A stretch of DNA of 64,000 bases from Acidimicrobiaceae bacterium (GCA_009837445.1 VXTM01000021.1:118767-182766), one strand, 5' to 3'; positions 1-64,000 are shown, counted from the stretch's first letter. A program made the numbers and translations. Notes: generated from the sequence alone by a model not told the origin.

Positions 1-2
1 TT

Positions 3-743
3 CCTAACATCCGCTTCGGCGTGCGCGCCCGCCTTGCCGAGGCGCGGCGCCGCTTCGAGCAGCGCGACCGCTGGCACCTCCACTTCTCCCGCCCTCGGCG
101 CCCGGGGCCGCGCCGGAGGGGCCATCGGGAGTTCGCCACCACCTTGCCACCGCGAATGCGACGAATCCAGCAGCGCCAGACACTCGTCCGGATCTCTCCC
201 GGACGGGGAAGGCCCCGCTATGCCGGTCTCCGGAGCGTGCTCGCGGCCGGGCCGAGGGCCATGCTCTCCCACGCGGCCGACGAGATGGGACGGATCGCGG
301 TTGGCAACGCGCTGGGCAAGGGCCTCCGAGGGCGGTTCCGGGCATCGATGGTGCCCCGGGTGGTGTTCACCGATCCCGAGGTGGCGTCGGTGGGAGCAAT
401 CCCGTGGCATGCGCCACCGGGAAGCCGGGTGGCCTACCTGCCGCTGTCAGAGGTGGACCGGGCGATCACCGACGGCCACACCGACGGCTTCATCGCCATC
501 GTGGCCGGGCCCCGCCGCCTGCTGCGCAACGCGGGCGGGGGCCGCATCCTGGGAGCCACCATCGTCGCGCCGAGAGCAGGCGAGATGATCCAGGAGGTCG
601 TGCTGGCCATGCGCACCGGCGCGTTCGCCGGCCGCCTGGCCCAGGCCTCGCACGCCTACCCGACGTGGTCGAGCGGCGTCCAGAAGGCCGCGGCCCAGTT
701 CTTCGGAGAGATCGACGGCCGCCAGGCCCGCCGGGTCGGCTGA
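3..743 (+). CDS. FAD-dependent pyridine nucleotide-disulfide oxidoreductase, C-terminal (dimerisation domain) part; 5' end runs off the window
   Basis: Track ORF 21..743. From about nt 270 onward the sequence (AMLSHAADEMGRIAVGNAL, VVFTDPEVASVG, GFIAIV, ILGATIVAPRAGEMIQEVVLAMRTG, HAYPTWSS) looks like the interface domain of Lpd/MerA-class flavoproteins. The upstream same-frame codons are Arg-rich and the expected AAGD motif reads AAGP, so the N-terminal part may be degenerate. Confidence 0.55.
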   Translation, partial: PNIRFGVRARLAEARRRFEQRDRWHLHFSRPRRPGPRRRGHREFATTLPPRMRRIQQRQTLVRISPGRGRPRYAGLRSVLAAGPRAMLSHAADEMGRIAVGNALGKGLRGRFRASMVPRVVFTDPEVASVGAIPWHAPPGSRVAYLPLSEVDRAITDGHTDGFIAIVAGPRRLLRNAGGGRILGATIVAPRAGEMIQEVVLAMRTGAFAGRLAQASHAYPTWSSGVQKAAAQFFGEIDGRQARRVG

Positions 744-775
744 AGGCTGCCGGACCGGGAGCGACCAGCGCCCGG

Positions 776-1525
776 CTAGCTGGTGAGGCCTCCGTCGACG
801 CTGAGGATGGCGCCGTGGATGCCGGGGCAGTCGTCGGAGGCCACGAAGGCGAACAGCGCGGCGATGTGCTCGGGCCCGCTCATCGGCTTGAAGGCCATCA
901 TGCGGCGGATGAAGTGCCGGTCGGCGTCGGGGACGATCTCGTAGTTCTGGGTCATGGGGGTGTCGACGCCGCCGGGGGCGATGGCGTTGACCCGCACCGG
1001 GGTCTTGGCCAGTTCCGCGGCCAGGGCCCTGGTCAGCTGCACCACCGCGCCCTTGGTGGCGCAGTAGTGGGACGTGTACGCCAGTCCTTGGAGCCCGGCA
1101 TTGGACGCGATGTTGACGATGTTGCCGCCTGAGGTCAGCAGATGGGGGAGTGCGGACTGGGTCAGGAAGAACATGCCCTTCACATTCACGTCGAACATGA
1201 GGTCCCACTTCTCCTCGGTGATGTCCTCCACCCGGTCCTGCCACGAGACGCCGGCGATGTTGCCGAGCACGTCGATGCGCCCGAAGGCGTCCACACAGGC
1301 GGTCGCGGCCGCCATGCAGTCGGCGACCGACCGCAGGTCGCAGTGCTGGGTGGTGATCCGGCCTCCCGACTCGGCGACCTGCGAAGCGGTCTCGGCCAGG
1401 CCGTCGTCGTTGACGTCCACACCGAACACGTCGGCCCCCTCGGAGGCCAGGCGGATCGACACCGCCTGCCCCATGCCGGAGGCCGCTCCCGTGATGAGCG
1501 CAACCTTGCCGTCGAACCGCCCCAT
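776..1525 (-). CDS. SDR-family short-chain dehydrogenase/reductase
   Basis: 249-aa ORF with Rossmann motif ITGAASGMGQA, NIASNAG and catalytic YCATK (YxxxK). Confidence 0.85.
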   Translation of the reverse strand: MGRFDGKVALITGAASGMGQAVSIRLASEGADVFGVDVNDDGLAETASQVAESGGRITTQHCDLRSVADCMAAATACVDAFGRIDVLGNIAGVSWQDRVEDITEEKWDLMFDVNVKGMFFLTQSALPHLLTSGGNIVNIASNAGLQGLAYTSHYCATKGAVVQLTRALAAELAKTPVRVNAIAPGGVDTPMTQNYEIVPDADRHFIRRMMAFKPMSGPEHIAALFAFVASDDCPGIHGAILSVDGGLTS

Positions 1526-1567
1526 TTCGTCCCGCCTCCCGTTGTCGGCGCCCGTCAGCGGCGGAGG

Positions 1568-2341
1568 CTACCGGCCCTTCGCGGCGCCGGTGCGGCGGAA
1601 GGTGACGCTCATCCGGGGCGGGGCGGAGGCAACCTTCGGTATCGAGTGCTCCCAGTCCTGCTGGCAGGAGCCGCCCATGACCAGCAGGTCGCCCGACGCC
1701 AGAGTGAACGAGCGGCTCCGGCCCCCGCCCACTGGCCTAAGTGTCCGCTCTTGTTCGCTGCGCTCACGGGCCGCTCGGGCCACGGCCTCGCCCGTATGGG
1801 CCGCATCCGCATGCCGACCCGCTCGGCCTCTGAGCAGGAACCGGCGGGGGCCTCCCAGCGACACGATCGCCACCACGGCGTTGGCGGGGTCGATCCCGAT
1901 CCGGTCACTGTGCCAGGCCACCGAGTCCCGGCCTCCGCGGTAGTAGTTGACCCAGACCGAGTTGAACCGGCAGCGGTAGCGGTCGCCCAGAGCCGAGGCC
2001 ATCTCGTCGATGACGGTGGGAACACCGACCGACCGGAGCCGCAGGTGGGCTCCCAGACGCGGTTCCTCCACCATCTGCCCGTACATCGGGCGCTCGGCCC
2101 GGGTCCACCGCAGCTCCGCAGCGAGATGCTCGAGAAGCTCGTCGCCGCCCTGCAGCCACCGGGTCGCCACCTCGATCCAGCTCCTGCCGTCCAGCTCCAG
2201 GTGCTCCACCGCCGCCGAGGCGTTCACGGCCGGCTGCCCCTGGGCGAACAGGTCACCCTGGAACGGCCCCACATCGGCCTGAGTGCCTGACCTGGTGCCC
2301 CATCTGGCGCCCGATCCTTTGCCCGATCCGGCAGTCGTCAC
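1568..2341 (-). CDS. alkB: AlkB-like Fe(II)/2-oxoglutarate-dependent dioxygenase (alkylation repair) carrying an in-frame repeat insertion of about 30 aa
   Basis: Motifs NYYRGGRDSVAWHSDRIG (HxD), DLLVMGGSCQQDWEHSIPK (distal His) and MSVTFRR. The start is uncertain: GTG at 2341 or GTG at 2272 (VGPFQGDLF). The loop between FLLR and SFTLASGDLLVM is about 30 aa longer than I recall for AlkB-family proteins and is encoded by repeat copy 1. Confidence 0.75.
   Translation of the reverse strand: MTTAGSGKGSGARWGTRSGTQADVGPFQGDLFAQGQPAVNASAAVEHLELDGRSWIEVATRWLQGGDELLEHLAAELRWTRAERPMYGQMVEEPRLGAHLRLRSVGVPTVIDEMASALGDRYRCRFNSVWVNYYRGGRDSVAWHSDRIGIDPANAVVAIVSLGGPRRFLLRGRAGRHADAAHTGEAVARAARERSEQERTLRPVGGGRSRSFTLASGDLLVMGGSCQQDWEHSIPKVASAPPRMSVTFRRTGAAKGR
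1743..1831 (-). repeat. Dispersed ~90-96 bp repeat, copy 1 (inside the alkB CDS, in frame)
   Basis: Reverse complement reads AGAGGCCGAGCGGGTCGGCATGCGGATGCGGCCCATACGGGCGAGGCCGTGGCCCGAGCGGCCCGTGAGCGCAGCGAACAAGAGCGGAC. It aligns end to end with copies 4, 5 and 6. Confidence 0.85.
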
Positions 2342-2354
2342 GAGGCCAATGTAG

Positions 2355-2368
2355 CGAACATATGTTCG
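2355..2368. promoter_or_regulatory. LexA-type SOS box (perfect palindrome CGAACATATGTTCG) in the alkB / MBOAT divergent intergenic region
   Basis: A 14-nt perfect palindrome with a GAAC-N4-GTTC core, as in the Gram-positive/actinobacterial LexA operator consensus. It lies 14 nt upstream of the GTG at 2341. Confidence 0.55.
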
Positions 2369-2425
2369 TCATCAAAGCCGGGGTCAGGTGGTCGCCTGGC
2401 AGACCGGAACTAGCGTTCCCCGGCG

Positions 2426-3964
2426 GTGCTGTTCCCCACGTTCACCTTTGCGGCGTTCTTCGCCGTGGTCCTGCCGGTGAGCTGGGCTCTGAAACGGTTC
2501 CCGACGCCGTGGAAGCTGTTCGTCCTGGGCGCCTCGTACTGGTTCTACGCGGCCTGGGACCGGCGTTTCGTGCTGCTGCTGGTGGCCATGACCCTGGTGA
2601 ACGCGGCCGCGGCCCGGATGAACCGGCGATTCGCCCACCCCGGCGCCCGCCGGGCCGCGTTGGCGGTGGCGGTGGTCTTCGACCTCGGGGTGCTGGCCTT
2701 CTTCAAGTACTACGGCTTCTTCACCCAGAGCCTGGAGAGCAGCTTCGGGATCTCCAGCCCGGCTCTGAGCATCGTGCTGCCCATCGGCATCTCCTTCTTC
2801 ACGTTCCAGGCCATCAGCTACGCGGTGGACGTCCACCGGGGTGACACCGATCCCGCGCCGCTGCTCGACTTCGCCGTCTACCTGTCGTTCTTCCCCCAGC
2901 TGGTGGCCGGGCCGATAGTCCGGGCCAGGGAGTTCCTCCCGCAGATGCGGTTCCCGCGCCGGTCCCGCCACCGGGGCAACGGATCCGGCCGGCGTGAGCT
3001 CGAGGAGCCGGTGCAGTTGGAGCTGTGGTCGGATCGGGGCCTCGACCGGATCGAGCTGGGCCGGGCGGCCCAGCTGATCGGCAGGGGGATGTTCAAGAAG
3101 GTGGTGGTGGCCGACTTCCTGGCCGGGGCCATAGTGGACGAGGCGTTCGCCTCCCCGGGCAGCTACGGCGCCGTCGACGTGCTCTTCGGGGTGTACGGCT
3201 ACGCGGTCCAGATCTACGCGGACTTCTCGGGCTACACCGACATGGCCATCGGAGTGGCCCTGCTGATGGGATTCCGTTTCCCGCAGAACTTCGACCGGCC
3301 CTACGCGGCGGTGTCGATCCAGGACTTCTGGCGGCGCTGGCATATGACGCTGTCGCGCTGGCTGCGCGACTACCTGTACATCCCCCTGGGCGGAAACCGG
3401 CGGGGCCGGGTGCGCACCTACGTGAACCTGCTCGTCACGATGGGGCTGGGCGGCCTGTGGCATGGGGCGGCCGGCGTGTTCGTCGTCTGGGGCCTCTACC
3501 ACGGCGTCGGGCTGGCAGCCGAGCGGCTGGCCGGCCAATTGCGGCCGGCCCGAGCCTTGGCCGGGAGAGCACCCGACGCCGGCCCGGCCGCGTCGCGGGC
3601 CTCGAGCGCACCTGGTGCCGGATCGGCGCTGGGGGAGTGGCTGCGGGTGCTGGCCGTGTTTCACTTCGTGTGCGCGGGCTGGGTGCTGTTCAACAGCGAG
3701 ACGCTGGCCCACGCCGGTGACGTCTTCGAGCGCCTGCTGTCGGGGTGGGGGACCGGCACCGAGCTGCTCACACCGACGGTGCTGGCCGTGATCGTGGGAT
3801 CCGTCCTGGCCCAGTACGTGCCGCTCGACTTCGCCGAACGTTGGTCGAAGCGGACGGCGGCGGCCCCCTCCGCGGTGACCGCGGCCGCGTTCGCGGTGTG
3901 GACAATGATCGTGGTGGCGCTCGGCCCCGAGGGCGTCGCCGACTACATCTACTTCCAGTTCTGA
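2426..3964 (+). CDS. MBOAT-family membrane-bound O-acyltransferase (AlgI/DltB/PatA-like)
   Basis: 512-aa polytopic ORF with GTG start. Motifs include ISFFTFQAISYAVDV, FPQLVAGPIVRA, FWRRWHMTLSRWLRDYLYIPLGGNRRG (conserved His) and LWHGA. Confidence 0.85.
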   Translation: MLFPTFTFAAFFAVVLPVSWALKRFPTPWKLFVLGASYWFYAAWDRRFVLLLVAMTLVNAAAARMNRRFAHPGARRAALAVAVVFDLGVLAFFKYYGFFTQSLESSFGISSPALSIVLPIGISFFTFQAISYAVDVHRGDTDPAPLLDFAVYLSFFPQLVAGPIVRAREFLPQMRFPRRSRHRGNGSGRRELEEPVQLELWSDRGLDRIELGRAAQLIGRGMFKKVVVADFLAGAIVDEAFASPGSYGAVDVLFGVYGYAVQIYADFSGYTDMAIGVALLMGFRFPQNFDRPYAAVSIQDFWRRWHMTLSRWLRDYLYIPLGGNRRGRVRTYVNLLVTMGLGGLWHGAAGVFVVWGLYHGVGLAAERLAGQLRPARALAGRAPDAGPAASRASSAPGAGSALGEWLRVLAVFHFVCAGWVLFNSETLAHAGDVFERLLSGWGTGTELLTPTVLAVIVGSVLAQYVPLDFAERWSKRTAAAPSAVTAAAFAVWTMIVVALGPEGVADYIYFQF

Positions 3965-5205
3965 TGCGCAGGCTCCTGGTGAGGCGGACCCGGCGGTGGC
4001 TGAGCTTCGTGGTCGAGGCTGTGGGCCGCAGGCTGCGAGGGCTGTGCCGGGCGGTGGGCCAGGTCCGACCGCCGCTCCCGGACACCGGTGACCACGAGAC
4101 ACCGACGAAGTCCGTGCGGGCCTCGGTCCTGTCGGCGACCCTGTGCCTGGGGGTGGCCGCCCTGCTCGTCAGCGGCAAGATCGTGGAGATCGCCGACCGG
4201 CTGCCTCTGGGCCCGGATCGGGACCGCTGGCTGGAGGCAGCCACCGAGACCGACGACCTGGCCAACAGCGTGTCACTGAACCGTCCCTACGACCTGCTGC
4301 GCGACCTGCGGGGTGTCGGGGACGAGGCCGGCCAGCAGATTGATGTGATCGGCGACGTGGAGGACCTCCTGCAACCCGAGGCACCCACCGAGCCCGACCA
4401 GGCGATCGACGACGCCGGGGCGCCCAGCTCGTCGGGCGAGTCCCCGGTGGCCCCGACCACCACCGCGGCCACCCCAAGCCCGACCACCACGACGGTGCCC
4501 GAGGACCCGCCGGCCTACGTTCGCCCCGTGCCGGTGACGTCCGAGACTCCCCTGAGGGTCTGGGTGGCGGGCGACAGCCAGGCCCTCTACCTCGGGCAGG
4601 GCTTGAGGCGCGACAGCCCCCTCACGGACGTGATGGAGATAACCCTCGACCAGCGGCACTCCACCGGCCTGTCCCGTCCGAGCTACTTCAACTGGCCGGT
4701 TCACCTCTTCGCGATCGCAGGGACCTACAACCCCGAGCTGGTGGTGGCCACCCTGGGCAGCAACGACTGGCAGTCCATGACAGCGCCGGGCGGCGACCTC
4801 CTCGACCGGGGGACCGACGAATGGAACGCCGAGTGGTCCCGGCGCCTCGGCGTCCTCTTCGACGTCCTGAAGCCTCGTCACCGGCACGTGATCTGGGTCG
4901 GCCTGCCCCCGACCCGCCGCGACGACTTCCGGGAGGGCTACGCGCTCATGAACCAGCTGGCGGCGGCCGAGGTGGCGAAACGAGACTTCGTCTCCATGAT
5001 CGACATCTGGGACATGTTCGGCGGCGACGAGCCCTACCGCGACGCGGTCCCATCGCCCGACGACCCCGAGGGCAGGCCGGTGCTCGTTCGCCAGCAGGAC
5101 GGGGTGCACCTCAACCGGACAGGCTCGAGCTGGGTGGTGGGCGTGATCAGCGGCGAGATCCAGCAGATCATCGACAGGATCAGCCCCCAGAGGCCGAGCG
5201 GGTAG
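3964..5205 (+). CDS. SGNH/GDSL-type hydrolase (DUF459-like), membrane-anchored partner of the MBOAT
   Basis: The ATG at 3964 overlaps the MBOAT stop (TGATG). It has an N-terminal TM segment (LSATLCLGVAALLVSG) and a Pro/Thr linker. SGNH blocks are VWVAGDSQ, TLGSNDWQ and QDGVHLN. The last 5 codons (QRPSG-stop) are encoded by the repeat-head motif. Confidence 0.7.
   Translation: MRRLLVRRTRRWLSFVVEAVGRRLRGLCRAVGQVRPPLPDTGDHETPTKSVRASVLSATLCLGVAALLVSGKIVEIADRLPLGPDRDRWLEAATETDDLANSVSLNRPYDLLRDLRGVGDEAGQQIDVIGDVEDLLQPEAPTEPDQAIDDAGAPSSSGESPVAPTTTAATPSPTTTTVPEDPPAYVRPVPVTSETPLRVWVAGDSQALYLGQGLRRDSPLTDVMEITLDQRHSTGLSRPSYFNWPVHLFAIAGTYNPELVVATLGSNDWQSMTAPGGDLLDRGTDEWNAEWSRRLGVLFDVLKPRHRHVIWVGLPPTRRDDFREGYALMNQLAAAEVAKRDFVSMIDIWDMFGGDEPYRDAVPSPDDPEGRPVLVRQQDGVHLNRTGSSWVVGVISGEIQQIIDRISPQRPSG
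5189..5205 (+). repeat. Solo copy of the repeat 5' head (AGAGGCCGAGCGGGTAG) forming the C-terminus and stop of the SGNH gene
   Basis: Reads cAGAGGCCGAGCGGGTAGgcg. Compare copy 5 aAGAGGCCGAGCGGATAGgcg and the 46854 site tAGAGGCCGAGCGGATAGggc. Confidence 0.55.
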
Positions 5206-5213
5206 GCGTCGGG

Positions 5214-5762
5214 CTAGTTGTCGGTCGGGTTGCGGGGGTACAGCCGCAGCCGGTTCAACTCCCCGTCCTGGCGGGCCATGACCTCCCACCACAGCTCCTC
5301 GGGAGCCTCCGCGAACGGGTCGGAACCGTCATGCTCGAGCACGAACCAGGCATTCTCCTCCAGCTCGCCCTCAAGCTGGCCAGGAGCCCATGCCGCATAG
5401 CCGGCGAAGATGCGCACCTGGTCCAGCCCGCCGATGTCGCCCGGGTTCTTCTCCAGATCGATGGTGCCGATCCGGCCCACGACCTGTGACCAGTGGTCGT
5501 CGGCATCGTCGAGGGCCACCGACGCCAGCGCGATCACCGACGACTGGCTGACCGGCCCCCCGACGAACACCACGCGGGGCTCGCTCACCGCGGCGTCCCA
5601 CTCATCGATGGCTCCCTTGACGGTCAACTCGCTCGGTCGGTTGAGCACCACGCCGAGAGCGCCCTCTGCTCCGTGCTCAAGCATCAGCAGCACCGTTAGC
5701 CGGAAGTTCGGATCAGCCAGGCTCGGGGCGGCCACCAGCAGCTTGCCGCGAGTCGATTCCAT
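5214..5762 (-). CDS. YqgE/AlgH-family protein (UPF0301)
   Basis: Starts at ATG 5762 (MESTRGKLLVAAPSLADPNFRLTVLLMLEH...VVLNRP...VFVGGPV...IFAGYAGWAPGQLE-like). The longer track ORF upstream is Arg/His-rich and implausible. Confidence 0.8.
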   Translation of the reverse strand: MESTRGKLLVAAPSLADPNFRLTVLLMLEHGAEGALGVVLNRPSELTVKGAIDEWDAAVSEPRVVFVGGPVSQSSVIALASVALDDADDHWSQVVGRIGTIDLEKNPGDIGGLDQVRIFAGYAAWAPGQLEGELEENAWFVLEHDGSDPFAEAPEELWWEVMARQDGELNRLRLYPRNPTDN

Positions 5763-5882
5763 GCGTCGGGTCTTCCAGGTAGGGGACTGGTGGGAGCGGC
5801 ACGGTGACGATCCGGCAACCCGATAGCGGTGGCGGTGCGGCGGGGTGGCGGTGTGGCACCATCTAGGGCCGTGGTGTCGACC

Positions 5883-6692
5883 ATGCCGCCGGTGCTGCTC
5901 ACGATAGCCGCTTCGGACCCGTTGGGGGGAGCAGGCGTGCAGGCCGACCTGGCCACGTTTTCGGCTCTCGGCGTGCATGGTGCCAGCGCGCTCACTGCGG
6001 TGACCGCGCAGTCCCTGACCGCGGTCACGGCCTCCGATCCGGTTCAGGCGAGCCTGGTGGCCGCCCAGATCGACGCCGCCGCCGACCACCTCGGGGTGGA
6101 CGGAGCCAAGACCGGGCTGCTGCGCCGCCGTGAGATCGTGGAGCTGGTCGCCGACAGGATCGAGCGGGGCGTTCTGCCCGCGGTGGTTGTCGATCCGGTG
6201 ATGGTCGACGGCCGGGGAACACGCTTCGTGTCCGACGACGTCGAGGACGCCTACCGCCGGCGGCTGTTCCCGCTGGCTCGGGCAATCACGCCGAACCGGG
6301 GCGAGGCGGAGCTGCTGGCGGGCACGTCGCTGCCGAGTGCCGAGGCGGTGCTGGACTACGCTCAGACCTTCCGGAGGCTCGGCGCAGACGCCGTCGTGGT
6401 GACCGGCGGCGCCTTCGAGGGCGATCCCGACGACGCGGTGATCACCGCGTCGGGCGACGCCTGGATCGTCCGGAACACCCGGATAGCGACCGACAACGTG
6501 AGGGGCAGCGGCTGCACGTTCTCAGCCGCGCTGGCGGCCAACCTGGCCCTCGGCCGGGATCTGCGGGCAGCGGTGAGCGCGGCCGGGCGGTTCGTGCGCG
6601 ACGCCATCGGAGCCTCGGCCGGCTGGATCCTCGACGGTCCGGGCCCGGTGTCGCACGCCCAGGCTGAACAGCCAGGCGGATCGGCCGCCTGA
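5883..6692 (+). CDS. thiD: Hydroxymethylpyrimidine/phosphomethylpyrimidine kinase
   Basis: Motifs VLLTIAASDPLGGAGVQADL, KTGLL, VVDPVMV, ITPNRGEAELL and RGSGCTFSAALAANLA. The start could be ATG 5883 or GTG 5829. Confidence 0.8.
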   Translation: MPPVLLTIAASDPLGGAGVQADLATFSALGVHGASALTAVTAQSLTAVTASDPVQASLVAAQIDAAADHLGVDGAKTGLLRRREIVELVADRIERGVLPAVVVDPVMVDGRGTRFVSDDVEDAYRRRLFPLARAITPNRGEAELLAGTSLPSAEAVLDYAQTFRRLGADAVVVTGGAFEGDPDDAVITASGDAWIVRNTRIATDNVRGSGCTFSAALAANLALGRDLRAAVSAAGRFVRDAIGASAGWILDGPGPVSHAQAEQPGGSAA

Positions 6693-6795
6693 CCCGATGA
6701 CCTCACCGTAGTGCCAGATTGGCCTTACTTTACATAATGTATATTTCCGGCGGTAGCGAGAAGGGCCTAAGCAAGCGAAGCCCCGGCGTGTAGCT

Positions 6796-8253
6796 TTGTG
6801 GGCCGTGCCCCGACGACTCGAGATCGAACTCACCAGCCGCCGAGACGACGGCACCTGGACGTGGAGGGCCGCCGGCGCACGGCAGCCCAAGGGCGAGGTC
6901 TCGGGCGACCTGGTTCCCGACGCGGCCGCGGTCGGCTCGGTGCTGAAGGCCGAGGTGGACGGTGGACTGGACGGTATAGAGATCACCGCCCTGGCAGCCC
7001 CCCGAACCCGCGCGGAGCCCGCAGGACGACTCGAGTTGATCGGAGGGAGCGCGGGACCGCCGGTTACCACCGCCCTGGTGTCGCGTTCCGGGCGCCGCAG
7101 CCGCGGCGACCGAGGCTTCTCGGACGACGATGGGCACTCCCCGGGCGGGCGGCGGCGCGGCCGTGACCAGCGCGAGGCGCGCAAGGGCCGCGACCGCAGG
7201 GACCGCTCCGAGCGTGACTCACGCCGCAAGGACCGGGGCGGCGACGGCGCCCGGGAGGGCGGCGAGGGCCGCAAGCCCCACCGCGATCGTGACGGTCGCG
7301 GCGGCCGCCGCGACCGCGACTCCGACTCGGGCCGCGACGCCGGGCGGGACCGCCGGCGCGACCGGCGCAGCGACGAGCAGCGCGCCTCGAAGGGCCCCCG
7401 GTCCAAGGAAGGCAAGCGCCCCACCACGGCTCCCCGTCCAAGGACGCCCGGCCTCAAAGCCAAGCGGGTCCATCGCCAGGCGGCGCTGGAGGCACTCCCG
7501 GAGGAGCAGAGGCCTCTGGCTCGCGAGGTGCTCAAGGGCGGGGTGCCCGGCGTGCGCCGCTCGATCGACCGCATGAACGCCAAAGCCGCCAAGGAAAAAC
7601 TCCCCCAGATCAAGTCGGATCCGATCCTGGCGCTGGCGGAGCAGCTCGCGCCCGTCATGAAGGCCGCAGAGTGGCATGACCGGGCCGACGCCGCCCTCGC
7701 CGGCATCGCCAAGATCGACCTGCGGGACATCCGCTCCGTGATCGCGGCGGCCGACCGGGCCGCCCGCGATGACGAGACCAGGGCCCTGGCCGAGAGCCTA
7801 CGAGCCGGGCTGATCCAGCGCCTGGAGGTGGACCACCGCAAGTGGCTGGACGAGTTGGCCGGAACCATCGGCGAGGGTCGCACCGTAAGGGCGCTGCGCA
7901 TCAGCTCCCGGCCGGTCAAGCCCGGCTCGCCGCTGCCGCCCGATATGGCCGAGCGCCTCGCCAATATGGCCGCCGCCGACCTGAACCCGACCGCCAACCA
8001 GCAGCGCTGGGCCACGGTGGTGGACTCGGTGGCGGTCTCCCCCGTCCGCACGCAGGTTGTCCCCGAGGGCATTCCCGAGAGACCCAGCGACGACCTGATG
8101 GCCACTATCCGCCGGCTGGCAGACCGGGTTCCCCAGATAGCAGCGCTCTTCGGCATCGAGCCAGCGCCAGCTGCGCAGCCGAGACGGCGCCCACCCCCTC
8201 CCCCGCCGAAACCCGCGGCGGACGGCGAGACGGCGGCTGAAGAGTCTCAATGA
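6796..8253 (+). CDS. Conserved hypothetical protein with a central Arg/Asp/Glu-rich low-complexity linker
   Basis: 485-aa ORF with TTG start. The N-terminal (~95 aa) and C-terminal (~270 aa) parts have ordinary composition. The antisense 544-aa ORF is Ser/Arg/Ala-rich, typical of a GC-rich shadow frame. Confidence 0.6.
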   Translation: MWAVPRRLEIELTSRRDDGTWTWRAAGARQPKGEVSGDLVPDAAAVGSVLKAEVDGGLDGIEITALAAPRTRAEPAGRLELIGGSAGPPVTTALVSRSGRRSRGDRGFSDDDGHSPGGRRRGRDQREARKGRDRRDRSERDSRRKDRGGDGAREGGEGRKPHRDRDGRGGRRDRDSDSGRDAGRDRRRDRRSDEQRASKGPRSKEGKRPTTAPRPRTPGLKAKRVHRQAALEALPEEQRPLAREVLKGGVPGVRRSIDRMNAKAAKEKLPQIKSDPILALAEQLAPVMKAAEWHDRADAALAGIAKIDLRDIRSVIAAADRAARDDETRALAESLRAGLIQRLEVDHRKWLDELAGTIGEGRTVRALRISSRPVKPGSPLPPDMAERLANMAAADLNPTANQQRWATVVDSVAVSPVRTQVVPEGIPERPSDDLMATIRRLADRVPQIAALFGIEPAPAAQPRRRPPPPPPKPAADGETAAEESQ

Positions 8254-9011
8254 TCGAGTTCACCGCTGACGGCAACGTCGCCGTCATCACCATGAACCGT
8301 CCCGAGGCCCGCAACGCGGTCAACGGCGCCATCTCCAGCGGGCTTGAGGCCGCGATCGATCGGCTCGAGGCCGACGACTCGCTGTGGTTGGGGATCCTCA
8401 CCCACACCGGGCCGGTGTTCTCCGCCGGCGCCGATCTGAAGGCCATCGCGGAGGGACGGTTCCGGGAGTTGTCCACAGCCAGGGGCGGCTTCGGCGGGAT
8501 CGTGCTGCGCTCACGGACGAAGCCGCTGATCGCGGCCATCGACGGTCCAGCGCTCGCCGGCGGAACCGAGATCGCGCTCACCTGCGATCTGCGGGTGGCG
8601 TCGACCGCGGCCCGGTTCGGCCTCCCCGAGGTGAAGCGATCGCTGATCGCCGCCGCCGGCGGCCTCGTGCGGCTGCCGCGCACCATTCCTGCGGCCATCG
8701 CCATGGAGATGGTCCTCACCGGCGACCCGATCAGCGCCGAGCGGGCCCTGGATCTCGGTCTCATCAACGAGCTGTGCGAGCCCGGCCAGGCGTTCGACGC
8801 CGCCCGGCGCCTGGCGGACCGTGTCAATGCCAACGGCCCGCTGGCGGTGAGGGAATCCCGCAGGCTGGTGCTGGAGAGCTTCACCCAGACCGATGAGGAG
8901 TCGATCACCGCAGCCGGCAGGGCCCAGATGGGCCTGCGCAGCACCGAGGACTTCGCCGAGGGCCCTCGCGCCTTCATCGAGAAGCGGCCCCCGGTCTGGA
9001 AGGGCCGCTAG
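8250..9011 (+). CDS. Enoyl-CoA hydratase/isomerase (crotonase family)
   Basis: The ATG overlaps the upstream stop (ATGA). Motifs VAVITMNRPEARNAV, FSAGADLKA and GPALAGGTEIALTCDLRVAS. Confidence 0.85.
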   Translation: MIEFTADGNVAVITMNRPEARNAVNGAISSGLEAAIDRLEADDSLWLGILTHTGPVFSAGADLKAIAEGRFRELSTARGGFGGIVLRSRTKPLIAAIDGPALAGGTEIALTCDLRVASTAARFGLPEVKRSLIAAAGGLVRLPRTIPAAIAMEMVLTGDPISAERALDLGLINELCEPGQAFDAARRLADRVNANGPLAVRESRRLVLESFTQTDEESITAAGRAQMGLRSTEDFAEGPRAFIEKRPPVWKGR

Positions 9012-9026
9012 AGGCCGAGCGCGAAC
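9009..9026 (+). repeat. Solo repeat-head-like motif (TAGAGGCCGAGCGCGAAC) filling the gap between two convergent stops
   Basis: Its TAG is the crotonase stop, and the NUDIX stop follows at 9027. It matches the head consensus in 13 of the first 14 positions. Confidence 0.45.
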
Positions 9027-9434
9027 TCAGACGATCGTCGGGATCACCCCGTGGTCGTGCAGGAACTCGGCCAGCCCGTCCACTAGCCGCAACCCGGCGA
9101 CCTCGGTCACGGGCCACCACCGGGCCTCCGATGCGTCGCTCCCGGCGCAGGGGGTCAAATCGCCACTCACCGTGGCCTCGAAGTCCAGGATCACGAAGTG
9201 GTGGTCGTCTCCGATGCGCTCCACCCAGCCCACCAGCCGGCCGCAGACCCCGTTCAGCCCGGTCTCCTCCTGCAGCTCGCGGGTCACGGCCTCCATCAGC
9301 ATCTCGCCAGGCTCGACCCGTCCTCCCGGCACGGACCACTCCCCCGCGCCCGGCGGGCGGCCGCGCCTCACCAGCAGCAGTTCGTCGGCGCGGCGAACGA
9401 TCGCGCCCACCGCGACCTCCACGTCTGAGATCAT
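9027..9434 (-). CDS. NUDIX hydrolase
   Basis: Nudix box GGRVEPGEMLMEAVTRELQEETGL. Confidence 0.85.
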   Translation of the reverse strand: MISDVEVAVGAIVRRADELLLVRRGRPPGAGEWSVPGGRVEPGEMLMEAVTRELQEETGLNGVCGRLVGWVERIGDDHHFVILDFEATVSGDLTPCAGSDASEARWWPVTEVAGLRLVDGLAEFLHDHGVIPTIV

Positions 9435-9931
9435 CGAGGAGGTTTGGCGTTGTCTGTAAGCGAGTGGTGCACGGTTATGGCCCGTGCGACCAGACCGTGG
9501 GTCTCGAAGAAGTTCTTCGTTTCCCGGTCGCCGGGCAGCGCCAGGCTGTCGACCCCGATGCAGGCGCGCCGCCGGGCCCAGTCCATCAGCGCGTCCATCA
9601 TCGCCTCCCCCACCCCGACACCCCGCGCCTCAGGCATCACATAGATGTCGGTAACTCGCCCCAGCACGGCACCGTCGTGGAGCTCGACCAGGCGGATCAC
9701 CCCGTAACCGACGACCGCTTCGTCGATGGTGCCGACCACCACCAGCGCGTCGTCTGATCGATGGTCACGGTCCAGGCTCTGCTCCAGCGGCTCGGCTCGC
9801 GCCTCCAGACGGGCCCACACGTAGCCGCCGCGGCGGGGAGCCAGCTCGGCAGCTGCGGTGACCGCCAGCTCGGTGACCGCCGCGATGTCGGAGTCGGCCG
9901 CCCGTCTAGCCCCCTCGTCTATCGAGGTCAC
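9431..9931 (-). CDS. GNAT-family N-acetyltransferase
   Basis: Acetyl-CoA binding region YVMPEARGVGVGEAMMDALMDWARRR. GTG start. The stop overlaps the NUDIX start. Confidence 0.8.
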   Translation of the reverse strand: MTSIDEGARRAADSDIAAVTELAVTAAAELAPRRGGYVWARLEARAEPLEQSLDRDHRSDDALVVVGTIDEAVVGYGVIRLVELHDGAVLGRVTDIYVMPEARGVGVGEAMMDALMDWARRRACIGVDSLALPGDRETKNFFETHGLVARAITVHHSLTDNAKPPR

Positions 9932-10448
9932 CCTGGATCCTCTCGATGGACTCGCAGGGCTCCTCGCCCGACGGGCAGACCGGATTGGCCCGCGATCCGA
10001 ACTGCGACACGCTCACGATGAGGAAGCACTGGTTGCAGGTCCATTCGTCCGAACGCGGCGGCGCCACCGACGCGGCAGCCTTGGTCTGACCGGGGGCCTC
10101 CTCCTCCTCGTCCTCCTCGTCGTCGTCACTCGCCGCGATGCGGTCCCGGAGGATCTCCTCCAGGTCGGCCTCCACGTCGCTGGGGTGAACCTCCTCGTCG
10201 TCGTCGTCCTCAGCCGGCAACGGGACATCGTCGTCGTCCTCGTCGTCCTCGTCGTTCTCCTCCAACTCGGCTTTACCGTCGTCGTCGCCGATGCCGTCCT
10301 CGTCGTCGGTGAAATCCTCGTCGTCGGTGAAATCCTCGTCATCGCCGAAGTCCTCATCGTCGCCGAAATCCTCGTCTATTTCGGCTTCGAATTCCTCCCC
10401 GTCGCCGAAGTCGAGATCGGCGTCGTCAAGAGGGTGTTTGTCGGTCAT
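9906..10448 (-). CDS. Acidic DUF4193-like protein with a C-terminal Cys cluster
   Basis: The N-terminal two thirds are about 50% Asp/Glu. The C-terminal part reads EWTCNQCFLIVSVSQFGSRANPVCPSGEEPC, which as I recall is the DUF4193 pattern conserved in Actinobacteria. Confidence 0.65.
   Translation of the reverse strand: MTDKHPLDDADLDFGDGEEFEAEIDEDFGDDEDFGDDEDFTDDEDFTDDEDGIGDDDGKAELEENDEDDEDDDDVPLPAEDDDDEEVHPSDVEADLEEILRDRIAASDDDEEDEEEEAPGQTKAAASVAPPRSDEWTCNQCFLIVSVSQFGSRANPVCPSGEEPCESIERIQGDLDRRGG
10298..10369 (-). repeat. Coding tandem repeat, 4 x 18 nt (DEDF[GT]D hexapeptide units) inside the DUF4193 gene
   Basis: Units cctcgtcgtcggtgaaat, cctcgtcgtcggtgaaat, cctcgtcatcgccgaagt, cctcatcgtcgccgaaat. 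Confidence 0.9.
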
Positions 10449-10603
10449 CTCTACTGCTGAGGGGTCGCGGCCGGGGGACGTGGGCGGATCATAGACACAG
10501 ATCGACGAAGTGCGACGGCATTTCCGGGCGGCGCGACTAGGCGACTGCTCGAGTATGCGAGCGAATCCGGCTCATACCAGGCCAGGCCGTGGCTCGAGCC
10601 GGC

Positions 10604-12247
10604 TTACAGGCTCGAGGACGGGTGGGACTGCGATGCCCTCAGTTGCTCGGCCCGCTTCTCCGCGTCGAGCCGGCCCAGCCCGAGATCCTGCTCATGGTTG
10701 ACGAACGACATGAGCTCCGCGACCGCGACGTGACCGGCCTCCTCGGCGATGAGACGGTGCATCTGCTGGCACACGCGCCGGTAGGCCGGATGTCCCTGCA
10801 GGGTGGTGCGCAGCTCGACCATGTGCATGGCCTCGCGGGCGTTCATCTGCATCGAGTAGCGCACCCGGTAGGCGAGGGCGACTGCGTAGGCGGCCTGATC
10901 CGGCAGCTCGGCGCTGAGCGCCTCGTAGAGCCGGGCCGACCGGCCCATCACCTCGTCGAACTGCTCGTCCACACCGGCCGCGCCGACCGCTTCGGGCCGG
11001 ACGAAGCCGTGGCGGGTGGACAGGGGCTGCCATTCGATGGTGAGCATCCGGTGGCGCTGCAGGTCGCGGAACGCCCCGTAGTCGGACAGCACATCGAAGC
11101 GGTAGTAGACGCGCTCGAGGGCCCGGCCGGGCCGGTGGCGGCGGTTCGTGCGCTCACCGCAATAGGACCGCACCACATCGACGCGCTCGGCGGCCGACAT
11201 GGACCTCACCCTGGCCTCGATGGTGCGCTCCGGAAGCGACGTGTGGGGGTACAGCATCGCGGTGATCACCTTCGTCTCCCCGTCGGGATCGAAGTCCATC
11301 AGCTCCACCGAGTCGTCGGTCACCGGGCCTCCGACGGCGTCGCCGAATACCCGGCCGGCCAGGTCGTCCATGGCGGCGCGGTTGCCCGCCATGTAGCGGG
11401 TGGTGAGCTCGCCCCGGTCGGGCAGGTCCACCCGCTTCAGGAACGATGGGATCACCTTGCGCAGTTCGGTGAGCATCATCTCGGCATAGGAGCGCGACTC
11501 GGGAAGGGGGTGGGCCCGCATCCGCAGCAGCAGGGCCTCATAGGACTGGCCCGTCCCGTAGATGCCCACGTTGCTCAGGGACGCAGCCGGCAGCATCCCG
11601 CGGATGGAGTCCAGCGCCCGGGCCTTGATGGCCTGCCGGTAGGCGAAGTCAGAGTCGCCCTCCTGCTTGGGAACGTTGGCCCGGAAGAAGTCCTGCATGA
11701 CCGGGACGAGCTCCGAGTAGGTCGTGAACATGCGGTCGATGTCGCCCACATAACGGGTGCCCAGCGACGAGTTGAGCACCTGGGCGTCCCGGTAGTAGCG
11801 GTACCGCCCGCCCAGCCGCTGGTCGTAGGCGATGTAGCGGGTGCTCTGCTCGAGGTAGGCCATCAGCCGGCCCCACTCCAGCACTTTGGTGAGGAGGTTG
11901 GAGGCCTGCTCGCAGGCCAGATGGACACCGCCCAACTGGGCCACGGAGTCGTCGCCGTACTCGAAGAAGACCCGGTCGTACAGGGCCTCGGCTCTGCGCA
12001 GGCCGACGGTTGCGTCGATGGTGATGTCGCCCGTGATGTCCAAGTCGTCGACGAACTCGTCGAGGAACAGCCGGCGCAGACTCGACATCGAGCGCGAGTA
12101 GCGGGCGAACAGGGCGCCCTTCACGACCTCGGGCAGGTTCACCAGCGCGAACACCGGCTGGTCCAGGTTGGTGAAGTACCGGCGCAGTATGTCGGCCTCG
12201 TCCGCAGAGAAGGACTCAGCCGCGTACAGGTTCACGGGGCGCGACAC
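10604..12247 (-). CDS. Long (547 aa) ThyX/Thy1-domain protein (FAD-dependent thymidylate synthase family)
   Basis: Motifs ALFARYSRS, DLQRHRMLT (RHR motif) and HMVELRTTLQGHPAYRRV. It is about twice the length of canonical ThyX, and the Ser of the RHRxxS signature is Thr. Confidence 0.6.
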   Translation of the reverse strand: MSRPVNLYAAESFSADEADILRRYFTNLDQPVFALVNLPEVVKGALFARYSRSMSSLRRLFLDEFVDDLDITGDITIDATVGLRRAEALYDRVFFEYGDDSVAQLGGVHLACEQASNLLTKVLEWGRLMAYLEQSTRYIAYDQRLGGRYRYYRDAQVLNSSLGTRYVGDIDRMFTTYSELVPVMQDFFRANVPKQEGDSDFAYRQAIKARALDSIRGMLPAASLSNVGIYGTGQSYEALLLRMRAHPLPESRSYAEMMLTELRKVIPSFLKRVDLPDRGELTTRYMAGNRAAMDDLAGRVFGDAVGGPVTDDSVELMDFDPDGETKVITAMLYPHTSLPERTIEARVRSMSAAERVDVVRSYCGERTNRRHRPGRALERVYYRFDVLSDYGAFRDLQRHRMLTIEWQPLSTRHGFVRPEAVGAAGVDEQFDEVMGRSARLYEALSAELPDQAAYAVALAYRVRYSMQMNAREAMHMVELRTTLQGHPAYRRVCQQMHRLIAEEAGHVAVAELMSFVNHEQDLGLGRLDAEKRAEQLRASQSHPSSSL

Positions 12248-12288
12248 TAGAGGCGCAGGCGGGGCTGGGCGCGGATCAGGAGAAGGCT

Positions 12289-13461
12289 TCAGGTCGCCGC
12301 GAATGCGGCTCGTGCGGCCGGCATCGCGGAGGCGTCCAGCCAGCAGTCCAGGGCGGTCATGGCCAGCACCTTGGCGCCGTCGATGACGGCCGCGTCGCCC
12401 TCCGGCCCGCGGGCGTACTCGGCGAAGGCCGGAGTGTGGATGGCGACGTCGTCGGGAGCGACCTTGACCATGGGGTGTATGGAGGGGACGGCATAGCTGA
12501 CGTTGCCCATGTCGGTGCTGCCCACCACCCGGGCGTCCGAGCCGGAGACGGTCTCACGGCCCACCGCGGCGAGATTGTCCAGGTAACGATCGAGCAGCAC
12601 CGGGTTGTCGTTCATGTCGGCGTACGCCGGGTCTCCCCACTCGATGTCCAGCTGGCAGCCGGCCGCGTCCGCGCCCGCCTGCAGGCAGGCGGCCACCCGC
12701 TCCTTGAGCGGCTCAACGGTGGCCAGGTTGGTCGAACGCACGTACCACTCGGTCTCGGCGGTGACCGGGACGATGTTGGCCTTGGCGCCGCCGTCGATGA
12801 AGATGCCGTGGATCCGCTCGTCGTCGCGGATGTGCTGCCGCAGCGCGGCGATCGCGTTGTAGCCGAGCACGGCGGCGTCGAGCGCGTTGCGTCCCTTCTC
12901 GGGGGCGGCGGCGGCATGGGCCGCCGCGCCGGTGTAGCGGGCGTTGAGACGCTGCACCGCCACCGCGTGGAACACCTTGAGCTCGTGGTTGGCGGGATGG
13001 ATCATCATGGCCGCGTCGGCGTCGGAGAACGCGCCCGCTCGCAGCATGATCTCCTTGCCTCCCCCGCCTTCCTCCGCAGGGGTTCCCACCACTGCCACCC
13101 GGCCGCCGGCCTCACCGGCCAGCGCGGCCAGGGCGAGGCCGGCCCCCAGGCCGGACGCCGCGATGATGTTGTGCCCGCAGGCGTGGCCGATCCCAGGGAG
13201 GGCGTCGTATTCGCAGACCACCGCCACCAGCGGCCCGTCGCCGTCGCCGGCCCGGGCCTCGAATGCGGTCTCGAGGCCGTAGGCGGCGCGCTGCACCGCC
13301 AGTCCGTGATCGGCCAGCACCCCGGTCAGCAGGTCGTGGGCGTGGTGCTCCTCGAAGCACAGCTCGGGCCGCTCATGGATGCGGTGGGACACATCGAGCA
13401 GCTCCGGTGCCAGCCGGTCGATCTCGTCGCAGGCGCGCTGCTTGGCTTCAGTGATCTCCAT
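12289..13461 (-). CDS. M20-family amidohydrolase/peptidase (AbgB/HipO-like)
   Basis: Motifs HERPELCFEEHHAHDLL, ACGHNIIAASGL and GTPAEEGGGGK. Confidence 0.85.
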   Translation of the reverse strand: MEITEAKQRACDEIDRLAPELLDVSHRIHERPELCFEEHHAHDLLTGVLADHGLAVQRAAYGLETAFEARAGDGDGPLVAVVCEYDALPGIGHACGHNIIAASGLGAGLALAALAGEAGGRVAVVGTPAEEGGGGKEIMLRAGAFSDADAAMMIHPANHELKVFHAVAVQRLNARYTGAAAHAAAAPEKGRNALDAAVLGYNAIAALRQHIRDDERIHGIFIDGGAKANIVPVTAETEWYVRSTNLATVEPLKERVAACLQAGADAAGCQLDIEWGDPAYADMNDNPVLLDRYLDNLAAVGRETVSGSDARVVGSTDMGNVSYAVPSIHPMVKVAPDDVAIHTPAFAEYARGPEGDAAVIDGAKVLAMTALDCWLDASAMPAARAAFAAT

Positions 13462-13471
13462 GGTGACGATC

Positions 13472-14131
13472 CTAGGGCCCGCCGGGTCGTGGCTGCGCTC
13501 CGGCGGGGATCCAGACCTCCAGCGCCTTGGGCTCCACCCTCAGGCTGAGGGTTCGGGCCCGTTCCAGGCGGTGGCCGTCCAGGTAGACGTCCAGTGCGGG
13601 GTCCAGGTCGTATTGGGCTGCCGCGATGCGGCGCTGGGTAATGTCCGGATGGGGCACATGGGTTCCCGAGGGCAGGCGACGGCGGGCCGCCAGGCGCACC
13701 GGGAGCGGTGGGCTGGCGTCGAACACGTCGAGGCGGCCGTCGCCGGGATGGGACCGGGGCGCCGCGTTCCAGCGGCCGATGAACGATGCGTTGGCCGCCA
13801 CCAGCAGCCGGCCCCGCCACCACGACCTGCGGGCGACGAGATGGGCGACGAACCATCCGAGCCGCCCGTCGATCAGCACCGCGCCCACATCGACCTCGAA
13901 GCGGGCCCCGGACCCGGTCGCGGGCGAGGTCTTGCGGTCCTGTGCCATCCCGAGCGTCCGGGCCAGGTCGCCGCCGGTGAGCACCACCGGCGGCACCGGC
14001 CGCCCGGCCCGACGGGCCTCGGCGACGATCCGGCCCGCGGCGGCGTCGCTGTCCGCAGTGGAGGCGCCCGCCGGGATCTCCCCCTCCTCGCCGAAGTCGA
14101 CACCCCATCCGGGGCCGCGGCCCCCGATCAC
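13472..14131 (-). CDS. Hypothetical protein (resembles the C-terminal half of DAG-kinase/YegS-like proteins)
   Basis: The GTG at 14131 overlaps the helicase stop (GTGA). The segment HPGDGRLDVFD resembles the DGxLDV motif. The longer track ORF upstream overlaps the helicase CDS. Confidence 0.45.
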   Translation of the reverse strand: MIGGRGPGWGVDFGEEGEIPAGASTADSDAAAGRIVAEARRAGRPVPPVVLTGGDLARTLGMAQDRKTSPATGSGARFEVDVGAVLIDGRLGWFVAHLVARRSWWRGRLLVAANASFIGRWNAAPRSHPGDGRLDVFDASPPLPVRLAARRRLPSGTHVPHPDITQRRIAAAQYDLDPALDVYLDGHRLERARTLSLRVEPKALEVWIPAGAQPRPGGP

Positions 14132-16248
14132 GCCGCCCCCGGCACCCTTGGTGTCACGGCGCCGGCATCGGTCTCGTCCATTGCGCCCGACGCGGCCACC
14201 ACTCCCCTGTTCAGCGCATCGACGGCTTCGCGGGCTGCCCTGGCAGTCTCGGCGCTCGGCGATACCGCCGCGATGCGGCGGGCCAGGTCGATCACCTGCT
14301 TGAGGTTGCGCACCAGGTCGCCGGCGGAGAAGCCCTCGTCCAGCAGAGCTTCGAATGACTCCTGTGCAGCCCAGCGGTGAGCCGCAGGCGCGAATCCGAT
14401 CTCCAACGATCGGATGGGTTCCACCCCGAAACGCTGCTCGGTGCGGTGCAGGTCGTCCAAATCGGTCTCGATGCGGCGCAGGCGGCGGTAGGCGACGCCG
14501 GACGGGATCCACACCTCGGGCCTCCGTCCCGGCGACCGGTGTTCGTAGGTGAACGCCGACAGCACCGAGGCGAGTTCCGGCGGGGACAACCCGTCCAGTC
14601 GCCCTGAATGCAGCGCCTCTGCCACCGCGAGGTCCGCCTCGTGGAAGACGCGCGACACCAGCGAACCCGAGGCTGTGAGCTCCCAGCCGTCGAGATGTCC
14701 CCTCCAGCGCAGCACCGCGGCCACCGCGTCGAAACGACCGGCGAGGTTCACCGGTGACGAGGATTCGTCAGCCTGATGCTGGGCGAAGGAGCGGGCCATT
14801 AGGTCGCGGGCCGCCTCGACGGGCATCCGTCCCAGCAGGCCGGCGACCATGTTGTAGGTGGGCCGGAACGCCGAGCGCAGCTCGAAGGATCGGCTGGCGG
14901 CCAGGGCTGCGACGTCGGAGAAGCTGAAGTCCTGCGACCACAGCATCACCGCCCAGCCGCGGTCGTCGATGCCGCGGCGGCCGGCCCGGCCCGTCAGCTG
15001 GGTGTACTGGACCGGGCTGAGCGGCGCGATGCGCTGGCCGTCGTACTTGGTGGGCTTGTCGATGACGACGCTACGAGCGGGCATGTTCACGCCCAGCGCC
15101 AGAGTCTCGGTGGCGAACACCACCCTGACCAGGCCCTCCGAGAAGCAGTGCTCCACCGTCTCCTTGAAGACCGGAAGCATGCCGGCGTGATGCGATGCGA
15201 TGCCGAGACGGAGCCGGTCGGCCCAGCGGCGGGCTCCCAGCGCGGCGAGATCGCCCCTGTCGAGACCGGCGAGGCGGGCCTCGACGACCTCGTCGACGCG
15301 GGCGGCCTCGGCGTCGCTGGTGTAGCGGGCGCCGTCGCGGGCCAGGCGGGCGGCGGCCTGATCGCATCCCTTGCGGCTGAACACGAACCAGATGACCGGC
15401 AGCAGGCTGCGCTCCTGCAACTGGGCCAGCAGGTCGATGCGTCGAGGAGGTCGCCAGAGCCCGCCGTCACGGTTCTGCCCGCGTGCTCCGGGATCGTTCG
15501 ACCGGCCTCGGCCCCTCCGACCGGTGCCCCGGCGCCCCCGGCCCGCGCCACCACCGGTGCGGGGACCTCGGCCCATTGCTGTGGGCTGGTCGAAGCGGCT
15601 GCCTTCGGGGTTGGGGCGGCCGCCGGCGAGGGTGGGAACGATCTGCACCGAGTCGGAGCGGCGGCGGCCCACGGCATAGAGGTTGGTCAGCGGCACAGGT
15701 CTCCGGCTCTCGGCCACCACCGCGGTCGGGCCGTGAACCCGGTTGAGCCAGTCGCCCAGCTCCCGGTGGTTGGAGACCGTGGCCGACAGGCACACCAGCA
15801 CTACATCCGGCGGAAGATGGAGGATCACCTCCTCCCACACCGGCCCCCGGTAGGGATCCTCCAGGAAGTGGACCTCGTCGAGGACGACCGCCCCGAGCCT
15901 GGCGTCCACCCCGCCTGCGTAGATCATGTTGCGGAGCACCTCGGTGGTCATCACCACCGCGTCGGCGTCGCCGGCGATGACGTTGTCGCCGGTCAGCAGC
16001 CCTACCCGCTCTGGTCCCAGCCGGCGACAGAGGTCCCGGTACTTCTGGTTCGACAGGGCCTTGATGGGCGTGGTGTAGAAGGCTCGGCGGCCCGCCGACA
16101 GAGCCGAGTCGACCGCATGGTCGGCCACCACCGTCTTGCCCGAGCCGGTCGGGGCGCTGACCAGCACCGACAGTCCGGAGTCGAGATGTCCGATGGCGCG
16201 ACGCTGGAACCCGTCAAGTACGAATCCAGCCCCTGCCCGAGCCGTCAC
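14128..16248 (-). CDS. helY: Ski2-like DEAD/DEAH-box helicase
   Basis: Walker A APTGSGKT, VLDEVHF (DEVH box), LSATVSN and TGRAGRRG. It lies downstream of tatC, as helY does in mycobacteria. It contains an Arg/Gly-rich insert. Confidence 0.85.
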   Translation of the reverse strand: MTARAGAGFVLDGFQRRAIGHLDSGLSVLVSAPTGSGKTVVADHAVDSALSAGRRAFYTTPIKALSNQKYRDLCRRLGPERVGLLTGDNVIAGDADAVVMTTEVLRNMIYAGGVDARLGAVVLDEVHFLEDPYRGPVWEEVILHLPPDVVLVCLSATVSNHRELGDWLNRVHGPTAVVAESRRPVPLTNLYAVGRRRSDSVQIVPTLAGGRPNPEGSRFDQPTAMGRGPRTGGGAGRGRRGTGRRGRGRSNDPGARGQNRDGGLWRPPRRIDLLAQLQERSLLPVIWFVFSRKGCDQAAARLARDGARYTSDAEAARVDEVVEARLAGLDRGDLAALGARRWADRLRLGIASHHAGMLPVFKETVEHCFSEGLVRVVFATETLALGVNMPARSVVIDKPTKYDGQRIAPLSPVQYTQLTGRAGRRGIDDRGWAVMLWSQDFSFSDVAALAASRSFELRSAFRPTYNMVAGLLGRMPVEAARDLMARSFAQHQADESSSPVNLAGRFDAVAAVLRWRGHLDGWELTASGSLVSRVFHEADLAVAEALHSGRLDGLSPPELASVLSAFTYEHRSPGRRPEVWIPSGVAYRRLRRIETDLDDLHRTEQRFGVEPIRSLEIGFAPAAHRWAAQESFEALLDEGFSAGDLVRNLKQVIDLARRIAAVSPSAETARAAREAVDALNRGVVAASGAMDETDAGAVTPRVPGAA

Positions 16249-16279
16249 GACCGCGCTGGGTCGCGCGCTTGCCGGCGGC

Positions 16280-17101
16280 TCACCGCCCGGCCGCCTCGCG
16301 CTTGCGTTGGCGGCGGCGGGTGAGCACGCCCCACAGGATCGAGAACTCGTAGAAGGCGTACATGGGAATCGACAGCGCCATCAGGGTAAAGGGGTCACCG
16401 CTGGGGGTGATGACCGCCACCAGTATCACGATCCCGACCACCGCGTAGGAGCGGATCCGGCGCAGGGTCCGGTTCTCGACGATGCCCATGGCCTGCAGCC
16501 CGATGAGGACTATCGGGAACTGGAAGGCGATCCCGAAGGCCACCATCATCTTCACCACGAAGCCCAGGTACAGCTTCGGGCTGAACAGCGACACCAGGTC
16601 GGGGCCGCCGATGTCCTTCAGGAAGTCGAGGGCCCGGGGAAGGCTCCAGTAGGCGAGGGCAGCGCCCAAGGCGAACAGCAGCACGCCGGCCGCCACGAAC
16701 GGGATCGCGTAGCGCTTCTCGTGGCGGTACAGGCCGGGCGCGATGAACCGCCACCCCTGCCACAGCAGCACCGGCATGGCCAGGGCCAGGCCCGAATAGC
16801 CGACCAGGGTGATCCGCACGCTGAAGGGTTCGAGCGGGCTGTGGACGAAGAGATTGCAGCCGCCGTCGGGACCGAACAGCGCGGAGTCGACCCGCTCCTC
16901 GGGCGGGAAAGTCCGGCAGTAGGGCTCCAGCAGGAAGTCGAGGATGAACGGGTAGAAGATCCAGCAGATGACCGCGCCCACGACCACCGCCACCGCCGAC
17001 TTGATCAGGCGGTTGCGGAGTTCGGCCAGGTGCTCCATGAGCGTCATGTGGCCGCCCTCGTCGAGGTTCCCCGTGCCGCCGTCGTTGTCCGTGTTGGTCA
17101 T
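16280..17101 (-). CDS. tatC: Twin-arginine translocase subunit TatC
   Basis: Reads MTLMEHLAELRNRLIKS, has six predicted TM segments and typical TatC length. The start could be 17101 or the internal ATG 18 codons downstream. Confidence 0.9.
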   Translation of the reverse strand: MTNTDNDGGTGNLDEGGHMTLMEHLAELRNRLIKSAVAVVVGAVICWIFYPFILDFLLEPYCRTFPPEERVDSALFGPDGGCNLFVHSPLEPFSVRITLVGYSGLALAMPVLLWQGWRFIAPGLYRHEKRYAIPFVAAGVLLFALGAALAYWSLPRALDFLKDIGGPDLVSLFSPKLYLGFVVKMMVAFGIAFQFPIVLIGLQAMGIVENRTLRRIRSYAVVGIVILVAVITPSGDPFTLMALSIPMYAFYEFSILWGVLTRRRQRKREAAGR

Positions 17102-17106
17102 CGCTC

Positions 17107-17592
17107 TCAGGCCGCAGTCTCGGTACCGGAGTCCGGCTCATCCGGAGGCGATTCCTCGCCATCCTCGGGCGGCTCCCAGTCGGCATCCTCCGGCATCGCC
17201 GTCTTCTCCTCGATGGGCTCCTCGGCCGCGCCCCGGAGCTCCTCATCAGCAGCCTTCAACGCCTCCTTGGACTCCTCGATGGGCTCCGCGGCCGCCTCAC
17301 GGAACTCCTTGTCGGCCGCCTTCAGGGTCTCCTTCATCTCCTTGATGGGCTCCTCGGCCGCCTCACGGAACTCCTTGTCGGCCGCCTTCAACGCCTCCTT
17401 GGACTCCTCCAGGGTCTCCTGCAGGGGCTGCGCGGCCTCTCGCAGCTCCTGCTGGAAGCCCTGCCCGATGCGGCGGACCTCGCCGACCACCCTGCCGATC
17501 TGGCGGATGGCAGGGGGCAGCTTGGTGGGCCCGAGCACGATCAGGGCGACGAGCAGGATTACAAGGACCTCTCCCCCGCCCAGATTTCCCAC
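17107..17592 (-). CDS. tatA: TatA/TatB-family translocase subunit with a repeat-expanded C-terminal tail
   Basis: N-terminus GGGEVLVILLVALIVLGPTKLP followed by an amphipathic helix. The C-terminal tail is built from 22-aa repeats. Confidence 0.8.
   Translation of the reverse strand: MGNLGGGEVLVILLVALIVLGPTKLPPAIRQIGRVVGEVRRIGQGFQQELREAAQPLQETLEESKEALKAADKEFREAAEEPIKEMKETLKAADKEFREAAAEPIEESKEALKAADEELRGAAEEPIEEKTAMPEDADWEPPEDGEESPPDEPDSGTETAA
17211..17408 (-). repeat. Coding tandem repeat, 3 x 66 nt, in the tatA tail
   Basis: Unit starts are at 17211, 17277 and 17343 (cgatgggctcc...). The peptide unit is approximately KEALKAADKEFREAAEEPIEES. Confidence 0.9.
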
Positions 17593-17601
17593 CGCGGCAG
17601 C

Positions 17602-17853
17602 CTAGCCAGGGGGTCGGCGGCGGCTGCGACCGCGCCGGGTGCCACGGACCCGGTCGGCTCGGGTCCTGGTGGCCTCGGCGTGGTCACCCAATCGGGCGGC
17701 CGAGCGGGACAGCTCGTCGCCGGCCACCGCAGTCGCCGACGACCTTCTCAGCGCCCCGGTCAGCTCCGCGGCGGCTTGACCCACGCTCCGGAGGCCCGTG
17801 ACAAGCACGACCAGTGCGATGACGGTGGCCGCTGCCGGCGCCAGCATCCACAT
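17602..17853 (-). CDS. Possible small membrane protein (83 aa)
   Basis: ATG at 17853. It has one hydrophobic segment (MWMLAPAAATVIALVVLVTGL) and a basic tail. There is no recognisable family and it lies in a GC-rich context, so it could be spurious. Confidence 0.3.
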   Translation of the reverse strand: MWMLAPAAATVIALVVLVTGLRSVGQAAAELTGALRRSSATAVAGDELSRSAARLGDHAEATRTRADRVRGTRRGRSRRRPPG

Positions 17854-17888
17854 GGCCTCCAACGCTACTGCCGGCTGCCGCCGGTCTC

Positions 17889-18635
17889 TCAGGTAGCGGC
17901 GTCGCCTGCGGGGCGGGCCAGCACCTCGACCATGCGGTCGACGTGGTCGCTGTAGACGGCGTCGATGCCCGCGTCGACCAGCTCGGCGATGTGGCGGACC
18001 TGCTGGGCGTCCCAGCCGAGGGCGTGCAGCTCGAACCGGTGGTACAGCGTGGTGAGGCCGCCGTTCCAGTCCTCGCGGTGGAAGTTGACCGCGTCGATTC
18101 CGGCTGCCGCGAGGTCGGCGGCGTGGCGCTCGGGGCCCTTCGGGAGCCGGTCCAGGCGGGTGGAGTGGACCAGCTTGACCTCGAGCGCGGCCGCCCGCCA
18201 TCCGCCCAGGACGTCGGCGCGGTGATGGCAGATCCAGAGACGCTCAGCGGCCCCGCGGGCGCGGGCCGCGGCCAGGAGGCCGTCGAAGGCGGCGTCGTCC
18301 TTGATGTCCACGCTGAGGGGCAGGTCTGTGCCGCAGGTCTCGTAGTACTCGTCGATGGTGGGGATGTGCGCGGGCAGGCTCGCCCGGGATGTGCGCCTGA
18401 TGGGCCGGCCAAACAGCCGTCGCGTCGACAACGTCGGCAGGCCCCACACGGACCCGTCGTGGTTCAGCACGACCACCCCGTCGGCGGTGATCCAGACGTC
18501 GGTCTCGATGCCGGTGGCGCCCATCTGATGGGCCAGCTTGAACGCATCCAGCGTGTTCTCGCGGGCGTGGGCCCTGGCCCCGCGGTGGGCGAAGCCGATG
18601 GGCGGGTCGAGCAGGGCCGGAATGCGAGTGGCCAT
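17889..18635 (-). CDS. Glycerophosphodiester phosphodiesterase (GDPD family)
   Basis: Motifs GFAHRGARAHARENT, GIETDVWITADGVVVLNHD. Confidence 0.85.
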   Translation of the reverse strand: MATRIPALLDPPIGFAHRGARAHARENTLDAFKLAHQMGATGIETDVWITADGVVVLNHDGSVWGLPTLSTRRLFGRPIRRTSRASLPAHIPTIDEYYETCGTDLPLSVDIKDDAAFDGLLAAARARGAAERLWICHHRADVLGGWRAAALEVKLVHSTRLDRLPKGPERHAADLAAAGIDAVNFHREDWNGGLTTLYHRFELHALGWDAQQVRHIAELVDAGIDAVYSDHVDRMVEVLARPAGDAAT

Positions 18636-18674
18636 CAGCCGCGATTTCCTCTGACCGCGGGCCGCAGACCGCGG

Positions 18675-19379
18675 CTAGACGCCGCCCAGGTCGTTGGGGG
18701 GCCAGAGCTTGAAGAAGGCCCGGCCCACCACCGTGTCCGCATCGATCGGGCCGAAGTAGCGGCCGTCGCGGCTGTCGGGGCGATTGTCGCCCAGCACGAG
18801 GAGCTTGCCCTCGGGCACTACGCAGCGATCCGGTTCGGGATCGTTGACGCAGCCGGGAATGGGCACTGTGGGATGGGTCGATCCGGCCGGTGGGAGGTAG
18901 GGCTCCTCCAGTTGGGCGCCGTCGATGTACACCTGCGTGCCCCGGATCTCGAACGTCTCACCGCCCAGGGCGACCACCCGCTTGATCAGGTCGTCGGCGT
19001 CGGCTGCCTGACCGGGCTGGCGGAAGACGATCACGTCGCCCCGGTTTACGTCGTGCAGGCGGTACCCCAGCTTGTAGACCACCACCCGGTTGTCGACCAT
19101 CAGGGTGGGCTCCATCGAGCCGGACGGGATCACGAACACCTCCACCAGGAAGGCCTTTAGCAGCAGGGCCAGCCCCAGGGCGCAGACGCCCACGACCAGC
19201 CACTCCGACAGCACGCTCCAGGCCCGCCGGGCCGCGGTCGGAGGGGTCGAGCCGGCCTCGTCGCCGTCGAGCGGCCCGTCCGGCGGGGTGCGCCACGCCA
19301 ACGGGAGCGGTTCCTCCGGTGCCTGCTCCGCGGGTGCGGCACCCCGTGGGGTGGGCTGGGGTCCGAAATCGGCGTTCAT
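18675..19379 (-). CDS. lepB: Signal peptidase I
   Basis: The ATG at 19379 overlaps the pafC stop (ATGA). It has a TM anchor, SGSMEPTL (catalytic Ser), LIKRVVALGGE (Lys) and GDNRPDSRDGRYFG. Confidence 0.85.
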   Translation of the reverse strand: MNADFGPQPTPRGAAPAEQAPEEPLPLAWRTPPDGPLDGDEAGSTPPTAARRAWSVLSEWLVVGVCALGLALLLKAFLVEVFVIPSGSMEPTLMVDNRVVVYKLGYRLHDVNRGDVIVFRQPGQAADADDLIKRVVALGGETFEIRGTQVYIDGAQLEEPYLPPAGSTHPTVPIPGCVNDPEPDRCVVPEGKLLVLGDNRPDSRDGRYFGPIDADTVVGRAFFKLWPPNDLGGV

Positions 19380-20389
19380 GTCCGGTACCGCGCCAGCATC
19401 CGTCCCGCGGTGGTCGCCCGCAGGTCCGGGTCGATGTCCGGGTCGCGGGCCAGCAGCTCCGCCTGCGGACCCAGCTGCACCAGCACACGGGCCAGCCAGG
19501 ACTCGCTCGCCACTGCGAAGACCGCGTCGACCGTGCCGTCCGGGCGCTCGGTGCGCTCCCGCGCGTCGTGGTAGTCGGCCGCCCAGGCGGCCTCGGGCGC
19601 TAGCCGGATCGCCACCGTCCGGTCTATGTCCGCCATGCCGAGGATCGGTTCCTCCCCCGCATCCAGTTGCACATCGATCGGCGTGCCGGTGACCGTGAGG
19701 GTGCGGATCCTGTCGACGCGGAACACCCGTTCGGCACCGGCGCGGTGGCACCAGCCGGACAGGTACCAGACGCCGTCGTGGCTCAGCAGCCGGGCCGGGT
19801 CGACGGCCCGAGAGGTCATGGCGTCGCGGCCGAACGAGTAGTACTCGATCTCGATCCGGTGCCGACGGCTGATGGCGCGCCGCAAGTCATCGAGGGTCTC
19901 TGACGGGGCCTGGCCCAAACACACGTCGATGTAGTCGCCGCGATCCTCCCCTTCCGGGCCGAGCGACAGCGTCAGCTTGGCCAGGGCGCGCACCAGCGGG
20001 TTGGCCTCGTCCTCGTCGACACCGCTGCCCTGCCCGCTCACCTTCGCCATGTCAAGCACGGTGCGACCGGCGGCCAGCAGCCGGGTCGCCTCCTCTCCGG
20101 ACAACTGCATGGGCCGGGAGAACCAGTCGGCGGCGTACTGGATGTCGACGATCCCATCCTCTATGAAGACGTTGATCAGCGTGTCGGGGGTGAAGGGGTG
20201 CACGCCCACGAAGAACAGCCTCTGCTCGAGGTCCTCCAACAACTGCTCGCGGGGGTAGTCGAAGCGGGCCGCGATGTCGTCGAGGTGGGCGCCATCCTGC
20301 TCCACAACCCAGGGCACGACGCCGAGCAGGCGGGCCAGGCGCTCAGCCACCGACAGCTTGGTCGGTTTCGCAGCCGGCGCCGACGTCAC
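19376..20389 (-). CDS. pafC: PafC, HTH/WYL-domain transcriptional regulator
   Basis: This is the second of two tandem WYL-type regulators directly downstream of pafA. The segment VWYLSGWCHRAGAERVFRVDRI is WYL-domain-like. Confidence 0.8.
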   Translation of the reverse strand: MTSAPAAKPTKLSVAERLARLLGVVPWVVEQDGAHLDDIAARFDYPREQLLEDLEQRLFFVGVHPFTPDTLINVFIEDGIVDIQYAADWFSRPMQLSGEEATRLLAAGRTVLDMAKVSGQGSGVDEDEANPLVRALAKLTLSLGPEGEDRGDYIDVCLGQAPSETLDDLRRAISRRHRIEIEYYSFGRDAMTSRAVDPARLLSHDGVWYLSGWCHRAGAERVFRVDRIRTLTVTGTPIDVQLDAGEEPILGMADIDRTVAIRLAPEAAWAADYHDARERTERPDGTVDAVFAVASESWLARVLVQLGPQAELLARDPDIDPDLRATTAGRMLARYRT

Positions 20390-20432
20390 CGCATCACCCT
20401 AGAGCTTCGGGCAGTGGGTGATCGATCAGGAC

Positions 20433-21344
20433 TCAGGCCAGAGCCTCCAGCCAGGCAACCACCTCGTCACGCAGCCATCCGGGTTCGAGCACCTCGGCAT
20501 GCTCAAGGAATTCCAGGACGAACGACCTGAGCGCGGCGGGCTCGCGCACCTGGAGCGTCAGCACTATCGACCCGTCCTCGCGGGGCTCGCCGTCGACGCC
20601 GGCACGGTGGCAGGCCCAGCTGGCCTGGTCGGCGTCCACCAGCACCCGGACCTCGATCGGGTCGCCCTCACCGAATTCCCAGGGCTTGACGGTGCCGGGA
20701 TCGGACCCCTCCCCCACCGGGTGGCCGGCCGGGCCCAGCTCGTCGACCGGCCCGCCGATGCGGTCGACCCGGTACGTGCGCTCGGTGCCGTGGCCGACGT
20801 CCCACCCCACCAGATACCAGTGGCCCTGGTTGAACGACAGGCGCCACGGCTCGACGTGGCGCTCGGTGTCGCGGTAGGGGAACGAGACCGCCCGTCGCCC
20901 GATCGCGGCCGCCACCAGCTTCGCCAGGGAGTCGTGGAAGGGCAGTTCGCCCACCTCCTCCACCTCGCCCGCCGCGCCGGCCGAGGCCGCTCCGCCCAGC
21001 CGGGCCAGGCCCCCGCCCGAGCCGCCCTCGAGGCGCACCAGGTTGGTGGCCAGGTGCAGCGCGGCCAGTTCGTCGGGGTCGAAGCGCACGTCGCGCCCCG
21101 CGTAGGCCCCGGCCGGGATCCGGTAGCCCTCCACCGGCGGGTCCAGGCGGTACAGGGTCGACACCTCGATGGGCACCCCGATGGCCCTCAGGTCGGCCTT
21201 GTCGCGCTCGAACATGCGCCTGAAGGCGGCCAGGTCCTCGGAGTAGGCGCCGGCCATACGCGCCCGCAGCTCGCCCGCGCTGAGCGGCTGAGCGGCGTTG
21301 CGCAGCGCCGCGGTGAGGTTCAGTAGCCGTTCGAGCTTGTCCAT
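20433..21344 (-). CDS. pafB: PafB, HTH/WYL-domain transcriptional regulator
   Basis: N-terminus MDKLERLLNLTAAL...FRRMFERDKADLRAIGVPIE as in PafB. The segment HWYLVGWDVGHGTERTYRVDRI is the WYL domain. Confidence 0.8.
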   Translation of the reverse strand: MDKLERLLNLTAALRNAAQPLSAGELRARMAGAYSEDLAAFRRMFERDKADLRAIGVPIEVSTLYRLDPPVEGYRIPAGAYAGRDVRFDPDELAALHLATNLVRLEGGSGGGLARLGGAASAGAAGEVEEVGELPFHDSLAKLVAAAIGRRAVSFPYRDTERHVEPWRLSFNQGHWYLVGWDVGHGTERTYRVDRIGGPVDELGPAGHPVGEGSDPGTVKPWEFGEGDPIEVRVLVDADQASWACHRAGVDGEPREDGSIVLTLQVREPAALRSFVLEFLEHAEVLEPGWLRDEVVAWLEALA

Positions 21345-21388
21345 CGGGTCCGAGGTTGGTCCGGGATCTCGACGCTACCGGGCCGGAG

Positions 21389-22747
21389 TTACAGGGACGC
21401 GATGAGCTTCTCCACCCGCTCGTCCTGCGACTTGAACGGGTCCTTGCACAGCACGGTCCGCTGCGACTGGTCGTTGAGCTTCAGGTGCACCCAGTCGACG
21501 GTGTAGTCGCGCCTGCGCTCCTTGGCCCGGCGGATGAACTCGCCCCGGAGCCGGGCCCGGGTGGTGTCGGGAGGGTTCTCCACCGCGTGCTGGATCTCGG
21601 CGTCGGTGACTAGCGTCTCCACCATCCGGCGGCGCTGCATCCGGTAGTAGAGGCCGCGGCTGCGGCTCACATCGTGGTACTGGAGGTCGACGAGGGCCAC
21701 CCGGGGGTCGGCCAGTTCAAGGTCGTGGCGCTCCCGGTAGGCCTCCACCAGATGGTGCTTGATGACCCAGTCGATCTCGCGGTCGAGCGTGAGGGGGTCC
21801 TGCTCGATGGCGGTCAGGCAGTACTCCCACATCGTGAGGGCCTTCTTCTCCTCGTCGGAGAGGTCGTGGTGCTCGGCGTAGCGCAGGGCCCGGTTGAGGT
21901 ACTCCGACTGGATCTCGAGCGCGCTGACCTCGCGCCCGGTGGCCAGGCGCACCCGGCGCCGGCAGGTGGTGTCGTGGCTGATCTCGCGGATGGCCCTGAT
22001 CGGGTTCTCCAGGGTCATGTCGCGCAGCACCACCCGGGGGTCCTCCAGCATCCTCAGCATCAGCGCGCAGGCGCCGACCTTCAGGAACGTCGTGTACTCG
22101 CTCATGTTGGAGTCGCCCACGATCACATGGAGGCGGCGGAAGCGCTCGGCGTCGGCGTGGGGCTCGTCGCGGGTGTTGATGATGGGCCGCGACCGGGTGG
22201 TGGCCGACGACACCCCCTCCCAGATGTGCTCGGCCCGCTGGCTGATGCAGTACATGGCGCCCCGGGCGGTCTGCAGCACCTTGCCCGCCCCCGCGTATAT
22301 CTGGCGGCTGACCAGGAACGGGATCAGCACCTCGGCGTAGTCGCTGAGGTCGTCGCGGCGGCTGGTGAGGTAGTTCTCGTGGCAGCCGTAGCTGTTGCCG
22401 GCCGAGTCGGTGTTGTTCTTGAACAGGAAGACGTCGCCGCGGATGCCCTCCTCGGCGAGGCGCTCCTCGGCATCGCCCAGGAGCTTCTCGACTATGCGCT
22501 CCCCCGCCTTGTCGTGCACCACCAGGTCGTGGGCCGAGTCGCATTCGGGGGTGGCGTACTCGGGGTGGCTGCCCACGTCGAGGTAGAGCCGCGAGCCGTT
22601 GCCGAGGAACACGTTGCTGCTGCGCCCCCATGACACCACCTTGCGGAACAGGTAGCGGGCCACCTCGTCGGGGCTGAGGCGCCGCTGGCCCCGCAGCGTG
22701 CAGGTGACGCCGTACTCGTTCTCAATGCCGAAGATGCGCCGCTGCAC
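21389..22747 (-). CDS. pafA: Pup-protein ligase PafA
   Basis: A GTG at 22747 gives [16 protein letters not shown], and I recall M. tuberculosis PafA starting MQRRIMGIETEFG. It is 452 codons long and sits in Pup-ligase/deamidase family context. Confidence 0.9.
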
Positions 22748-22803
22748 CCCGCCACCGTACCCCCCACGGCCCCACCACAACGGATCGGCCCAGTTCGGTG
22801 GGT

Positions 22804-23493
22804 TTAGGCGTCGAGGATGGTGGCTACTTCTTCGTCAGTTAGGCGGCGGAAGGCCCGGCGGCCGTTCGCCCGGTCGAGGACGGCGGTCTCGAGGCTGTCG
22901 GCGCTGAGGGTCCGGTCGGGTCCGGCCAGCGCGGCCACTGCGGCCCTGACGCCGCCGGCCAAACCCCGGGGGGCGTCGGGCAGAGCCTCCTCGAAGCGCT
23001 CCGAAATCTCCTCGGTCTCGCCGCCGAGAACGACCCAGTCGTCCTCGTCGACCACGGTGCCGTCGTAGAGGATGTGGAACAGCTGATCGCCCCGGCCGTC
23101 ATCGTCGAGGCCGATCTCGGCCACCAGGATCTCCACCTCCATCGGCTTGACCTCGTGGGTGAAGACCTGCCCGAGGCTCTGGGCGTAGGCGTTGGCCAGG
23201 CTGCGGGCGTCCACGTCCTCGCGGCTGAAGGCGAAGCCCTTCAGGTCGGCGTGGCGCACGCCGGCGATGCGGAGCTGGTCGAACTCGTTGTAGCGGCCCA
23301 CCCCCGCGAAGGCGATGCGGTCGTAGATCTCGCTCACCTTGCGCAGCGTGCTGGAGGTGTTCTCGGCCACGATGGCGATGCCGCCGCCGTAGCGGAAGGC
23401 GACCAGGCTGCGGCCCCGGGCGATGCCCTTGCGGGCATAGTCGGCCTTGTCCTTCATCACCTGCTCGGGCGGCGCGTAGAAGGGCATGGTCAT
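22804..23493 (-). CDS. prcA: 20S proteasome alpha subunit
   Basis: N-terminus [29 protein letters not shown]. The start overlaps the prcB stop (ATGA). Confidence 0.9.
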
Positions 23494-24320
23494 GACTTGC
23501 CGCCCCCGTCGGCCTCCCGCCGGCTCCGGTGGCGGCGCAGCAGCCGCTCCGTGCGCCGGCGCAGCTCGGAGTCGTCCAGGCGCTGGTACCCGTCGGCGTC
23601 GATCACGGCCACCACCGGGAACACGTCGCGCACCGGGTCGGGGCCGCCGGTGGCCGAGTCGGCGTCGGAGGCCACGAACAGCGCATCCAGCACCAGGTCG
23701 GTGGCCGCCGTCCTCGTCATCGACGGGCGGAAACCCAGCTTCACGACGGTGTCGGCGTGCAGCGAGCCCGAGCCGGTGGCCGCATGGTCGCGCTCCTCGT
23801 AGCGCCCGCCGGTGACGTCATACTCGAAGATCCTGCCCCTGGAAGCCGCTGTGTCGAAGCCCGCGAATATGGGCACCACCACCAGGCCCTGCATGGCCGC
23901 CGGCAGGTTGGCCCGCACCATCTGGCCCAGCTGGTTGGCCTTGCCCTCGAGGCTTATGGGCGTGCCCTCCACCTTCTCGTAGTGCTCGAGCTGGAGCTGG
24001 AACAGCCGCACCATCTCCGCCGAGGGGCCGGCCGCGCCCGCGATGGCCACCCCGGAGTGGCGGTCGGCCGGGAACACCTTCTCGATGCGGTGGTTGCTGA
24101 TCAGATGGCCTGCAGTGGCCCGCCGGTCGCCGGCGAGGACCACACCCGAGTCGTAGCGCACGGCCACGCAGGTCGTGCCGTGAGGGATCTCCATCGGTGC
24201 CGCCCGCGGGTGGTCGGCAGCCGCCAGCGGATTGGTGTCGGAGCCGGCGCGGCTGAGGCGCAGCAGCGCGGCGAAGTTCGGGCCGGGATCGTCGTGCGGC
24301 CCGAAGCGGGGCAGGCTCAC
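23490..24320 (-). CDS. prcB: 20S proteasome beta subunit (with propeptide)
   Basis: The GTG at 24320 overlaps the pup stop (GTGA). The propeptide ends HG|TTCVAVRY, exposing the catalytic Thr. Confidence 0.9.
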
Positions 24321-24511
24321 TCGCCGCCCTTTTGGATGTAGCTCTTCACGAAGTCCTCGGCGTTGGTCTCCAGCACCTCGTCGATCTCGTCGAGCAGGTC
24401 GTCGAGCTGGGCCTTGATGTCGGAGCCCCGCTCCGACGCGGGCGGCGACTCCTCCACCGACTGCTCGCGGGGCGACGGGGCCGGCTTGCGGATCTGCTCT
24501 CGTTCGGCCAC
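24317..24511 (-). CDS. pup: Prokaryotic ubiquitin-like protein Pup (C-terminal GGE)
   Basis: 64 aa, MAEREQIRK...[28 protein letters not shown]. An RBS GGGAGGAA lies upstream of the GTG. Confidence 0.92.
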
Positions 24512-24561
24512 TGGATTCCTCCCGGCTCGTCGTCTGGGACCTAGTTGTCCACAAGGACTTT

Positions 24562-24693
24562 AGAGGCCGAGCCGGTGGGCCGCACCCAGTCGGAACGTCG
24601 CGAGGCCCACGGGCCCGAGCGGCCCGTGAGCGCAGCGAAGGTGAGCGGGATGCGGGCCCGAGCGGCCCGTGAGCGCAGCGAACAAGAGCGGGA
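24562..24693 (+). repeat. Dispersed repeat, copy 2 (dop-pup intergenic) with an internal 43-nt tandem duplication
   Basis: The head AGAGGCCGAGCCGG starts at 24562. The core GGGCCCGAGCGGCCCGTGAGCGCAGCGAA occurs at 24611 and again at 24654. The copy ends ...AACAAGAGCGGGA, 2 nt before the dop stop. Confidence 0.85.
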
Positions 24694-24695
24694 GA

Positions 24696-26213
24696 CTACG
24701 CGCCTGCGGAGCCCAAGCGTCGCAGCAGCTCCATCGCGGAGCCGCACTCGTCGAACATGTCGCCCACGTGTGCGACCGTTCCCCGGGCCGGCTCGGTCAT
24801 GGAGACCCGCCGCAGGGAGCCCTCGCCCACATCGAACACGATCGAGTCCCAGTTGGCCGCCACCACCTCGGCCGCGAACTTCTGCAGGCAGCGGCCCCGG
24901 AAGTAGGCCCGGGTGTCGGGCGGGGGCTCGGTCATGGCCCGGACGGCGGCGGCCTCGTCCACCAGAGTCTCCAGCCCGGCCCGGGCGGCCAGGGACCGGT
25001 CCGGGCGCAGATCGTGGTACTGGATGTCGAGGGCCCGCAGCCGGACGTCCTGGAAGTCGAGGCTGTGGCGGTCCCGGAAGCCCTCCAGGAGCCTGAGCTT
25101 GGCCACCCAGTCGATCTGACCGGCCAGCCCGGCCGGGCCGCGTTCCAGGCCGCCGAGCACGTCCTCCCACCGGGCCAGCACCTGGTGGGCCACCTCGCCG
25201 CCGGCCGCGTCGGCTCCCCGCTGCTCCACATAGGTGCGGGCCGCGGCCAGCAGCTCCCACTGCACGCCGAGAGCGGTGATGGTGGTGCCGTCGGCGAGCT
25301 CCAGCGGTTGGCGCAACTGCAGGTCGCGGCTCACCTGGCGCAGCGCGGCCACCGGCGCGGCGAACCGGAACTCGCGGGGCATTGCGTCGTCCTCGGTGAG
25401 GGCCATCACCAGCGCGGTCGTGCCGACCTTGAGGAAGGTCGCCACCTGCGACATGTTGGCGTCCCCGACGATCACGTGCAGGCGCCGGTACTTGGCCGCG
25501 TCGGCGTGGGGCTCGTCGCGGGTGTTCACGATGGGACGCTTGAGGGTCGTCTCCAGGCCGACCTCCTCCTCGATGAAGTCGGCCCGCTGGGAGATCTGGT
25601 AGCCGGCCTCGTCCAGGCGCATGCCGGAGGTCTCGCTGCCCATCTTGCCGGCACCGCAGAAGATCTGGCGGGTCACGAAGTGCGCGGTGGCGTGAGTGAC
25701 GATGCGGGAGAACGGCACGGCCCGGCTCACCAGGTAGTTCTCGTGGCAGCCGTAGCTGTTGCCCTTGCCGTCGGAGTTGTTCTTGTAGACCACGATCTCC
25801 TCGCCCGGTGGCAGCAGCATCCGGGCCGCCTCCATCGAGCGGGCCGCGATCAGCTCGGCAGCCCGGTCGTAGACGACCACCGAGCGGGCGTCGGCGCACT
25901 CGGGGGTGGACAACTCGGGATGGGCGTGGTCGACGTAGTAGCGGGCGCCGTTGGTGAGCACCGCGTTCACCAGGTGGGTCTCGATCTCGGGAGCGAGCGA
26001 CCCCGCCGGCGCGCCGCCGCGGGCGTCGTTGCCGGGGGTCTCGTCGGTGAAATCCCAGCCCACCGCGGCCCGGCCCGGCTCCGGCGCGTGACCGTGGGCG
26101 ATCAGGTAGGCGTTGATAAGCAGCGACGAGGCCGAGATGGGGTTGGGCTCGGAGGCTCCCCGGTGGACGATGCCGTACTCGGTCTCGAGCCCGAGCATCT
26201 TGGGGACAGCCAT
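24696..26213 (-). CDS. dop: Depupylase/deamidase Dop
   Basis: N-terminus MAVPKMLGLETEYGIV. It is a PafA paralogue of 505 aa located next to pup. Confidence 0.9.
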   Translation of the reverse strand: MAVPKMLGLETEYGIVHRGASEPNPISASSLLINAYLIAHGHAPEPGRAAVGWDFTDETPGNDARGGAPAGSLAPEIETHLVNAVLTNGARYYVDHAHPELSTPECADARSVVVYDRAAELIAARSMEAARMLLPPGEEIVVYKNNSDGKGNSYGCHENYLVSRAVPFSRIVTHATAHFVTRQIFCGAGKMGSETSGMRLDEAGYQISQRADFIEEEVGLETTLKRPIVNTRDEPHADAAKYRRLHVIVGDANMSQVATFLKVGTTALVMALTEDDAMPREFRFAAPVAALRQVSRDLQLRQPLELADGTTITALGVQWELLAAARTYVEQRGADAAGGEVAHQVLARWEDVLGGLERGPAGLAGQIDWVAKLRLLEGFRDRHSLDFQDVRLRALDIQYHDLRPDRSLAARAGLETLVDEAAAVRAMTEPPPDTRAYFRGRCLQKFAAEVVAANWDSIVFDVGEGSLRRVSMTEPARGTVAHVGDMFDECGSAMELLRRLGSAGA

Positions 26214-26259
26214 GGCGCCCGACGCTACCGGGCCTCGCCGGGCCTGCTGGAGGCGGGGG

Positions 26260-27039
<780 letters not shown>

Positions 27040-27079
27040 GGCTTGATCCCCCTGCGGTGTGTGTCGTCTGGCGGCACGG

Positions 27080-29227
27080 CTAGCGCTCCCCTACTCCTAG
27101 CCGCTTCTCGAGGCGCTGGCTGTGCTTGGACATGTTGTAGGCGAATATCCAGTAGATGAACGAGGCAAACAGCAGGCCCTCCCGCTTGACGCCGAGGAAC
27201 TCCGACTGGGCAGAGATGACCTTGTCGGCGATCCGCAGGAAGTCGAAGATCCCGACGACGGCCAGCAGCGAGGTCTCCTTGAACGTGGCGATGACCTGGC
27301 CCACCAGCGGCGGTATCGACACCCTGAGGGACTGCGGCAGCACGATGAACAGGGTGCGTTGCACGGTGGTGAGCCCGACCGCGTCGGAGGCCTCGTACTG
27401 GCCCTGGCGGACGGCCTGGAGGCCGCCCCGGACGTTCTCGGCCAAGTAGGCGGCCGAGAACAGCGCGAAGCCGATGGTGGCCCCGGCGATGTCGGTCAAG
27501 GACATGTTGTCGGGGAGGAACAAGTTGAAGATCAGCGTGAAGAAGAACAGGATCGTGATCAGGGGCACGCCCCGGAACACCTCGATGTAGGCGGTGGACA
27601 GCACCCGGAAGATCGGCAGCTTGGACGTGCGGGCCAATGCCAGCAGCACCCCCAGCGGGAAGGCTGCCAGCAGCGTGAACACGGCCACGATGAGGGTGAT
27701 GCCGAAGCCGCCGATCAGGGCGTCGGTGGGCGTCTCGACGGTGGAAGGCGAGTTCACCAGCGTAACCAGCCAGTGAAAGACGGCCATGATCGCCACCCAG
27801 GCGGCCACCAGTCTCAACCGCTGGGTGCGGTCGCCGGCGAAGTTGTGGGCCAGCAGGGCGACCACCGCCAGCAGAAGGAAGCTGATCCGCGCCTTCTGCA
27901 GCATCGGGTACCAGCCGAAGTATGCGGCCACCCAGTTGAGCACGGCCACCCCGACCAGCACCACCGCCATGATCCGGCCGGCCTCGCCGATGCGGGGGTG
28001 GGTCAGGTACCAGACCACGAGGCCCCCGAAGACGGCGAAGAACACCGCCATCGGGATGTCGGTGGACAGAACGTGGTCCCAGTCGAGGTCGGGGTCGCGC
28101 AGCACCGCCCAGTACAGGACGAACGGGGTCATCACCCAGAGCAGGTTCAGCGGCACCCGCAGCCTCGAAACCGCCCCCGCCGTGCTCAGCGCCCGCCCCA
28201 ACAGGAAGGTGCCAACCAGCAGGGCCCACATGACCGTCCAGGGCAGCTTGGTGGTCATCGCCACCGTACTGCCGGGCTCGGAGATGAACTCGCCCTCCAG
28301 GAAGGCGTAGTGCCCCCACGGGTATAGCCACGCCGACAGCACCATGATCCCGGCGCCGGCGAAGAACACGTGGATGGCCGGCACGAAGGTGTTGCGGCGT
28401 CGGGCGTCACCCAGCCCGAACCACAGCGCCGCGCCCGAGCCGGCGAGCACGACCGCGCCCAGCCACCACCAGGCCCGGTCCGCCATGGCGTCGGCGAACG
28501 ACTCCCGGACGATCTCGCCGGTCGCGTACTGCTGCACGATCAGCACCCCGACGCTCGCCAGCATCAGCACGCCGTGAGCGACCCTCGGCTCCGGCCCGTC
28601 GCGCAGGTAGGTGCCCTGGAGGTGGAACCACGCCGCGAGGGCGACGTTGGCCAGCACCAGCACGCCGAGCACGGCCAGAGCGTTGGCGTCCAGCCAGCCG
28701 ACGAAGGAGTCGCCGACCGCGGCGGCGGGGTCGCCGTGCAGGGCCATGCCCTCGTCGTCGACCATCGCCGAGGGCTCGCGCAGCAGGATCCCCAGCCCGA
28801 TCACGCCCCCTGTGCCCATCAGGTTCATCGACAGCTTCTTCAACGAGATGCCGGCGCCGGTTCGAGCCAGCAGCCCCACCGACAGACCCGACATCACCGC
28901 GATGGCGCCGACGCAGACCCAGATGCGGATGTACTGCTCCTGGGGGTAGGCGTGGGTGAACAGGAACCGCATGTTGGTCTTGACGGCTCGCCAGGTCCGC
29001 TCCTCGCTGAACGTGAAGTTGAGCAGGCCGCGCACCGCCAGCAGCACCAGCAGCGTGAAGACGACGGTGAGCACCGAGTTGACCGCGGAGGAGAACAGGT
29101 TCTTGCTCAACCACTCCCCCGCCGACAGGCTCGGCTCCTCGGGCTTCCGGGCAGGCTCTTGCTCGCCGGCCCACGCCTCCGCCGGGTCTACGACCGTTGC
29201 AGCCGGATCGCCCATCGGCGCCGTCAT
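27080..29227 (-). CDS. Amino-acid ABC transporter permease (AapM/HisM-type core) with a very long N-terminal polytopic extension (715 aa)
   Basis: The C-terminal ~230 aa carry the His/Glu/Gln/Arg-opine permease signature region ([33 protein letters not shown]). The N-terminal ~480 aa are strongly hydrophobic. Confidence 0.8.
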
Positions 29228-29245
29228 CTCAGTGCTCCAGGCATC

Positions 29246-30781
29246 TCAGCGCTCCACGATCTTCATTCGGATGTTGAAGAAGTTCACGATCACCGAGATC
29301 GTCAGCGAGCAGGCCAGATAGAACAGCATCCACAGGGAGATCACTTCGAGCGTCTTGCCGGTCTGGTTGTAGACGATCTGGCCCACCTGGACAAAGTCGC
29401 TGTAGCCCACCGCGATGGCCAGGGAGGTGTTCTTGGTGAGGTTCAGGTACTGGTTGCCCAGCGGCGGGAGAATCACCCGGAAGGCCTGGGGAAGGATGAC
29501 GCGGCGCAGCATGGTCACCCGCCGCAGGCCCACGGCCAGAGCGGCCTCGGTCTGGCCCTTGGGCACGGCCAGGATCCCGCCCCGCACGATCTCGGCGATG
29601 AACGACGCGGTGTAGAGCACGACACCGAAGAACACCGCGGTGCCCCCCTGGGTGAGGTTCAGACCGGCCGGGCCGGGGTTGGGGAAATTGCCGATCTGCT
29701 CGACGTCGGGGGCCTTGATGTCCATGGGTCTGCCGGTGCGGCCGTCCCCGAACTTGTTGGCGATCACCTCGAGCAGGTCGGTGCCGGAGTTGATGATCCA
29801 GCTCGACAGGCCGGGCCAGCCCACCAGCACGAACGCGATTACCGCCAGCGCGCCCACCCCGGCGAAGATGATCCGGAACTTGTCGTCGTCGGTGAGCTTC
29901 ATGAGCCCCGCCGGCGTGCGGCGCCGGGCCAGGAAGCGGCGGATCCACCATGCGGCCGCCGCTAGGGCGGCCAGCGACAGCACCACTTGCACGATCACCG
30001 GCGTCAAGGAGGAGAACCCGTCGCCGATGAAGTCGAAGATGGCGCCCACCCAGCCGAAGATCGGATGCGCCACCCAGCCCACGGCGCCGAACAGCGCCAG
30101 CACCCCGACGAAGCTGGCCACCGGGTAGGTCTCCTGGCCGGTGGCGTCGTGGCGCCGGTCCTGGCGGCGCTTGACCCACCAGCCGACCAGCACGCCCGCT
30201 GCGATGAAGATGAGCCACTGGTAGAAGCCGTCATCGATGTGCAGACGTGGTACAGACACTCCCTTGTTGGAGAGGTGCAGGACGCCGTTGATGGGCCCCT
30301 GGTCCAGTTCCACGTTGGGAAGGGTGGCGACCAGCGCCCAGATGAAGATGATCTGAACCAGCAGCGGGATGTTGCGGGCCGTCTCGATGAAGATGCTGCA
30401 GATACGGTTGACGATCCAGTTGCTCGACAGCCGCCCGACGCCGACGAGCACCCCGAGGATGGTGGCCGCGATTATCCCGCCCACCGCGATGCGAATGGTG
30501 TTGACCGCTCCGGCCCACAGCGCCCGGCCGGCGGTGTCGGGGTCGGTGTCGATGCCCTCCCGGAGGTCGCTCCCCAGGCCGATGCCCAGGAAGTCGTACT
30601 TGATCTCGATCCCCTGGCGGTTGAGGTTCTCAAGGGCCTGGGTGGTCAGGAAGAAGAGCGCGAACACAACCAGCAGGAGCGTGAACACCTGAGCCAGCCA
30701 CTTGACGACGGTGGCGTCGCGGTAGAAGGGCGGACGCCCCGACTGGGTCGCAGCCAGCGTGGTCTGGTCAGTGTTGGACAC
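29246..30781 (-). CDS. Amino-acid ABC transporter permease (AapQ-type), 511 aa
   Basis: Segments IFIETARNIPLLVQIIFIW and AVGLRRVTMLRRVILPQAFRVILPPLGNQYLNLTKNTSLA (EAA-loop region). GTG start. Confidence 0.8.
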   Translation of the reverse strand: MSNTDQTTLAATQSGRPPFYRDATVVKWLAQVFTLLLVVFALFFLTTQALENLNRQGIEIKYDFLGIGLGSDLREGIDTDPDTAGRALWAGAVNTIRIAVGGIIAATILGVLVGVGRLSSNWIVNRICSIFIETARNIPLLVQIIFIWALVATLPNVELDQGPINGVLHLSNKGVSVPRLHIDDGFYQWLIFIAAGVLVGWWVKRRQDRRHDATGQETYPVASFVGVLALFGAVGWVAHPIFGWVGAIFDFIGDGFSSLTPVIVQVVLSLAALAAAAWWIRRFLARRRTPAGLMKLTDDDKFRIIFAGVGALAVIAFVLVGWPGLSSWIINSGTDLLEVIANKFGDGRTGRPMDIKAPDVEQIGNFPNPGPAGLNLTQGGTAVFFGVVLYTASFIAEIVRGGILAVPKGQTEAALAVGLRRVTMLRRVILPQAFRVILPPLGNQYLNLTKNTSLAIAVGYSDFVQVGQIVYNQTGKTLEVISLWMLFYLACSLTISVIVNFFNIRMKIVER

Positions 30782-30833
30782 GCCTGGGCGCCTCCAAGGC
30801 GGTCGGTGGCGGATAGGTGGCTACAACGGCAAC

Positions 30834-30863
30834 GGGGGTCCGGGACTGCTGTCCCGGACCCCC
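30834..30863 (-). terminator. Perfect 13-bp-stem hairpin between the binding-protein gene and the permease genes (intercistronic attenuator/stabiliser or terminator)
   Basis: GGGGGTCCGGGAC-tgct-GTCCCGGACCCCC. On the transcribed strand it is followed by GUUGCCGUUG, which is only a weak U-tract. Confidence 0.5.
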
Positions 30864-30913
30864 GTCAACCTAGACGAGAATGTTCGCTAAGTGAAGCCTT
30901 TGACGTGTCCGGT

Positions 30914-32083
30914 CTAGCGGGCCGGAGGTGCGTAGATCAGGCCGCCGTCGAGCCATCCGGCGTTGGCCGAGCCCTCGCGGGTCAGGCCGACCGGGTTCAG
31001 GTGGCGGGCGTAGATCTCGTCGTAGTTACCGACCTGGGCGATCACCTGGTAGAAGGCGTCGGGGGCCAGGCCCATGTTCGACTGCTGCTCATCGTCAGCT
31101 GCGCCGAGCAGGCGGGCCGCCTCTGCGTCGGGCGGGTTGGCCGCCATAGCGTCGACGTTGGCCGAGGTGATGCCCTTCTCATCGGCGATGATCGTGGCGT
31201 ACACGGTCCAGTTGACCACGTCCGCGAAGCGGGACTGGTTCTGACCGTAGGTCGGGCCCAGTGGCTCCTTGGAGATGGGCGTGGCCGGGAAGATCACCCA
31301 GTTCTCGCCGGCGGGCTGCTGGTTGGCCTTGCGGCCGACCAGGGCCGAGCCGTCGGTGGTGATGACGTCGCAGGCGCCGTTGATGAAGTTCTCGGTGACC
31401 TGGTCGAAGTCCTCGAACGTCGTGAGCTGAATCGAGATTCCGGCCGCATCGGCGGCATCGGCGATGTTCTGCTCGGTAGTCGTGCCGGCGTTGGTGCACA
31501 CCACCGCGCCCGCAATGTCGACCACCTGCGAGGCCCCCGAGAAGCCGGCGGACTCGCGCGCCATGAGCTGCTGGCCGTCGTAGTAGGTGGTCGGGCCGAA
31601 GTCCATGCCCACCTCGGTGTCACGGCTCTGCGTCCAAGTGGTGTTGCGCATCAGCACGTCCACCTCGCCCGTCTGCACCGCAGTGAACCGCTCAGCCGCG
31701 GTCAGCGGGGTGAACTCGACCGCGTTGGCATCGCCGAACAGCGCCGCGGCCACCGCACGGCAGTAGTCGGCGTCGAAGCCGGTCTGGGAGCCGTCGGGCT
31801 GGGTCTCAGAGAACGCCACCGCCGAACCGGACACGCCACAGTGCAGGTCGCCGCGGGCGAGGACCGTGTCGAGCAGGTCGCCTTCCTGGGTCACGATGAC
31901 CTCGTCGGCGGCAGTGGTTGTGGTCTCCTCCGGCGCCGCGGCCGTGGTCTCCGGAGCCGTAGTGTCTTCGGGCGCTGCTGTGGTGCCGGTGCCGTCTTCG
32001 TCGTCGCCGCAGGATGCAGCAATGAGCGTTACCGCGAGCATGACAGCGAGCACGCGCCAGACAAGAGCTTTCTTAAGAGTCAC
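30914..32083 (-). CDS. Amino-acid ABC transporter substrate-binding lipoprotein (AapJ-like), copy A
   Basis: GTG start with RBS GGAGGGAG. The signal/lipobox reads LAVTLIAASCG. It is about 75% identical by eye to the neighbouring copy B. Confidence 0.85.
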   Translation of the reverse strand: MTLKKALVWRVLAVMLAVTLIAASCGDDEDGTGTTAAPEDTTAPETTAAAPEETTTTAADEVIVTQEGDLLDTVLARGDLHCGVSGSAVAFSETQPDGSQTGFDADYCRAVAAALFGDANAVEFTPLTAAERFTAVQTGEVDVLMRNTTWTQSRDTEVGMDFGPTTYYDGQQLMARESAGFSGASQVVDIAGAVVCTNAGTTTEQNIADAADAAGISIQLTTFEDFDQVTENFINGACDVITTDGSALVGRKANQQPAGENWVIFPATPISKEPLGPTYGQNQSRFADVVNWTVYATIIADEKGITSANVDAMAANPPDAEAARLLGAADDEQQSNMGLAPDAFYQVIAQVGNYDEIYARHLNPVGLTREGSANAGWLDGGLIYAPPAR

Positions 32084-32121
32084 AGTCTCCCTCCGTGGGT
32101 GTGTGGTTGCGTGACGGTGCC

Positions 32122-32150
32122 ACAGTACTGACAGACCTGTCCGGTTTCAA
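32122..32150 (-). promoter_or_regulatory. Putative promoter for binding-protein gene A (TTGAAA-17 nt-TACTGT)
   Basis: The minus-strand hexamers lie at 32145-32150 (-35) and 32122-32127 (-10), about 39 nt upstream of the GTG at 32083. This is pattern match only. Confidence 0.3.
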
Positions 32151-32200
32151 GTGCTGGGTAGTCCTGAAAAAATATCTGATGATATGATCTTAAAGATTGT

Positions 32201-33358
32201 TCAACGCGCCGGTGGCGCATATATGAGGCCGCCGTCGCTCCAGCTTGCGTTGATCGAGCCGCGGGTCAGTCCCGCCGGCTCGAGGTGGCGGGCGAGGATC
32301 TCTCCGTAGTTGCCCACCTGCGAGACTGCCTGGTAGAAGGCGTCGGGAGCCAGGCCCATGGCTGACTGCAGCTCCCCCTCGCCGCCGAGCAGGCGGCGCG
32401 TCTCGGCGTCGGGCGGGCTGGCGACCATCTCGGCCACGTTGTCGGAGGTGATGCCCTTCTCGTCGGCGATGATCGTGGCGTAGACCGCCCAGTTGACCAC
32501 GTCACCGAAGCGGGACTGGTTCTGCTGGTACACGGGGACGAGGGGCTCCTTGGAGATCGGGGTGGCCGGGAAGATCACCCACTCCTCGTCGGCGGGCTGC
32601 TGCTTCGCCTTGCGCCCGGCCAGGGCCGAGCCGTCGGCCGTGGTCACATCGCAGGCGCCGGTGATGAAGTTATCGATGATCGTGTCGAAGTCCTCGAGCG
32701 TGGTGAGGGTGATGCCGATACCGGCGGCGTCGGCGGCGTCGGAGACGTTCTGCTCAGTCGTTGTCCCGGCCAGGGCGCACACCACCGCGCCGGCAATGTC
32801 GGCCACCTGCGACGAGGCGGAGAAGCCGTCGGACTCGCGGGCCATGAGCTGCTGGCCGTCGTAATAGATGACCGGACCGAAGTCCAGGCCCACCTCGGTG
32901 TCGCGGCTCTGGGTCCAGGTGGTGCTGCGAAAGAGCACGTCGATGTGGCCGGACTGCAGAGCCGCAAAGCGCTCTGCGGTGGTGAGCGAGACGAACTCCA
33001 CCGAGTCGGCGTCGCCGAAGATGGCCGCGGCGACGACTCGGCAGTAGTCGGCATCGATCCCGAAGACGCTGCCGTCTGGCTGGGTCTCCGAGAAGATCAC
33101 CCTGGTGCCGGAGACTCCACAGAGGAGCCTGCCTCGCGCTTGCACTGTCTGGAGGAGGTCAGCATCGCCCCGGTCGTCGACGGCATCGGCGGCCGTCGTA
33201 GAGGGTTGCTGGGCCTCCGACGCCGCCGCCGTTCCGGCCTCCGGCTCTCCGGTGAGCTCAATTCCTGCGGTGTCCTGCGGGTCGGGTTCTCCGCAGGCCG
33301 CCAAGGCAAGGGCGGCGGCCAACAAGGCTCCGAGCAGCCGAGACACTGTCAGGCTCAC
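32201..33358 (-). CDS. Amino-acid ABC transporter substrate-binding lipoprotein (AapJ-like), copy B
   Basis: I prefer the start GTG 33358 (VSLTVSRLLGALLAAALALAACG lipobox). The track start at 33406 lies inside repeat copy 3. Confidence 0.8.
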   Translation of the reverse strand: MSLTVSRLLGALLAAALALAACGEPDPQDTAGIELTGEPEAGTAAASEAQQPSTTAADAVDDRGDADLLQTVQARGRLLCGVSGTRVIFSETQPDGSVFGIDADYCRVVAAAIFGDADSVEFVSLTTAERFAALQSGHIDVLFRSTTWTQSRDTEVGLDFGPVIYYDGQQLMARESDGFSASSQVADIAGAVVCALAGTTTEQNVSDAADAAGIGITLTTLEDFDTIIDNFITGACDVTTADGSALAGRKAKQQPADEEWVIFPATPISKEPLVPVYQQNQSRFGDVVNWAVYATIIADEKGITSDNVAEMVASPPDAETRRLLGGEGELQSAMGLAPDAFYQAVSQVGNYGEILARHLEPAGLTRGSINASWSDGGLIYAPPAR

Positions 33359-33381
33359 GGCCGAACCGGCCGCAGCGTCTG

Positions 33382-33443
33382 TCCCGCTCTTGTTCGCTGC
33401 GCTCACGGGCCGCTCGGGCCACGGCCTCGCAAGCTAGGCCTCT
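33382..33443 (-). repeat. Dispersed repeat, copy 3 (truncated, arc stop / binding-protein B start intergenic)
   Basis: TCCCGCTCTTGTTCGCTGCGCTCACGGGCCGCTCGGGCCACGGCCTCGC followed by ...GGCCTCT. The CATAC-to-head middle part is missing. Confidence 0.75.
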
Positions 33444-35196
33444 AGAGGTACTGGCCGGTCTGCACCCGCTCGATCGAGCGCCCCCCGGAGGCTTCCTCTT
33501 CGTGGTCGCTCGACACCAGCGTGCGCACGAACACGATGCGCTCGCCCTTCTTGCCGGAGATGCGGGCCCAGTCGTCGGGGTTGGTGGTGTTGGGCAGGTC
33601 CTCGTGCTCCTTGAACTCCTGGCGCACCGAGGCCAGGAGGTCGGAGGTCACGATGCCGCGGGGGCCGCCGGAGATCTCCCGCTTGATGGCCAGCTTCTTG
33701 GCCCGCCGCACCACGTTCTCGATCATCGCCCCCGAGGCGAAGTCCCGGAAGTACATGACCTCCTTGTCCCCGTTGGAGTAGGTGACCTCCAGGAACTGGT
33801 TGGTGTCGGCCGGCCGGTACATGTCGTCCACCGTCTGCTCGATCATGCCGCGCACGGCCTTGTCGGAGTCGCCGCCCCCGACGGTGTCGACCATCTCGGC
33901 CGCGATCGGAAGGGAGGGCACCAGGTAGCGGGCGAAGATGGCCGCCGCGGCCTCGGCGTCGGGGCGTTCGATCTTGATCTTCACGTCGAGGCGACCAGGC
34001 CTCAGGATGGCGGGGTCGATGAGGTCCTCGCGGTTGGAGGCTCCGATCACGATCACGTTGCGCAGCGCCTCGACCCCGTCGATCTCGGCCAGCAGCTGGG
34101 GAACGATCGTCGACTCGATGTCGGAGCTGATCCCGGAGCCGCGGGTGCGGAACAGCGACTCCATCTCGTCGAAGAACACGATCACGGGCCAGCCCTGCTC
34201 GCTCTTCTCCCGGGCCCGCTGGAACACGAGGCGGATCTGGCGCTCGGTCTCGCCCACGTACTTGTTGAGCAACTCCGGGCCCTTGATGTTCAGGAAGAAG
34301 CTGCGGGCGTTGGCGTCTCCGGAGAGGTCCGAGACCTTCTTGGCCAGGCTGTTGGCCACCGCCTTGGCGATCAGGGTCTTGCCGCAGCCGGGCGGACCGT
34401 AGAGCAGCACTCCCTTGGGCGCGGGCAGGTCGTACTCGGCGAACAGGGCATGGTGGACGAACGGCAGCTCGACCGCGTCGGTGATCTGCTCGATCTGGGA
34501 GTCGAGCCCGCCGACGTCGTCGTAGCTGATGTCGGGCACTTCCTCGAGGATGAGGTCCTCCACCTCGGGGCGGGGCAGGCGCTCGATCACCAGGTCCCCC
34601 GAGGAGTCGATCAGCACGTTGTCGCCGCTCCGGATCGGTCCTGCGGCCACGGCCGCGCTCAGCTCAACCACCCGCTCCTCGTCGGCCCGTCCCAGCACCA
34701 GCGCGCGGTCGCCGCCGGGCAGCAACTCCTTCACCGTGGCCACCTCACCGGTGCGGTCGGGCCGGCGGGCCAGCACCACGCTGAACGACTCGTTGAGCGC
34801 GACTTCCTCCCCTGCGGACAGGTCCTCGGCCAGGTCGGGATGGACGGCCACCCGCATCTTGCGGCCGCCGGCTCGCACGTCGACGGTGCCGTCGTCGTTG
34901 CAGCCGAGGACGGTCCCGTAGCCGCTGGGCGGCTGGGTGAGCTTCTCCACCTCCTCGCGCAGCGAGCCGATGTGCTCGCGGGCGTCGCGCAGCATGGTGG
35001 TGAGCCGCTCATTCTGGGATACCGCCTGGGTCAGCCGGCCCTTGGTGTCGGCGAGGCGCTCCTCGAGCATGCGGACCCGCTTGGGCGCGTCGTGGAGCCG
35101 GCGGCGCAGGGAGGCGACCTCCCCTTCGAGCTCGGAGACGAGGCGGCGCAGGCGTTCAAGATCCTGCTTCGAGTTGTCGCTGCCGGTCTCGCTCAC
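33442..35196 (-). CDS. arc: Proteasome-associated AAA ATPase ARC/Mpa
   Basis: It has an N-terminal coiled coil, Walker A GPPGCGKT, Walker [11 protein letters not shown] and the C-terminal proteasome-docking motif GQYL. Confidence 0.92.
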
Positions 35197-35413
35197 GGCT
35201 CACCTCCTCGCTGGTCGGATCGGGCTGGATTGACGACACCCTAGACGGCGCAGGCCCCTCGCGGTGCAAGGGGGTGGTTCGCGGTGTTGGCATTTTCGGC
35301 GGCGAGTTGGCAGGCTTGGGTCTCCAGCCCCGCTATGCTGTAGTAGCTGCCGCGAGCCGCGGGCGCTCCTGGCCCCGTTCATCAGCCCGCTGAAGAGAGG
35401 TTCCTCCAAGGAC

Positions 35414-35647
35414 ATGAAGGTCTGGATTGATCAGGATTTGTGTACGGGCGACGGCTTGTGCGAGGAGATCGCCCCCGACGTCTTCACCCTCCTCGACGAC
35501 GGCCTTGCCTATGTAGTGGAGGACGGCAACGTCTTCTCGGACCCCGGTGGCCCCGACGGGCTGGCCGCAGTGCCCGCAGGCCAGGAAGAAGCCGTGATCG
35601 AGTCCGCGGAAGAGTGCCCCGGGGAGTGCATCTTCATCGAGGTCTGA
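35414..35647 (+). CDS. Small ferredoxin (single-cluster, actinobacterial type)
   Basis: 77 aa. Motifs MKVWIDQDLCTGDGLCEEIAP...AEECPGECIFIE (CxxxxxC...CP). Confidence 0.75.
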   Translation: MKVWIDQDLCTGDGLCEEIAPDVFTLLDDGLAYVVEDGNVFSDPGGPDGLAAVPAGQEEAVIESAEECPGECIFIEV

Positions 35648-35684
35648 CCCGACCCCAGGTTGGACTCGCCGTAGCCGGCCCGAA

Positions 35685-36740
35685 TTGAGTCACTCGGGGA
35701 ATCGAGACGTGCAGGATCTCCTGCCCACGACCGTGATGGGCAGCTACCCGCAGCCGGGCTGGCTCGTCGACCGCGACCTGCTGGTGGGCGAGGGGGTGCC
35801 CCGGGTGCGCGCCGAGGGCATCTGGAAGGTCGATCGAGAGTTCCGGCAGGAGGCGATCGAAGCGGCCGTGCTGAGCGCGATCGCCGACCAGGAGGCCGCG
35901 GGGGTCGACATCATCACCGATGGCGAGATCGGCAGGGAGTCCTACTTCAATCACTTCGCCAACAGCCTGAGCGGCGTCGATCCCGAGCGGCTCGGCAAGG
36001 GCGTCAACCGGCGTGGCGGCGAGGCCGTGGTCCCGCTGGTGAGCGGACCGATCCGCCGGACACGCCCCATCGAGCTCGACACGGCCCGGTTCCTCCGGGC
36101 CCATACCTCGAGCAGGACCAAGGTGACGGTCCCCGGTCCCTTCACCCTCAGCCAGCTGGCCCAGAACGACCACTACCCCGACCAGCGCTCGCTGGCGATG
36201 GCCTACGCGGCCGCCATCAACGCCGAGCTACGGGACCTGCACGCAGCCGGCATCGACGTCCTGCAGCTCGACGAGCCGTACCTACAGGCCAACGCCGAGG
36301 TTGCCCGCGGCTTCGCGGTGGAAGCAGTGGCGGCCGCGGTGGACGGCATCGATGCGACCACGACCCTCCACACCTGCTACGGGTACGCCCTCTACATGGG
36401 CGACAAGTCGGGCGGCTACCCGTTCTTGAGCGAACTCGCGGCTGTACCGGTCGACTATGTGGCCATCGAGGCCGCCCAGCCCGGCCTGGACCCCTCGGTG
36501 GTCACCGAGCTGTCACCGAGGTCGGTGGTGCTTGGGGTCCTCGACCTGGGAACCGAAGAGGTCGAGACGCCTGCCTCCATCGCCCAGAGGATCCGGTCCG
36601 TGCTCGAGCACATCGACCCCCACCGGCTCTCGGTATCGCCGGACTGCGGCATGAAGTTCCTGCCCCGCCGGGTGGCCCGAGCCAAGCTCGCCGCCATGGT
36701 CGAGGGCGCCCGCATCGTACGGTCCGAGCTGACCGCCTAG
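35685..36740 (+). CDS. Cobalamin-independent methionine synthase family protein (MetE C-terminal-domain-like)
   Basis: Segments LPTTVMGSYPQPGWL, ITDGEIGRESYF, LQLDEP, TLHTCYGY and PDCGMKF. Confidence 0.8.
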   Translation: MSHSGNRDVQDLLPTTVMGSYPQPGWLVDRDLLVGEGVPRVRAEGIWKVDREFRQEAIEAAVLSAIADQEAAGVDIITDGEIGRESYFNHFANSLSGVDPERLGKGVNRRGGEAVVPLVSGPIRRTRPIELDTARFLRAHTSSRTKVTVPGPFTLSQLAQNDHYPDQRSLAMAYAAAINAELRDLHAAGIDVLQLDEPYLQANAEVARGFAVEAVAAAVDGIDATTTLHTCYGYALYMGDKSGGYPFLSELAAVPVDYVAIEAAQPGLDPSVVTELSPRSVVLGVLDLGTEEVETPASIAQRIRSVLEHIDPHRLSVSPDCGMKFLPRRVARAKLAAMVEGARIVRSELTA

Positions 36741-38050
36741 AGCAGGCTCTCCACGCAGGAAACCAGCTGGCGCACTGTCCGCACCTCGAAAGTGCCGGCG
36801 CAGTGCCGGGCGTAGGCCTCCATCTCCGAGTCGTGGGTGTCCCACTCCCGGCGAGGCTCGGGATTGAGCCAGTACACGGCCCGGCACCGGCTGGAGATCT
36901 CCTCCAGCACGTCGGCCCGATGGTCCAGGTAGTTGGTGCGGGCGTCGCCGGTGATCATGAGCGTCGAGTGCGGGCCTAGGTCGGATTGGCCGATCTCGTC
37001 CCAGAACTGACCGAGCACCGCCCCGTAGTCGGAGTGACCGTCGCCGGCGATCACGTCGGTGTTGCGCATGAGCTGCCAGGGCTCGATCCCGTGGTCGGTG
37101 GCGGCCAGCAGGTCGGTGACCTCGTCCACCGCGTCCACGAACACGAACGATCGGCACCGGGGGATCTCGGCCGAGAGCGCGGACATGAGGGTGAGGGTGA
37201 ATACCGAGAAGTGCGCCACCGAGCCGGAGATGTCACACAGCACGAAGAGGTCGGGCCGATGGGGCCGGTTCCGGTGGTAGGCCACGTCGATGGGTGTGCC
37301 CCCGCTGGCCAGCGACCGGCGGATGGTGCGACGGAAGTCGACGCCGCGGCCATGCCGGGCCCGCCGGCGGCGAGCGAGACGGGCTGCGAGCCTGCGAGCC
37401 AGCGGCCTCACCGCATCGCGTATCTCATCGAGCTGGTGCCGGGTGGCGCTGAGGAACTCGATGTCCTGCACCGCGGTGTCCGGCAGCCTCTGGTCGGAAC
37501 TGCCGAGCCGGTAGCGCACCTCAGCTGCCATGAGGCGCTTGAGGTGCTCAATCCGCTCCCGCAGCTCGGCGGTGGGCACATCGGGATTGGCCTTGCGGGC
37601 ATCGCTCATGATCCGGGCGAGGTCAGCCGCCTTTAGGGCGCGCTGAAGGTGGTGGCGCTCACCCCGCAGCTCGCCGTCGAAGCCCCCGTGCTCGGCCACC
37701 AGCTGCGCAGCCAGGGCGGCCGGGTCGGCGTCGAACGCCACCACGCTCACGGCGTCGACGGCCGCGGCCTCCCCGCCGGTGCCCCCGCTCGCGGCGCTCA
37801 GCGGGAACAGCCTGTCGAAGGCGGCGTCGAACAGCTCGAAATGGCGTGCGTTCTTGACCAGCGTGGCTCGCAGCGCGCCCCGGAACTCCGAGCGCGAGCC
37901 CAGATCGACAAGGGTCGCGGCCTGGGCCGCGTCGATTATCTCCGCCAGGGTGACCTCCACCCCGCGTGCCTGGAGGCTGTGGCCGAGCTGGGTGACCCGC
38001 TCGGCTATGGCCTCCCCCGTGAGCGACTCCTCCGTTCGGTTTCGCGGCAT
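36737..38050 (-). CDS. VWA-domain protein (CoxE-like)
   Basis: ATG at 38050. The segment LFVLCDISGSVAHFS is a MIDAS-type DxSxS motif, and the C-terminal part is CoxE-like. Its stop overlaps the convergent metE-like stop (CTAG). Confidence 0.7.
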   Translation of the reverse strand: MPRNRTEESLTGEAIAERVTQLGHSLQARGVEVTLAEIIDAAQAATLVDLGSRSEFRGALRATLVKNARHFELFDAAFDRLFPLSAASGGTGGEAAAVDAVSVVAFDADPAALAAQLVAEHGGFDGELRGERHHLQRALKAADLARIMSDARKANPDVPTAELRERIEHLKRLMAAEVRYRLGSSDQRLPDTAVQDIEFLSATRHQLDEIRDAVRPLARRLAARLARRRRARHGRGVDFRRTIRRSLASGGTPIDVAYHRNRPHRPDLFVLCDISGSVAHFSVFTLTLMSALSAEIPRCRSFVFVDAVDEVTDLLAATDHGIEPWQLMRNTDVIAGDGHSDYGAVLGQFWDEIGQSDLGPHSTLMITGDARTNYLDHRADVLEEISSRCRAVYWLNPEPRREWDTHDSEMEAYARHCAGTFEVRTVRQLVSCVESLL

Positions 38051-38053
38051 CCA

Positions 38054-38094
38054 GTCAACCTTGGCATCCGGTCGACCTTGGTACCCGGTCAACC
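38054..38094. promoter_or_regulatory. Three direct repeats with 17-nt spacing (GTCAACCTTGG / GTCGACCTTGG / GTCAACC) in a divergent promoter region
   Basis: Repeat starts are at 38054, 38071 and 38088, between the CoxE-like start (38050) and the dioxygenase small-subunit start (38190). Confidence 0.3.
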
Positions 38095-38189
38095 AGCCGC
38101 TGCTAGCATCTGTATACCGCACGCTAGCCGTGGGGTCACACGATGCAAGGACTACGTGCTGGGCAGCATTGCCCTGCGGGAGAGGCCCC

Positions 38190-38687
38190 ATGACGGACTA
38201 CAAGACTGTGTTCGGCTCGCTTGAGGACTACGCCAAGGGCGGGGTCCATATCGTTGACGACGATCCGAAGTACTACGCCTTCTCCAACATCTTCGAGGTG
38301 GCCTCGCAAGCCGCTCCCTACGAGAAGATCGCCGTCGGCAAGAACCTCGAATACGTGCTGGAGGCGATCCGGGCCGAGGGGACCAGCGAGTGGCGGGCCA
38401 CCCCCCACGACGAGTTCGCCCTGGTCATGGACGGAACGGTGCGCATCGAGCTGTGCGATCCCGCCGCCGAACTCGTCGACGCCTCCGCCGGCGGCTCGGT
38501 AACGCTTGACGAAGAACCGAAGGGGAACTCCATGGGCACGGTGACCGCCCAGCGGGGCCACATGACCATGCTTCCGGCCGGAAAGGCCTACCGGATGCAC
38601 TGCGACGGCGTGGGTGTCGTGCTGCTCCAGACCATCGAAGGGCCCGACACCGTGTACCGGTGGTCCGACATCTGCCAGACCTTCTAG
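38190..38687 (+). CDS. Putative hydroquinone 1,2-dioxygenase small subunit (HapC/PnpC/HqdA-like)
   Basis: 165 aa with RBS GGGAGAGG. The size, its pairing with a 322-aa cupin-like partner 17 nt downstream, and the maleylacetate reductase context all fit. I could not run a sequence comparison. Confidence 0.5.
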   Translation: MTDYKTVFGSLEDYAKGGVHIVDDDPKYYAFSNIFEVASQAAPYEKIAVGKNLEYVLEAIRAEGTSEWRATPHDEFALVMDGTVRIELCDPAAELVDASAGGSVTLDEEPKGNSMGTVTAQRGHMTMLPAGKAYRMHCDGVGVVLLQTIEGPDTVYRWSDICQTF

Positions 38688-38704
38688 GCCTAGGGAGGAC
38701 ATCA

Positions 38705-39673
38705 ATGACTATCACCGACGAAGCCCCCAACCAGCTCGGGTACCGGCAGTTCCGGGTGGGCGGGTTCACGTTCAGCCGGGACGAGTACTTCGTCACCGTG
38801 GAGTGGCCGACCGGCAACCACCAGATGCCGGTCGACCACTGGCTGCGATGCACCCAACGCGACGTGGCCTGGGGGTTCTTCTACGGCATCGTCAACTTCG
38901 ACTCGGTCATCGGCACCATGAACCACTACGGCACCGTCGACATGTTCGCGGGCCGCTTCAACGAGGCCTACCGCCGGGCCGAGGTGGACTACAACGAGAC
39001 CTTCGGCCACGAGGAGCTGCTCGAATGCTTCAAGGCCATGCTCTCGGACTGGACCAACGAGGGCTACGACCCCTTCGCGGCGCCCCTCGAGACGGGCACC
39101 GCCTTCGGGCCCAGCAGCGGCAGCAACGACGAGGCCGTCACCCGCAGGCGGGTCGTGGCCGATCGCATGGTGAGCGTGCCCGGCGACGAGCCGCTGCGCA
39201 GCGACGATTCCGGCTTCCCCGTGAACCGTGCCTTCGCCGACGTCGACCAGGGCGAGCCGGTCATCGACGCCGCACCCGGGTACGAGGACGAAGTGTGCTC
39301 GTTCAACCTGTTCGCGTACCTGTCCCGGTCTGACGTCACCTGGAACCCCTCGGTGGTGTCAGCCTGCAAGGAGAGCCTCTACTGCCCCACCACCGAGGAG
39401 TTCACCCTGCCGGTGATCCACGGCAACGACCGGGTCGAGTGGTTCGTGCAGCTCAGCGACGAGATCCAGTGGGACGTCGAGGACCGCGACACCGGGTCCA
39501 AGCGAGCCCGGGTCATCATGCGGGCCGGTGACGTCGCCGCCATGCCGGCCGACATCCGCCACACCGGCTACTCCCCGAAGCGTTCGATGCTGCTGGTATG
39601 GGAGAACGGCTCGCCCCGGATCCCCGAGATGATCGCCAAGGGCGAGGCGCCGGTGCACCCGGTCGACTTCTAA
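38705..39673 (+). CDS. Putative hydroquinone 1,2-dioxygenase large subunit (HapD/PnpD/HqdB-like, cupin)
   Basis: 322 aa with RBS GGGAGG. The C-terminal cupin-like region reads VIHGNDRVEWFVQL...MRAGDVAAMPADIRHTGYS. Confidence 0.5.
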   Translation: MTITDEAPNQLGYRQFRVGGFTFSRDEYFVTVEWPTGNHQMPVDHWLRCTQRDVAWGFFYGIVNFDSVIGTMNHYGTVDMFAGRFNEAYRRAEVDYNETFGHEELLECFKAMLSDWTNEGYDPFAAPLETGTAFGPSSGSNDEAVTRRRVVADRMVSVPGDEPLRSDDSGFPVNRAFADVDQGEPVIDAAPGYEDEVCSFNLFAYLSRSDVTWNPSVVSACKESLYCPTTEEFTLPVIHGNDRVEWFVQLSDEIQWDVEDRDTGSKRARVIMRAGDVAAMPADIRHTGYSPKRSMLLVWENGSPRIPEMIAKGEAPVHPVDF

Positions 39674-39690
39674 CAAGTCGGCCCCAAGTT

Positions 39691-39724
39691 GTCCGCTATG
39701 TGGTAACTTGTCTGCATAGCGGAC
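39691..39724. promoter_or_regulatory. 10-bp perfect inverted repeat (GTCCGCTATG-14 nt-CATAGCGGAC) between the dioxygenase and maleylacetate reductase genes
   Basis: The arms are 39691-39700 and 39715-39724. It contains the two half sites TTGTCCGCTATG and TTGTCTGCATAG. A related sequence occurs at 48982. Confidence 0.4.
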
Positions 39725-39748
39725 ACCGCTGGAGAGGGGGTTCGTCAG

Positions 39749-40822
39749 TTGTCGAGGGTCGAGAGTTTCACCTACGACGCGCTCCCGGGCCGGGTCGTCT
39801 TCGGGGCGGGCTCCCGCAAGTCGCTGGCCGCAGAGGCCGAGGCCCTGGGCGCCGAGCGGATCCTGGTCATCGCGGACCGCGCCACCGACACCCTCGCCTC
39901 CGAGATCGGCGCCGTCCTCGGCGACTTGGTCGTAGGCCGGTTCGACCAGGTGGCCCAGCACGTGCCCGTCCCGCTGGCCGAGGCGGCAGCAGCCCAGGCA
40001 CGCGACGTCGGCGCCGACGCCGTGCTCACCATCGGCGGCGGCTCGGCCACCGGGTTCGGCAAGGCGGTGGTCCTCAACGTCGGCATCAAGCAGATAGCGG
40101 TGCCCACCACCTATGCCGGCTCGGAGATGACGCCGATCTGGGGAATGAGCGACGGCGACCGCAAGCAGGTGGGCGTCGACTCCAGGGTGAAGCCCGCCCT
40201 CGTCGTCTACGACCCTGAGCTGACCCTCACCCTGCCGCCGCGTATCGCGGGACCCTCCGGCATGAACGCTCTGGCCCACTCCGTCGAAGCCCTTTACGGT
40301 CCCGGCGCCAACCCGTTCATCTCCTTCATGGCGCTGGAGAGCATCCGGGTGCTGTACCGGGGCCTGCCCGCCGTGGTGGCTGATCCCGACGACCTCGGCG
40401 CCCGCACCGACGTCCTCTACGGCGCCTACCTGGGCGGTGTGGTGCTGGCCACCGGAGGCACGGCCCTGCACCACAAGACGTGCCACGTCCTCGGCGGGAT
40501 GTTCAATCTCGACCACGGCGGCATGAACGCAGCCGTCCTCGGCCACGCCGTGGCCTACAACGCGCCCGCGATCGGCGAGCTCATCGACGCCATCGCGGCG
40601 GTAATCGACGTTCCGGCGGGCCAGGTCCCCGCCTCACTCTTCGACCTCGCCGGCGACATCGGCGCACCCACCAGTCTCGAAGCCCTCGGCATGCCGGCCG
40701 GCGGGCTCGACGAAGCAACCCGACGGGTTGTGATTGAAGCGGCCGCCAACGTGCGGCCACCGACCGGAGACGGGATCCGGCAGATGCTGGACGACGCCTT
40801 CCATGGCCGCAGGCCGGCGTAG
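39749..40822 (+). CDS. Maleylacetate reductase (iron-containing alcohol dehydrogenase family)
   Basis: TTG start with RBS GGAGAGGGGG. N-terminus SFTYDALPGRVVFGAGS and the segment TIGGGSATGFGKAV. Confidence 0.75.
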   Translation: MSRVESFTYDALPGRVVFGAGSRKSLAAEAEALGAERILVIADRATDTLASEIGAVLGDLVVGRFDQVAQHVPVPLAEAAAAQARDVGADAVLTIGGGSATGFGKAVVLNVGIKQIAVPTTYAGSEMTPIWGMSDGDRKQVGVDSRVKPALVVYDPELTLTLPPRIAGPSGMNALAHSVEALYGPGANPFISFMALESIRVLYRGLPAVVADPDDLGARTDVLYGAYLGGVVLATGGTALHHKTCHVLGGMFNLDHGGMNAAVLGHAVAYNAPAIGELIDAIAAVIDVPAGQVPASLFDLAGDIGAPTSLEALGMPAGGLDEATRRVVIEAAANVRPPTGDGIRQMLDDAFHGRRPA

Positions 40823-40852
40823 CCGCCGGGGCTGACACCGAAAGGAAACCCA

Positions 40853-42217
40853 ATGGCAGAACCCAACAAGCGCACAACCTCGAGACGGCAGTTCCTGGGC
40901 AGCGCCGCCGCAGTCGGACTCGGTGGCGGGCTGCTCGCCGCGTGCGGTGACGACGAGGAGGCCGCGCCCGCAGCGACCACCACCACCGCAGCCGCGGCCA
41001 CCACCACGGCCGCGCCGACCACTACCGCAGCCCCCACCACCACCGCCGCGGGCGCCTTCTCGGACCTCCCGCCGGCCAAGATCGGCTTCGTCACGCCGAG
41101 GACCGGCCCTCTGGCCGCCCTGGGCGAGACCGACGACTTCGTGCTGGGACAGATGCGCGAGCTCTTCGGCGACCGGATCGAGATCATCGACAAGGACACC
41201 GAGACCGACGCGACCCGCGCCGGCGAGGTCACCAACGAGCTCATCGCCGAGGGCGCCCACCTGGTGCTCTGCGGCGGCACGCCCGACACCACCATCCCGG
41301 TGGCCGCGGCCTGCGACCTGGGCGAGACCCCGTGCCTATCGACGCTGGCTCCCTGGCAGCCCCACTACATCAACGTGAAGGGTGGCGCCCCGGGTCCCGA
41401 ACCGGCCTCGGTCTGGAACCATCACTTCTTCTGGGGCATCGAGCACCTCACTGCGGTGTTCCTGGACCTGTGGGCCCAGGCCGACGTGGAGCCCATCATC
41501 GGCGCCCTCTGGGGCGGTGATCCCGACGGCCTTGCCTTCGGCGACGCCGAACTCGGGCAGCCCCCCGCGTTCATCGCCGAGGGGTACACGATCGTCGATG
41601 ACGGCCGCTTCGACCTGGGCACCCAGGACTTCTCCGCGCAGATCGCGTCGTTCAAGGACAACAACGTGCAGATCGTCACCGGCGTGCTGCCGCCCCCGGT
41701 GTTCGCCACCTACCAGGCCCAGGCCCTCCAGCAGGGCTTCAACCCTCCGGTAGTGACGGTGGCCAAGGGCCTGCTGTTCAGCAGCGCAATCGCCACCTAC
41801 CCCAAGGGCGACGGTCTCAGCTCGGAGATCTGGTGGACCGACCGGTACCCGACGATGTCGTCGCTCACCGGCCAGAGCGCCAACGAACTGGCCGAGGCCT
41901 ACATCGCGGCCACCGGCCGCAACTGGGAGCAGCCGCTGGGCTACGGCCACGCGGTGTGGGAGGTCGCCATCGACGCCCTGCGGCGGGCCGGCACCACCGA
42001 GAAGACCGCGCTCAACGAAGCCATCGGCCAGACCAACCTGGACACCCAGGTCGGAAACGTCAACTTCAACGCGGGCCCCGTCCCCCAGCTGACGACGACC
42101 AGCCTGGTCGGCGGCCAGTGGGTGGCTGGTGAGCGGTTCCCGTTCGAGCTGTTCGTGGCGGTCAACACCTTCCTCCCCGACCATCCGATCGACGGTCCCC
42201 TCCGCCTGATCGAGTAG
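40853..42217 (+). CDS. ABC transporter substrate-binding lipoprotein (Leu/Ile/Val-binding-protein family) with a Tat signal
   Basis: Signal TSRRQFLGSAAAVGLGGGLLAACG (twin-Arg plus lipobox), then a Thr/Ala linker and a type I periplasmic binding fold-like body. Confidence 0.85.
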   Translation: MAEPNKRTTSRRQFLGSAAAVGLGGGLLAACGDDEEAAPAATTTTAAAATTTAAPTTTAAPTTTAAGAFSDLPPAKIGFVTPRTGPLAALGETDDFVLGQMRELFGDRIEIIDKDTETDATRAGEVTNELIAEGAHLVLCGGTPDTTIPVAAACDLGETPCLSTLAPWQPHYINVKGGAPGPEPASVWNHHFFWGIEHLTAVFLDLWAQADVEPIIGALWGGDPDGLAFGDAELGQPPAFIAEGYTIVDDGRFDLGTQDFSAQIASFKDNNVQIVTGVLPPPVFATYQAQALQQGFNPPVVTVAKGLLFSSAIATYPKGDGLSSEIWWTDRYPTMSSLTGQSANELAEAYIAATGRNWEQPLGYGHAVWEVAIDALRRAGTTEKTALNEAIGQTNLDTQVGNVNFNAGPVPQLTTTSLVGGQWVAGERFPFELFVAVNTFLPDHPIDGPLRLIE

Positions 42218-42276
42218 TACCGACACCCGGCCGCCCGGCTCATCGGGTCGCACTGCCGCGCGACTAGCTTGGGCGG

Positions 42277-43005
42277 ATGGCCCCGCTGCTTGAGGTCGTC
42301 AGCGTCGACAAGTCCTTCGGAGTGAAGGTCGTCGACGATCTCTCGCTTCAGGTCAACGCGGGCGACGCGCTCGGAATCGTCGGCCCGAACGGGGCAGGAA
42401 AGACCACGCTGCTGAACCTCATCGCCGGCGACCTGAGCTGCGACCGGGGCTCCATTCGCATCGAGGGCGAGGACGTCACCAGGACATCGTCCGATTGGCG
42501 GTGCCGGCACGGCCTGGCCCGGACCGCGCAGATTCCCCGGCCCTTCGAGGGGATGACGGTGTTCGAGAACGTGCTGGTGGGCGCGGTCTTCGGCGCGGGC
42601 GTGCCCATGTCCGAGGCCAACGCCACGCCGGCGGCGGTCGAAGCCCTGGAGCGGGCGAAGCTGCTGGCATCGGCCAACACCAGGGCCGGAGCTCTGCCCC
42701 TGTTGGGCCGCAAGCGCCTGGAGCTGGCCCGGGCCCTGGCCACCCGGCCGAAGATCCTGCTGCTCGATGAGATCGCCGGGGGCCTGACCGAGGCCGAGGT
42801 GCTGGAGCTGGTTGACACCATCCGCGACATCCACGCTGGCGGGGTGACCATCGTGTGGATCGAGCACATCGTGCACGCCCTGCTGGCGGTGGTGGATCGG
42901 ATCATGGCCATGAGCTTCGGGACGAAGATCGCCGAGGGCGACCCGGCTGAGGTCATGGCCAGCCCCGAAGTTCAGGAGGTCTACCTGGGGGTGGCGCCGG
43001 AATGA
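42277..43005 (+). CDS. ABC transporter ATP-binding protein (LivG-like)
   Basis: Walker A GPNGAGKTT and Walker B ILLLDEIAGGL. Confidence 0.85.
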   Translation: MAPLLEVVSVDKSFGVKVVDDLSLQVNAGDALGIVGPNGAGKTTLLNLIAGDLSCDRGSIRIEGEDVTRTSSDWRCRHGLARTAQIPRPFEGMTVFENVLVGAVFGAGVPMSEANATPAAVEALERAKLLASANTRAGALPLLGRKRLELARALATRPKILLLDEIAGGLTEAEVLELVDTIRDIHAGGVTIVWIEHIVHALLAVVDRIMAMSFGTKIAEGDPAEVMASPEVQEVYLGVAPE

Positions 43006-43730
43006 CCCTGCTGGAGGTGAGGGGCCTCGACGCGGGTTACGGCGATTTCCAGGCGCTGTTCGGGATCGATGTGACCGTCACCGAGGGCGAGACGCTGGCC
43101 ATGATCGGCGCCAACGGTGCTGGCAAGACGACATTCCTGCGGGTTCTGGCCGGGCAGGTGCCGACCAGAGCGGGATCCATAGTGTTCGACGGCACCGACA
43201 TCGCCGGCGTCAAGGCCCACCGGCGGGTCGGGCTGGGGATCGCGCTAGTGCCCGAGGGCCGCATGCTGTTCGGAAGCCTCACGGTGCGCGAGAACCTCAT
43301 CATCGGCGCCCACGCCGGACGCCCCGGCCGCTGGGACCTCGAGGCCGTCCTCGATGTGTTCCCCCTGATACGGCCGCTGCTGGAACGTCCCTCCCACGTC
43401 CTGTCGGGCGGTGAGCAGCAAGCTGTGGCCATCGGCCGGGCCCTGATGTCCAACCCCCGGCTGATCCTGCTCGACGAGGTCTCGCTGGGACTCGCGCCGG
43501 TGGTGGTCAAGTCGCTGTACCAGGCGCTGCCCGCCCTGTCAGAGGGGGGCGCCACCGTGCTGCTGGTGGAGCAGGACATCGGGCAGGCCCTGGAAGTGGC
43601 CTCCCGACTGGTGTGCCTGCTGGAGGGGCGGGTGTCGCTCGAGGGCAAGCCGGCGGAGGTTCCTCGCTCCGACATCACCGCGGCCTACTTCGGGCTGCCC
43701 GCCGGCAGCGGTTCAGAGGCGTCAAGCTGA
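43002..43730 (+). CDS. ABC transporter ATP-binding protein (LivF-like)
   Basis: Walker A GANGAGKTT, signature LSGGEQQAVAIGRAL, Walker B ILLDEVSLGL. It overlaps the upstream gene by 4 nt. Confidence 0.85.
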   Translation: MTLLEVRGLDAGYGDFQALFGIDVTVTEGETLAMIGANGAGKTTFLRVLAGQVPTRAGSIVFDGTDIAGVKAHRRVGLGIALVPEGRMLFGSLTVRENLIIGAHAGRPGRWDLEAVLDVFPLIRPLLERPSHVLSGGEQQAVAIGRALMSNPRLILLDEVSLGLAPVVVKSLYQALPALSEGGATVLLVEQDIGQALEVASRLVCLLEGRVSLEGKPAEVPRSDITAAYFGLPAGSGSEASS

Positions 43731-44608
43731 TGGAGTGGCTCAACGCCATCGTCCAGGGGATCATGCTGGGCGGGCTGTTCGCGCTGTTTGCCACCGGGCT
43801 CTCGCTCGCCTTCGGGGTGATGCGCTTCGTAAACCTGGCCCACGGGGACCTGGCCATCCTCGGGGCATTCGTGGCCGTGTCCGTCACCTCCGCGCTGGGC
43901 CTCAACCCGTTCGTATCGCTGGTGATCGTGGTGCCCGTCATGCTGGCCACCGGGTACGCACTCCAGCTAGGCGCGTTCAACTTCACGATCAGCGCCGACC
44001 CGCTGCCATCGATCCTGGTCACGTTCGGACTCGGAATCGTGATCCAGAACGTGCTGCTCGAGACATACAGCGCCGACTCGCGGGGCCTGGACGTGGGCTC
44101 GATCGAGATCGAGAGCATCAGGATCACCGACGCCATCGCCATCGGCTGGATCCCGCTGATCACGCTGATCGTCGCGGTGGCAGTACTCGGAGCTCTACAG
44201 CTGATGCTGTCACGCACCCCGCTGGGTCGGGCCTTCAGGGCGGTCTCCGACGATCCGCCGACGGCCCGGCTCATGGGGATAAACGACCGCAACCTCTACG
44301 CGGTGGCCATGGGCATCGCCTTCGCCACCGTGGCCGTGGCCGGCGTCTTCCTCGGAATCAGGCAGAGTTTCGGGCCCCTCGACGGTCCGGCCCAGCTGCT
44401 GTACGCCTTCGAGGCAGTGGTCATCGGGGGCCTCGGGTCGGTGTGGGGCACTCTGGTGGGCGGGCTGCTGCTCGGCGTGGCCCACACCGTGGGCGGACAG
44501 TTCGAGGTTGCCTACGGCTACGGCTCCGGCCCTCTCGTCGGCCATCTCGTGTTCCTCGTGGTGCTCGCCACCAAACCCAGCGGCCTGCTCGGGCGGAGAG
44601 CCGAATGA
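43730..44608 (+). CDS. Branched-chain-type ABC transporter permease (LivH-like)
   Basis: The ATG overlaps the upstream stop. N-terminus MEWLNAIVQGIMLGGLFALFATGLSLAFGVMRFVNLAHGD. Confidence 0.85.
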   Translation: MEWLNAIVQGIMLGGLFALFATGLSLAFGVMRFVNLAHGDLAILGAFVAVSVTSALGLNPFVSLVIVVPVMLATGYALQLGAFNFTISADPLPSILVTFGLGIVIQNVLLETYSADSRGLDVGSIEIESIRITDAIAIGWIPLITLIVAVAVLGALQLMLSRTPLGRAFRAVSDDPPTARLMGINDRNLYAVAMGIAFATVAVAGVFLGIRQSFGPLDGPAQLLYAFEAVVIGGLGSVWGTLVGGLLLGVAHTVGGQFEVAYGYGSGPLVGHLVFLVVLATKPSGLLGRRAE

Positions 44609-45672
44609 CCGGGCACCGGGTCACCCGCTCGGACCGCCAGTCCACCGCGGGGCTGGCCGTGTCGGCCGTACTGCTGGTGGTGCTGTTCCTGCTGCCCTGG
44701 TGGGACAGCGACGGCAGCCTCCGGGTGCCGCTGGTCGCGATCCTCTACTACCTGGCGCTGGCGCAGATGTGGAACCTGCTGGCCGGGTTCGCGGGGCTGG
44801 TGTCGATCGGCCAGCAGATGTTCGTGGGCATCGGCGTGTACACGTTGCTGAGTTTCGCCGAGGACTTCGGCGTCGACCCCTACCTGTCGGTGCTGCTGGC
44901 CGGTTTGGTGGCGGCAATCCTGTCCCTGCCGGTGGCCGCCTTCGCCTTCCGCCTGCGGGGCGGGTACTTCGCCATCGGCACCTGGGTGATTGCCGAGGTC
45001 TTCCGGCTGATCGCGCTGGAGAGCGACTTCCTGGGCGGAGCCAATGTCCGGACCCTCACCCGGGAGTCGCTGGGCGGTTACTCGCTCGACACCCGCAACA
45101 CCGTCACCTACCTGATGGCCCTGGGACTGGCCGCAGGGGCCACCGCCATCGTGGTGCTGGTGCTGCGGTCACGACTGGGCCTCGCCCTGCGCTCCATCCG
45201 CGACAACCAGGAGGGGGCCCGGGGCCTGGGCGTGTCCGTAGGCAGGGCCAAGCTGGCGGTGTGGGTCATCTCCGCGTTCTGGACGGGCATGACCGGCGCG
45301 GTGATCCTGCTCCACAACCCGTCGACCCGGGCCGAGTCCGCCTTCAGCGTGTTGCGCTGGACCGCGCTGGTGGTGTTCATCGCCATCATCGGAGGCGTCG
45401 GCTCCACCACGGGGCCTATCGTCGGGGTGGCCATCTACTGGTTCGTGAGGGAGTTCCTCGAGGATGCCGAGGAGTGGCGGTTCATCATCCTGGGCTTAAT
45501 CGCGGCCGCCATGGCCATCATGGCCCCCAGAGGTGTCTACGGACTGCTCCAGAAGCGGTGGCCGGTCCAGTTCTTCCCCGTCCGCCGAAGACTTGTGGGT
45601 CCCGGTGTAGGCGGCCCCGCGCCCGGTGGCCCGGCCCAGCCGGTGGCCGACGCCGGCCACCCACCGGTGTGA
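44605..45672 (+). CDS. Branched-chain-type ABC transporter permease (LivM-like)
   Basis: The ATG overlaps the LivH-like stop (ATGA). The segment LALAQMWNLLAGFAGLVSIGQQMFVGIG is present. Confidence 0.8.
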   Translation: MTGHRVTRSDRQSTAGLAVSAVLLVVLFLLPWWDSDGSLRVPLVAILYYLALAQMWNLLAGFAGLVSIGQQMFVGIGVYTLLSFAEDFGVDPYLSVLLAGLVAAILSLPVAAFAFRLRGGYFAIGTWVIAEVFRLIALESDFLGGANVRTLTRESLGGYSLDTRNTVTYLMALGLAAGATAIVVLVLRSRLGLALRSIRDNQEGARGLGVSVGRAKLAVWVISAFWTGMTGAVILLHNPSTRAESAFSVLRWTALVVFIAIIGGVGSTTGPIVGVAIYWFVREFLEDAEEWRFIILGLIAAAMAIMAPRGVYGLLQKRWPVQFFPVRRRLVGPGVGGPAPGGPAQPVADAGHPPV

Positions 45673-46856
45673 CCGGTGCCGCCTACATCGTCGACGCGGT
45701 GCGAACGCCGGTCGGCAAGATCGGTGGGGGCCTAGCCGGGGTCCGCCCCGACGACCTGGCAGCCACCGTCATCGCGAACCTGCTCGAGCGCTCCCCCGGC
45801 CTCGATCCGGCCACCATCGACGATGTCCATTTCGGCAACAGCAACGGTGCGGGCGAGGAGAACCGCAACGTGGCCCGCATGGCCGCCCTGCTGGCCGGCA
45901 TGCCCACCTCGGTTCCCGGAACGACGGTCAACCGGCTGTGCGGATCGGGGCTGGAGGCCGTTGTCGGAGCCAGCCGGGCCATCGCGGTCGGAGACGCCGA
46001 CCTGTGCATCGCCGGCGGCGTCGAGTCGATGACCCGGGCTCCGTGGGTGGTGGCGAAGCCGGAGCGTCCCTACGAGCGCGGCCATCAGCAGATGCACTCC
46101 ACCACGCTGGGCTGGCGGCTGGTCAACCCGCGCCATCCTGATCGTTGGACGGTGCCTCTGGGCGAGGGAGCCGAGATTCTGGCCGAGAAGTACGCCATTA
46201 CCCGGGCCCTGCAGGACGGCTTCGCCCTGCGCAGCCATCAGAAGGCGGCCGCAGCCTGGACCCGCGGCGAATTCGCCGACGAGGTCGTGGGTGTCCATGG
46301 CGCCGAACTCGACCGCGACGAGACGATCAGGCCCGACACATCCCTCGACGGGCTGGCTCGGCTGCGACCGGTGTTCCGCCGCGACGGCTCGGTGACCGCA
46401 GGCAACTCCTCGCCCATGAACGACGGCGCCGCCGCGCTGCTGCTGGCATCCGAGGCCGGCCTCGCCTCGACGGGGCGGACACCCCTCGCGCGGGTGATGA
46501 GCCGGGCCGTGAGCGGCGTCGACCCGGATCTCTACGGCATCGGCCCGGTCGAGGCCGCCCGCACGGCTCTCAAGCGGGCCGGCATCGGCTGGTCGGACCT
46601 GGCCGCGGTCGAACTGAATGAGGCCTTCGCAGCCCAGTCACTGGCGTGTCTGGCGGAGTGGCCCGAGCTCGACCGGCGGATCGTCAACCCGCTGGGAGGC
46701 GCCATCGCCATCGGCCACCCCATCGGAGCCAGCGGGGCGCGCATCCTCACGACGCTGGCCCATCACCTGCGGCACCGGGGAGGCCGCTACGGCCTGGCCG
46801 CCATGTGCATCGGGGTCGGGCAGGGCATCGCGGTCACCATCGAGTCCTGCGCCTAG
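45669..46856 (+). CDS. Acetyl-CoA C-acyltransferase (thiolase II; PcaF-like by context)
   Basis: The GTG overlaps the LivM-like stop (GTGTGA). It has NRLCGSGLEAV (active-site Cys), NEAFAAQ, GHPIGASGARI and CIGVGQG. Confidence 0.85.
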   Translation: MTGAAYIVDAVRTPVGKIGGGLAGVRPDDLAATVIANLLERSPGLDPATIDDVHFGNSNGAGEENRNVARMAALLAGMPTSVPGTTVNRLCGSGLEAVVGASRAIAVGDADLCIAGGVESMTRAPWVVAKPERPYERGHQQMHSTTLGWRLVNPRHPDRWTVPLGEGAEILAEKYAITRALQDGFALRSHQKAAAAWTRGEFADEVVGVHGAELDRDETIRPDTSLDGLARLRPVFRRDGSVTAGNSSPMNDGAAALLLASEAGLASTGRTPLARVMSRAVSGVDPDLYGIGPVEAARTALKRAGIGWSDLAAVELNEAFAAQSLACLAEWPELDRRIVNPLGGAIAIGHPIGASGARILTTLAHHLRHRGGRYGLAAMCIGVGQGIAVTIESCA

Positions 46857-46975
46857 AGGCCGAGCGGATAGGGCGGCGTGGTCATTCCCGCTCTTGTTCG
46901 CTGCGCTCACGGGCCGCTCGGGCCACGGCCCCGCCCGTATGAACCGGGTTTGGCTCGCCTGCCCGCGGGGCCTCT
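46855..46975 (-). repeat. Dispersed repeat, copy 4: a full 96-bp copy in minus orientation (46880-46975) abutted by a plus-oriented solo head (46855-46872)
   Basis: TAGAGGCCGAGCGGATAGGG is followed by GGTCATTCCCGCTCTTGTTCGCTGCGCTCACGGGCCGCTCGGGCCACGGCCCCGCCCGTATG...CCCGCGGGGCCTCT. It fills the gap between the convergent thiolase and dioxygenase stops. Confidence 0.85.
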
Positions 46976-46978
46976 GGG

Positions 46979-47800
46979 CTAGCCCGTCGGCTCGAGTACG
47001 AAGTCGTAGTCGCAGCGACCGCCGTTCATGTCGACGATCAGCGAGTCGCGCACACCGAAGACCACGTCACTGTCGAGGAAGTCGCTCTCGCTGTCGAAGA
47101 GGTGGGTGATCACCGTCTTGTGCCCCGGCGCCGAGACTACGAAGTGCACGTGCGCGGGACGCCAGTTGTGGCGTCCGGTGGCGTGGAGCAGCGCCCCGGC
47201 GGGGCCGTCGTCGGGAACCGGGTACGACACCGGCCGCACGGTGCGCACCTCGTAGCGCCCGTCGACGCCGGTGGTGAAGACGCCCCGCATGTTCAACGGG
47301 GTCTGATCCGAGTCCTGGACATCGTAGAAGCCGTTGCTGGCCGCCTGCCACACATCCAGTGTCGCCCCCTCGATCGGTCCGCCTCCCAGCGAGCTGACCT
47401 CCCCCAGTATCGTCAGCGGCTCGTCCGCATCCATGGGGTCCACGACTATCGAGTCGCCCATCTGGTGCGGTGTGGCTCCCTCCACGTGGAACGGGCCGAA
47501 GACGGTGGGCTCGGTCGTCCCCTCGGCCCCCATCTGGTTGATCATCTCCACCAGCATCGAAACGCCGAGCGTGTCCGACAGCAGGATGAACTCCTGGCGC
47601 TTCTCGTCGCACATGTGCCCGATGTCGGCGAGGGCCTTCATGCTCGCGAACCACTCCTCGCGAGTTAGGCCGACTTCAAGAACAAACTCGTGCATGTGCC
47701 GGATTGCGCACTTCATGATCTCAGCGAGCCTCGCGTCGGGAGCGTCATCAAAGCGGGACAGGACCTCCGCCAGGTGCTCGGCGGGCGTGATGTTGGACAC
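46979..47800 (-). CDS. Intradiol ring-cleavage dioxygenase (hydroxyquinol 1,2-dioxygenase-like)
   Basis: GTG start with RBS AAGGAG. The N-terminal helical domain (RLAEIMKCAIRHMHEFVLEVGLTREEW) and the segment GRHNWRPAHVHF are typical of catechol/hydroxyquinol 1,2-dioxygenases. Confidence 0.75.
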   Translation of the reverse strand: MSNITPAEHLAEVLSRFDDAPDARLAEIMKCAIRHMHEFVLEVGLTREEWFASMKALADIGHMCDEKRQEFILLSDTLGVSMLVEMINQMGAEGTTEPTVFGPFHVEGATPHQMGDSIVVDPMDADEPLTILGEVSSLGGGPIEGATLDVWQAASNGFYDVQDSDQTPLNMRGVFTTGVDGRYEVRTVRPVSYPVPDDGPAGALLHATGRHNWRPAHVHFVVSAPGHKTVITHLFDSESDFLDSDVVFGVRDSLIVDMNGGRCDYDFVLEPTG

Positions 47801-47892
47801 GGATGCTCCTTTCTCCGGTGCGCGGTTATCCCGCGGCCGGGCGCTCCGGACAGGCGCTCGGCCGCGGGAGTCGCGGTCGGTAATGGACGTGC

Positions 47893-48852
47893 TCAGTACT
47901 CGATGGTCTCGAGTTGGGCGAGCAGCTCCTGGCGGGAGTCCTCGAACTGGGGCGAGATCATGATCTGCGCGCCGAGGCTGTCCCTGGGCTCGTCGATGGC
48001 GAAGTGCTCGGGCTTGGTGTAGGTGGCCTCGAACAACGGTCCGCCCGGGGTGCGCACGTAGATCGAGTAGAAGTAGCCCCGGTCCTTGACGTCGGACACA
48101 TCGGTGTAGCCGAGGCCCTCCAGGAACAGCTTGACGGCCATCTGCGACTCGAGGCTGTCCACGCTGAAGGCGCAGTGGTGCACGTAGCCCTCACCGAACG
48201 TCCAGCTTCCAGGCTCGCGGTTCGGTTCGAGGATGTAGTCGACGATGGCCCCAGGGCCGCCGTCACCCATCTCGTAGCGGGTGGCGTTGCCGTCGCCCTC
48301 GACCATGCGGCTCCCCCAGCCCATCTGCATGAACTGGTCGGTCAGCTCCATGTCGCGCACCGAGCAGCTGATGCTGTGCACGCCCCGGACGCCGAACTCA
48401 TCGGGGATGTCGGGGTGGGTGGCTGGGGTGCGCTCGTCGTCGGCCACCCCGACCAGCTCGTAGTCGATCCCGCAGGGATGCTGGAAGGCGAGGCGCTTCT
48501 CGCCGAAGCGCTCGACCGGGGTCACCTCGAAGCCGTACTCCTCCAGGCGGTTGCGCCACCAGTCCAGCGACGACTCCGGCACCGACAGCGTGAGCACGCT
48601 GATCTGGCCGCTGCCCTTCTTGGCGGTGAGGCCGGCGTGACGGAACGGGAAGGTGGTGACCAGGGTGCTCTCCTCGCCGACGTCGTTGCCGTAGTAGAGG
48701 TGGTAGATGGGGGCTTGGCCGTCGTACAGGAGCGTCTTCTTGACGCTCTTGAGGCCCAGCACCTCCGTGTGGAAGTCGTAGTCCTCCTGGGCGCCGCCCA
48801 CATTCAGGGTGATGTGGTTGTGGCCACTGAGGATCGATGTCGGATTGTTCAC
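47893..48852 (-). CDS. Two-domain VOC-superfamily ring-cleaving dioxygenase (MhqO/PcpA/LinE-like hydroquinone-type extradiol enzyme)
   Basis: The GTG at 48852 lies 6 nt after RBS GAAGGAG. The segment GHNHITLNVGGAQEDYDFHTEVLGLKSVKKTLLYDGQAPIYHLYYGN...TTFPF matches my recollection of the MhqA/E/O family N-terminus. Confidence 0.75.
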   Translation of the reverse strand: MNNPTSILSGHNHITLNVGGAQEDYDFHTEVLGLKSVKKTLLYDGQAPIYHLYYGNDVGEESTLVTTFPFRHAGLTAKKGSGQISVLTLSVPESSLDWWRNRLEEYGFEVTPVERFGEKRLAFQHPCGIDYELVGVADDERTPATHPDIPDEFGVRGVHSISCSVRDMELTDQFMQMGWGSRMVEGDGNATRYEMGDGGPGAIVDYILEPNREPGSWTFGEGYVHHCAFSVDSLESQMAVKLFLEGLGYTDVSDVKDRGYFYSIYVRTPGGPLFEATYTKPEHFAIDEPRDSLGAQIMISPQFEDSRQELLAQLETIEY

Positions 48853-48981
48853 GGCGGCTCCTTCGATTGACGGGATTGCTGCCAGCCGACACGTCGAGCC
48901 CGTTGACGCGGCGACCCGGCGGGAGCGCGATACTACGCCCGTGCCGACTCTAGCAGCAGCGCCGTACGTCTGCCGGTAAAC

Positions 48982-49010
48982 TGTCCGCATAACGGTCAAC
49001 CGTCAGTTGT
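48982..49010. promoter_or_regulatory. Operator-like sequence shared with the 39709-39752 region
   Basis: TGTCCGCATAACGGTCAACC followed by CGTCAGTTGT. Compare TGTCTGCATAGCGGACACC ... CGTCAGTTGT at 39709-39752. It lies in the divergent region between two VOC genes, next to the IclR regulon. Confidence 0.35.
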
Positions 49011-49044
49011 GCCGGCGAAGCCGAACATCAGAGAAAGGACTGCC

Positions 49045-49578
49045 ATGAGCCAAGCCGTAGCCCAGAGGCTTCACCACAACGCGTACGTCACCAAGGACCA
49101 GGAGGCCACTCGGGCCTTCTACGAGGACATTCTCGGCTTCCCGCTGATCGCCACATGGTCGGAGGCCGACGAGCTGTTCGGCGCGGTCCGGGTCTACTGC
49201 CACACCTTCTTCGGCCTCCAGGACGGCAGCGCGCTGGCCTTCTTCCAGTTCGCCGAAGAAGAGGACCAGAAGCTCTTCGACCCCGCCCTCGTGCCGTCGC
49301 CGTTCCGCCACATCGCCCTCAAGGTCGACGCCGACACCCAGGCCGACCTCGAGCGGCGCATCGAGGAGTCCGGCTGGAACCCGGAGGGGGGCAGCTTCGT
49401 GCTGGAGCACGGCTACTGCCGCTCGTTCTACACCCACGACCCCAACGGCATGCTGCTCGAGTTCACCGTCGACGCCCCCGACGCGGAGGAGATCGCGGCC
49501 GACCGGGCCGCCGACGCCCACGAGACCCTGCGGCGCTGGCTAGCCGGCGACCACACCAGCAACAACAACTACCGCTAG
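49045..49578 (+). CDS. VOC-family protein (glyoxalase/bleomycin-resistance/dioxygenase fold)
   Basis: The ATG at 49045 follows RBS GAGAAAGGA. Segments LHHNAYVTKDQEATRAFYEDILGFPL and FRHIALKV. Confidence 0.7.
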   Translation: MSQAVAQRLHHNAYVTKDQEATRAFYEDILGFPLIATWSEADELFGAVRVYCHTFFGLQDGSALAFFQFAEEEDQKLFDPALVPSPFRHIALKVDADTQADLERRIEESGWNPEGGSFVLEHGYCRSFYTHDPNGMLLEFTVDAPDAEEIAADRAADAHETLRRWLAGDHTSNNNYR

Positions 49579-50393
49579 TCCGGCGCAGGCGCCTCCGAGA
49601 CTGGCAGCATGGCCAGGTTCGACCATTCGCGTGTCACCGCGGCCGCGGTGTCGAGCAGCGCGGGGAGGTACTCGCCGGTCAGGTGCTCGATGGACGTCTC
49701 GGCCGCGTACACGGTCACGTTCATGGCCGCCGCGATGCGGCACCCGTCGTCGCGCACCGGGGCGGCGATGGAGCGGATGCCGACCGTCAGCAGCTCGTCG
49801 GACAGGGCCCAGCCCCGCTCGCGCACGTCGGCCAAGTCCTCGTCCAACTGCGCCCGTGAGGGCACCACCCGCGGGATTATCCCCGACGTCGACGGCCGCT
49901 CCAGGACCGCGTCGAGCTCGTCGGCGGTGTGCTCCGACAGCAACACCTTGCCCATCGAGGTGGCTACCGCCGGGAAGCGGGTGCCGATGCTCACCGAGAG
50001 CGCGATGATCTTGGCCACCGGGACCCGGGCCGTGTACACGATGTCGCTCCCGTCGAGCTGCGACATCGAGCTCGACTCGTGCGTGCGGGCCACAAGGGCC
50101 ACCAGATGGGGACGGGCGACGTCCCACAGGCCCTGGGCCGCGATGGCAGCCGTACCGATCTCGAGGACCTTGGTGGTCAGCGAGTACGCGCCGCCCACGG
50201 AGCGGACGTATCCGAGCTGTTCAAGGGTCATCAACAGCCGCCTGGCGGTGGGCCTGGCCAACCCGGTACGGGAGGCCACCTCGCTGACGGTCAACTCGAT
50301 GGCGGTGGGGCCGAATGCCTTGAGGACGTCGAGGCCCCGGGCCAGAGCCTCCACGAACTCGCGCCGCCCCCTCTCCTCCGCCGCCGGGCTCAT
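49575..50393 (-). CDS. IclR-family transcriptional regulator (PcaR/PobR-like by context)
   Basis: The N-terminal wHTH reads FVEALARGLDVLKAF...LTVSEVASRTGLARPTARRLLMTLEQLGYV. The C-terminal part is an IclR effector domain. Confidence 0.85.
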   Translation of the reverse strand: MSPAAEERGRREFVEALARGLDVLKAFGPTAIELTVSEVASRTGLARPTARRLLMTLEQLGYVRSVGGAYSLTTKVLEIGTAAIAAQGLWDVARPHLVALVARTHESSSMSQLDGSDIVYTARVPVAKIIALSVSIGTRFPAVATSMGKVLLSEHTADELDAVLERPSTSGIIPRVVPSRAQLDEDLADVRERGWALSDELLTVGIRSIAAPVRDDGCRIAAAMNVTVYAAETSIEHLTGEYLPALLDTAAAVTREWSNLAMLPVSEAPAPD

Positions 50394-50420
50394 GACACGA
50401 ACCCGGTCGTCGAGCCGGCC

Positions 50421-51620
50421 ATGACTGCGGAGACCCGGGCCACCGACCCTTCAGCGACCGGCACGGCCGCTGAGACTGCCCCGCTCGACGGGATCCTCGT
50501 CGCCGACCTGTCCCGGGTGCTGGCCGGGCCGTACTGCACCATGCTCCTCGCCGATCTGGGGGCGACGGTCATCAAGGTGGAAAGCGCGGCCGGCGACGAC
50601 ACTCGGGCTTGGACCCCGCCGGAGAAGGACGGCATATCGACTTACTTTATGTCCATCAACCGGAACAAGCGGTCGATCGTTCTGGACTTCCGCGACCCAG
50701 ACGACGTGGCGCTGGTCCACGAGCTGTTCCGGCGGGCCGACGTGGCCATCGAGAACTTCAAGCCGGGTGCGCTGGCCAAGTTCGGGCTCGACTACGAGAC
50801 TGCCCGGGCCGTCAATCCGGCCCTCATCTACACCTCGATCAGCGGTTTCGGCACGGCCGAGGGTGCGTCGCTGCCCGGTTACGACCTGGTGGTGCAGGCC
50901 GTGTCGGGGCTAATGAGCCTCACCGGCGACGCCGACGGCCCCGCCTACCGGGCGGGCATCTCGGTGTTCGATGTCATGACCGGGCTCCACGCCACCATCG
51001 GGATCCTGGCCGCCCTCCACCACCGCAGCCTGACCGGCCAGGGCCAGTTGGTGGAGCTGAACTTGCTGTCGTCGGCGCTGTCGGGCCTCGTCAACCAGAC
51101 CGGCGCCTATACCGCTTCGGGGACCGTGCCCCACCGAATGGGCAATGCCCACCCGAGCGTCTACCCCTACGAGGTGATACCGGCCAAGGACCGGGACATG
51201 ATCATCACCGCCGCGAACGACCGGCAGTTCAAGGCCCTGTGCGAGGTTCTGGGCATCGGCGAGCTGGCTACCGACGAGCGATTCAGGCTCAACGCCGACC
51301 GCACCCGCAACCGTGACCAGATGCACTCGCTGCTCATGGAGCGGGTGGCCCAATGGAACGCCGACGACCTCTTCATCGCCCTGAACGACGCGGGAGTGCC
51401 CTGCGGGCCCATCAACTCCATCCGCGAGGGCATCGAACTGGCCGAGCGTCTCGGCCTCGAGCCCAGGGTGACCCTCGGCGCCGGCGACGAGAGTGTCGAC
51501 CTGGTGCGCAATCCCATCGGGTTCAGCAATGCCTCGCTGCGCTACGAGCACCCGCCCCCCGGACTGGGAGAGCACAGCGACGACCTTCGGGACTGGCTGT
51601 CCAAGAGGCCGAGCGGATAG
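50421..51620 (+). CDS. Family III CoA-transferase (CaiB/BaiF family)
   Basis: Segments LDGILVADLSRVLAGPYCTMLLADLGATVIKVE, ENFKPG and SGFG. The last 5 codons (KRPSG-stop) are encoded by the head of repeat copy 5. Confidence 0.85.
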   Translation: MTAETRATDPSATGTAAETAPLDGILVADLSRVLAGPYCTMLLADLGATVIKVESAAGDDTRAWTPPEKDGISTYFMSINRNKRSIVLDFRDPDDVALVHELFRRADVAIENFKPGALAKFGLDYETARAVNPALIYTSISGFGTAEGASLPGYDLVVQAVSGLMSLTGDADGPAYRAGISVFDVMTGLHATIGILAALHHRSLTGQGQLVELNLLSSALSGLVNQTGAYTASGTVPHRMGNAHPSVYPYEVIPAKDRDMIITAANDRQFKALCEVLGIGELATDERFRLNADRTRNRDQMHSLLMERVAQWNADDLFIALNDAGVPCGPINSIREGIELAERLGLEPRVTLGAGDESVDLVRNPIGFSNASLRYEHPPPGLGEHSDDLRDWLSKRPSG

Positions 51621-51699
51621 GCGAGACGATGCGGCCCATACGGCGCGAGGCCGTGGCCCGAGCGGCCCGTGAGCGAAGCGAACAAGAGCGGGAATGACC
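51604..51699 (+). repeat. Dispersed repeat, copy 5 (best full-length reference copy, 96 bp)
   Basis: AGAGGCCGAGCGGATAGGCGAGACGATGCGGCCCATACGGCGCGAGGCCGTGGCCCGAGCGGCCCGTGAGCGAAGCGAACAAGAGCGGGAATGACC. Confidence 0.85.
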
Positions 51700-51793
51700 C
51701 CCTGTCGGCGCGAGGCGCTTGCACCTATCCGCGTGGCCCCTACGCCGCAGCCCGACACATAGACAGCCGAATTACCGATCACGGGAGCGGGCA

Positions 51794-52591
51794 ATGACCG
51801 GAGCCACCTACCGCACCGGCCTCGGCACCTCCGACGCCGACAGCATCACCGTGCTGGGCCACAGCCTCGCCGACGACCTGCTCGGTCAGGTGTCGTTCGG
51901 CGAGCTCGCATTCTGGCTGATGGCCAAGCACCGCCCGACGCCGCAGCAGCGCAACATGTTCGAAGCCGTTCTGGTCGCGCTGGCCGATCACGGCTTCACC
52001 CCCACCGCCATCGCGGCCCGGGTGACGCTGCTGAGCGCACCCGAATCGATCCAGGGTGCGCTGGCGGCAGGGCTGCTCGGAGGCGGAGACCGCTTCCTCG
52101 GCGTGACCGAGAACGCGGCCCGGTTCCTGCACACCGCTCTCGAGGGCTGCGACTCGCTGCCCACCGATGAGGCCGGCTGGGACGACCTCGCCGCCGAGGT
52201 GGTGGCCCGGACCCGGGCTGAGGGCGGGTTCGTGCCGGGACTAGGTCACCCTGTCCACAAGGACGGCGACCCCCGCACGCCGGCTCTCTTCGAGCTTGCC
52301 CGCCGCAACGAACTGTTCGGCCCCCATCTCGAGCTGCTCGCAGCCATCGGCCGGGCTCATCCGGCGGTACTGGGCCGCAGGCTGCCCCTCAACGGCGCCG
52401 GCGCCTGCGGTGCGGTGCTGGGCGACATCGGCCTGCCGCTGGGCGTCGCCCGCGGCGTTGCGCTGCTGGCCCGCTGCGCCGGGCTGCTGGGCCATCTGGC
52501 CGAGGAACTCGACGACCCCATAGGCAACGACATCTTCATGGCGGTGGACCGAAACATCGACTACCGGCCGCCCCCAGCGCCGCCCGCCTGA
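51794..52591 (+). CDS. Citrate-synthase-fold protein of the short citryl-CoA-lyase type
   Basis: 265 aa. Segments HGFTPTAIAARVTLLSAPESIQGALAAGLLGGGDRFLG and VPGLGHPVHKDGDPR (GHxxxxxxDPR, as in citrate synthase/CCL). Confidence 0.65.
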   Translation: MTGATYRTGLGTSDADSITVLGHSLADDLLGQVSFGELAFWLMAKHRPTPQQRNMFEAVLVALADHGFTPTAIAARVTLLSAPESIQGALAAGLLGGGDRFLGVTENAARFLHTALEGCDSLPTDEAGWDDLAAEVVARTRAEGGFVPGLGHPVHKDGDPRTPALFELARRNELFGPHLELLAAIGRAHPAVLGRRLPLNGAGACGAVLGDIGLPLGVARGVALLARCAGLLGHLAEELDDPIGNDIFMAVDRNIDYRPPPAPPA

Positions 52592-52609
52592 CTGCGGGCA
52601 GCCGCCCAG

Positions 52610-52623
52610 CTGCTCGGCCTCTA
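52610..52623 (-). repeat. Solo repeat-head-like motif on the minus strand (TAGAGGCCGAGCAG) whose TAG is the protease stop codon
   Basis: The plus strand reads ctgctcggcctcta. It lies between convergent stops at 52591 and 52621. Confidence 0.4.
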
Positions 52624-53466
52624 GTCGCAGGCGGGGACTTCGACGGGCTGATTGAGGTCGGACGAGGCGAGCAGCGTGGCCAGCGGACCGGCCCGGGTGG
52701 CGTACGCCACCCCTCCCCCGCCGCGGCGCGACGCGCCCCAGGCGACGCCCACAGCCGTGGTCTGGCCGTCTACGCCGGTCACCAGCGCAGCGCCGGAGTC
52801 GCCCACCTCCGTCTGGGCGGCGAGGAGCCACGACTGTCGCTCGATGCGCTCGTCCCCGTTCACTATTTCCGTCCGCACCGTGACCGGACGGTCGATGCGG
52901 AACGGCGTCGGGTCCGGGGATGCCTCGGCCTCCCAGGCCAGCACCGCGCCGACGGTGCCGTCAGGAACGGCCTCGCTCAACGGCAGGGGACGCAGGCCGG
53001 CACCGGAGACCCGCAGCACGGCCAGATCGTTCACGGCGTCGAAGGCCACCAGCACCGCGCTGAGCTCCCGGCCGTCGTGCAATTCGACCGTCGGCTCGTC
53101 CATGCCGACCATCAGATGGGCGATGGTGACGACGACGTCGCCGTCCGTGACCGCGAAGCCACTCCCCTCGCGCACGATCCCGCGGCAGGCCGGACCGTAG
53201 ACCCTCACCGACGACTCCACCGCCGCGGCGAGATCCGCTCTCGACAGGCGGTGGTCGTCAGGCACCGGACCCGGGTCGGGCGGGTCGTCGAGCGGCGGCC
53301 TGATCGACGAGGTCGCTGGGACCGTCCCAGCACCTAGCGGAGCCTGTGGCTGGCGGTTACCCGACGCCGTGGTCCCGTCCTCGAGCACCGCCACCGCCGC
53401 GATGACCACGCCCGCAACGACAGCCGCGACAGCCACCCCGAGTAGGAGCCACCGCCCCGACGTCAC
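52621..53466 (-). CDS. Membrane-anchored trypsin-like (S1 family) serine protease
   Basis: It has an N-terminal TM (WLLLGVAVAAVVAGVVIAAVAVL), TIAHLM (His), NDLAVLRV (Asp) and GDSGAALV (Ser). The GTG start overlaps the trmI stop (GTGA). Confidence 0.7.
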   Translation of the reverse strand: MTSGRWLLLGVAVAAVVAGVVIAAVAVLEDGTTASGNRQPQAPLGAGTVPATSSIRPPLDDPPDPGPVPDDHRLSRADLAAAVESSVRVYGPACRGIVREGSGFAVTDGDVVVTIAHLMVGMDEPTVELHDGRELSAVLVAFDAVNDLAVLRVSGAGLRPLPLSEAVPDGTVGAVLAWEAEASPDPTPFRIDRPVTVRTEIVNGDERIERQSWLLAAQTEVGDSGAALVTGVDGQTTAVGVAWGASRRGGGGVAYATRAGPLATLLASSDLNQPVEVPACD

Positions 53467-54239
53467 TGCTCGATCAGCCGGCTGACGGTGAGGAAGCCGG
53501 TGTGGGCCACCATCCGGTGGTTGGGGCGCACCGCGTCACCCTCCACATGCCATCCCCGCTGGAGGACCTCGACCGTCTCATGGAGGTCGAAAGGAGAATC
53601 GTCCAGTGTCCGGCGCAGTCTCTGGACCTGCACGATGCTCGGCGTGTAGGCCAGCAGGATCCCGCCGGGGCGCAGGGCCACCGAGGCGTGAGGCACCACC
53701 TGCCAGGGCTCAGGCAGGTCCAGCACCACCCGGTCGAGCCCGGTCTCGTCGATGCCCTCGTAGACGTCGCGCACCTCGGTGCGGTACCGCTCCAGCGCCT
53801 CCGCCCCGCAGAAGCGCTCCACGTTGGCTCGGGCCCGGGCGCAGAAGTCCTCGCGCCGCTCGTATCCCGTCACCACCGCGCCCGCCCGCAGCAGCGCCAT
53901 CGACAGCGCCCCGGAGCCGATCCCGGCCTCCAGCACCCGTGCGCCAGGAAAAATGTCGGCCAGCATCAGGATGGGGCCGATGTCCTTGGGGTAGATGACC
54001 TGCGCCCCCCGGGGCATCTTCAGCACCGCGTCGGCCAGCGTCGGCCGCAGCGCCAGGAACGAGGAGCCCCGAGTGGACCGCAGCCTGGATCCCTCCGGCG
54101 CGCCGATGATCTCGTCGTGGGCGATCACCCCGGTATGGGTGTGGAACTCGCGGCCGGAGGCGAGGTCGAACAGGTAGCGGCGGCTCTTCCGATCGATTAG
54201 CAGGACCGGCTCGCCCGGCTCGAACGGCCGTCCGGTCAT
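53463..54239 (-). CDS. trmI: tRNA (adenine58-N1)-methyltransferase
   Basis: The ATG overlaps the ttuA stop (ATGA). Segments MPRGAQVIYPKDIGPILMLADIFPGARVLEAGIGSGALSMALL (SAM motif) and VVLDLPEPW. It resembles the Rv2118c family. Confidence 0.85.
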   Translation of the reverse strand: MTGRPFEPGEPVLLIDRKSRRYLFDLASGREFHTHTGVIAHDEIIGAPEGSRLRSTRGSSFLALRPTLADAVLKMPRGAQVIYPKDIGPILMLADIFPGARVLEAGIGSGALSMALLRAGAVVTGYERREDFCARARANVERFCGAEALERYRTEVRDVYEGIDETGLDRVVLDLPEPWQVVPHASVALRPGGILLAYTPSIVQVQRLRRTLDDSPFDLHETVEVLQRGWHVEGDAVRPNHRMVAHTGFLTVSRLIEQ

Positions 54240-55174
54240 CGTCTCTCGCGATCGGTGAAGCGCACCGGCGCCGGCCCGGCGGCGCGCTCGGCCAGGCGGC
54301 AGAAGGCGCACACCTGAGCGTCGGTGGGCGACCCGCAGCGCTCGCACGGCGCCAACTCGCCGCGGTCGCGCTCCACCTCGGCCCGGAAACGGTCCGACGC
54401 CCTGTCCAGGAAACCAAAGTAGAAGTCGTGCTTGGCGCCGGGCGACTCGACCTCGATGTCGTTGAGCGCGGCCTTGTAGGCCAGGTGCTTGTTGCCGGCC
54501 GCCATGGGGCATTCCTCGACGATGTAGTCGATCCCTCGCAGCAGGCAGTAGGCCGCGGTCTCCCGCTCGCCCAGGCGGACCAGCGGCTTGATCTTGCGGG
54601 GGAAGCCGTCGCGGGCCTCCAGCACCGGCAACTGCCGCCCGAGGTACTCGGTCTGCCACCGCAGGGTGTTGCCCATCAGCACGGCCGCCTCGTCGTCGAG
54701 GTTGTGGCCCGTGGCGAGAGCGTCATAGCCGCCGCGGCGGGCCGCGTCGTCGAAGAGGTGCCGCTTCGACAGACCGCAGGCCGAGCACGGCGCCCTCTTG
54801 GCGGCCCGGGCACCGGCGGGAACGTCGAAGCCGTGGGCCTCGGGCAGGTCGACGGTGTGGAGGGTCAGGCCCCGACTCTCGGCGTACCGGCGGGCGTAGC
54901 GGGCGGACTCCTTGCTGTAGTCGCCGATGCCGAGCCCCAGGTAGAAGCCGTCGACGGCGTAGCCGAGCTCGGTGAGCAGATCCCAAACCGCCAGGCTGTC
55001 CTTGCCTCCCGACACCGCCACCAGCACCCGGTCGCCGTCGGCCAGCATGTCGTAGCGGCGGATGGCCTTGGCCACCTGGTCCCGGCACAGGCGCAGGAAG
55101 TGCTCGACGCAGAAGTTGGCGTTGTGGCGGCGCACGTCGATCACCGCCGGCCCGCGGCACACCCGGCACTTCAT
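54236..55174 (-). CDS. ttuA: PP-loop tRNA 2-thiolation enzyme (TtuA/Ncs6-type)
   Basis: It has an N-terminal CxxC...CxxH zinc finger (KCRVCRG...FCVEHF), PP-loop VAVSGGKDS, cluster cysteines [10 protein letters not shown] and a C-terminal CERCG...CAFC finger. Confidence 0.8.
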
Positions 55175-55395
55175 GGGTGCGCTCCAGCCCGCCCGTCGCC
55201 GGCGCCGCCGGAGATCACGCTGCGCACCTCCACCTCGGAGCGGTCCGGGAGCGTCCGGTCGCCCGGCACCAGCTCACCGTTGCAGATCACCAGGTGCGAT
55301 TCCCGGTTGAGGCCGAGACGGTCGAGGAGGGCGCGCACCGTCACCGGTCCCTGCACCTCCAGTTCCCTGGTCGGGTTGCGCAGCACGACTCGCAT
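55171..55395 (-). CDS. ThiS/MoaD/TtuB-like beta-grasp sulfur-carrier protein with a 10-residue extension after the Gly-Gly
   Basis: 74 aa. The segment [29 protein letters not shown] is followed by [10 protein letters not shown]. Its stop overlaps the ttuA start (ATGA). Confidence 0.7.
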
Positions 55396-55422
55396 CCGAG
55401 CAGCGTGGCGCCTAGGGCGGCC

Positions 55423-55650
55423 TCAGGAGCCGTCCGGTTCGACGTTGCGGATCTCGATACCGGTGGACGGCTCCAGACGCTCCGACAGCACCGTCATCGG
55501 TTCGCGGGGGCCGACCGCCCTCCGCACCACCTTGACCGCGCTGGTCGCGACGAACGCCGCGAACCAGAACCGCGAGCTGCCGAGCAGGCCCCTTCGCATC
55601 GCTTGGCGGCTGATCCAGGCTGCCGCGGTCCGCCCGCCCGGGGGGCCCAC
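55423..55650 (-). CDS. Hypothetical small protein
   Basis: The ORF starts 4 nt after the upstream stop (GTG 55650; alternative ATG 55599). It has one hydrophobic stretch (FWFAAFVATSAV). No family is recognised. Confidence 0.35.
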   Translation of the reverse strand: MGPPGGRTAAAWISRQAMRRGLLGSSRFWFAAFVATSAVKVVRRAVGPREPMTVLSERLEPSTGIEIRNVEPDGS

Positions 55651-55653
55651 CGG

Positions 55654-55866
55654 TCAGATCCGCCTTACTTCGACAACTGTCCTGCGGAGCCGGCCGGCCC
55701 TGCGTCCCAGCAGGTAGGCGAGGCCGATCAGGACACTGGCGGCTGCGGCCGCACCGTAGGCGACCTTGACGAGCAGCGGCTGGGTCTCGCCGTCGATCTC
55801 GGCTTGGAGGTCGCGCAGCGCATCCTCCAGCGAATCGCGGGTTATCCGCTCGGACTCCGCGCTCAC
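55654..55866 (-). CDS. Hypothetical small membrane protein (70 aa)
   Basis: The GTG at 55866 overlaps the upstream stop (GTGA). It has an N-terminal amphipathic helix and one TM segment (VAYGAAAAASVLIGLAYLL). Confidence 0.4.
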   Translation of the reverse strand: MSAESERITRDSLEDALRDLQAEIDGETQPLLVKVAYGAAAAASVLIGLAYLLGRRAGRLRRTVVEVRRI

Positions 55867-56162
55867 CCGAGTCCCCTCTTGCCGACCTGGCGCACCAGCA
55901 GCGCTATCACGCCGCCCAGCGCCGCGACGACGATCAGGTACGGGATCCACGAGAGACTCCCGGCGAAGACGGTCCCGGTCTCGGTCTGCAGGGCCCGCAG
56001 CAGCGACAGCATCAGCAGGATCACCCCCACCACGAGCGCGAGGCTGCCGGCCAGGCCCATCGAGACCCAACGGCCAGCGCCCTGGAGCGGGCCGAGCAGC
56101 TCCTGGCGGACGTACGCCTTAACCAGGTCCACGACTTCTGCTACGCCCTGCCTGCGTGCCAA
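55863..56162 (-). CDS. Small two-TM membrane protein (actinobacterial holin-X-like family)
   Basis: 99 aa. Segments DLVKAYVRQEL, then TM1 MGLAGSLALVVGVILLMLSLL and TM2 IPYLIVVAALGGVIALLV. Confidence 0.5.
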   Translation of the reverse strand: MARRQGVAEVVDLVKAYVRQELLGPLQGAGRWVSMGLAGSLALVVGVILLMLSLLRALQTETGTVFAGSLSWIPYLIVVAALGGVIALLVRQVGKRGLG

Positions 56163-56196
56163 GGGTGGGTCCTCCGCGGTCGGTGGACTCCTGACG

Positions 56197-56844
56197 CTAC
56201 CCGCTGCCGAGCTCGATCCGGGCCCGCAGCAGCTCGGTTGCGTCGGCCACCAGGCGGCGGGCCAGCGCGAGCCTCTCGGTGGCTGTGGGGGTGCTCAACA
56301 CCTTGAACCGGTCGAAAGGTCCCAGTGGGGCCAGGGCCGCGGCCCGGTAGGAGGCCATGGACGGGTCCCGGCCCAGCTCGACGGGACCGGGCGCCTCGGC
56401 CTCCGCGTGACCCAGATGCCCGATCTGCAGGCGGAGGGCCAGTCCGCGGGCTTCGGTGACCAGTCCGGCGAGCTCGTCGATGGACTCCGGGTCCGCCCTC
56501 ACGACGGGCTCCGGCTCGTCGGGCCAGTCCTCGATCTCGGCCCAAGGATGCGGGTCGTCGATAAGCCACCGCCGGACCCGGATGCGGCGGTGTCCCAGGG
56601 CCATCACCAGCAGCCGCCCGTCGGGCACCGGCCGGGCCTCAACCACGCGGGCCATGGTGGCGACATCGCACCGCACATCGGAGCCGCCGACCTCTCGGCC
56701 CCGCTCGATCAGCGCCACCCCCATCTGCCGGTCGCCCCCGAGGACGGTCTCGAGCATGGTCAGGTAGCGGGGCTCGAAGACCTGCAGCGGCAGCGGCGAT
56801 CCGGGCAGCAGGACCGATTGGAGCGCGAACATGGGAGTGGCCAT
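56197..56844 (-). CDS. LON substrate-binding (Lon N-terminal, PUA-like) domain protein
   Basis: N-terminus MFALQSVLLPGSPLPLQVFEPRYLTMLETVL...MGVALI. Confidence 0.8.
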   Translation of the reverse strand: MATPMFALQSVLLPGSPLPLQVFEPRYLTMLETVLGGDRQMGVALIERGREVGGSDVRCDVATMARVVEARPVPDGRLLVMALGHRRIRVRRWLIDDPHPWAEIEDWPDEPEPVVRADPESIDELAGLVTEARGLALRLQIGHLGHAEAEAPGPVELGRDPSMASYRAAALAPLGPFDRFKVLSTPTATERLALARRLVADATELLRARIELGSG

Positions 56845-56859
56845 CTCGTCCGCCCGCGG

Positions 56860-58455
56860 CTATTCGCTGTCGGCCAACTCAGCGATCGGGGCGACCACCG
56901 GCTGCCTCGCCGGCGCCGGATGCAGCGCCGCGTCCGCGGAGGACGGACCGTAGGGGTGGCCCGACACCGCACGGATCAGGCCCTGCTGCAGATCGTTGCA
57001 GGTGCTCAGGAACAGGCCCTCGCGGTTGGCGATCAGAGAGAACGTGAGCACGTCGCCGTTGCGGGCCACGGTCACTCCGGCCAGCGCCGACACATCGTTG
57101 AGGGTCCCGGTCTTGGCCCACACCGTGCGGGACAGCGGGCTCTGCCCGTCGGGGCCGGCGCCGGCCCCTGCGGCCGGCTCGAGGCCGGCGTCGCAGTCGC
57201 GGAGGGTCCCGCTCTCCCCCACCACGGCCAGGCCCCTTACGAGCGGCGAGTCCGGCCCGGCCCGAAGGAGCAGCTCGGCAATGAGGTCGCAGGTCAGCCG
57301 GTTGTGAACCGACAGGCCCGAGCCGTCGGCGATGACGATCCCGGCAGTCTGAACGCCCAGCAGACGCTCCAGCACGTCCTGCACGCCCTGGACCGCCTCG
57401 GCCCGGGCCGATCCCGACAGCCGCCTGCCGATCTCCTTGAGCAGCATCTCAGCCGTGGTGTTGTCGGAGTTGCGCAGCATGCGGGCGACGATCTCCGCCA
57501 TCGGCGGCGACTCGACGGTGGCCAGCGAGCGAAGCTCCGACAGCGGCGGCGCAGTCCCCTTGCCGGCGTCGGCGGAAACACCGACTCCCCGGGCCTCGAT
57601 CAGTCCGTCCAGTACCTGGGCCGCATGGAGGGCGGGATCCGGGGCCCGCACGTTCTGGCTCCGGCTGGCGGAGTCGGCCGAGGGCGGGAAGGAGACGTAG
57701 CCGTCGTTCAGCAGCAGCGCAGAGAGCGGGCCGACCTGGTTGTTGTTGACGTAGGACCGCTTCCAGACGGAGCCGGCGTCGGGCTCGACGACCTGGGTCG
57801 TGTAGTCCCGCTCCGCCTCCGGGAAGCGGGACTCGTCGGCCACGATGCCCCCCTCGACGGTGAGGATGCCCTGCGCCCGTAGGGCAGCGGCCGCTTCGAC
57901 CGCCAACTCGGTGAAGTCGGTGTGGACGATGGGCTGGTCGAAGCGCCTCACGTAGGCGAGCGTCGACAGGACCGGATCGCCCCCTCCCACCAGGTAGACG
58001 TCGCCCACGAGCACGCCGTCGGCGGCTGTGCTCAGCGCGTCGGCGCGGACGAGCACCTCGGTCGTGTACGTCGCGGCCGGACCTGCGATCTCGAGGATCG
58101 CGGCCGCGGTGACGACCTTCATCAACGAGGCCGGCACCATCAGCGCATCAGCCCGTTCCGAAACGACGGGCGCCGCGCCGCGGTAGACGGCCAGGCACGT
58201 CTGCGGCGGAGCGCTCGGCTCCTCGACCACACCGGAGAGCCTCTCGAGCAGGCGGGTCCGGGTCACGGGCGCCGAGACCCATCCCGGCGTCCGGCGCACG
58301 CTCAGTATCGGCGTGGCCACCACCATTTCGGGCGGACCGGTCTCGGTGATCCACCCCGGGTCGGAGGAGGCGTCGGTACGCCGAGCCTGGACGAACGAGC
58401 CGACCGCGGTGGTCAGCAGGGCCGCCAGCAGGATCGAAACCAGGATCCGACGCAT
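56860..58455 (-). CDS. dacB: D-alanyl-D-alanine carboxypeptidase/endopeptidase (PBP4, peptidase S13)
   Basis: The ATG at 58455 gives the signal peptide MRRILVSILLAALLTTAVG. It has PASLMKVVT (SxxK), DGSGLS (SxN-like) and AKTGTL (KTG). The track start at 58533 lies in repeat copy 6. Confidence 0.8.
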   Translation of the reverse strand: MRRILVSILLAALLTTAVGSFVQARRTDASSDPGWITETGPPEMVVATPILSVRRTPGWVSAPVTRTRLLERLSGVVEEPSAPPQTCLAVYRGAAPVVSERADALMVPASLMKVVTAAAILEIAGPAATYTTEVLVRADALSTAADGVLVGDVYLVGGGDPVLSTLAYVRRFDQPIVHTDFTELAVEAAAALRAQGILTVEGGIVADESRFPEAERDYTTQVVEPDAGSVWKRSYVNNNQVGPLSALLLNDGYVSFPPSADSASRSQNVRAPDPALHAAQVLDGLIEARGVGVSADAGKGTAPPLSELRSLATVESPPMAEIVARMLRNSDNTTAEMLLKEIGRRLSGSARAEAVQGVQDVLERLLGVQTAGIVIADGSGLSVHNRLTCDLIAELLLRAGPDSPLVRGLAVVGESGTLRDCDAGLEPAAGAGAGPDGQSPLSRTVWAKTGTLNDVSALAGVTVARNGDVLTFSLIANREGLFLSTCNDLQQGLIRAVSGHPYGPSSADAALHPAPARQPVVAPIAELADSE

Positions 58456-58499
58456 CGCCAAGCATGGTACGCCGCGCGTCCCAGCGGACCCGCTCACCC

Positions 58500-58588
58500 A
58501 GAGGCCGAGCGGTTGGCGGCGAGCCCAGCCCATACGGACGAGGCCGTGGCCGAGCGGCCCTCAGGTCGCAGCGAACCAGAGCGGGACC
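58500..58588 (+). repeat. Dispersed repeat, copy 6 (diverged)
   Basis: AGAGGCCGAGCGGTTGGCGGCGAGCCCAGCCCATACGGACGAGGCCGTGGCCGAGCGGCCCTCAGGTCGCAGCGAACCAGAGCGGGACC. Confidence 0.75.
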
Positions 58589-58654
58589 GGGGTGGCCTGT
58601 TCGAAGTCCTCCTACACTGCCGCCAAATCCGCTCGTGCCTCCGGAGAGCCGACC

Positions 58655-59041
58655 ATGGACATCGTGGCCGCCCTGTTCATCGACGACATCCAGCTCCGCC
58701 AGGTGCCGGGACCGTCCACCCGCATCGACCTCACCGGGGTGCAGTTCTCGGCGGCTGCGCCCACCGAAGTCCCGCTGGTGTGGGCCCCCCATCTGGTGGT
58801 GATCGTGCGCTGCGCGCCCGACGAGTCGGGCGTCGGGGCCCTGGAGGTGGCGTATTTCCGGGGCGACGAGCGCATCGCTCGCAACGTGCAACCCCTGCAG
58901 GTTGAGCCGGGCAAGTTCAACTACCGGCTGGTGCGGGCCGAGCTCGAGTTCGCCGACTACGGCACGGTCGAGGCCCGGGCCCGCATCGACGCCGGACCCA
59001 TCATGGTGGTGCCCTACACCCTCCTGCCGCCCCCTGCATGA
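58655..59041 (+). CDS. Hypothetical protein (128 aa)
   Basis: The ATG follows GGAGAG. It has ordinary amino-acid composition (MDIVAALFIDDIQLRQVPG...) and no recognised family. Confidence 0.5.
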   Translation: MDIVAALFIDDIQLRQVPGPSTRIDLTGVQFSAAAPTEVPLVWAPHLVVIVRCAPDESGVGALEVAYFRGDERIARNVQPLQVEPGKFNYRLVRAELEFADYGTVEARARIDAGPIMVVPYTLLPPPA

Positions 59042-59138
59042 GGGGCCGCACCGGACCGCCCCATAGGTCGTTCCCCCCGCCGGTGGCATGTTCTATGGTG
59101 AGCCGGCGGCAGGCATCCGGCGACGGGCGGGAGGGTCC

Positions 59139-61112
59139 GTGACTCCCATCGAGCGGCTCGGCATCAACGTCATCAAGGCGCTGTCCATGGACGCGCCCCA
59201 CGCGGCCCGCTCGGGCCACCAGGGGACCGCCATGGCCCTGGCCCCGCTGGCCCACGTTCTGTGGACCCGGGTCATGCGCTATGACGCCCAGCGGCCGGAC
59301 TGGCCCGACCGTGACCGGTTCGTGCTGAGCGCAGGCCACGCCTCGATCCTGCAGTACGCCATGCTCTACCTCACCGGCCACGGTCTGACGCTCGACGACA
59401 TCAAGGACTTCCGCCAGTGGGGATCGGCCACGCCGGGCCATCCCGAGGCCGGCTGCACGCCGGGTGTGGAGGTGACCACCGGTCCGCTCGGCCAGGGCAT
59501 CGCCAACGCGGTGGGCATGGCCATCGCGGAGAGCCAGCTGCGCACCCGCTTCGGCATCGGGATCTGCGACCACCGGATCTTCGTGATCGCCGGCGACGGC
59601 GACCTGTCGGAGGGCGTCAGCCACGAGGCGGCCTCCCTGGCGGGCCATCTCGGCCTGGGCCGGCTGGTGGTCGTCTACGACGACAACGAGGTCACCATCG
59701 ACGGAGGCACCGACCTGGCGCTGTCCGACGACGCCGCGACCCGCTTCCGGTCCTACGGCTGGCATGTCATCGAACTCGGCGAGGCCGCCGAGGACCTGGA
59801 CGCGCTGGAGTCGGGCCTGCGCGACGCGGCCGCCGACGAGGACCGGCCCTCGCTGGTGATCCTGCGGTCGGTGATCGCCGCACCCGCGCCCCAGGCGTCG
59901 GGCACCCCCGCGGCCCACGGCTACGCCATCTTCGACGAGGAGATCGCCGCGACCAAGAAGCTGATGGGCCTGCCCGCCGACGAGTCGTTCCACGTGCCCT
60001 CCGAGGTGGTCGATTACTACCGGGATGCGGGCACGGCGGGCCAGGCGGAGCGCTTCGCCTGGGAGGCGAGGGCAGCCGCCTTCGACGGAGACCGCTCCGG
60101 CCTGGAGGCGTGCCTGGCCGCAACGGGCCGTCCCGGCTGGGAGGAGGCGCTCCCCGCATTCGAACCGGGCCAGTCGGTGGCCACCCGCAAGGCCTCCAAT
60201 GTCACGCTGCAGGCCCTCCTGCCGGAAGTCCCCGGGCTCACCGGCGGCGGGGCCGACCTCACCGGCAACACGGGCACGGTCCTGGCCGACAGCGGCGTGT
60301 TCTCGGCCGGCGGCCCCGGGGGACGCCAGATCTACTTCGGGGTGCGAGAGCACGCCATGGGGGCCGTCGCCAACGGCATGGCCCTGCACGGCGGCGCCAT
60401 ACCGGTGGTGGGGACGTTCCTGGTGTTCGCCGACTACATGCGGCCAGCGGTGCGGTTGGCCGCGCTGTCGGAGGCCAAGGTCGTCTTCGTCTGGAGCCAC
60501 GACTCCGTCGGTGTGGGAGAGGACGGCCCCACCCACCAGCCCGTGGAGCACGTGGCCTCGCTGCGAGCCATACCGGACCTGACGGTGATCAGACCGGCCG
60601 ACGCCACCGAGACGGTGGGGGCATGGCGGGTGGCGGTGGAGTCCGGCGGACCGACCGCGCTGATCCTCACCCGCCAGGGGGTGCCCGTGCTCGAAGGCAC
60701 CCTGGCCGAGTCGGTGGCTGCGGGGGGTTACACCGTCCTCGAGCCAGACGAACCCAGCATCACCCTGGTGGGCACGGGCAGCGAGGTATCGGTCTGCTGC
60801 GACGCTGCTGACCTGCTGGCCGCCGAGGGGATCTCGGCCCGGGTGGTGTCGCTGCCGTCGTGGGAGCTGTTCGCCCAGCAGCCCTACTCCGAGCAGGCCC
60901 GCGTGCTCCGGCCTGACCTGCCGTCGCTCTCGGTGGAGGCGGGCACCACGATGGGATGGAGCCGCTGGACCGACGAGGCGGTGGGCATCGACCGCTTCGG
61001 TGCCTCGGCGCCGGGGGCGCAGGTCATGGAGAAGCTCGGCATCTCCGCCCCCAATGTGGCCACCAGGGCCCGGGCCCTGGTGGAGGGCTCAATGTCCCGA
61101 GCGGCGCTGTGA
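59139..61112 (+). CDS. tkt: Transketolase
   Basis: The GTG follows RBS GGGAGGG. Segments INVIKALSMDAPHAARSGHQGTAMALAP, GDGDLSEGVSHEA and EDGPTHQPVEH. Confidence 0.9.
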   Translation: MTPIERLGINVIKALSMDAPHAARSGHQGTAMALAPLAHVLWTRVMRYDAQRPDWPDRDRFVLSAGHASILQYAMLYLTGHGLTLDDIKDFRQWGSATPGHPEAGCTPGVEVTTGPLGQGIANAVGMAIAESQLRTRFGIGICDHRIFVIAGDGDLSEGVSHEAASLAGHLGLGRLVVVYDDNEVTIDGGTDLALSDDAATRFRSYGWHVIELGEAAEDLDALESGLRDAAADEDRPSLVILRSVIAAPAPQASGTPAAHGYAIFDEEIAATKKLMGLPADESFHVPSEVVDYYRDAGTAGQAERFAWEARAAAFDGDRSGLEACLAATGRPGWEEALPAFEPGQSVATRKASNVTLQALLPEVPGLTGGGADLTGNTGTVLADSGVFSAGGPGGRQIYFGVREHAMGAVANGMALHGGAIPVVGTFLVFADYMRPAVRLAALSEAKVVFVWSHDSVGVGEDGPTHQPVEHVASLRAIPDLTVIRPADATETVGAWRVAVESGGPTALILTRQGVPVLEGTLAESVAAGGYTVLEPDEPSITLVGTGSEVSVCCDAADLLAAEGISARVVSLPSWELFAQQPYSEQARVLRPDLPSLSVEAGTTMGWSRWTDEAVGIDRFGASAPGAQVMEKLGISAPNVATRARALVEGSMSRAAL

Positions 61113-61134
61113 GACCGGCGAGGAGGCCCCCGAA

Positions 61135-62244
61135 ATGACCGCGACCACCAGATTGCAGGACCTCTACGCCCGGTGCGGGCAGAGTCCCTGGCTCGACAAC
61201 ATCCGGCGGGGCTGGATCACCGGGGGTGACCTGAACGACTGGGTCCAGCAGGGCGTCAGGGGTCTGACCTCGAATCCGTCGATATTCCAGAAGGCCATCG
61301 CCGCGGGTGCCGACTACGACGACGAGTTCCGCTCAGCCATCGCAGACGGCCTCGACGTCGAGTCCTCCTACTGGCGCCTGGTCACCTCCGACATCGCTGC
61401 GGCCGCCGCGATCCTGCGTCCCGTCTACGACAGGTCAGGCGGGCTCGATGGATTCGTGTCGGTGGAGGTCGCCCCCAATCTGGCACGTGACGCGGCCGCC
61501 ACCGAGGCTGCAGCCCGCGACCTGCACGAGCGGCTGGCCGTTCCCAACCTCTACGTGAAGATCCCCGGCACCGCCGAGGGCCTGGAGCCCATCTCCACGA
61601 TGATCTCGGAGGGGCGCAGCATCAACGTCACGTTGATCTTTAGCGTAGACCGCTACCTGGAGGTCGCCGAGGCCTACATCTCGGGCCTCGAGCAGGCCCA
61701 GGGCGACCTGTCGGGGGTGTCCAGCGTGGCCTCTTTCTTCGTGTCCAGGATCGACACCGAGGTGGACCGCCGCCTCGACGCCATCGGCACTCCCGAGGCG
61801 CTGGATCTGAGGGGCCGTGCCGCTGTCGCCTGCGCCAAGGTGGCGTACTCGCACTTCCAGCGGATTTACACCGGACCCCGGTGGGAGGCTCTGACCGCCC
61901 GGGGCGCCCGGCCCCAGCGGCTGCTCTGGGCCAGCACATCGACCAAGAACCCGGCCTACCCGGACACGCTCTACGTGGACGGCCTGATCGGCCCCGACAC
62001 GGTAAACACCCTGCCCGACGCCACGCTGGAAGCGTTCGAGGACCACGGCTCGGTCGAGCCCACCCTCGCTGCCGGACTCGACGATGCCATCGACGTGCTC
62101 GAGAGGCTCGCGGCCGTGGGCGTGGATCTCGACTCGGTGACGGCCCAACTCGAGGACGAAGGCGTGGCCGCGTTCACCAAGAGCTTCGACGAGTTGCTGG
62201 GCGTTCTCAGTGACAAGGCCGACGAACTCCAAGCCGCGTCCTAG
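61135..62244 (+). CDS. tal: Transaldolase (long actinobacterial type)
   Basis: The ATG follows RBS GAGGAGG. Segments [24 protein letters not shown] and YVKIPGT. Confidence 0.9.
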
Positions 62245-62258
62245 TTAACCTGCCCGCG

Positions 62259-63161
62259 GTGACGGAGCGGGACCGTCTGCAGCGCCTCGAGGACGAGAGC
62301 GTCCACATCATCCGGGAGGTGGCCGCGCAGTTCCGCAAACCGGTGATGCTGTACTCGATTGGCAAGGACAGCTCGGTGATGCTGCACCTGGCCCGCAAGG
62401 CCTTCCATCCCGGACCGATCCCCTTCCCGCTGCTGCACATAGACACCACCTGGAAGTTCTCGGAGATGATCGCCTTCCGGGACCGCATGGCCGGCGAGAT
62501 CGGTTTCGATCTGATCGTGCACACCAACCAGGACGGGCTGGCCGCGGGAATCAACCCGTTCGACCACGGATCGGCCCACTACACCGACGTGATGAAGACC
62601 CAGGCCCTCAAGCAGGCCCTCGGCGCGGGGCGTTTCGACGCCGCCTTCGGCGGGGCCCGGCGCGACGAGGAGCGATCACGAGCCAAGGAGCGGGTGTTCA
62701 GCTTCCGGGACGGCCAGCACCGCTGGGATCCCAAGAACCAGCGGCCCGAGCTGTGGAATCACTACAACGGCCGGGTCCGCAGCGGGGAGAGCATCCGCGT
62801 GTTCCCTCTGAGCAACTGGACCGAGCTCGACGTGTGGCACTACGTCGGGGCCAACGAGATCGAGATAGTGCCGCTGTACCTCGCCGCGCCCCGTCCGGTG
62901 GTGGAACGCGACGGCACCCTGTTGATGGTGGACGACAGGCGCTTCCGGTTCGAGGCGGGCGAGCGGCCCAAGACGCGATCGGTGCGCTTCCGCACGCTCG
63001 GCTGCTACCCCCTGACCGGGGCCGTCGAATCGACCGCCGCCACCGTTGCCGAGGTGGTGGCCGAGATGGCTGCAGCAACCCGCTCAGAGCGGGAGGGCCG
63101 GGTCATCGACCACGACCAGTCGGGGTCCATGGAGCACAAGAAGCGCGAGGGCTACTTCTGA
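62259..63161 (+). CDS. cysD: Sulfate adenylyltransferase subunit 2
   Basis: Segments [40 protein letters not shown] (PP-loop) and HIDTTWKF. Confidence 0.9.
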
Positions 63162-64000
63162 TGGGCGGTGAGCGGGTGGCGCCGACAGCCTCCGCCGACC
63201 TGCTGCGGGTGCTGACATGCGGGTCGGTGGACGACGGCAAGTCGACGCTGATCGGCCGGCTGCTGCACGACTCGGACCTCCTCTACGAGGACCACCTGGC
63301 CGCGGTGCGCAAGGACTCGGCCACGACCGGTCACGCCGGGGGGCAGGTCGACCTGGCCCTTCTCGCCGACGGCTTGGTGGCCGAGCGGGAGCAGGGCATC
63401 ACCATCGATGTGGCCCACCTGTACTTCTCGACGCCTCGCCGGAGCTTCATCATCGCGGACACGCCCGGACACGAGCAGTACACCCGCAACATGGTGACCG
63501 GCGCCTCGACCTCCGAGCTGGCCGTCGTCCTCGTGGACGCGGCTCGAGGCATCACCACCCAGACCCGTCGCCACAGCCTGATCGTCAACCTCCTCGGCAT
63601 CTCGTCGGTGGTGGTGGCGGTCAACAAGATGGACCTCGTCGACTACCGCCAGGACCGGTTCGAGTCGATCGCGTCCGCCGTCCGCGAGCTGGCCGCCGCG
63701 CTGGGCCTGCCCGATCCGGTGTGCATCCCGGTCTCGGCCCTTCACGGCGACGGTGTGGTCGAACCCGGCGCGAACATGGCTTGGTACGACGGCCCGTGCC
63801 TCATGGAGCACTTGGAGCAGGTGGACGCGGCAGTCCACGCGGCTGGGGCGTCCGGGATCGTCGGGGGGCGGCTGCGGTTGCCGGTGCAGCTTGTCATCCG
63901 GCCCGACCACCGGTTCCGCGGCTTCGCCGGGACGGTCTGCGAAGGCACGCTGCGGGCCGGGGACAGGGTCCGAGTCGAGCCCTCCGGCCGCACCACCGCC
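63161..64000 (+). CDS. cysN: Sulfate adenylyltransferase subunit 1 (GTPase), 3' end runs off the window
   Basis: This ORF is not in the track because it has no stop. I read it by hand from the ATG at 63161, which overlaps the cysD stop. It has [15 protein letters not shown] (G1), DTPGHEQY (G3) and NKMD (G4). Confidence 0.85.

Follow-up and report, generated by a model that had tools for sequence, protein, structure and literature searches.

The closest described counterpart of the locus analyzed here is the Ttu pathway of Thermus thermophilus (TtuA/TtuB(/TtuC/TtuD)), whose product is m5s2U54. Reviews describe 2-thiolation of U54 as a thermophile-specific stiffening of the tRNA elbow (PMC6313347, PMC7025502), and m5s2U54 has been reported from thermophiles only (PMC6313347). 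Methylation of U54 at C5 and its 2-thiolation are mutually independent, and TtuC, the E1 enzyme, is shared and unlinked in Thermus (PMC6418473, PMC3980101). The roles of the TtuA Fe-S cysteines and of Lys137 have also been described (PMC3980101, PMC6225789). A preliminary description of the DNA analyzed here had noted that m1A58 is reported to promote s2T54 formation in Thermus, and this dependence of TtuA on m1A58 is indeed documented: m1A58 speeds sulfur transfer by the enzyme (PMC6418473). We analyzed a window, meaning the whole 64,000-nucleotide stretch of DNA, from an Acidimicrobiaceae bacterium (GCA_009837445.1 VXTM01000021.1:118767-182766). At a probability of roughly 0.75, we propose that it encodes a translationally coupled ttuB-ttuA-trmI operon whose products would modify both partners of the tRNA T-loop reverse-Hoogsteen pair. 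The pathway is already known; it is the lineage, which is mostly non-thermophilic, that is unexpected.

The four-gene unit lies on the minus strand and runs from 55395 to 52621, with ORF coordinates that match those first proposed. Its first gene (55171..55395) encodes a TtuB-like ubiquitin-fold sulfur carrier in precursor form (74 aa), followed by a TtuA ortholog, a PP-loop ATPase of 312 aa (54236..55174), a TrmI ortholog of 258 aa (53463..54239), and a membrane-anchored S1 serine protease of 281 aa (52621..53466). The Pfam domains of the four products are, in this order, ThiS/SAMP2, TtuA_LIM_N with PP-loop, TrmI-like_N with GCD14, and Trypsin_2, in agreement with the earlier naming of the genes as a ThiS-like carrier, TtuA, TrmI, and a membrane S1 protease. 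The junction between carrier and PP-loop enzyme reads CCATGAAG and that between PP-loop enzyme and methyltransferase CGATGACC, each an ATGA overlap, while methyltransferase and protease share a GTGA overlap (CAGTGACG). On six public contigs with the identical protein, gene predictions made independently recover these four genes and each of their overlaps; together with the sequence, they bear out the claim that all four are joined by 4-nt overlaps.

Whether these four genes make up a unit of their own is a separate matter. The overlaps are real, but the unit probably belongs to a longer array: it closes, on the 3′ side, a run of nine genes in one orientation (58533 to 52621) whose widest internal gap is 34 nt. 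The five upstream genes (55423..58533, minus strand) encode a PBP4/S13 carboxypeptidase (56860-58533) and a LON substrate-binding-domain protein (56197-56844), both recognized by Pfam, and three small predicted membrane proteins (55863-56162, 55654-55866, and 55423-55650). They are tightly packed, with gaps of 15, 34, -4, 3, and 27 nt down to the carrier gene, so that one further GTGA overlap falls inside the array and outside the four-gene unit. Most of the 80 related loci preserve the synteny of dacB, lonN, and the 99-aa gene. A promoter and terminator scan across 52.3-59.2 kb gave no hits, a scan that is uninformative there in a genome of ~70% GC, and a tRNA scan of the window found no tRNA genes.

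The methyltransferase gene begins at the ATG at 54239 and not at the GTG of a longer form of the ORF. Its product carries GCD14 (PF08704, 93 bits) and TrmI-like_N (PF14801, 66 bits), the two-domain architecture, with its GCD14 Rossmann fold, of Rv2118c and T. thermophilus TrmI. In the PDB, it scores 220 against M. tuberculosis Rv2118c (1i9g), 182 against P. abyssi TrmI, and 160 against T. thermophilus TrmI (2pwy), with full-length alignments to 1i9g, 3mb5, 2pwy, and 5c0o. As an ortholog of Rv2118c and Thermus TrmI, the enzyme is predicted to methylate N1 of A58. Its gene is translationally coupled to ttuA, whereas trmI of Thermus and Marinithermus is not adjacent to ttuA.

The last protein of the unit is of a different kind. 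The protease (Trypsin_2, 54 bits) combines one N-terminal TM helix with an HtrA/DegS-like catalytic domain and contains two Cys; the His/Asp/Ser triad motifs TIAHLM, NDLAVL, and GDSGAAL fall within its alignment with DegS. The MarP model NF033740 matches it with 84.5 bits, short of the cut-off of 250, over positions 176-389 of its 390, and the proteins at the same position in two related loci (L035 and L016) are full-length MarP at 304 and 262 bits, above that cut-off. Full-length MarP of the relatives measures 385-393 aa and has a multi-TM N-domain. With MarP (Rv3671c), the window protease shares the HtrA/DegS-like domain, the His-Asp-Ser triad, the membrane anchor, and two cysteines, including a C-terminal Cys, but it has one TM helix in place of the four-helix N-terminal membrane domain. 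By these scores and this layout, we classify it as a truncated MarP-family envelope protease. We know of no link between the MarP family and tRNA modification, in agreement with the earlier remark that the co-transcribed protease has no obvious role there. Its gene lies downstream of trmI in 45 of the ~69 loci with enough sequence. Counting the protease as part of a tRNA modification module, as the preliminary description did, does not fit with its MarP-family membership or with its absence from about one third of the loci and from the Armatimonadota version of the cluster; it is probably a syntenic passenger.

The arrangement of the other three genes is strongly conserved. Among 81 non-redundant species-level Actinomycetota loci, the carrier gene is directly upstream of ttuA in every one of the 80 that are informative for it, and trmI is directly downstream of ttuA on the same strand in all 79 that are informative for trmI. 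The exact 4-nt overlap recurs at 44 carrier/ttuA junctions and at 50 of the 79 ttuA/trmI junctions, in loci spanning 57-94% identity. This arrangement is not due to chance, and ttuB-ttuA-trmI is the standard order both for Acidimicrobiia and for a sister clade within Actinomycetota. For this lineage, the linkage is thus not unusual, contrary to what had been supposed. A 248-aa gene overlapping ttuA in one locus (L090) was considered as a divergent TrmI and rejected, as it shows no significant similarity. No earlier description of ttuA-trmI linkage was found in the accessible literature, which is weak evidence of absence given that most subscription journals lay outside our reach.

Outside Actinomycetota, the carrier gene adjoins ttuA upstream in 9/9 bacterial loci sampled, including Thermus sp. 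and Marinithermus. A Gly-Gly ubiquitin-fold carrier gene directly upstream of ttuA is therefore common to the Thermus pathway and the window, and the E1 is unlinked in both; what sets the window apart is trmI, joined to ttuA by a 4-nt overlap. The earlier view of the genes as unlinked in Thermus holds for trmI but not for the carrier gene and ttuA, which are adjacent in the Thermus and Marinithermus contigs. The hosts differ as well: those of the window-type operon are largely non-thermophilic Acidimicrobiia, and the record names of the related loci point to sponges, lakes, soils, and mires. The full trio is also present in 3/3 Armatimonadota loci, in a different context (der-plsY-RidA upstream) that contains no proteasome genes. 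In a rough NJ tree, the Armatimonadota TtuA groups with Thermaceae and not with Actinomycetota. This placement, together with the unrelated context, suggests that the trio was assembled independently in Armatimonadota and Actinomycetota.

The array is part of a conserved actinobacterial neighborhood upstream of the Pup-proteasome genes (arc-dop-pup-prcBA). Across 57 related loci, a same-strand arc gene is reached 0.5-5 kb downstream of trmI or marP, and in most of these, dop (with prcB where the locus reaches that far) comes after arc. The window carries a displaced version of this syntenic partner: ~18 kb of catabolic and transport genes separate the operon from a minus-strand Pup-proteasome cluster (21389..35196), in which Pfam identifies arc (33442-35196), dop (24696-26213), pup (24317-24511), prcB and prcA (22804-24554), and pafA (21389-22780). 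Since trmI also adjoins arc in this wider synteny, part of its linkage to ttuA could be inherited gene order. Taken to its full extent, this would mean that trmI belongs to an ancient actinobacterial neighborhood of arc and Pup-proteasome genes, that ttuB-ttuA merely sits beside it with no functional coupling, and that the overlaps reflect genome compaction. The ttuB-ttuA-trmI-(marP)-arc order of the 57 loci is what such inheritance would leave, and an evidently unrelated protease is joined to the unit by a like 4-nt overlap. The window TrmI also resembles Rv2118c in its loose association with the arc/mpa proteasome neighborhood; Rv2118c lies near mpa in M. tuberculosis, a species that is not known to have TtuA. 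We nevertheless consider synteny alone an unlikely explanation, since the Armatimonadota trio, with its TtuA branching with Thermaceae, occurs away from any proteasome genes, the exact ttuA/trmI overlap persists across such divergent loci, and biochemical work documents that TtuA depends on m1A58 (PMC6418473). Co-translation of carrier, TtuA, and TrmI in a T-loop modification operon fits with this known stimulation.

A T-loop target further depends on the PP-loop enzyme being TtuA. The window enzyme aligns to T. thermophilus TtuA (5gha/5b4e) over residues 1-296 with 51% identity (299 bits, E 4e-88). Its remaining PDB scores are 246 for P. horikoshii TtuA, 89 for NcsA, and 37 for TilS, and its NCBIfam scores are 262 for TtuA, 110 for NcsA, and 64 for TtcA. 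The TtuA score of 262 does not reach the equivalog cut-off of 450 of NF049949, a Pyrococcus-type model built on archaeal-type TtuA; the window enzyme stands nearer to its bacterial counterpart from Thermus. TtuA_LIM_N (PF22082) is found at 38 bits. Alignment with Thermus TtuA shows the following features to be shared and invariant: the PP-loop motif SGGKDS (residues 55-60), the [4Fe-4S] cysteines Cys130, Cys133, and Cys222, Lys137, the N-terminal zinc finger Cys3/Cys6/Cys22/His25, and the C-terminal Cys277/280/289/292. On these scores and motifs, we assign the enzyme to TtuA and not to TtcA/TilS; the grouping with TtcA/TilS-type enzymes that the preliminary description had named as fatal to its proposal was not borne out, with TtuA scoring far above TilS, TtcA, and NcsA.

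A TtuA homolog could still thiolate something other than U54, either the wobble U34, as archaeal NcsA and eukaryotic Ncs6 do, or a target other than tRNA, in which case there would be no T-loop module. Some room for this is left by the common fold, cofactors, and carrier type of TtuA and NcsA/Ncs6 (PMC6225789), by the lack of any report of 2-thiolation at position 54 from a mesophile (PMC6313347), and by the score below the equivalog cut-off. We regard such a change of target as quite improbable given the lead of TtuA over NcsA in both databases, the full-length alignment to the Thermus enzyme, and the linkage of the gene to an A58 enzyme; in other Actinobacteria, moreover, s2U34 is the province of a C-type MnmA (PMC7025502).

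For thiolation of U54, the sulfur would have to come from the carrier. This protein matches Pfam ThiS at 31.5 bits (cut-off 22.5) and SAMP2 at 29.8, and T. thermophilus TtuB (5ztb, E 1.4e-5), which ranks first among its PDB matches, aligns with it from end to end. Its Gly-Gly (residues 63-64, codons 55204-55209) aligns to the TtuB terminus. Thermus TtuB ends at this GG, whereas the window carrier, as read from the sequence, continues for a 10-residue tail (55174..55203, minus strand), so that Gly-Gly is not the C-terminus of the encoded protein. The same is true of most relatives: a VISGG motif is invariant among the carriers of related loci while the sequence beyond it varies, with an exact GG end in only 9/80 carriers and tails of 1-2 aa in 54, 3-5 aa in seven, and 8-34 aa in eight. 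In three related loci of the sister clade, the carrier is fused in frame to TtuA, which gives TtuB-TtuA proteins of ~400 aa.

The 10 residues beyond Gly-Gly imply that the carrier would need proteolytic maturation before its C-terminal Gly could be adenylated and thiocarboxylated; after cleavage, the mature protein would presumably end in Gly-Gly. Precursor-type or fused carriers processed at Gly-Gly have precedents in Pseudomonas QbsE/QbsD and in mycobacterial MoaX, a MoaD-MoaE fusion. The likeness lies in residues after Gly-Gly, or fusion to a partner enzyme in the sister clade, that imply obligatory cleavage. The differences are that no JAMM/MPN+ peptidase gene is found near the window operon and that its predicted pathway is tRNA thiolation, not siderophore or molybdopterin synthesis. 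The S1 protease of the operon was considered as the trimming enzyme and rejected: with its N-in membrane anchor and Cys pair, it belongs among the envelope proteases of the MarP/HtrA type, its full-length orthologs are multi-TM, and besides the absences given above, it is missing from the downstream position in the fusion clade.

The resemblance of this carrier to ubiquitin invites bolder readings. The TtuB-like protein might be a true bacterial ubiquitin analog, produced as a precursor or, in the sister clade, as a TtuB-TtuA fusion, then cut at Gly-Gly and attached to proteins; its conserved place directly upstream of arc-dop-pup-prcBA would mark a second tagging route beside Pup, with U54 thiolation in non-thermophiles as one output, an idea that we hold to be very doubtful. 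In Thermus, TtuB forms conjugates with TtuA, at Lys137, and with TtuC, and a JAMM mutant alters thiolation (PMC3980101). Lys137 is invariant in the window TtuA, both the carrier tails and the TtuB-TtuA fusions are reminiscent of ubiquitin precursors, most relatives have the cluster next to arc-dop-pup-prcBA, and an archaeal study describes association of NcsA and SAMP2 with proteasome components (PMC4048286). That the carrier is mainly a protein modifier, processed at Gly-Gly, conjugated to lysines, and tied to Arc and the Pup-proteasome, with thiolation secondary, is nonetheless highly improbable, as no conjugation machinery is encoded among the window ORFs scanned, the position of trmI explains the adjacency to proteasome genes, the operon and proteasome clusters lie 18 kb apart in the window, and the carrier occurs without a proteasome in Armatimonadota and Thermus.

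We therefore return to an operon that serves the T-loop, for which the following route can be proposed. TrmI would use SAM to form m1A58. The carrier precursor would be trimmed to -Gly-Gly by a peptidase, after which its activation, as in Thermus, would fall to an E1-like adenylyltransferase and a cysteine desulfurase whose genes lie elsewhere. TtuA, a predicted [4Fe-4S] PP-loop enzyme, would adenylate C2 of U54 and swap the C2 oxygen for sulfur, which the carrier would supply as the thiocarboxylate of its C-terminal Gly. The product would be s2U54, or m5s2U54 if the host also methylates C5. The MarP-like protease would act at the envelope and accompany the operon through synteny. Among the 56 window ORFs scanned with Pfam, none encodes an E1 (ThiF/MoeB), JAMM, rhodanese, or desulfurase, which extends to these ORFs the earlier remark that the operon has no E1-like activator. 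The only sulfur-related gene among the scanned ORFs encodes a CysH-like PAPS reductase (62259-63161). Several points count against T-loop modification: reports of m5s2U54 are confined to thermophiles while the hosts here are largely non-thermophilic, the TtuA score is below the equivalog cut-off, partner genes are missing from the scanned window ORFs, and the carrier would be useless without a processing step.

The carrier tails and fusions point to a bacterial maturation protease specific for Gly-Gly. More broadly, Acidimicrobiia, a mostly non-thermophilic class, keeps close orthologs of TtuA and TtuB and couples them translationally to an A58 methyltransferase. If the modification is truly made, the role of U54 2-thiolation would not be limited to heat, and the dependence of TtuA on m1A58 at the enzyme level would have a genomic counterpart that was assembled at least twice.

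The four genes lie on the minus strand as a sulfur carrier (55171-55395, a 74 aa ORF), a PP-loop enzyme, ttuA (54236-55174, 312 aa), a methyltransferase, trmI (53463-54239, 258 aa), and a protease (52621-53466, 281 aa). Reading the junction sequences confirmed the overlaps proposed in the preliminary description: CCATGAAG (ATGA), CGATGACC (ATGA) and CAGTGACG (GTGA). A longer GTG ORF is also open for trmI; the ATG at 54239 agrees with homologues and public gene calls and is taken as its start. An identical 312-aa protein is encoded on six public contigs, including those of the NCBI MAGs GCA_009845925.1 and GCA_009841985.1, where the four gene calls and overlaps are the same. Acidimicrobiia MAGs are the closest named relatives, and G+C is ~70% across the entire window.

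A species scan with one genome each yielded >596 TtuA relatives, the best 80 of which (57-94% identity) all come from Acidimicrobiia or unclassified Actinomycetota MAGs. Mapping the window proteins onto 81 non-redundant loci, we found the carrier directly upstream of ttuA in 80/80 informative loci, with a 4-nt overlap in 44, and trmI immediately after ttuA, on the same strand, in 79/79; two loci without trmI stop at a contig edge and were not counted as informative. ttuA and trmI overlap by exactly 4 nt in 50/79 loci, and the gap between them is at most 30 nt in 72. The trio had been thought unusual in an actinobacterium; given these fixed positions, ttuB-ttuA-trmI is the standard arrangement of the lineage and no peculiarity of one genome. 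Three loci that show Acidimicrobiia-type synteny and a TtuA identity of 68-72% (L014, L027, L017) carry MAG titles that say Bifidobacterium or Acidobacteriota, which probably reflects mislabelled or contaminated bins.

Outside Actinomycetota, a ThiS-like gene lies immediately upstream of the TtuA gene in 9/9 loci (Thermus sp., Marinithermus hydrothermalis, bacterium HR23, Dehalococcoidia, two further genomes and three Armatimonadota), and ttuB-ttuA adjacency is general. For carrier and thiolase this contradicts the earlier statement that these genes are unlinked in Thermus; the statement holds for trmI, which is not beside ttuA in any of the six non-Armatimonadota loci. In all three Armatimonadota loci trmI overlaps or abuts ttuA, in a different context, downstream of der, plsY and RidA. 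A rough neighbour-joining tree places Armatimonadota TtuA with Thermaceae, apart from Actinomycetota, so more than one assembly of the trio is probable. No other observation argues as strongly for functional linkage as this recurrence, and it fits the published acceleration of TtuA sulfur transfer by m1A58 (PMC6418473; PMC7912444), which also bears out the initial statement that m1A58 promotes 2-thiolation. The gene order could instead be inherited synteny with no functional coupling, a reading opposed by the recurrence in Armatimonadota; we consider it unlikely.

The carrier matches Pfam ThiS and SAMP2, and among solved structures it is closest to T. thermophilus TtuB (5ztb, E 1.4e-5), to which it aligns end to end with Gly63-Gly64 at the TtuB C-terminus. 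Against the PDB, the PP-loop enzyme scores 299 bits with T. thermophilus TtuA (E 4e-88; 51% identity) and 246 with P. horikoshii TtuA, compared with 89 for the U34 thiolase NcsA and 37 for TilS; the NCBIfam scores are 262 for TtuA, 110 for NcsA and 64 for TtcA. Invariant features of the TtuA alignment include the PP-loop SGGKDS, the Fe-S ligands Cys130/133/222, Lys137 and both zinc fingers. On these scores, identity and motifs, the clustering with TtcA or TilS that had been named as the outcome speaking against TtuA does not occur. The methyltransferase has TrmI-like_N and GCD14 domains (Pfam); its nearest relative is M. tuberculosis Rv2118c (220 bits), followed by P. abyssi and T. thermophilus TrmI. 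By sequence, the three core proteins clearly belong to characterised families. Action of this TtuA homologue on a different target such as U34, whose thiolase NcsA is the next-best NCBIfam match, seems improbable against the much higher TtuA scores.

The window carrier has the invariant VISGG followed by a ten-residue tail, whereas Thermus TtuB ends at GG without one. Tail length varies among relatives, with no tail in 9 loci, 1-2 residues in 54, 3-5 in 7 and 8-34 in 8, and the tail sequence is not conserved apart from frequent Ala. Tails also follow Gly-Gly in Marinithermus (HGALP), HR23 (QG), Dehalococcoidia (CG) and two Armatimonadota loci (DHAVCQV, DHAVREV), the tailed carriers lying at L088:3808-4014, L091:3768-4004, L092:3801-4004, L094:2805-3020 and L095:2805-3020; precursor-type TtuB thus seems widespread. 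Carrier and TtuA form a single in-frame fusion at three loci (L083:1937-3157, L084:5797-7011, L085:5737-7041). A database search with one fusion protein returned 120 clusters at 72-100% identity (P0241-P0360), which are 377-424-aa fusions except for one 338-aa match without the carrier domain. The layout is VISGG, a linker of 2-12 residues and then [M]KCRRC, some lacking the internal Met. In a large clade of uncultured Actinomycetota, TtuB and TtuA form one ~400-aa polypeptide, with 1078 members in a single 90% cluster. Because the free carboxylate of the last Gly is the site of adenylation and thiocarboxylation (PMC3980101), tailed and fused carriers would imply Gly-Gly-specific maturation by a peptidase encoded away from the operon, much as ubiquitin fusions need cleavage to free their Gly-Gly.

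The four genes close an array of nine co-directional genes in which no internal gap exceeds 34 nt. The five upstream genes (55423-58533, minus strand), kept with the operon in most relatives, encode in order a PBP4/S13-type carboxypeptidase, a stand-alone LON substrate-binding-domain protein, followed by three small membrane proteins, of which one has weak likeness to actinobacterial Holin-X; one junction among the latter is a further GTGA overlap. On the other side, arc (proteasomal ATPase) follows trmI on the same strand within 0.5-5 kb in 57 related loci, dop and prcB coming next in most, and the fusion-bearing sister clade has the uninterrupted order ttuBA-trmI-arc-dop-pup-prcB. The window Pup-proteasome cluster (21389-35196, minus strand) is complete, with pafA, prcA, prcB, pup (24317-24511; 64-aa Pup, C-terminus GGE), dop and arc (33442-35196); dop and arc are separated by an inserted amino-acid-type ABC transporter (26260-33406), and two WYL/PafBC-like regulators (pafBC) lie at 19376-21344. 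Here ~18 kb of aromatic-catabolism and transport genes (35200-52600) separates arc from the MarP-like protease, including MetE-like, VWA/CoxE, hydroquinone- and catechol-type dioxygenase, Fe-ADH, Liv-type ABC transporter, thiolase, glyoxalase, IclR, family III CoA-transferase and citryl-CoA lyase genes. In L008, the nearest relative with a different arrangement, arc starts ~0.5 kb after the protease, so the block resembles an insertion specific to this lineage within conserved synteny. That the carrier is mainly a ubiquitin-like conjugator tied to the proteasome, as this neighbourhood might invite, is very improbable.

The window protease combines one hydrophobic helix at its N-terminus with a trypsin domain of HtrA/DegS type that carries the motifs TIAHLM, NDLAVL and GDSGAAL. 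In most relatives trmI is followed by a gene for a protein of 385-393 aa, which combines a trypsin domain with a multi-helix membrane domain at its N-terminus and has two cysteines and a TGPCL-like motif at its C-terminus. Two of these proteins score 304 and 262 bits over the full NCBIfam MarP model (cut-off 250); the window protease matches only the C-terminal half (84.5 bits) and is therefore a truncated MarP derivative. MarP, HtrA and DegS enzymes work outside the cytoplasm. One Arg precedes the window protease's helix and acidic residues follow it, which suggests the same topology, with the catalytic part outside. The gene follows trmI in 45 of ~69 loci of sufficient sequence and is missing there in Ilumatobacteraceae-like loci and in Armatimonadota; the sister clade has a different HtrA-PDZ protease, upstream instead. 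We rejected the protease as part of the tRNA module: a MarP-type envelope enzyme of patchy presence, it is probably a syntenic passenger, and the first impression that it has no obvious role in tRNA modification stands. HtrA-type proteases lie immediately upstream of the carrier-TtuA fusion gene at L084:4633-5748 (trypsin and PDZ domains) and L086:4796-5752 (a protease-domain tblastn match only). An S1 envelope protease thus adjoins the module in two different arrangements, which could be coincidence or a shared regulon.

Pfam scans of 56 window ORFs found no ThiF/MoeB-type E1, in line with the preliminary description of the operon, and no JAMM, rhodanese or cysteine desulfurase; none of these lies beside ttuA in the loci of other phyla either. 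Thermus TtuC is a shared E1 encoded elsewhere, away from ttuA (PMC3980101), consistent with no E1 near the window operon. The window's only sulfur-assimilation gene, a CysH-like PAPS/APS reductase (62259-63161, plus strand), adjoins transketolase and transaldolase genes. Separately, a minus-strand 547-aa ORF (10604-12247) with two separate Thy1/ThyX domain matches, ~2x the usual ThyX length, may be a tandem-duplicated flavin-dependent thymidylate synthase.

We give a probability of about three in four to the following mechanism for ttuB-ttuA-trmI. Co-translation would produce a TtuB precursor, TtuA and TrmI; TrmI would methylate A58; the trimmed carrier would be adenylated and thiocarboxylated by enzymes encoded elsewhere; and TtuA would adenylate C2 of U54 and transfer sulfur via its [4Fe-4S] cluster. 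The product would be s2U54 or, given a C5 methyltransferase, m5s2U54; in Thermus, C5 methylation and 2-thiolation are independent (PMC6418473). Gene identity, motifs, overlaps and conservation are observed, and we infer the modified position, product, carrier processing and physiological role. A literature search of incomplete coverage found no published account of four features that we regard as new: a ttuBA-bearing lineage from sponges, lakes, soils and mires (by record names), the conserved translational coupling of ttuA to trmI, the placement beside Pup-proteasome genes, and precursor or fused carriers. Reviews state that m5s2U54 is not found in mesophiles (PMC6313347; PMC7025502), and this operon is a direct, inexpensive test case for whether T-loop thiolation is truly confined to thermophiles.
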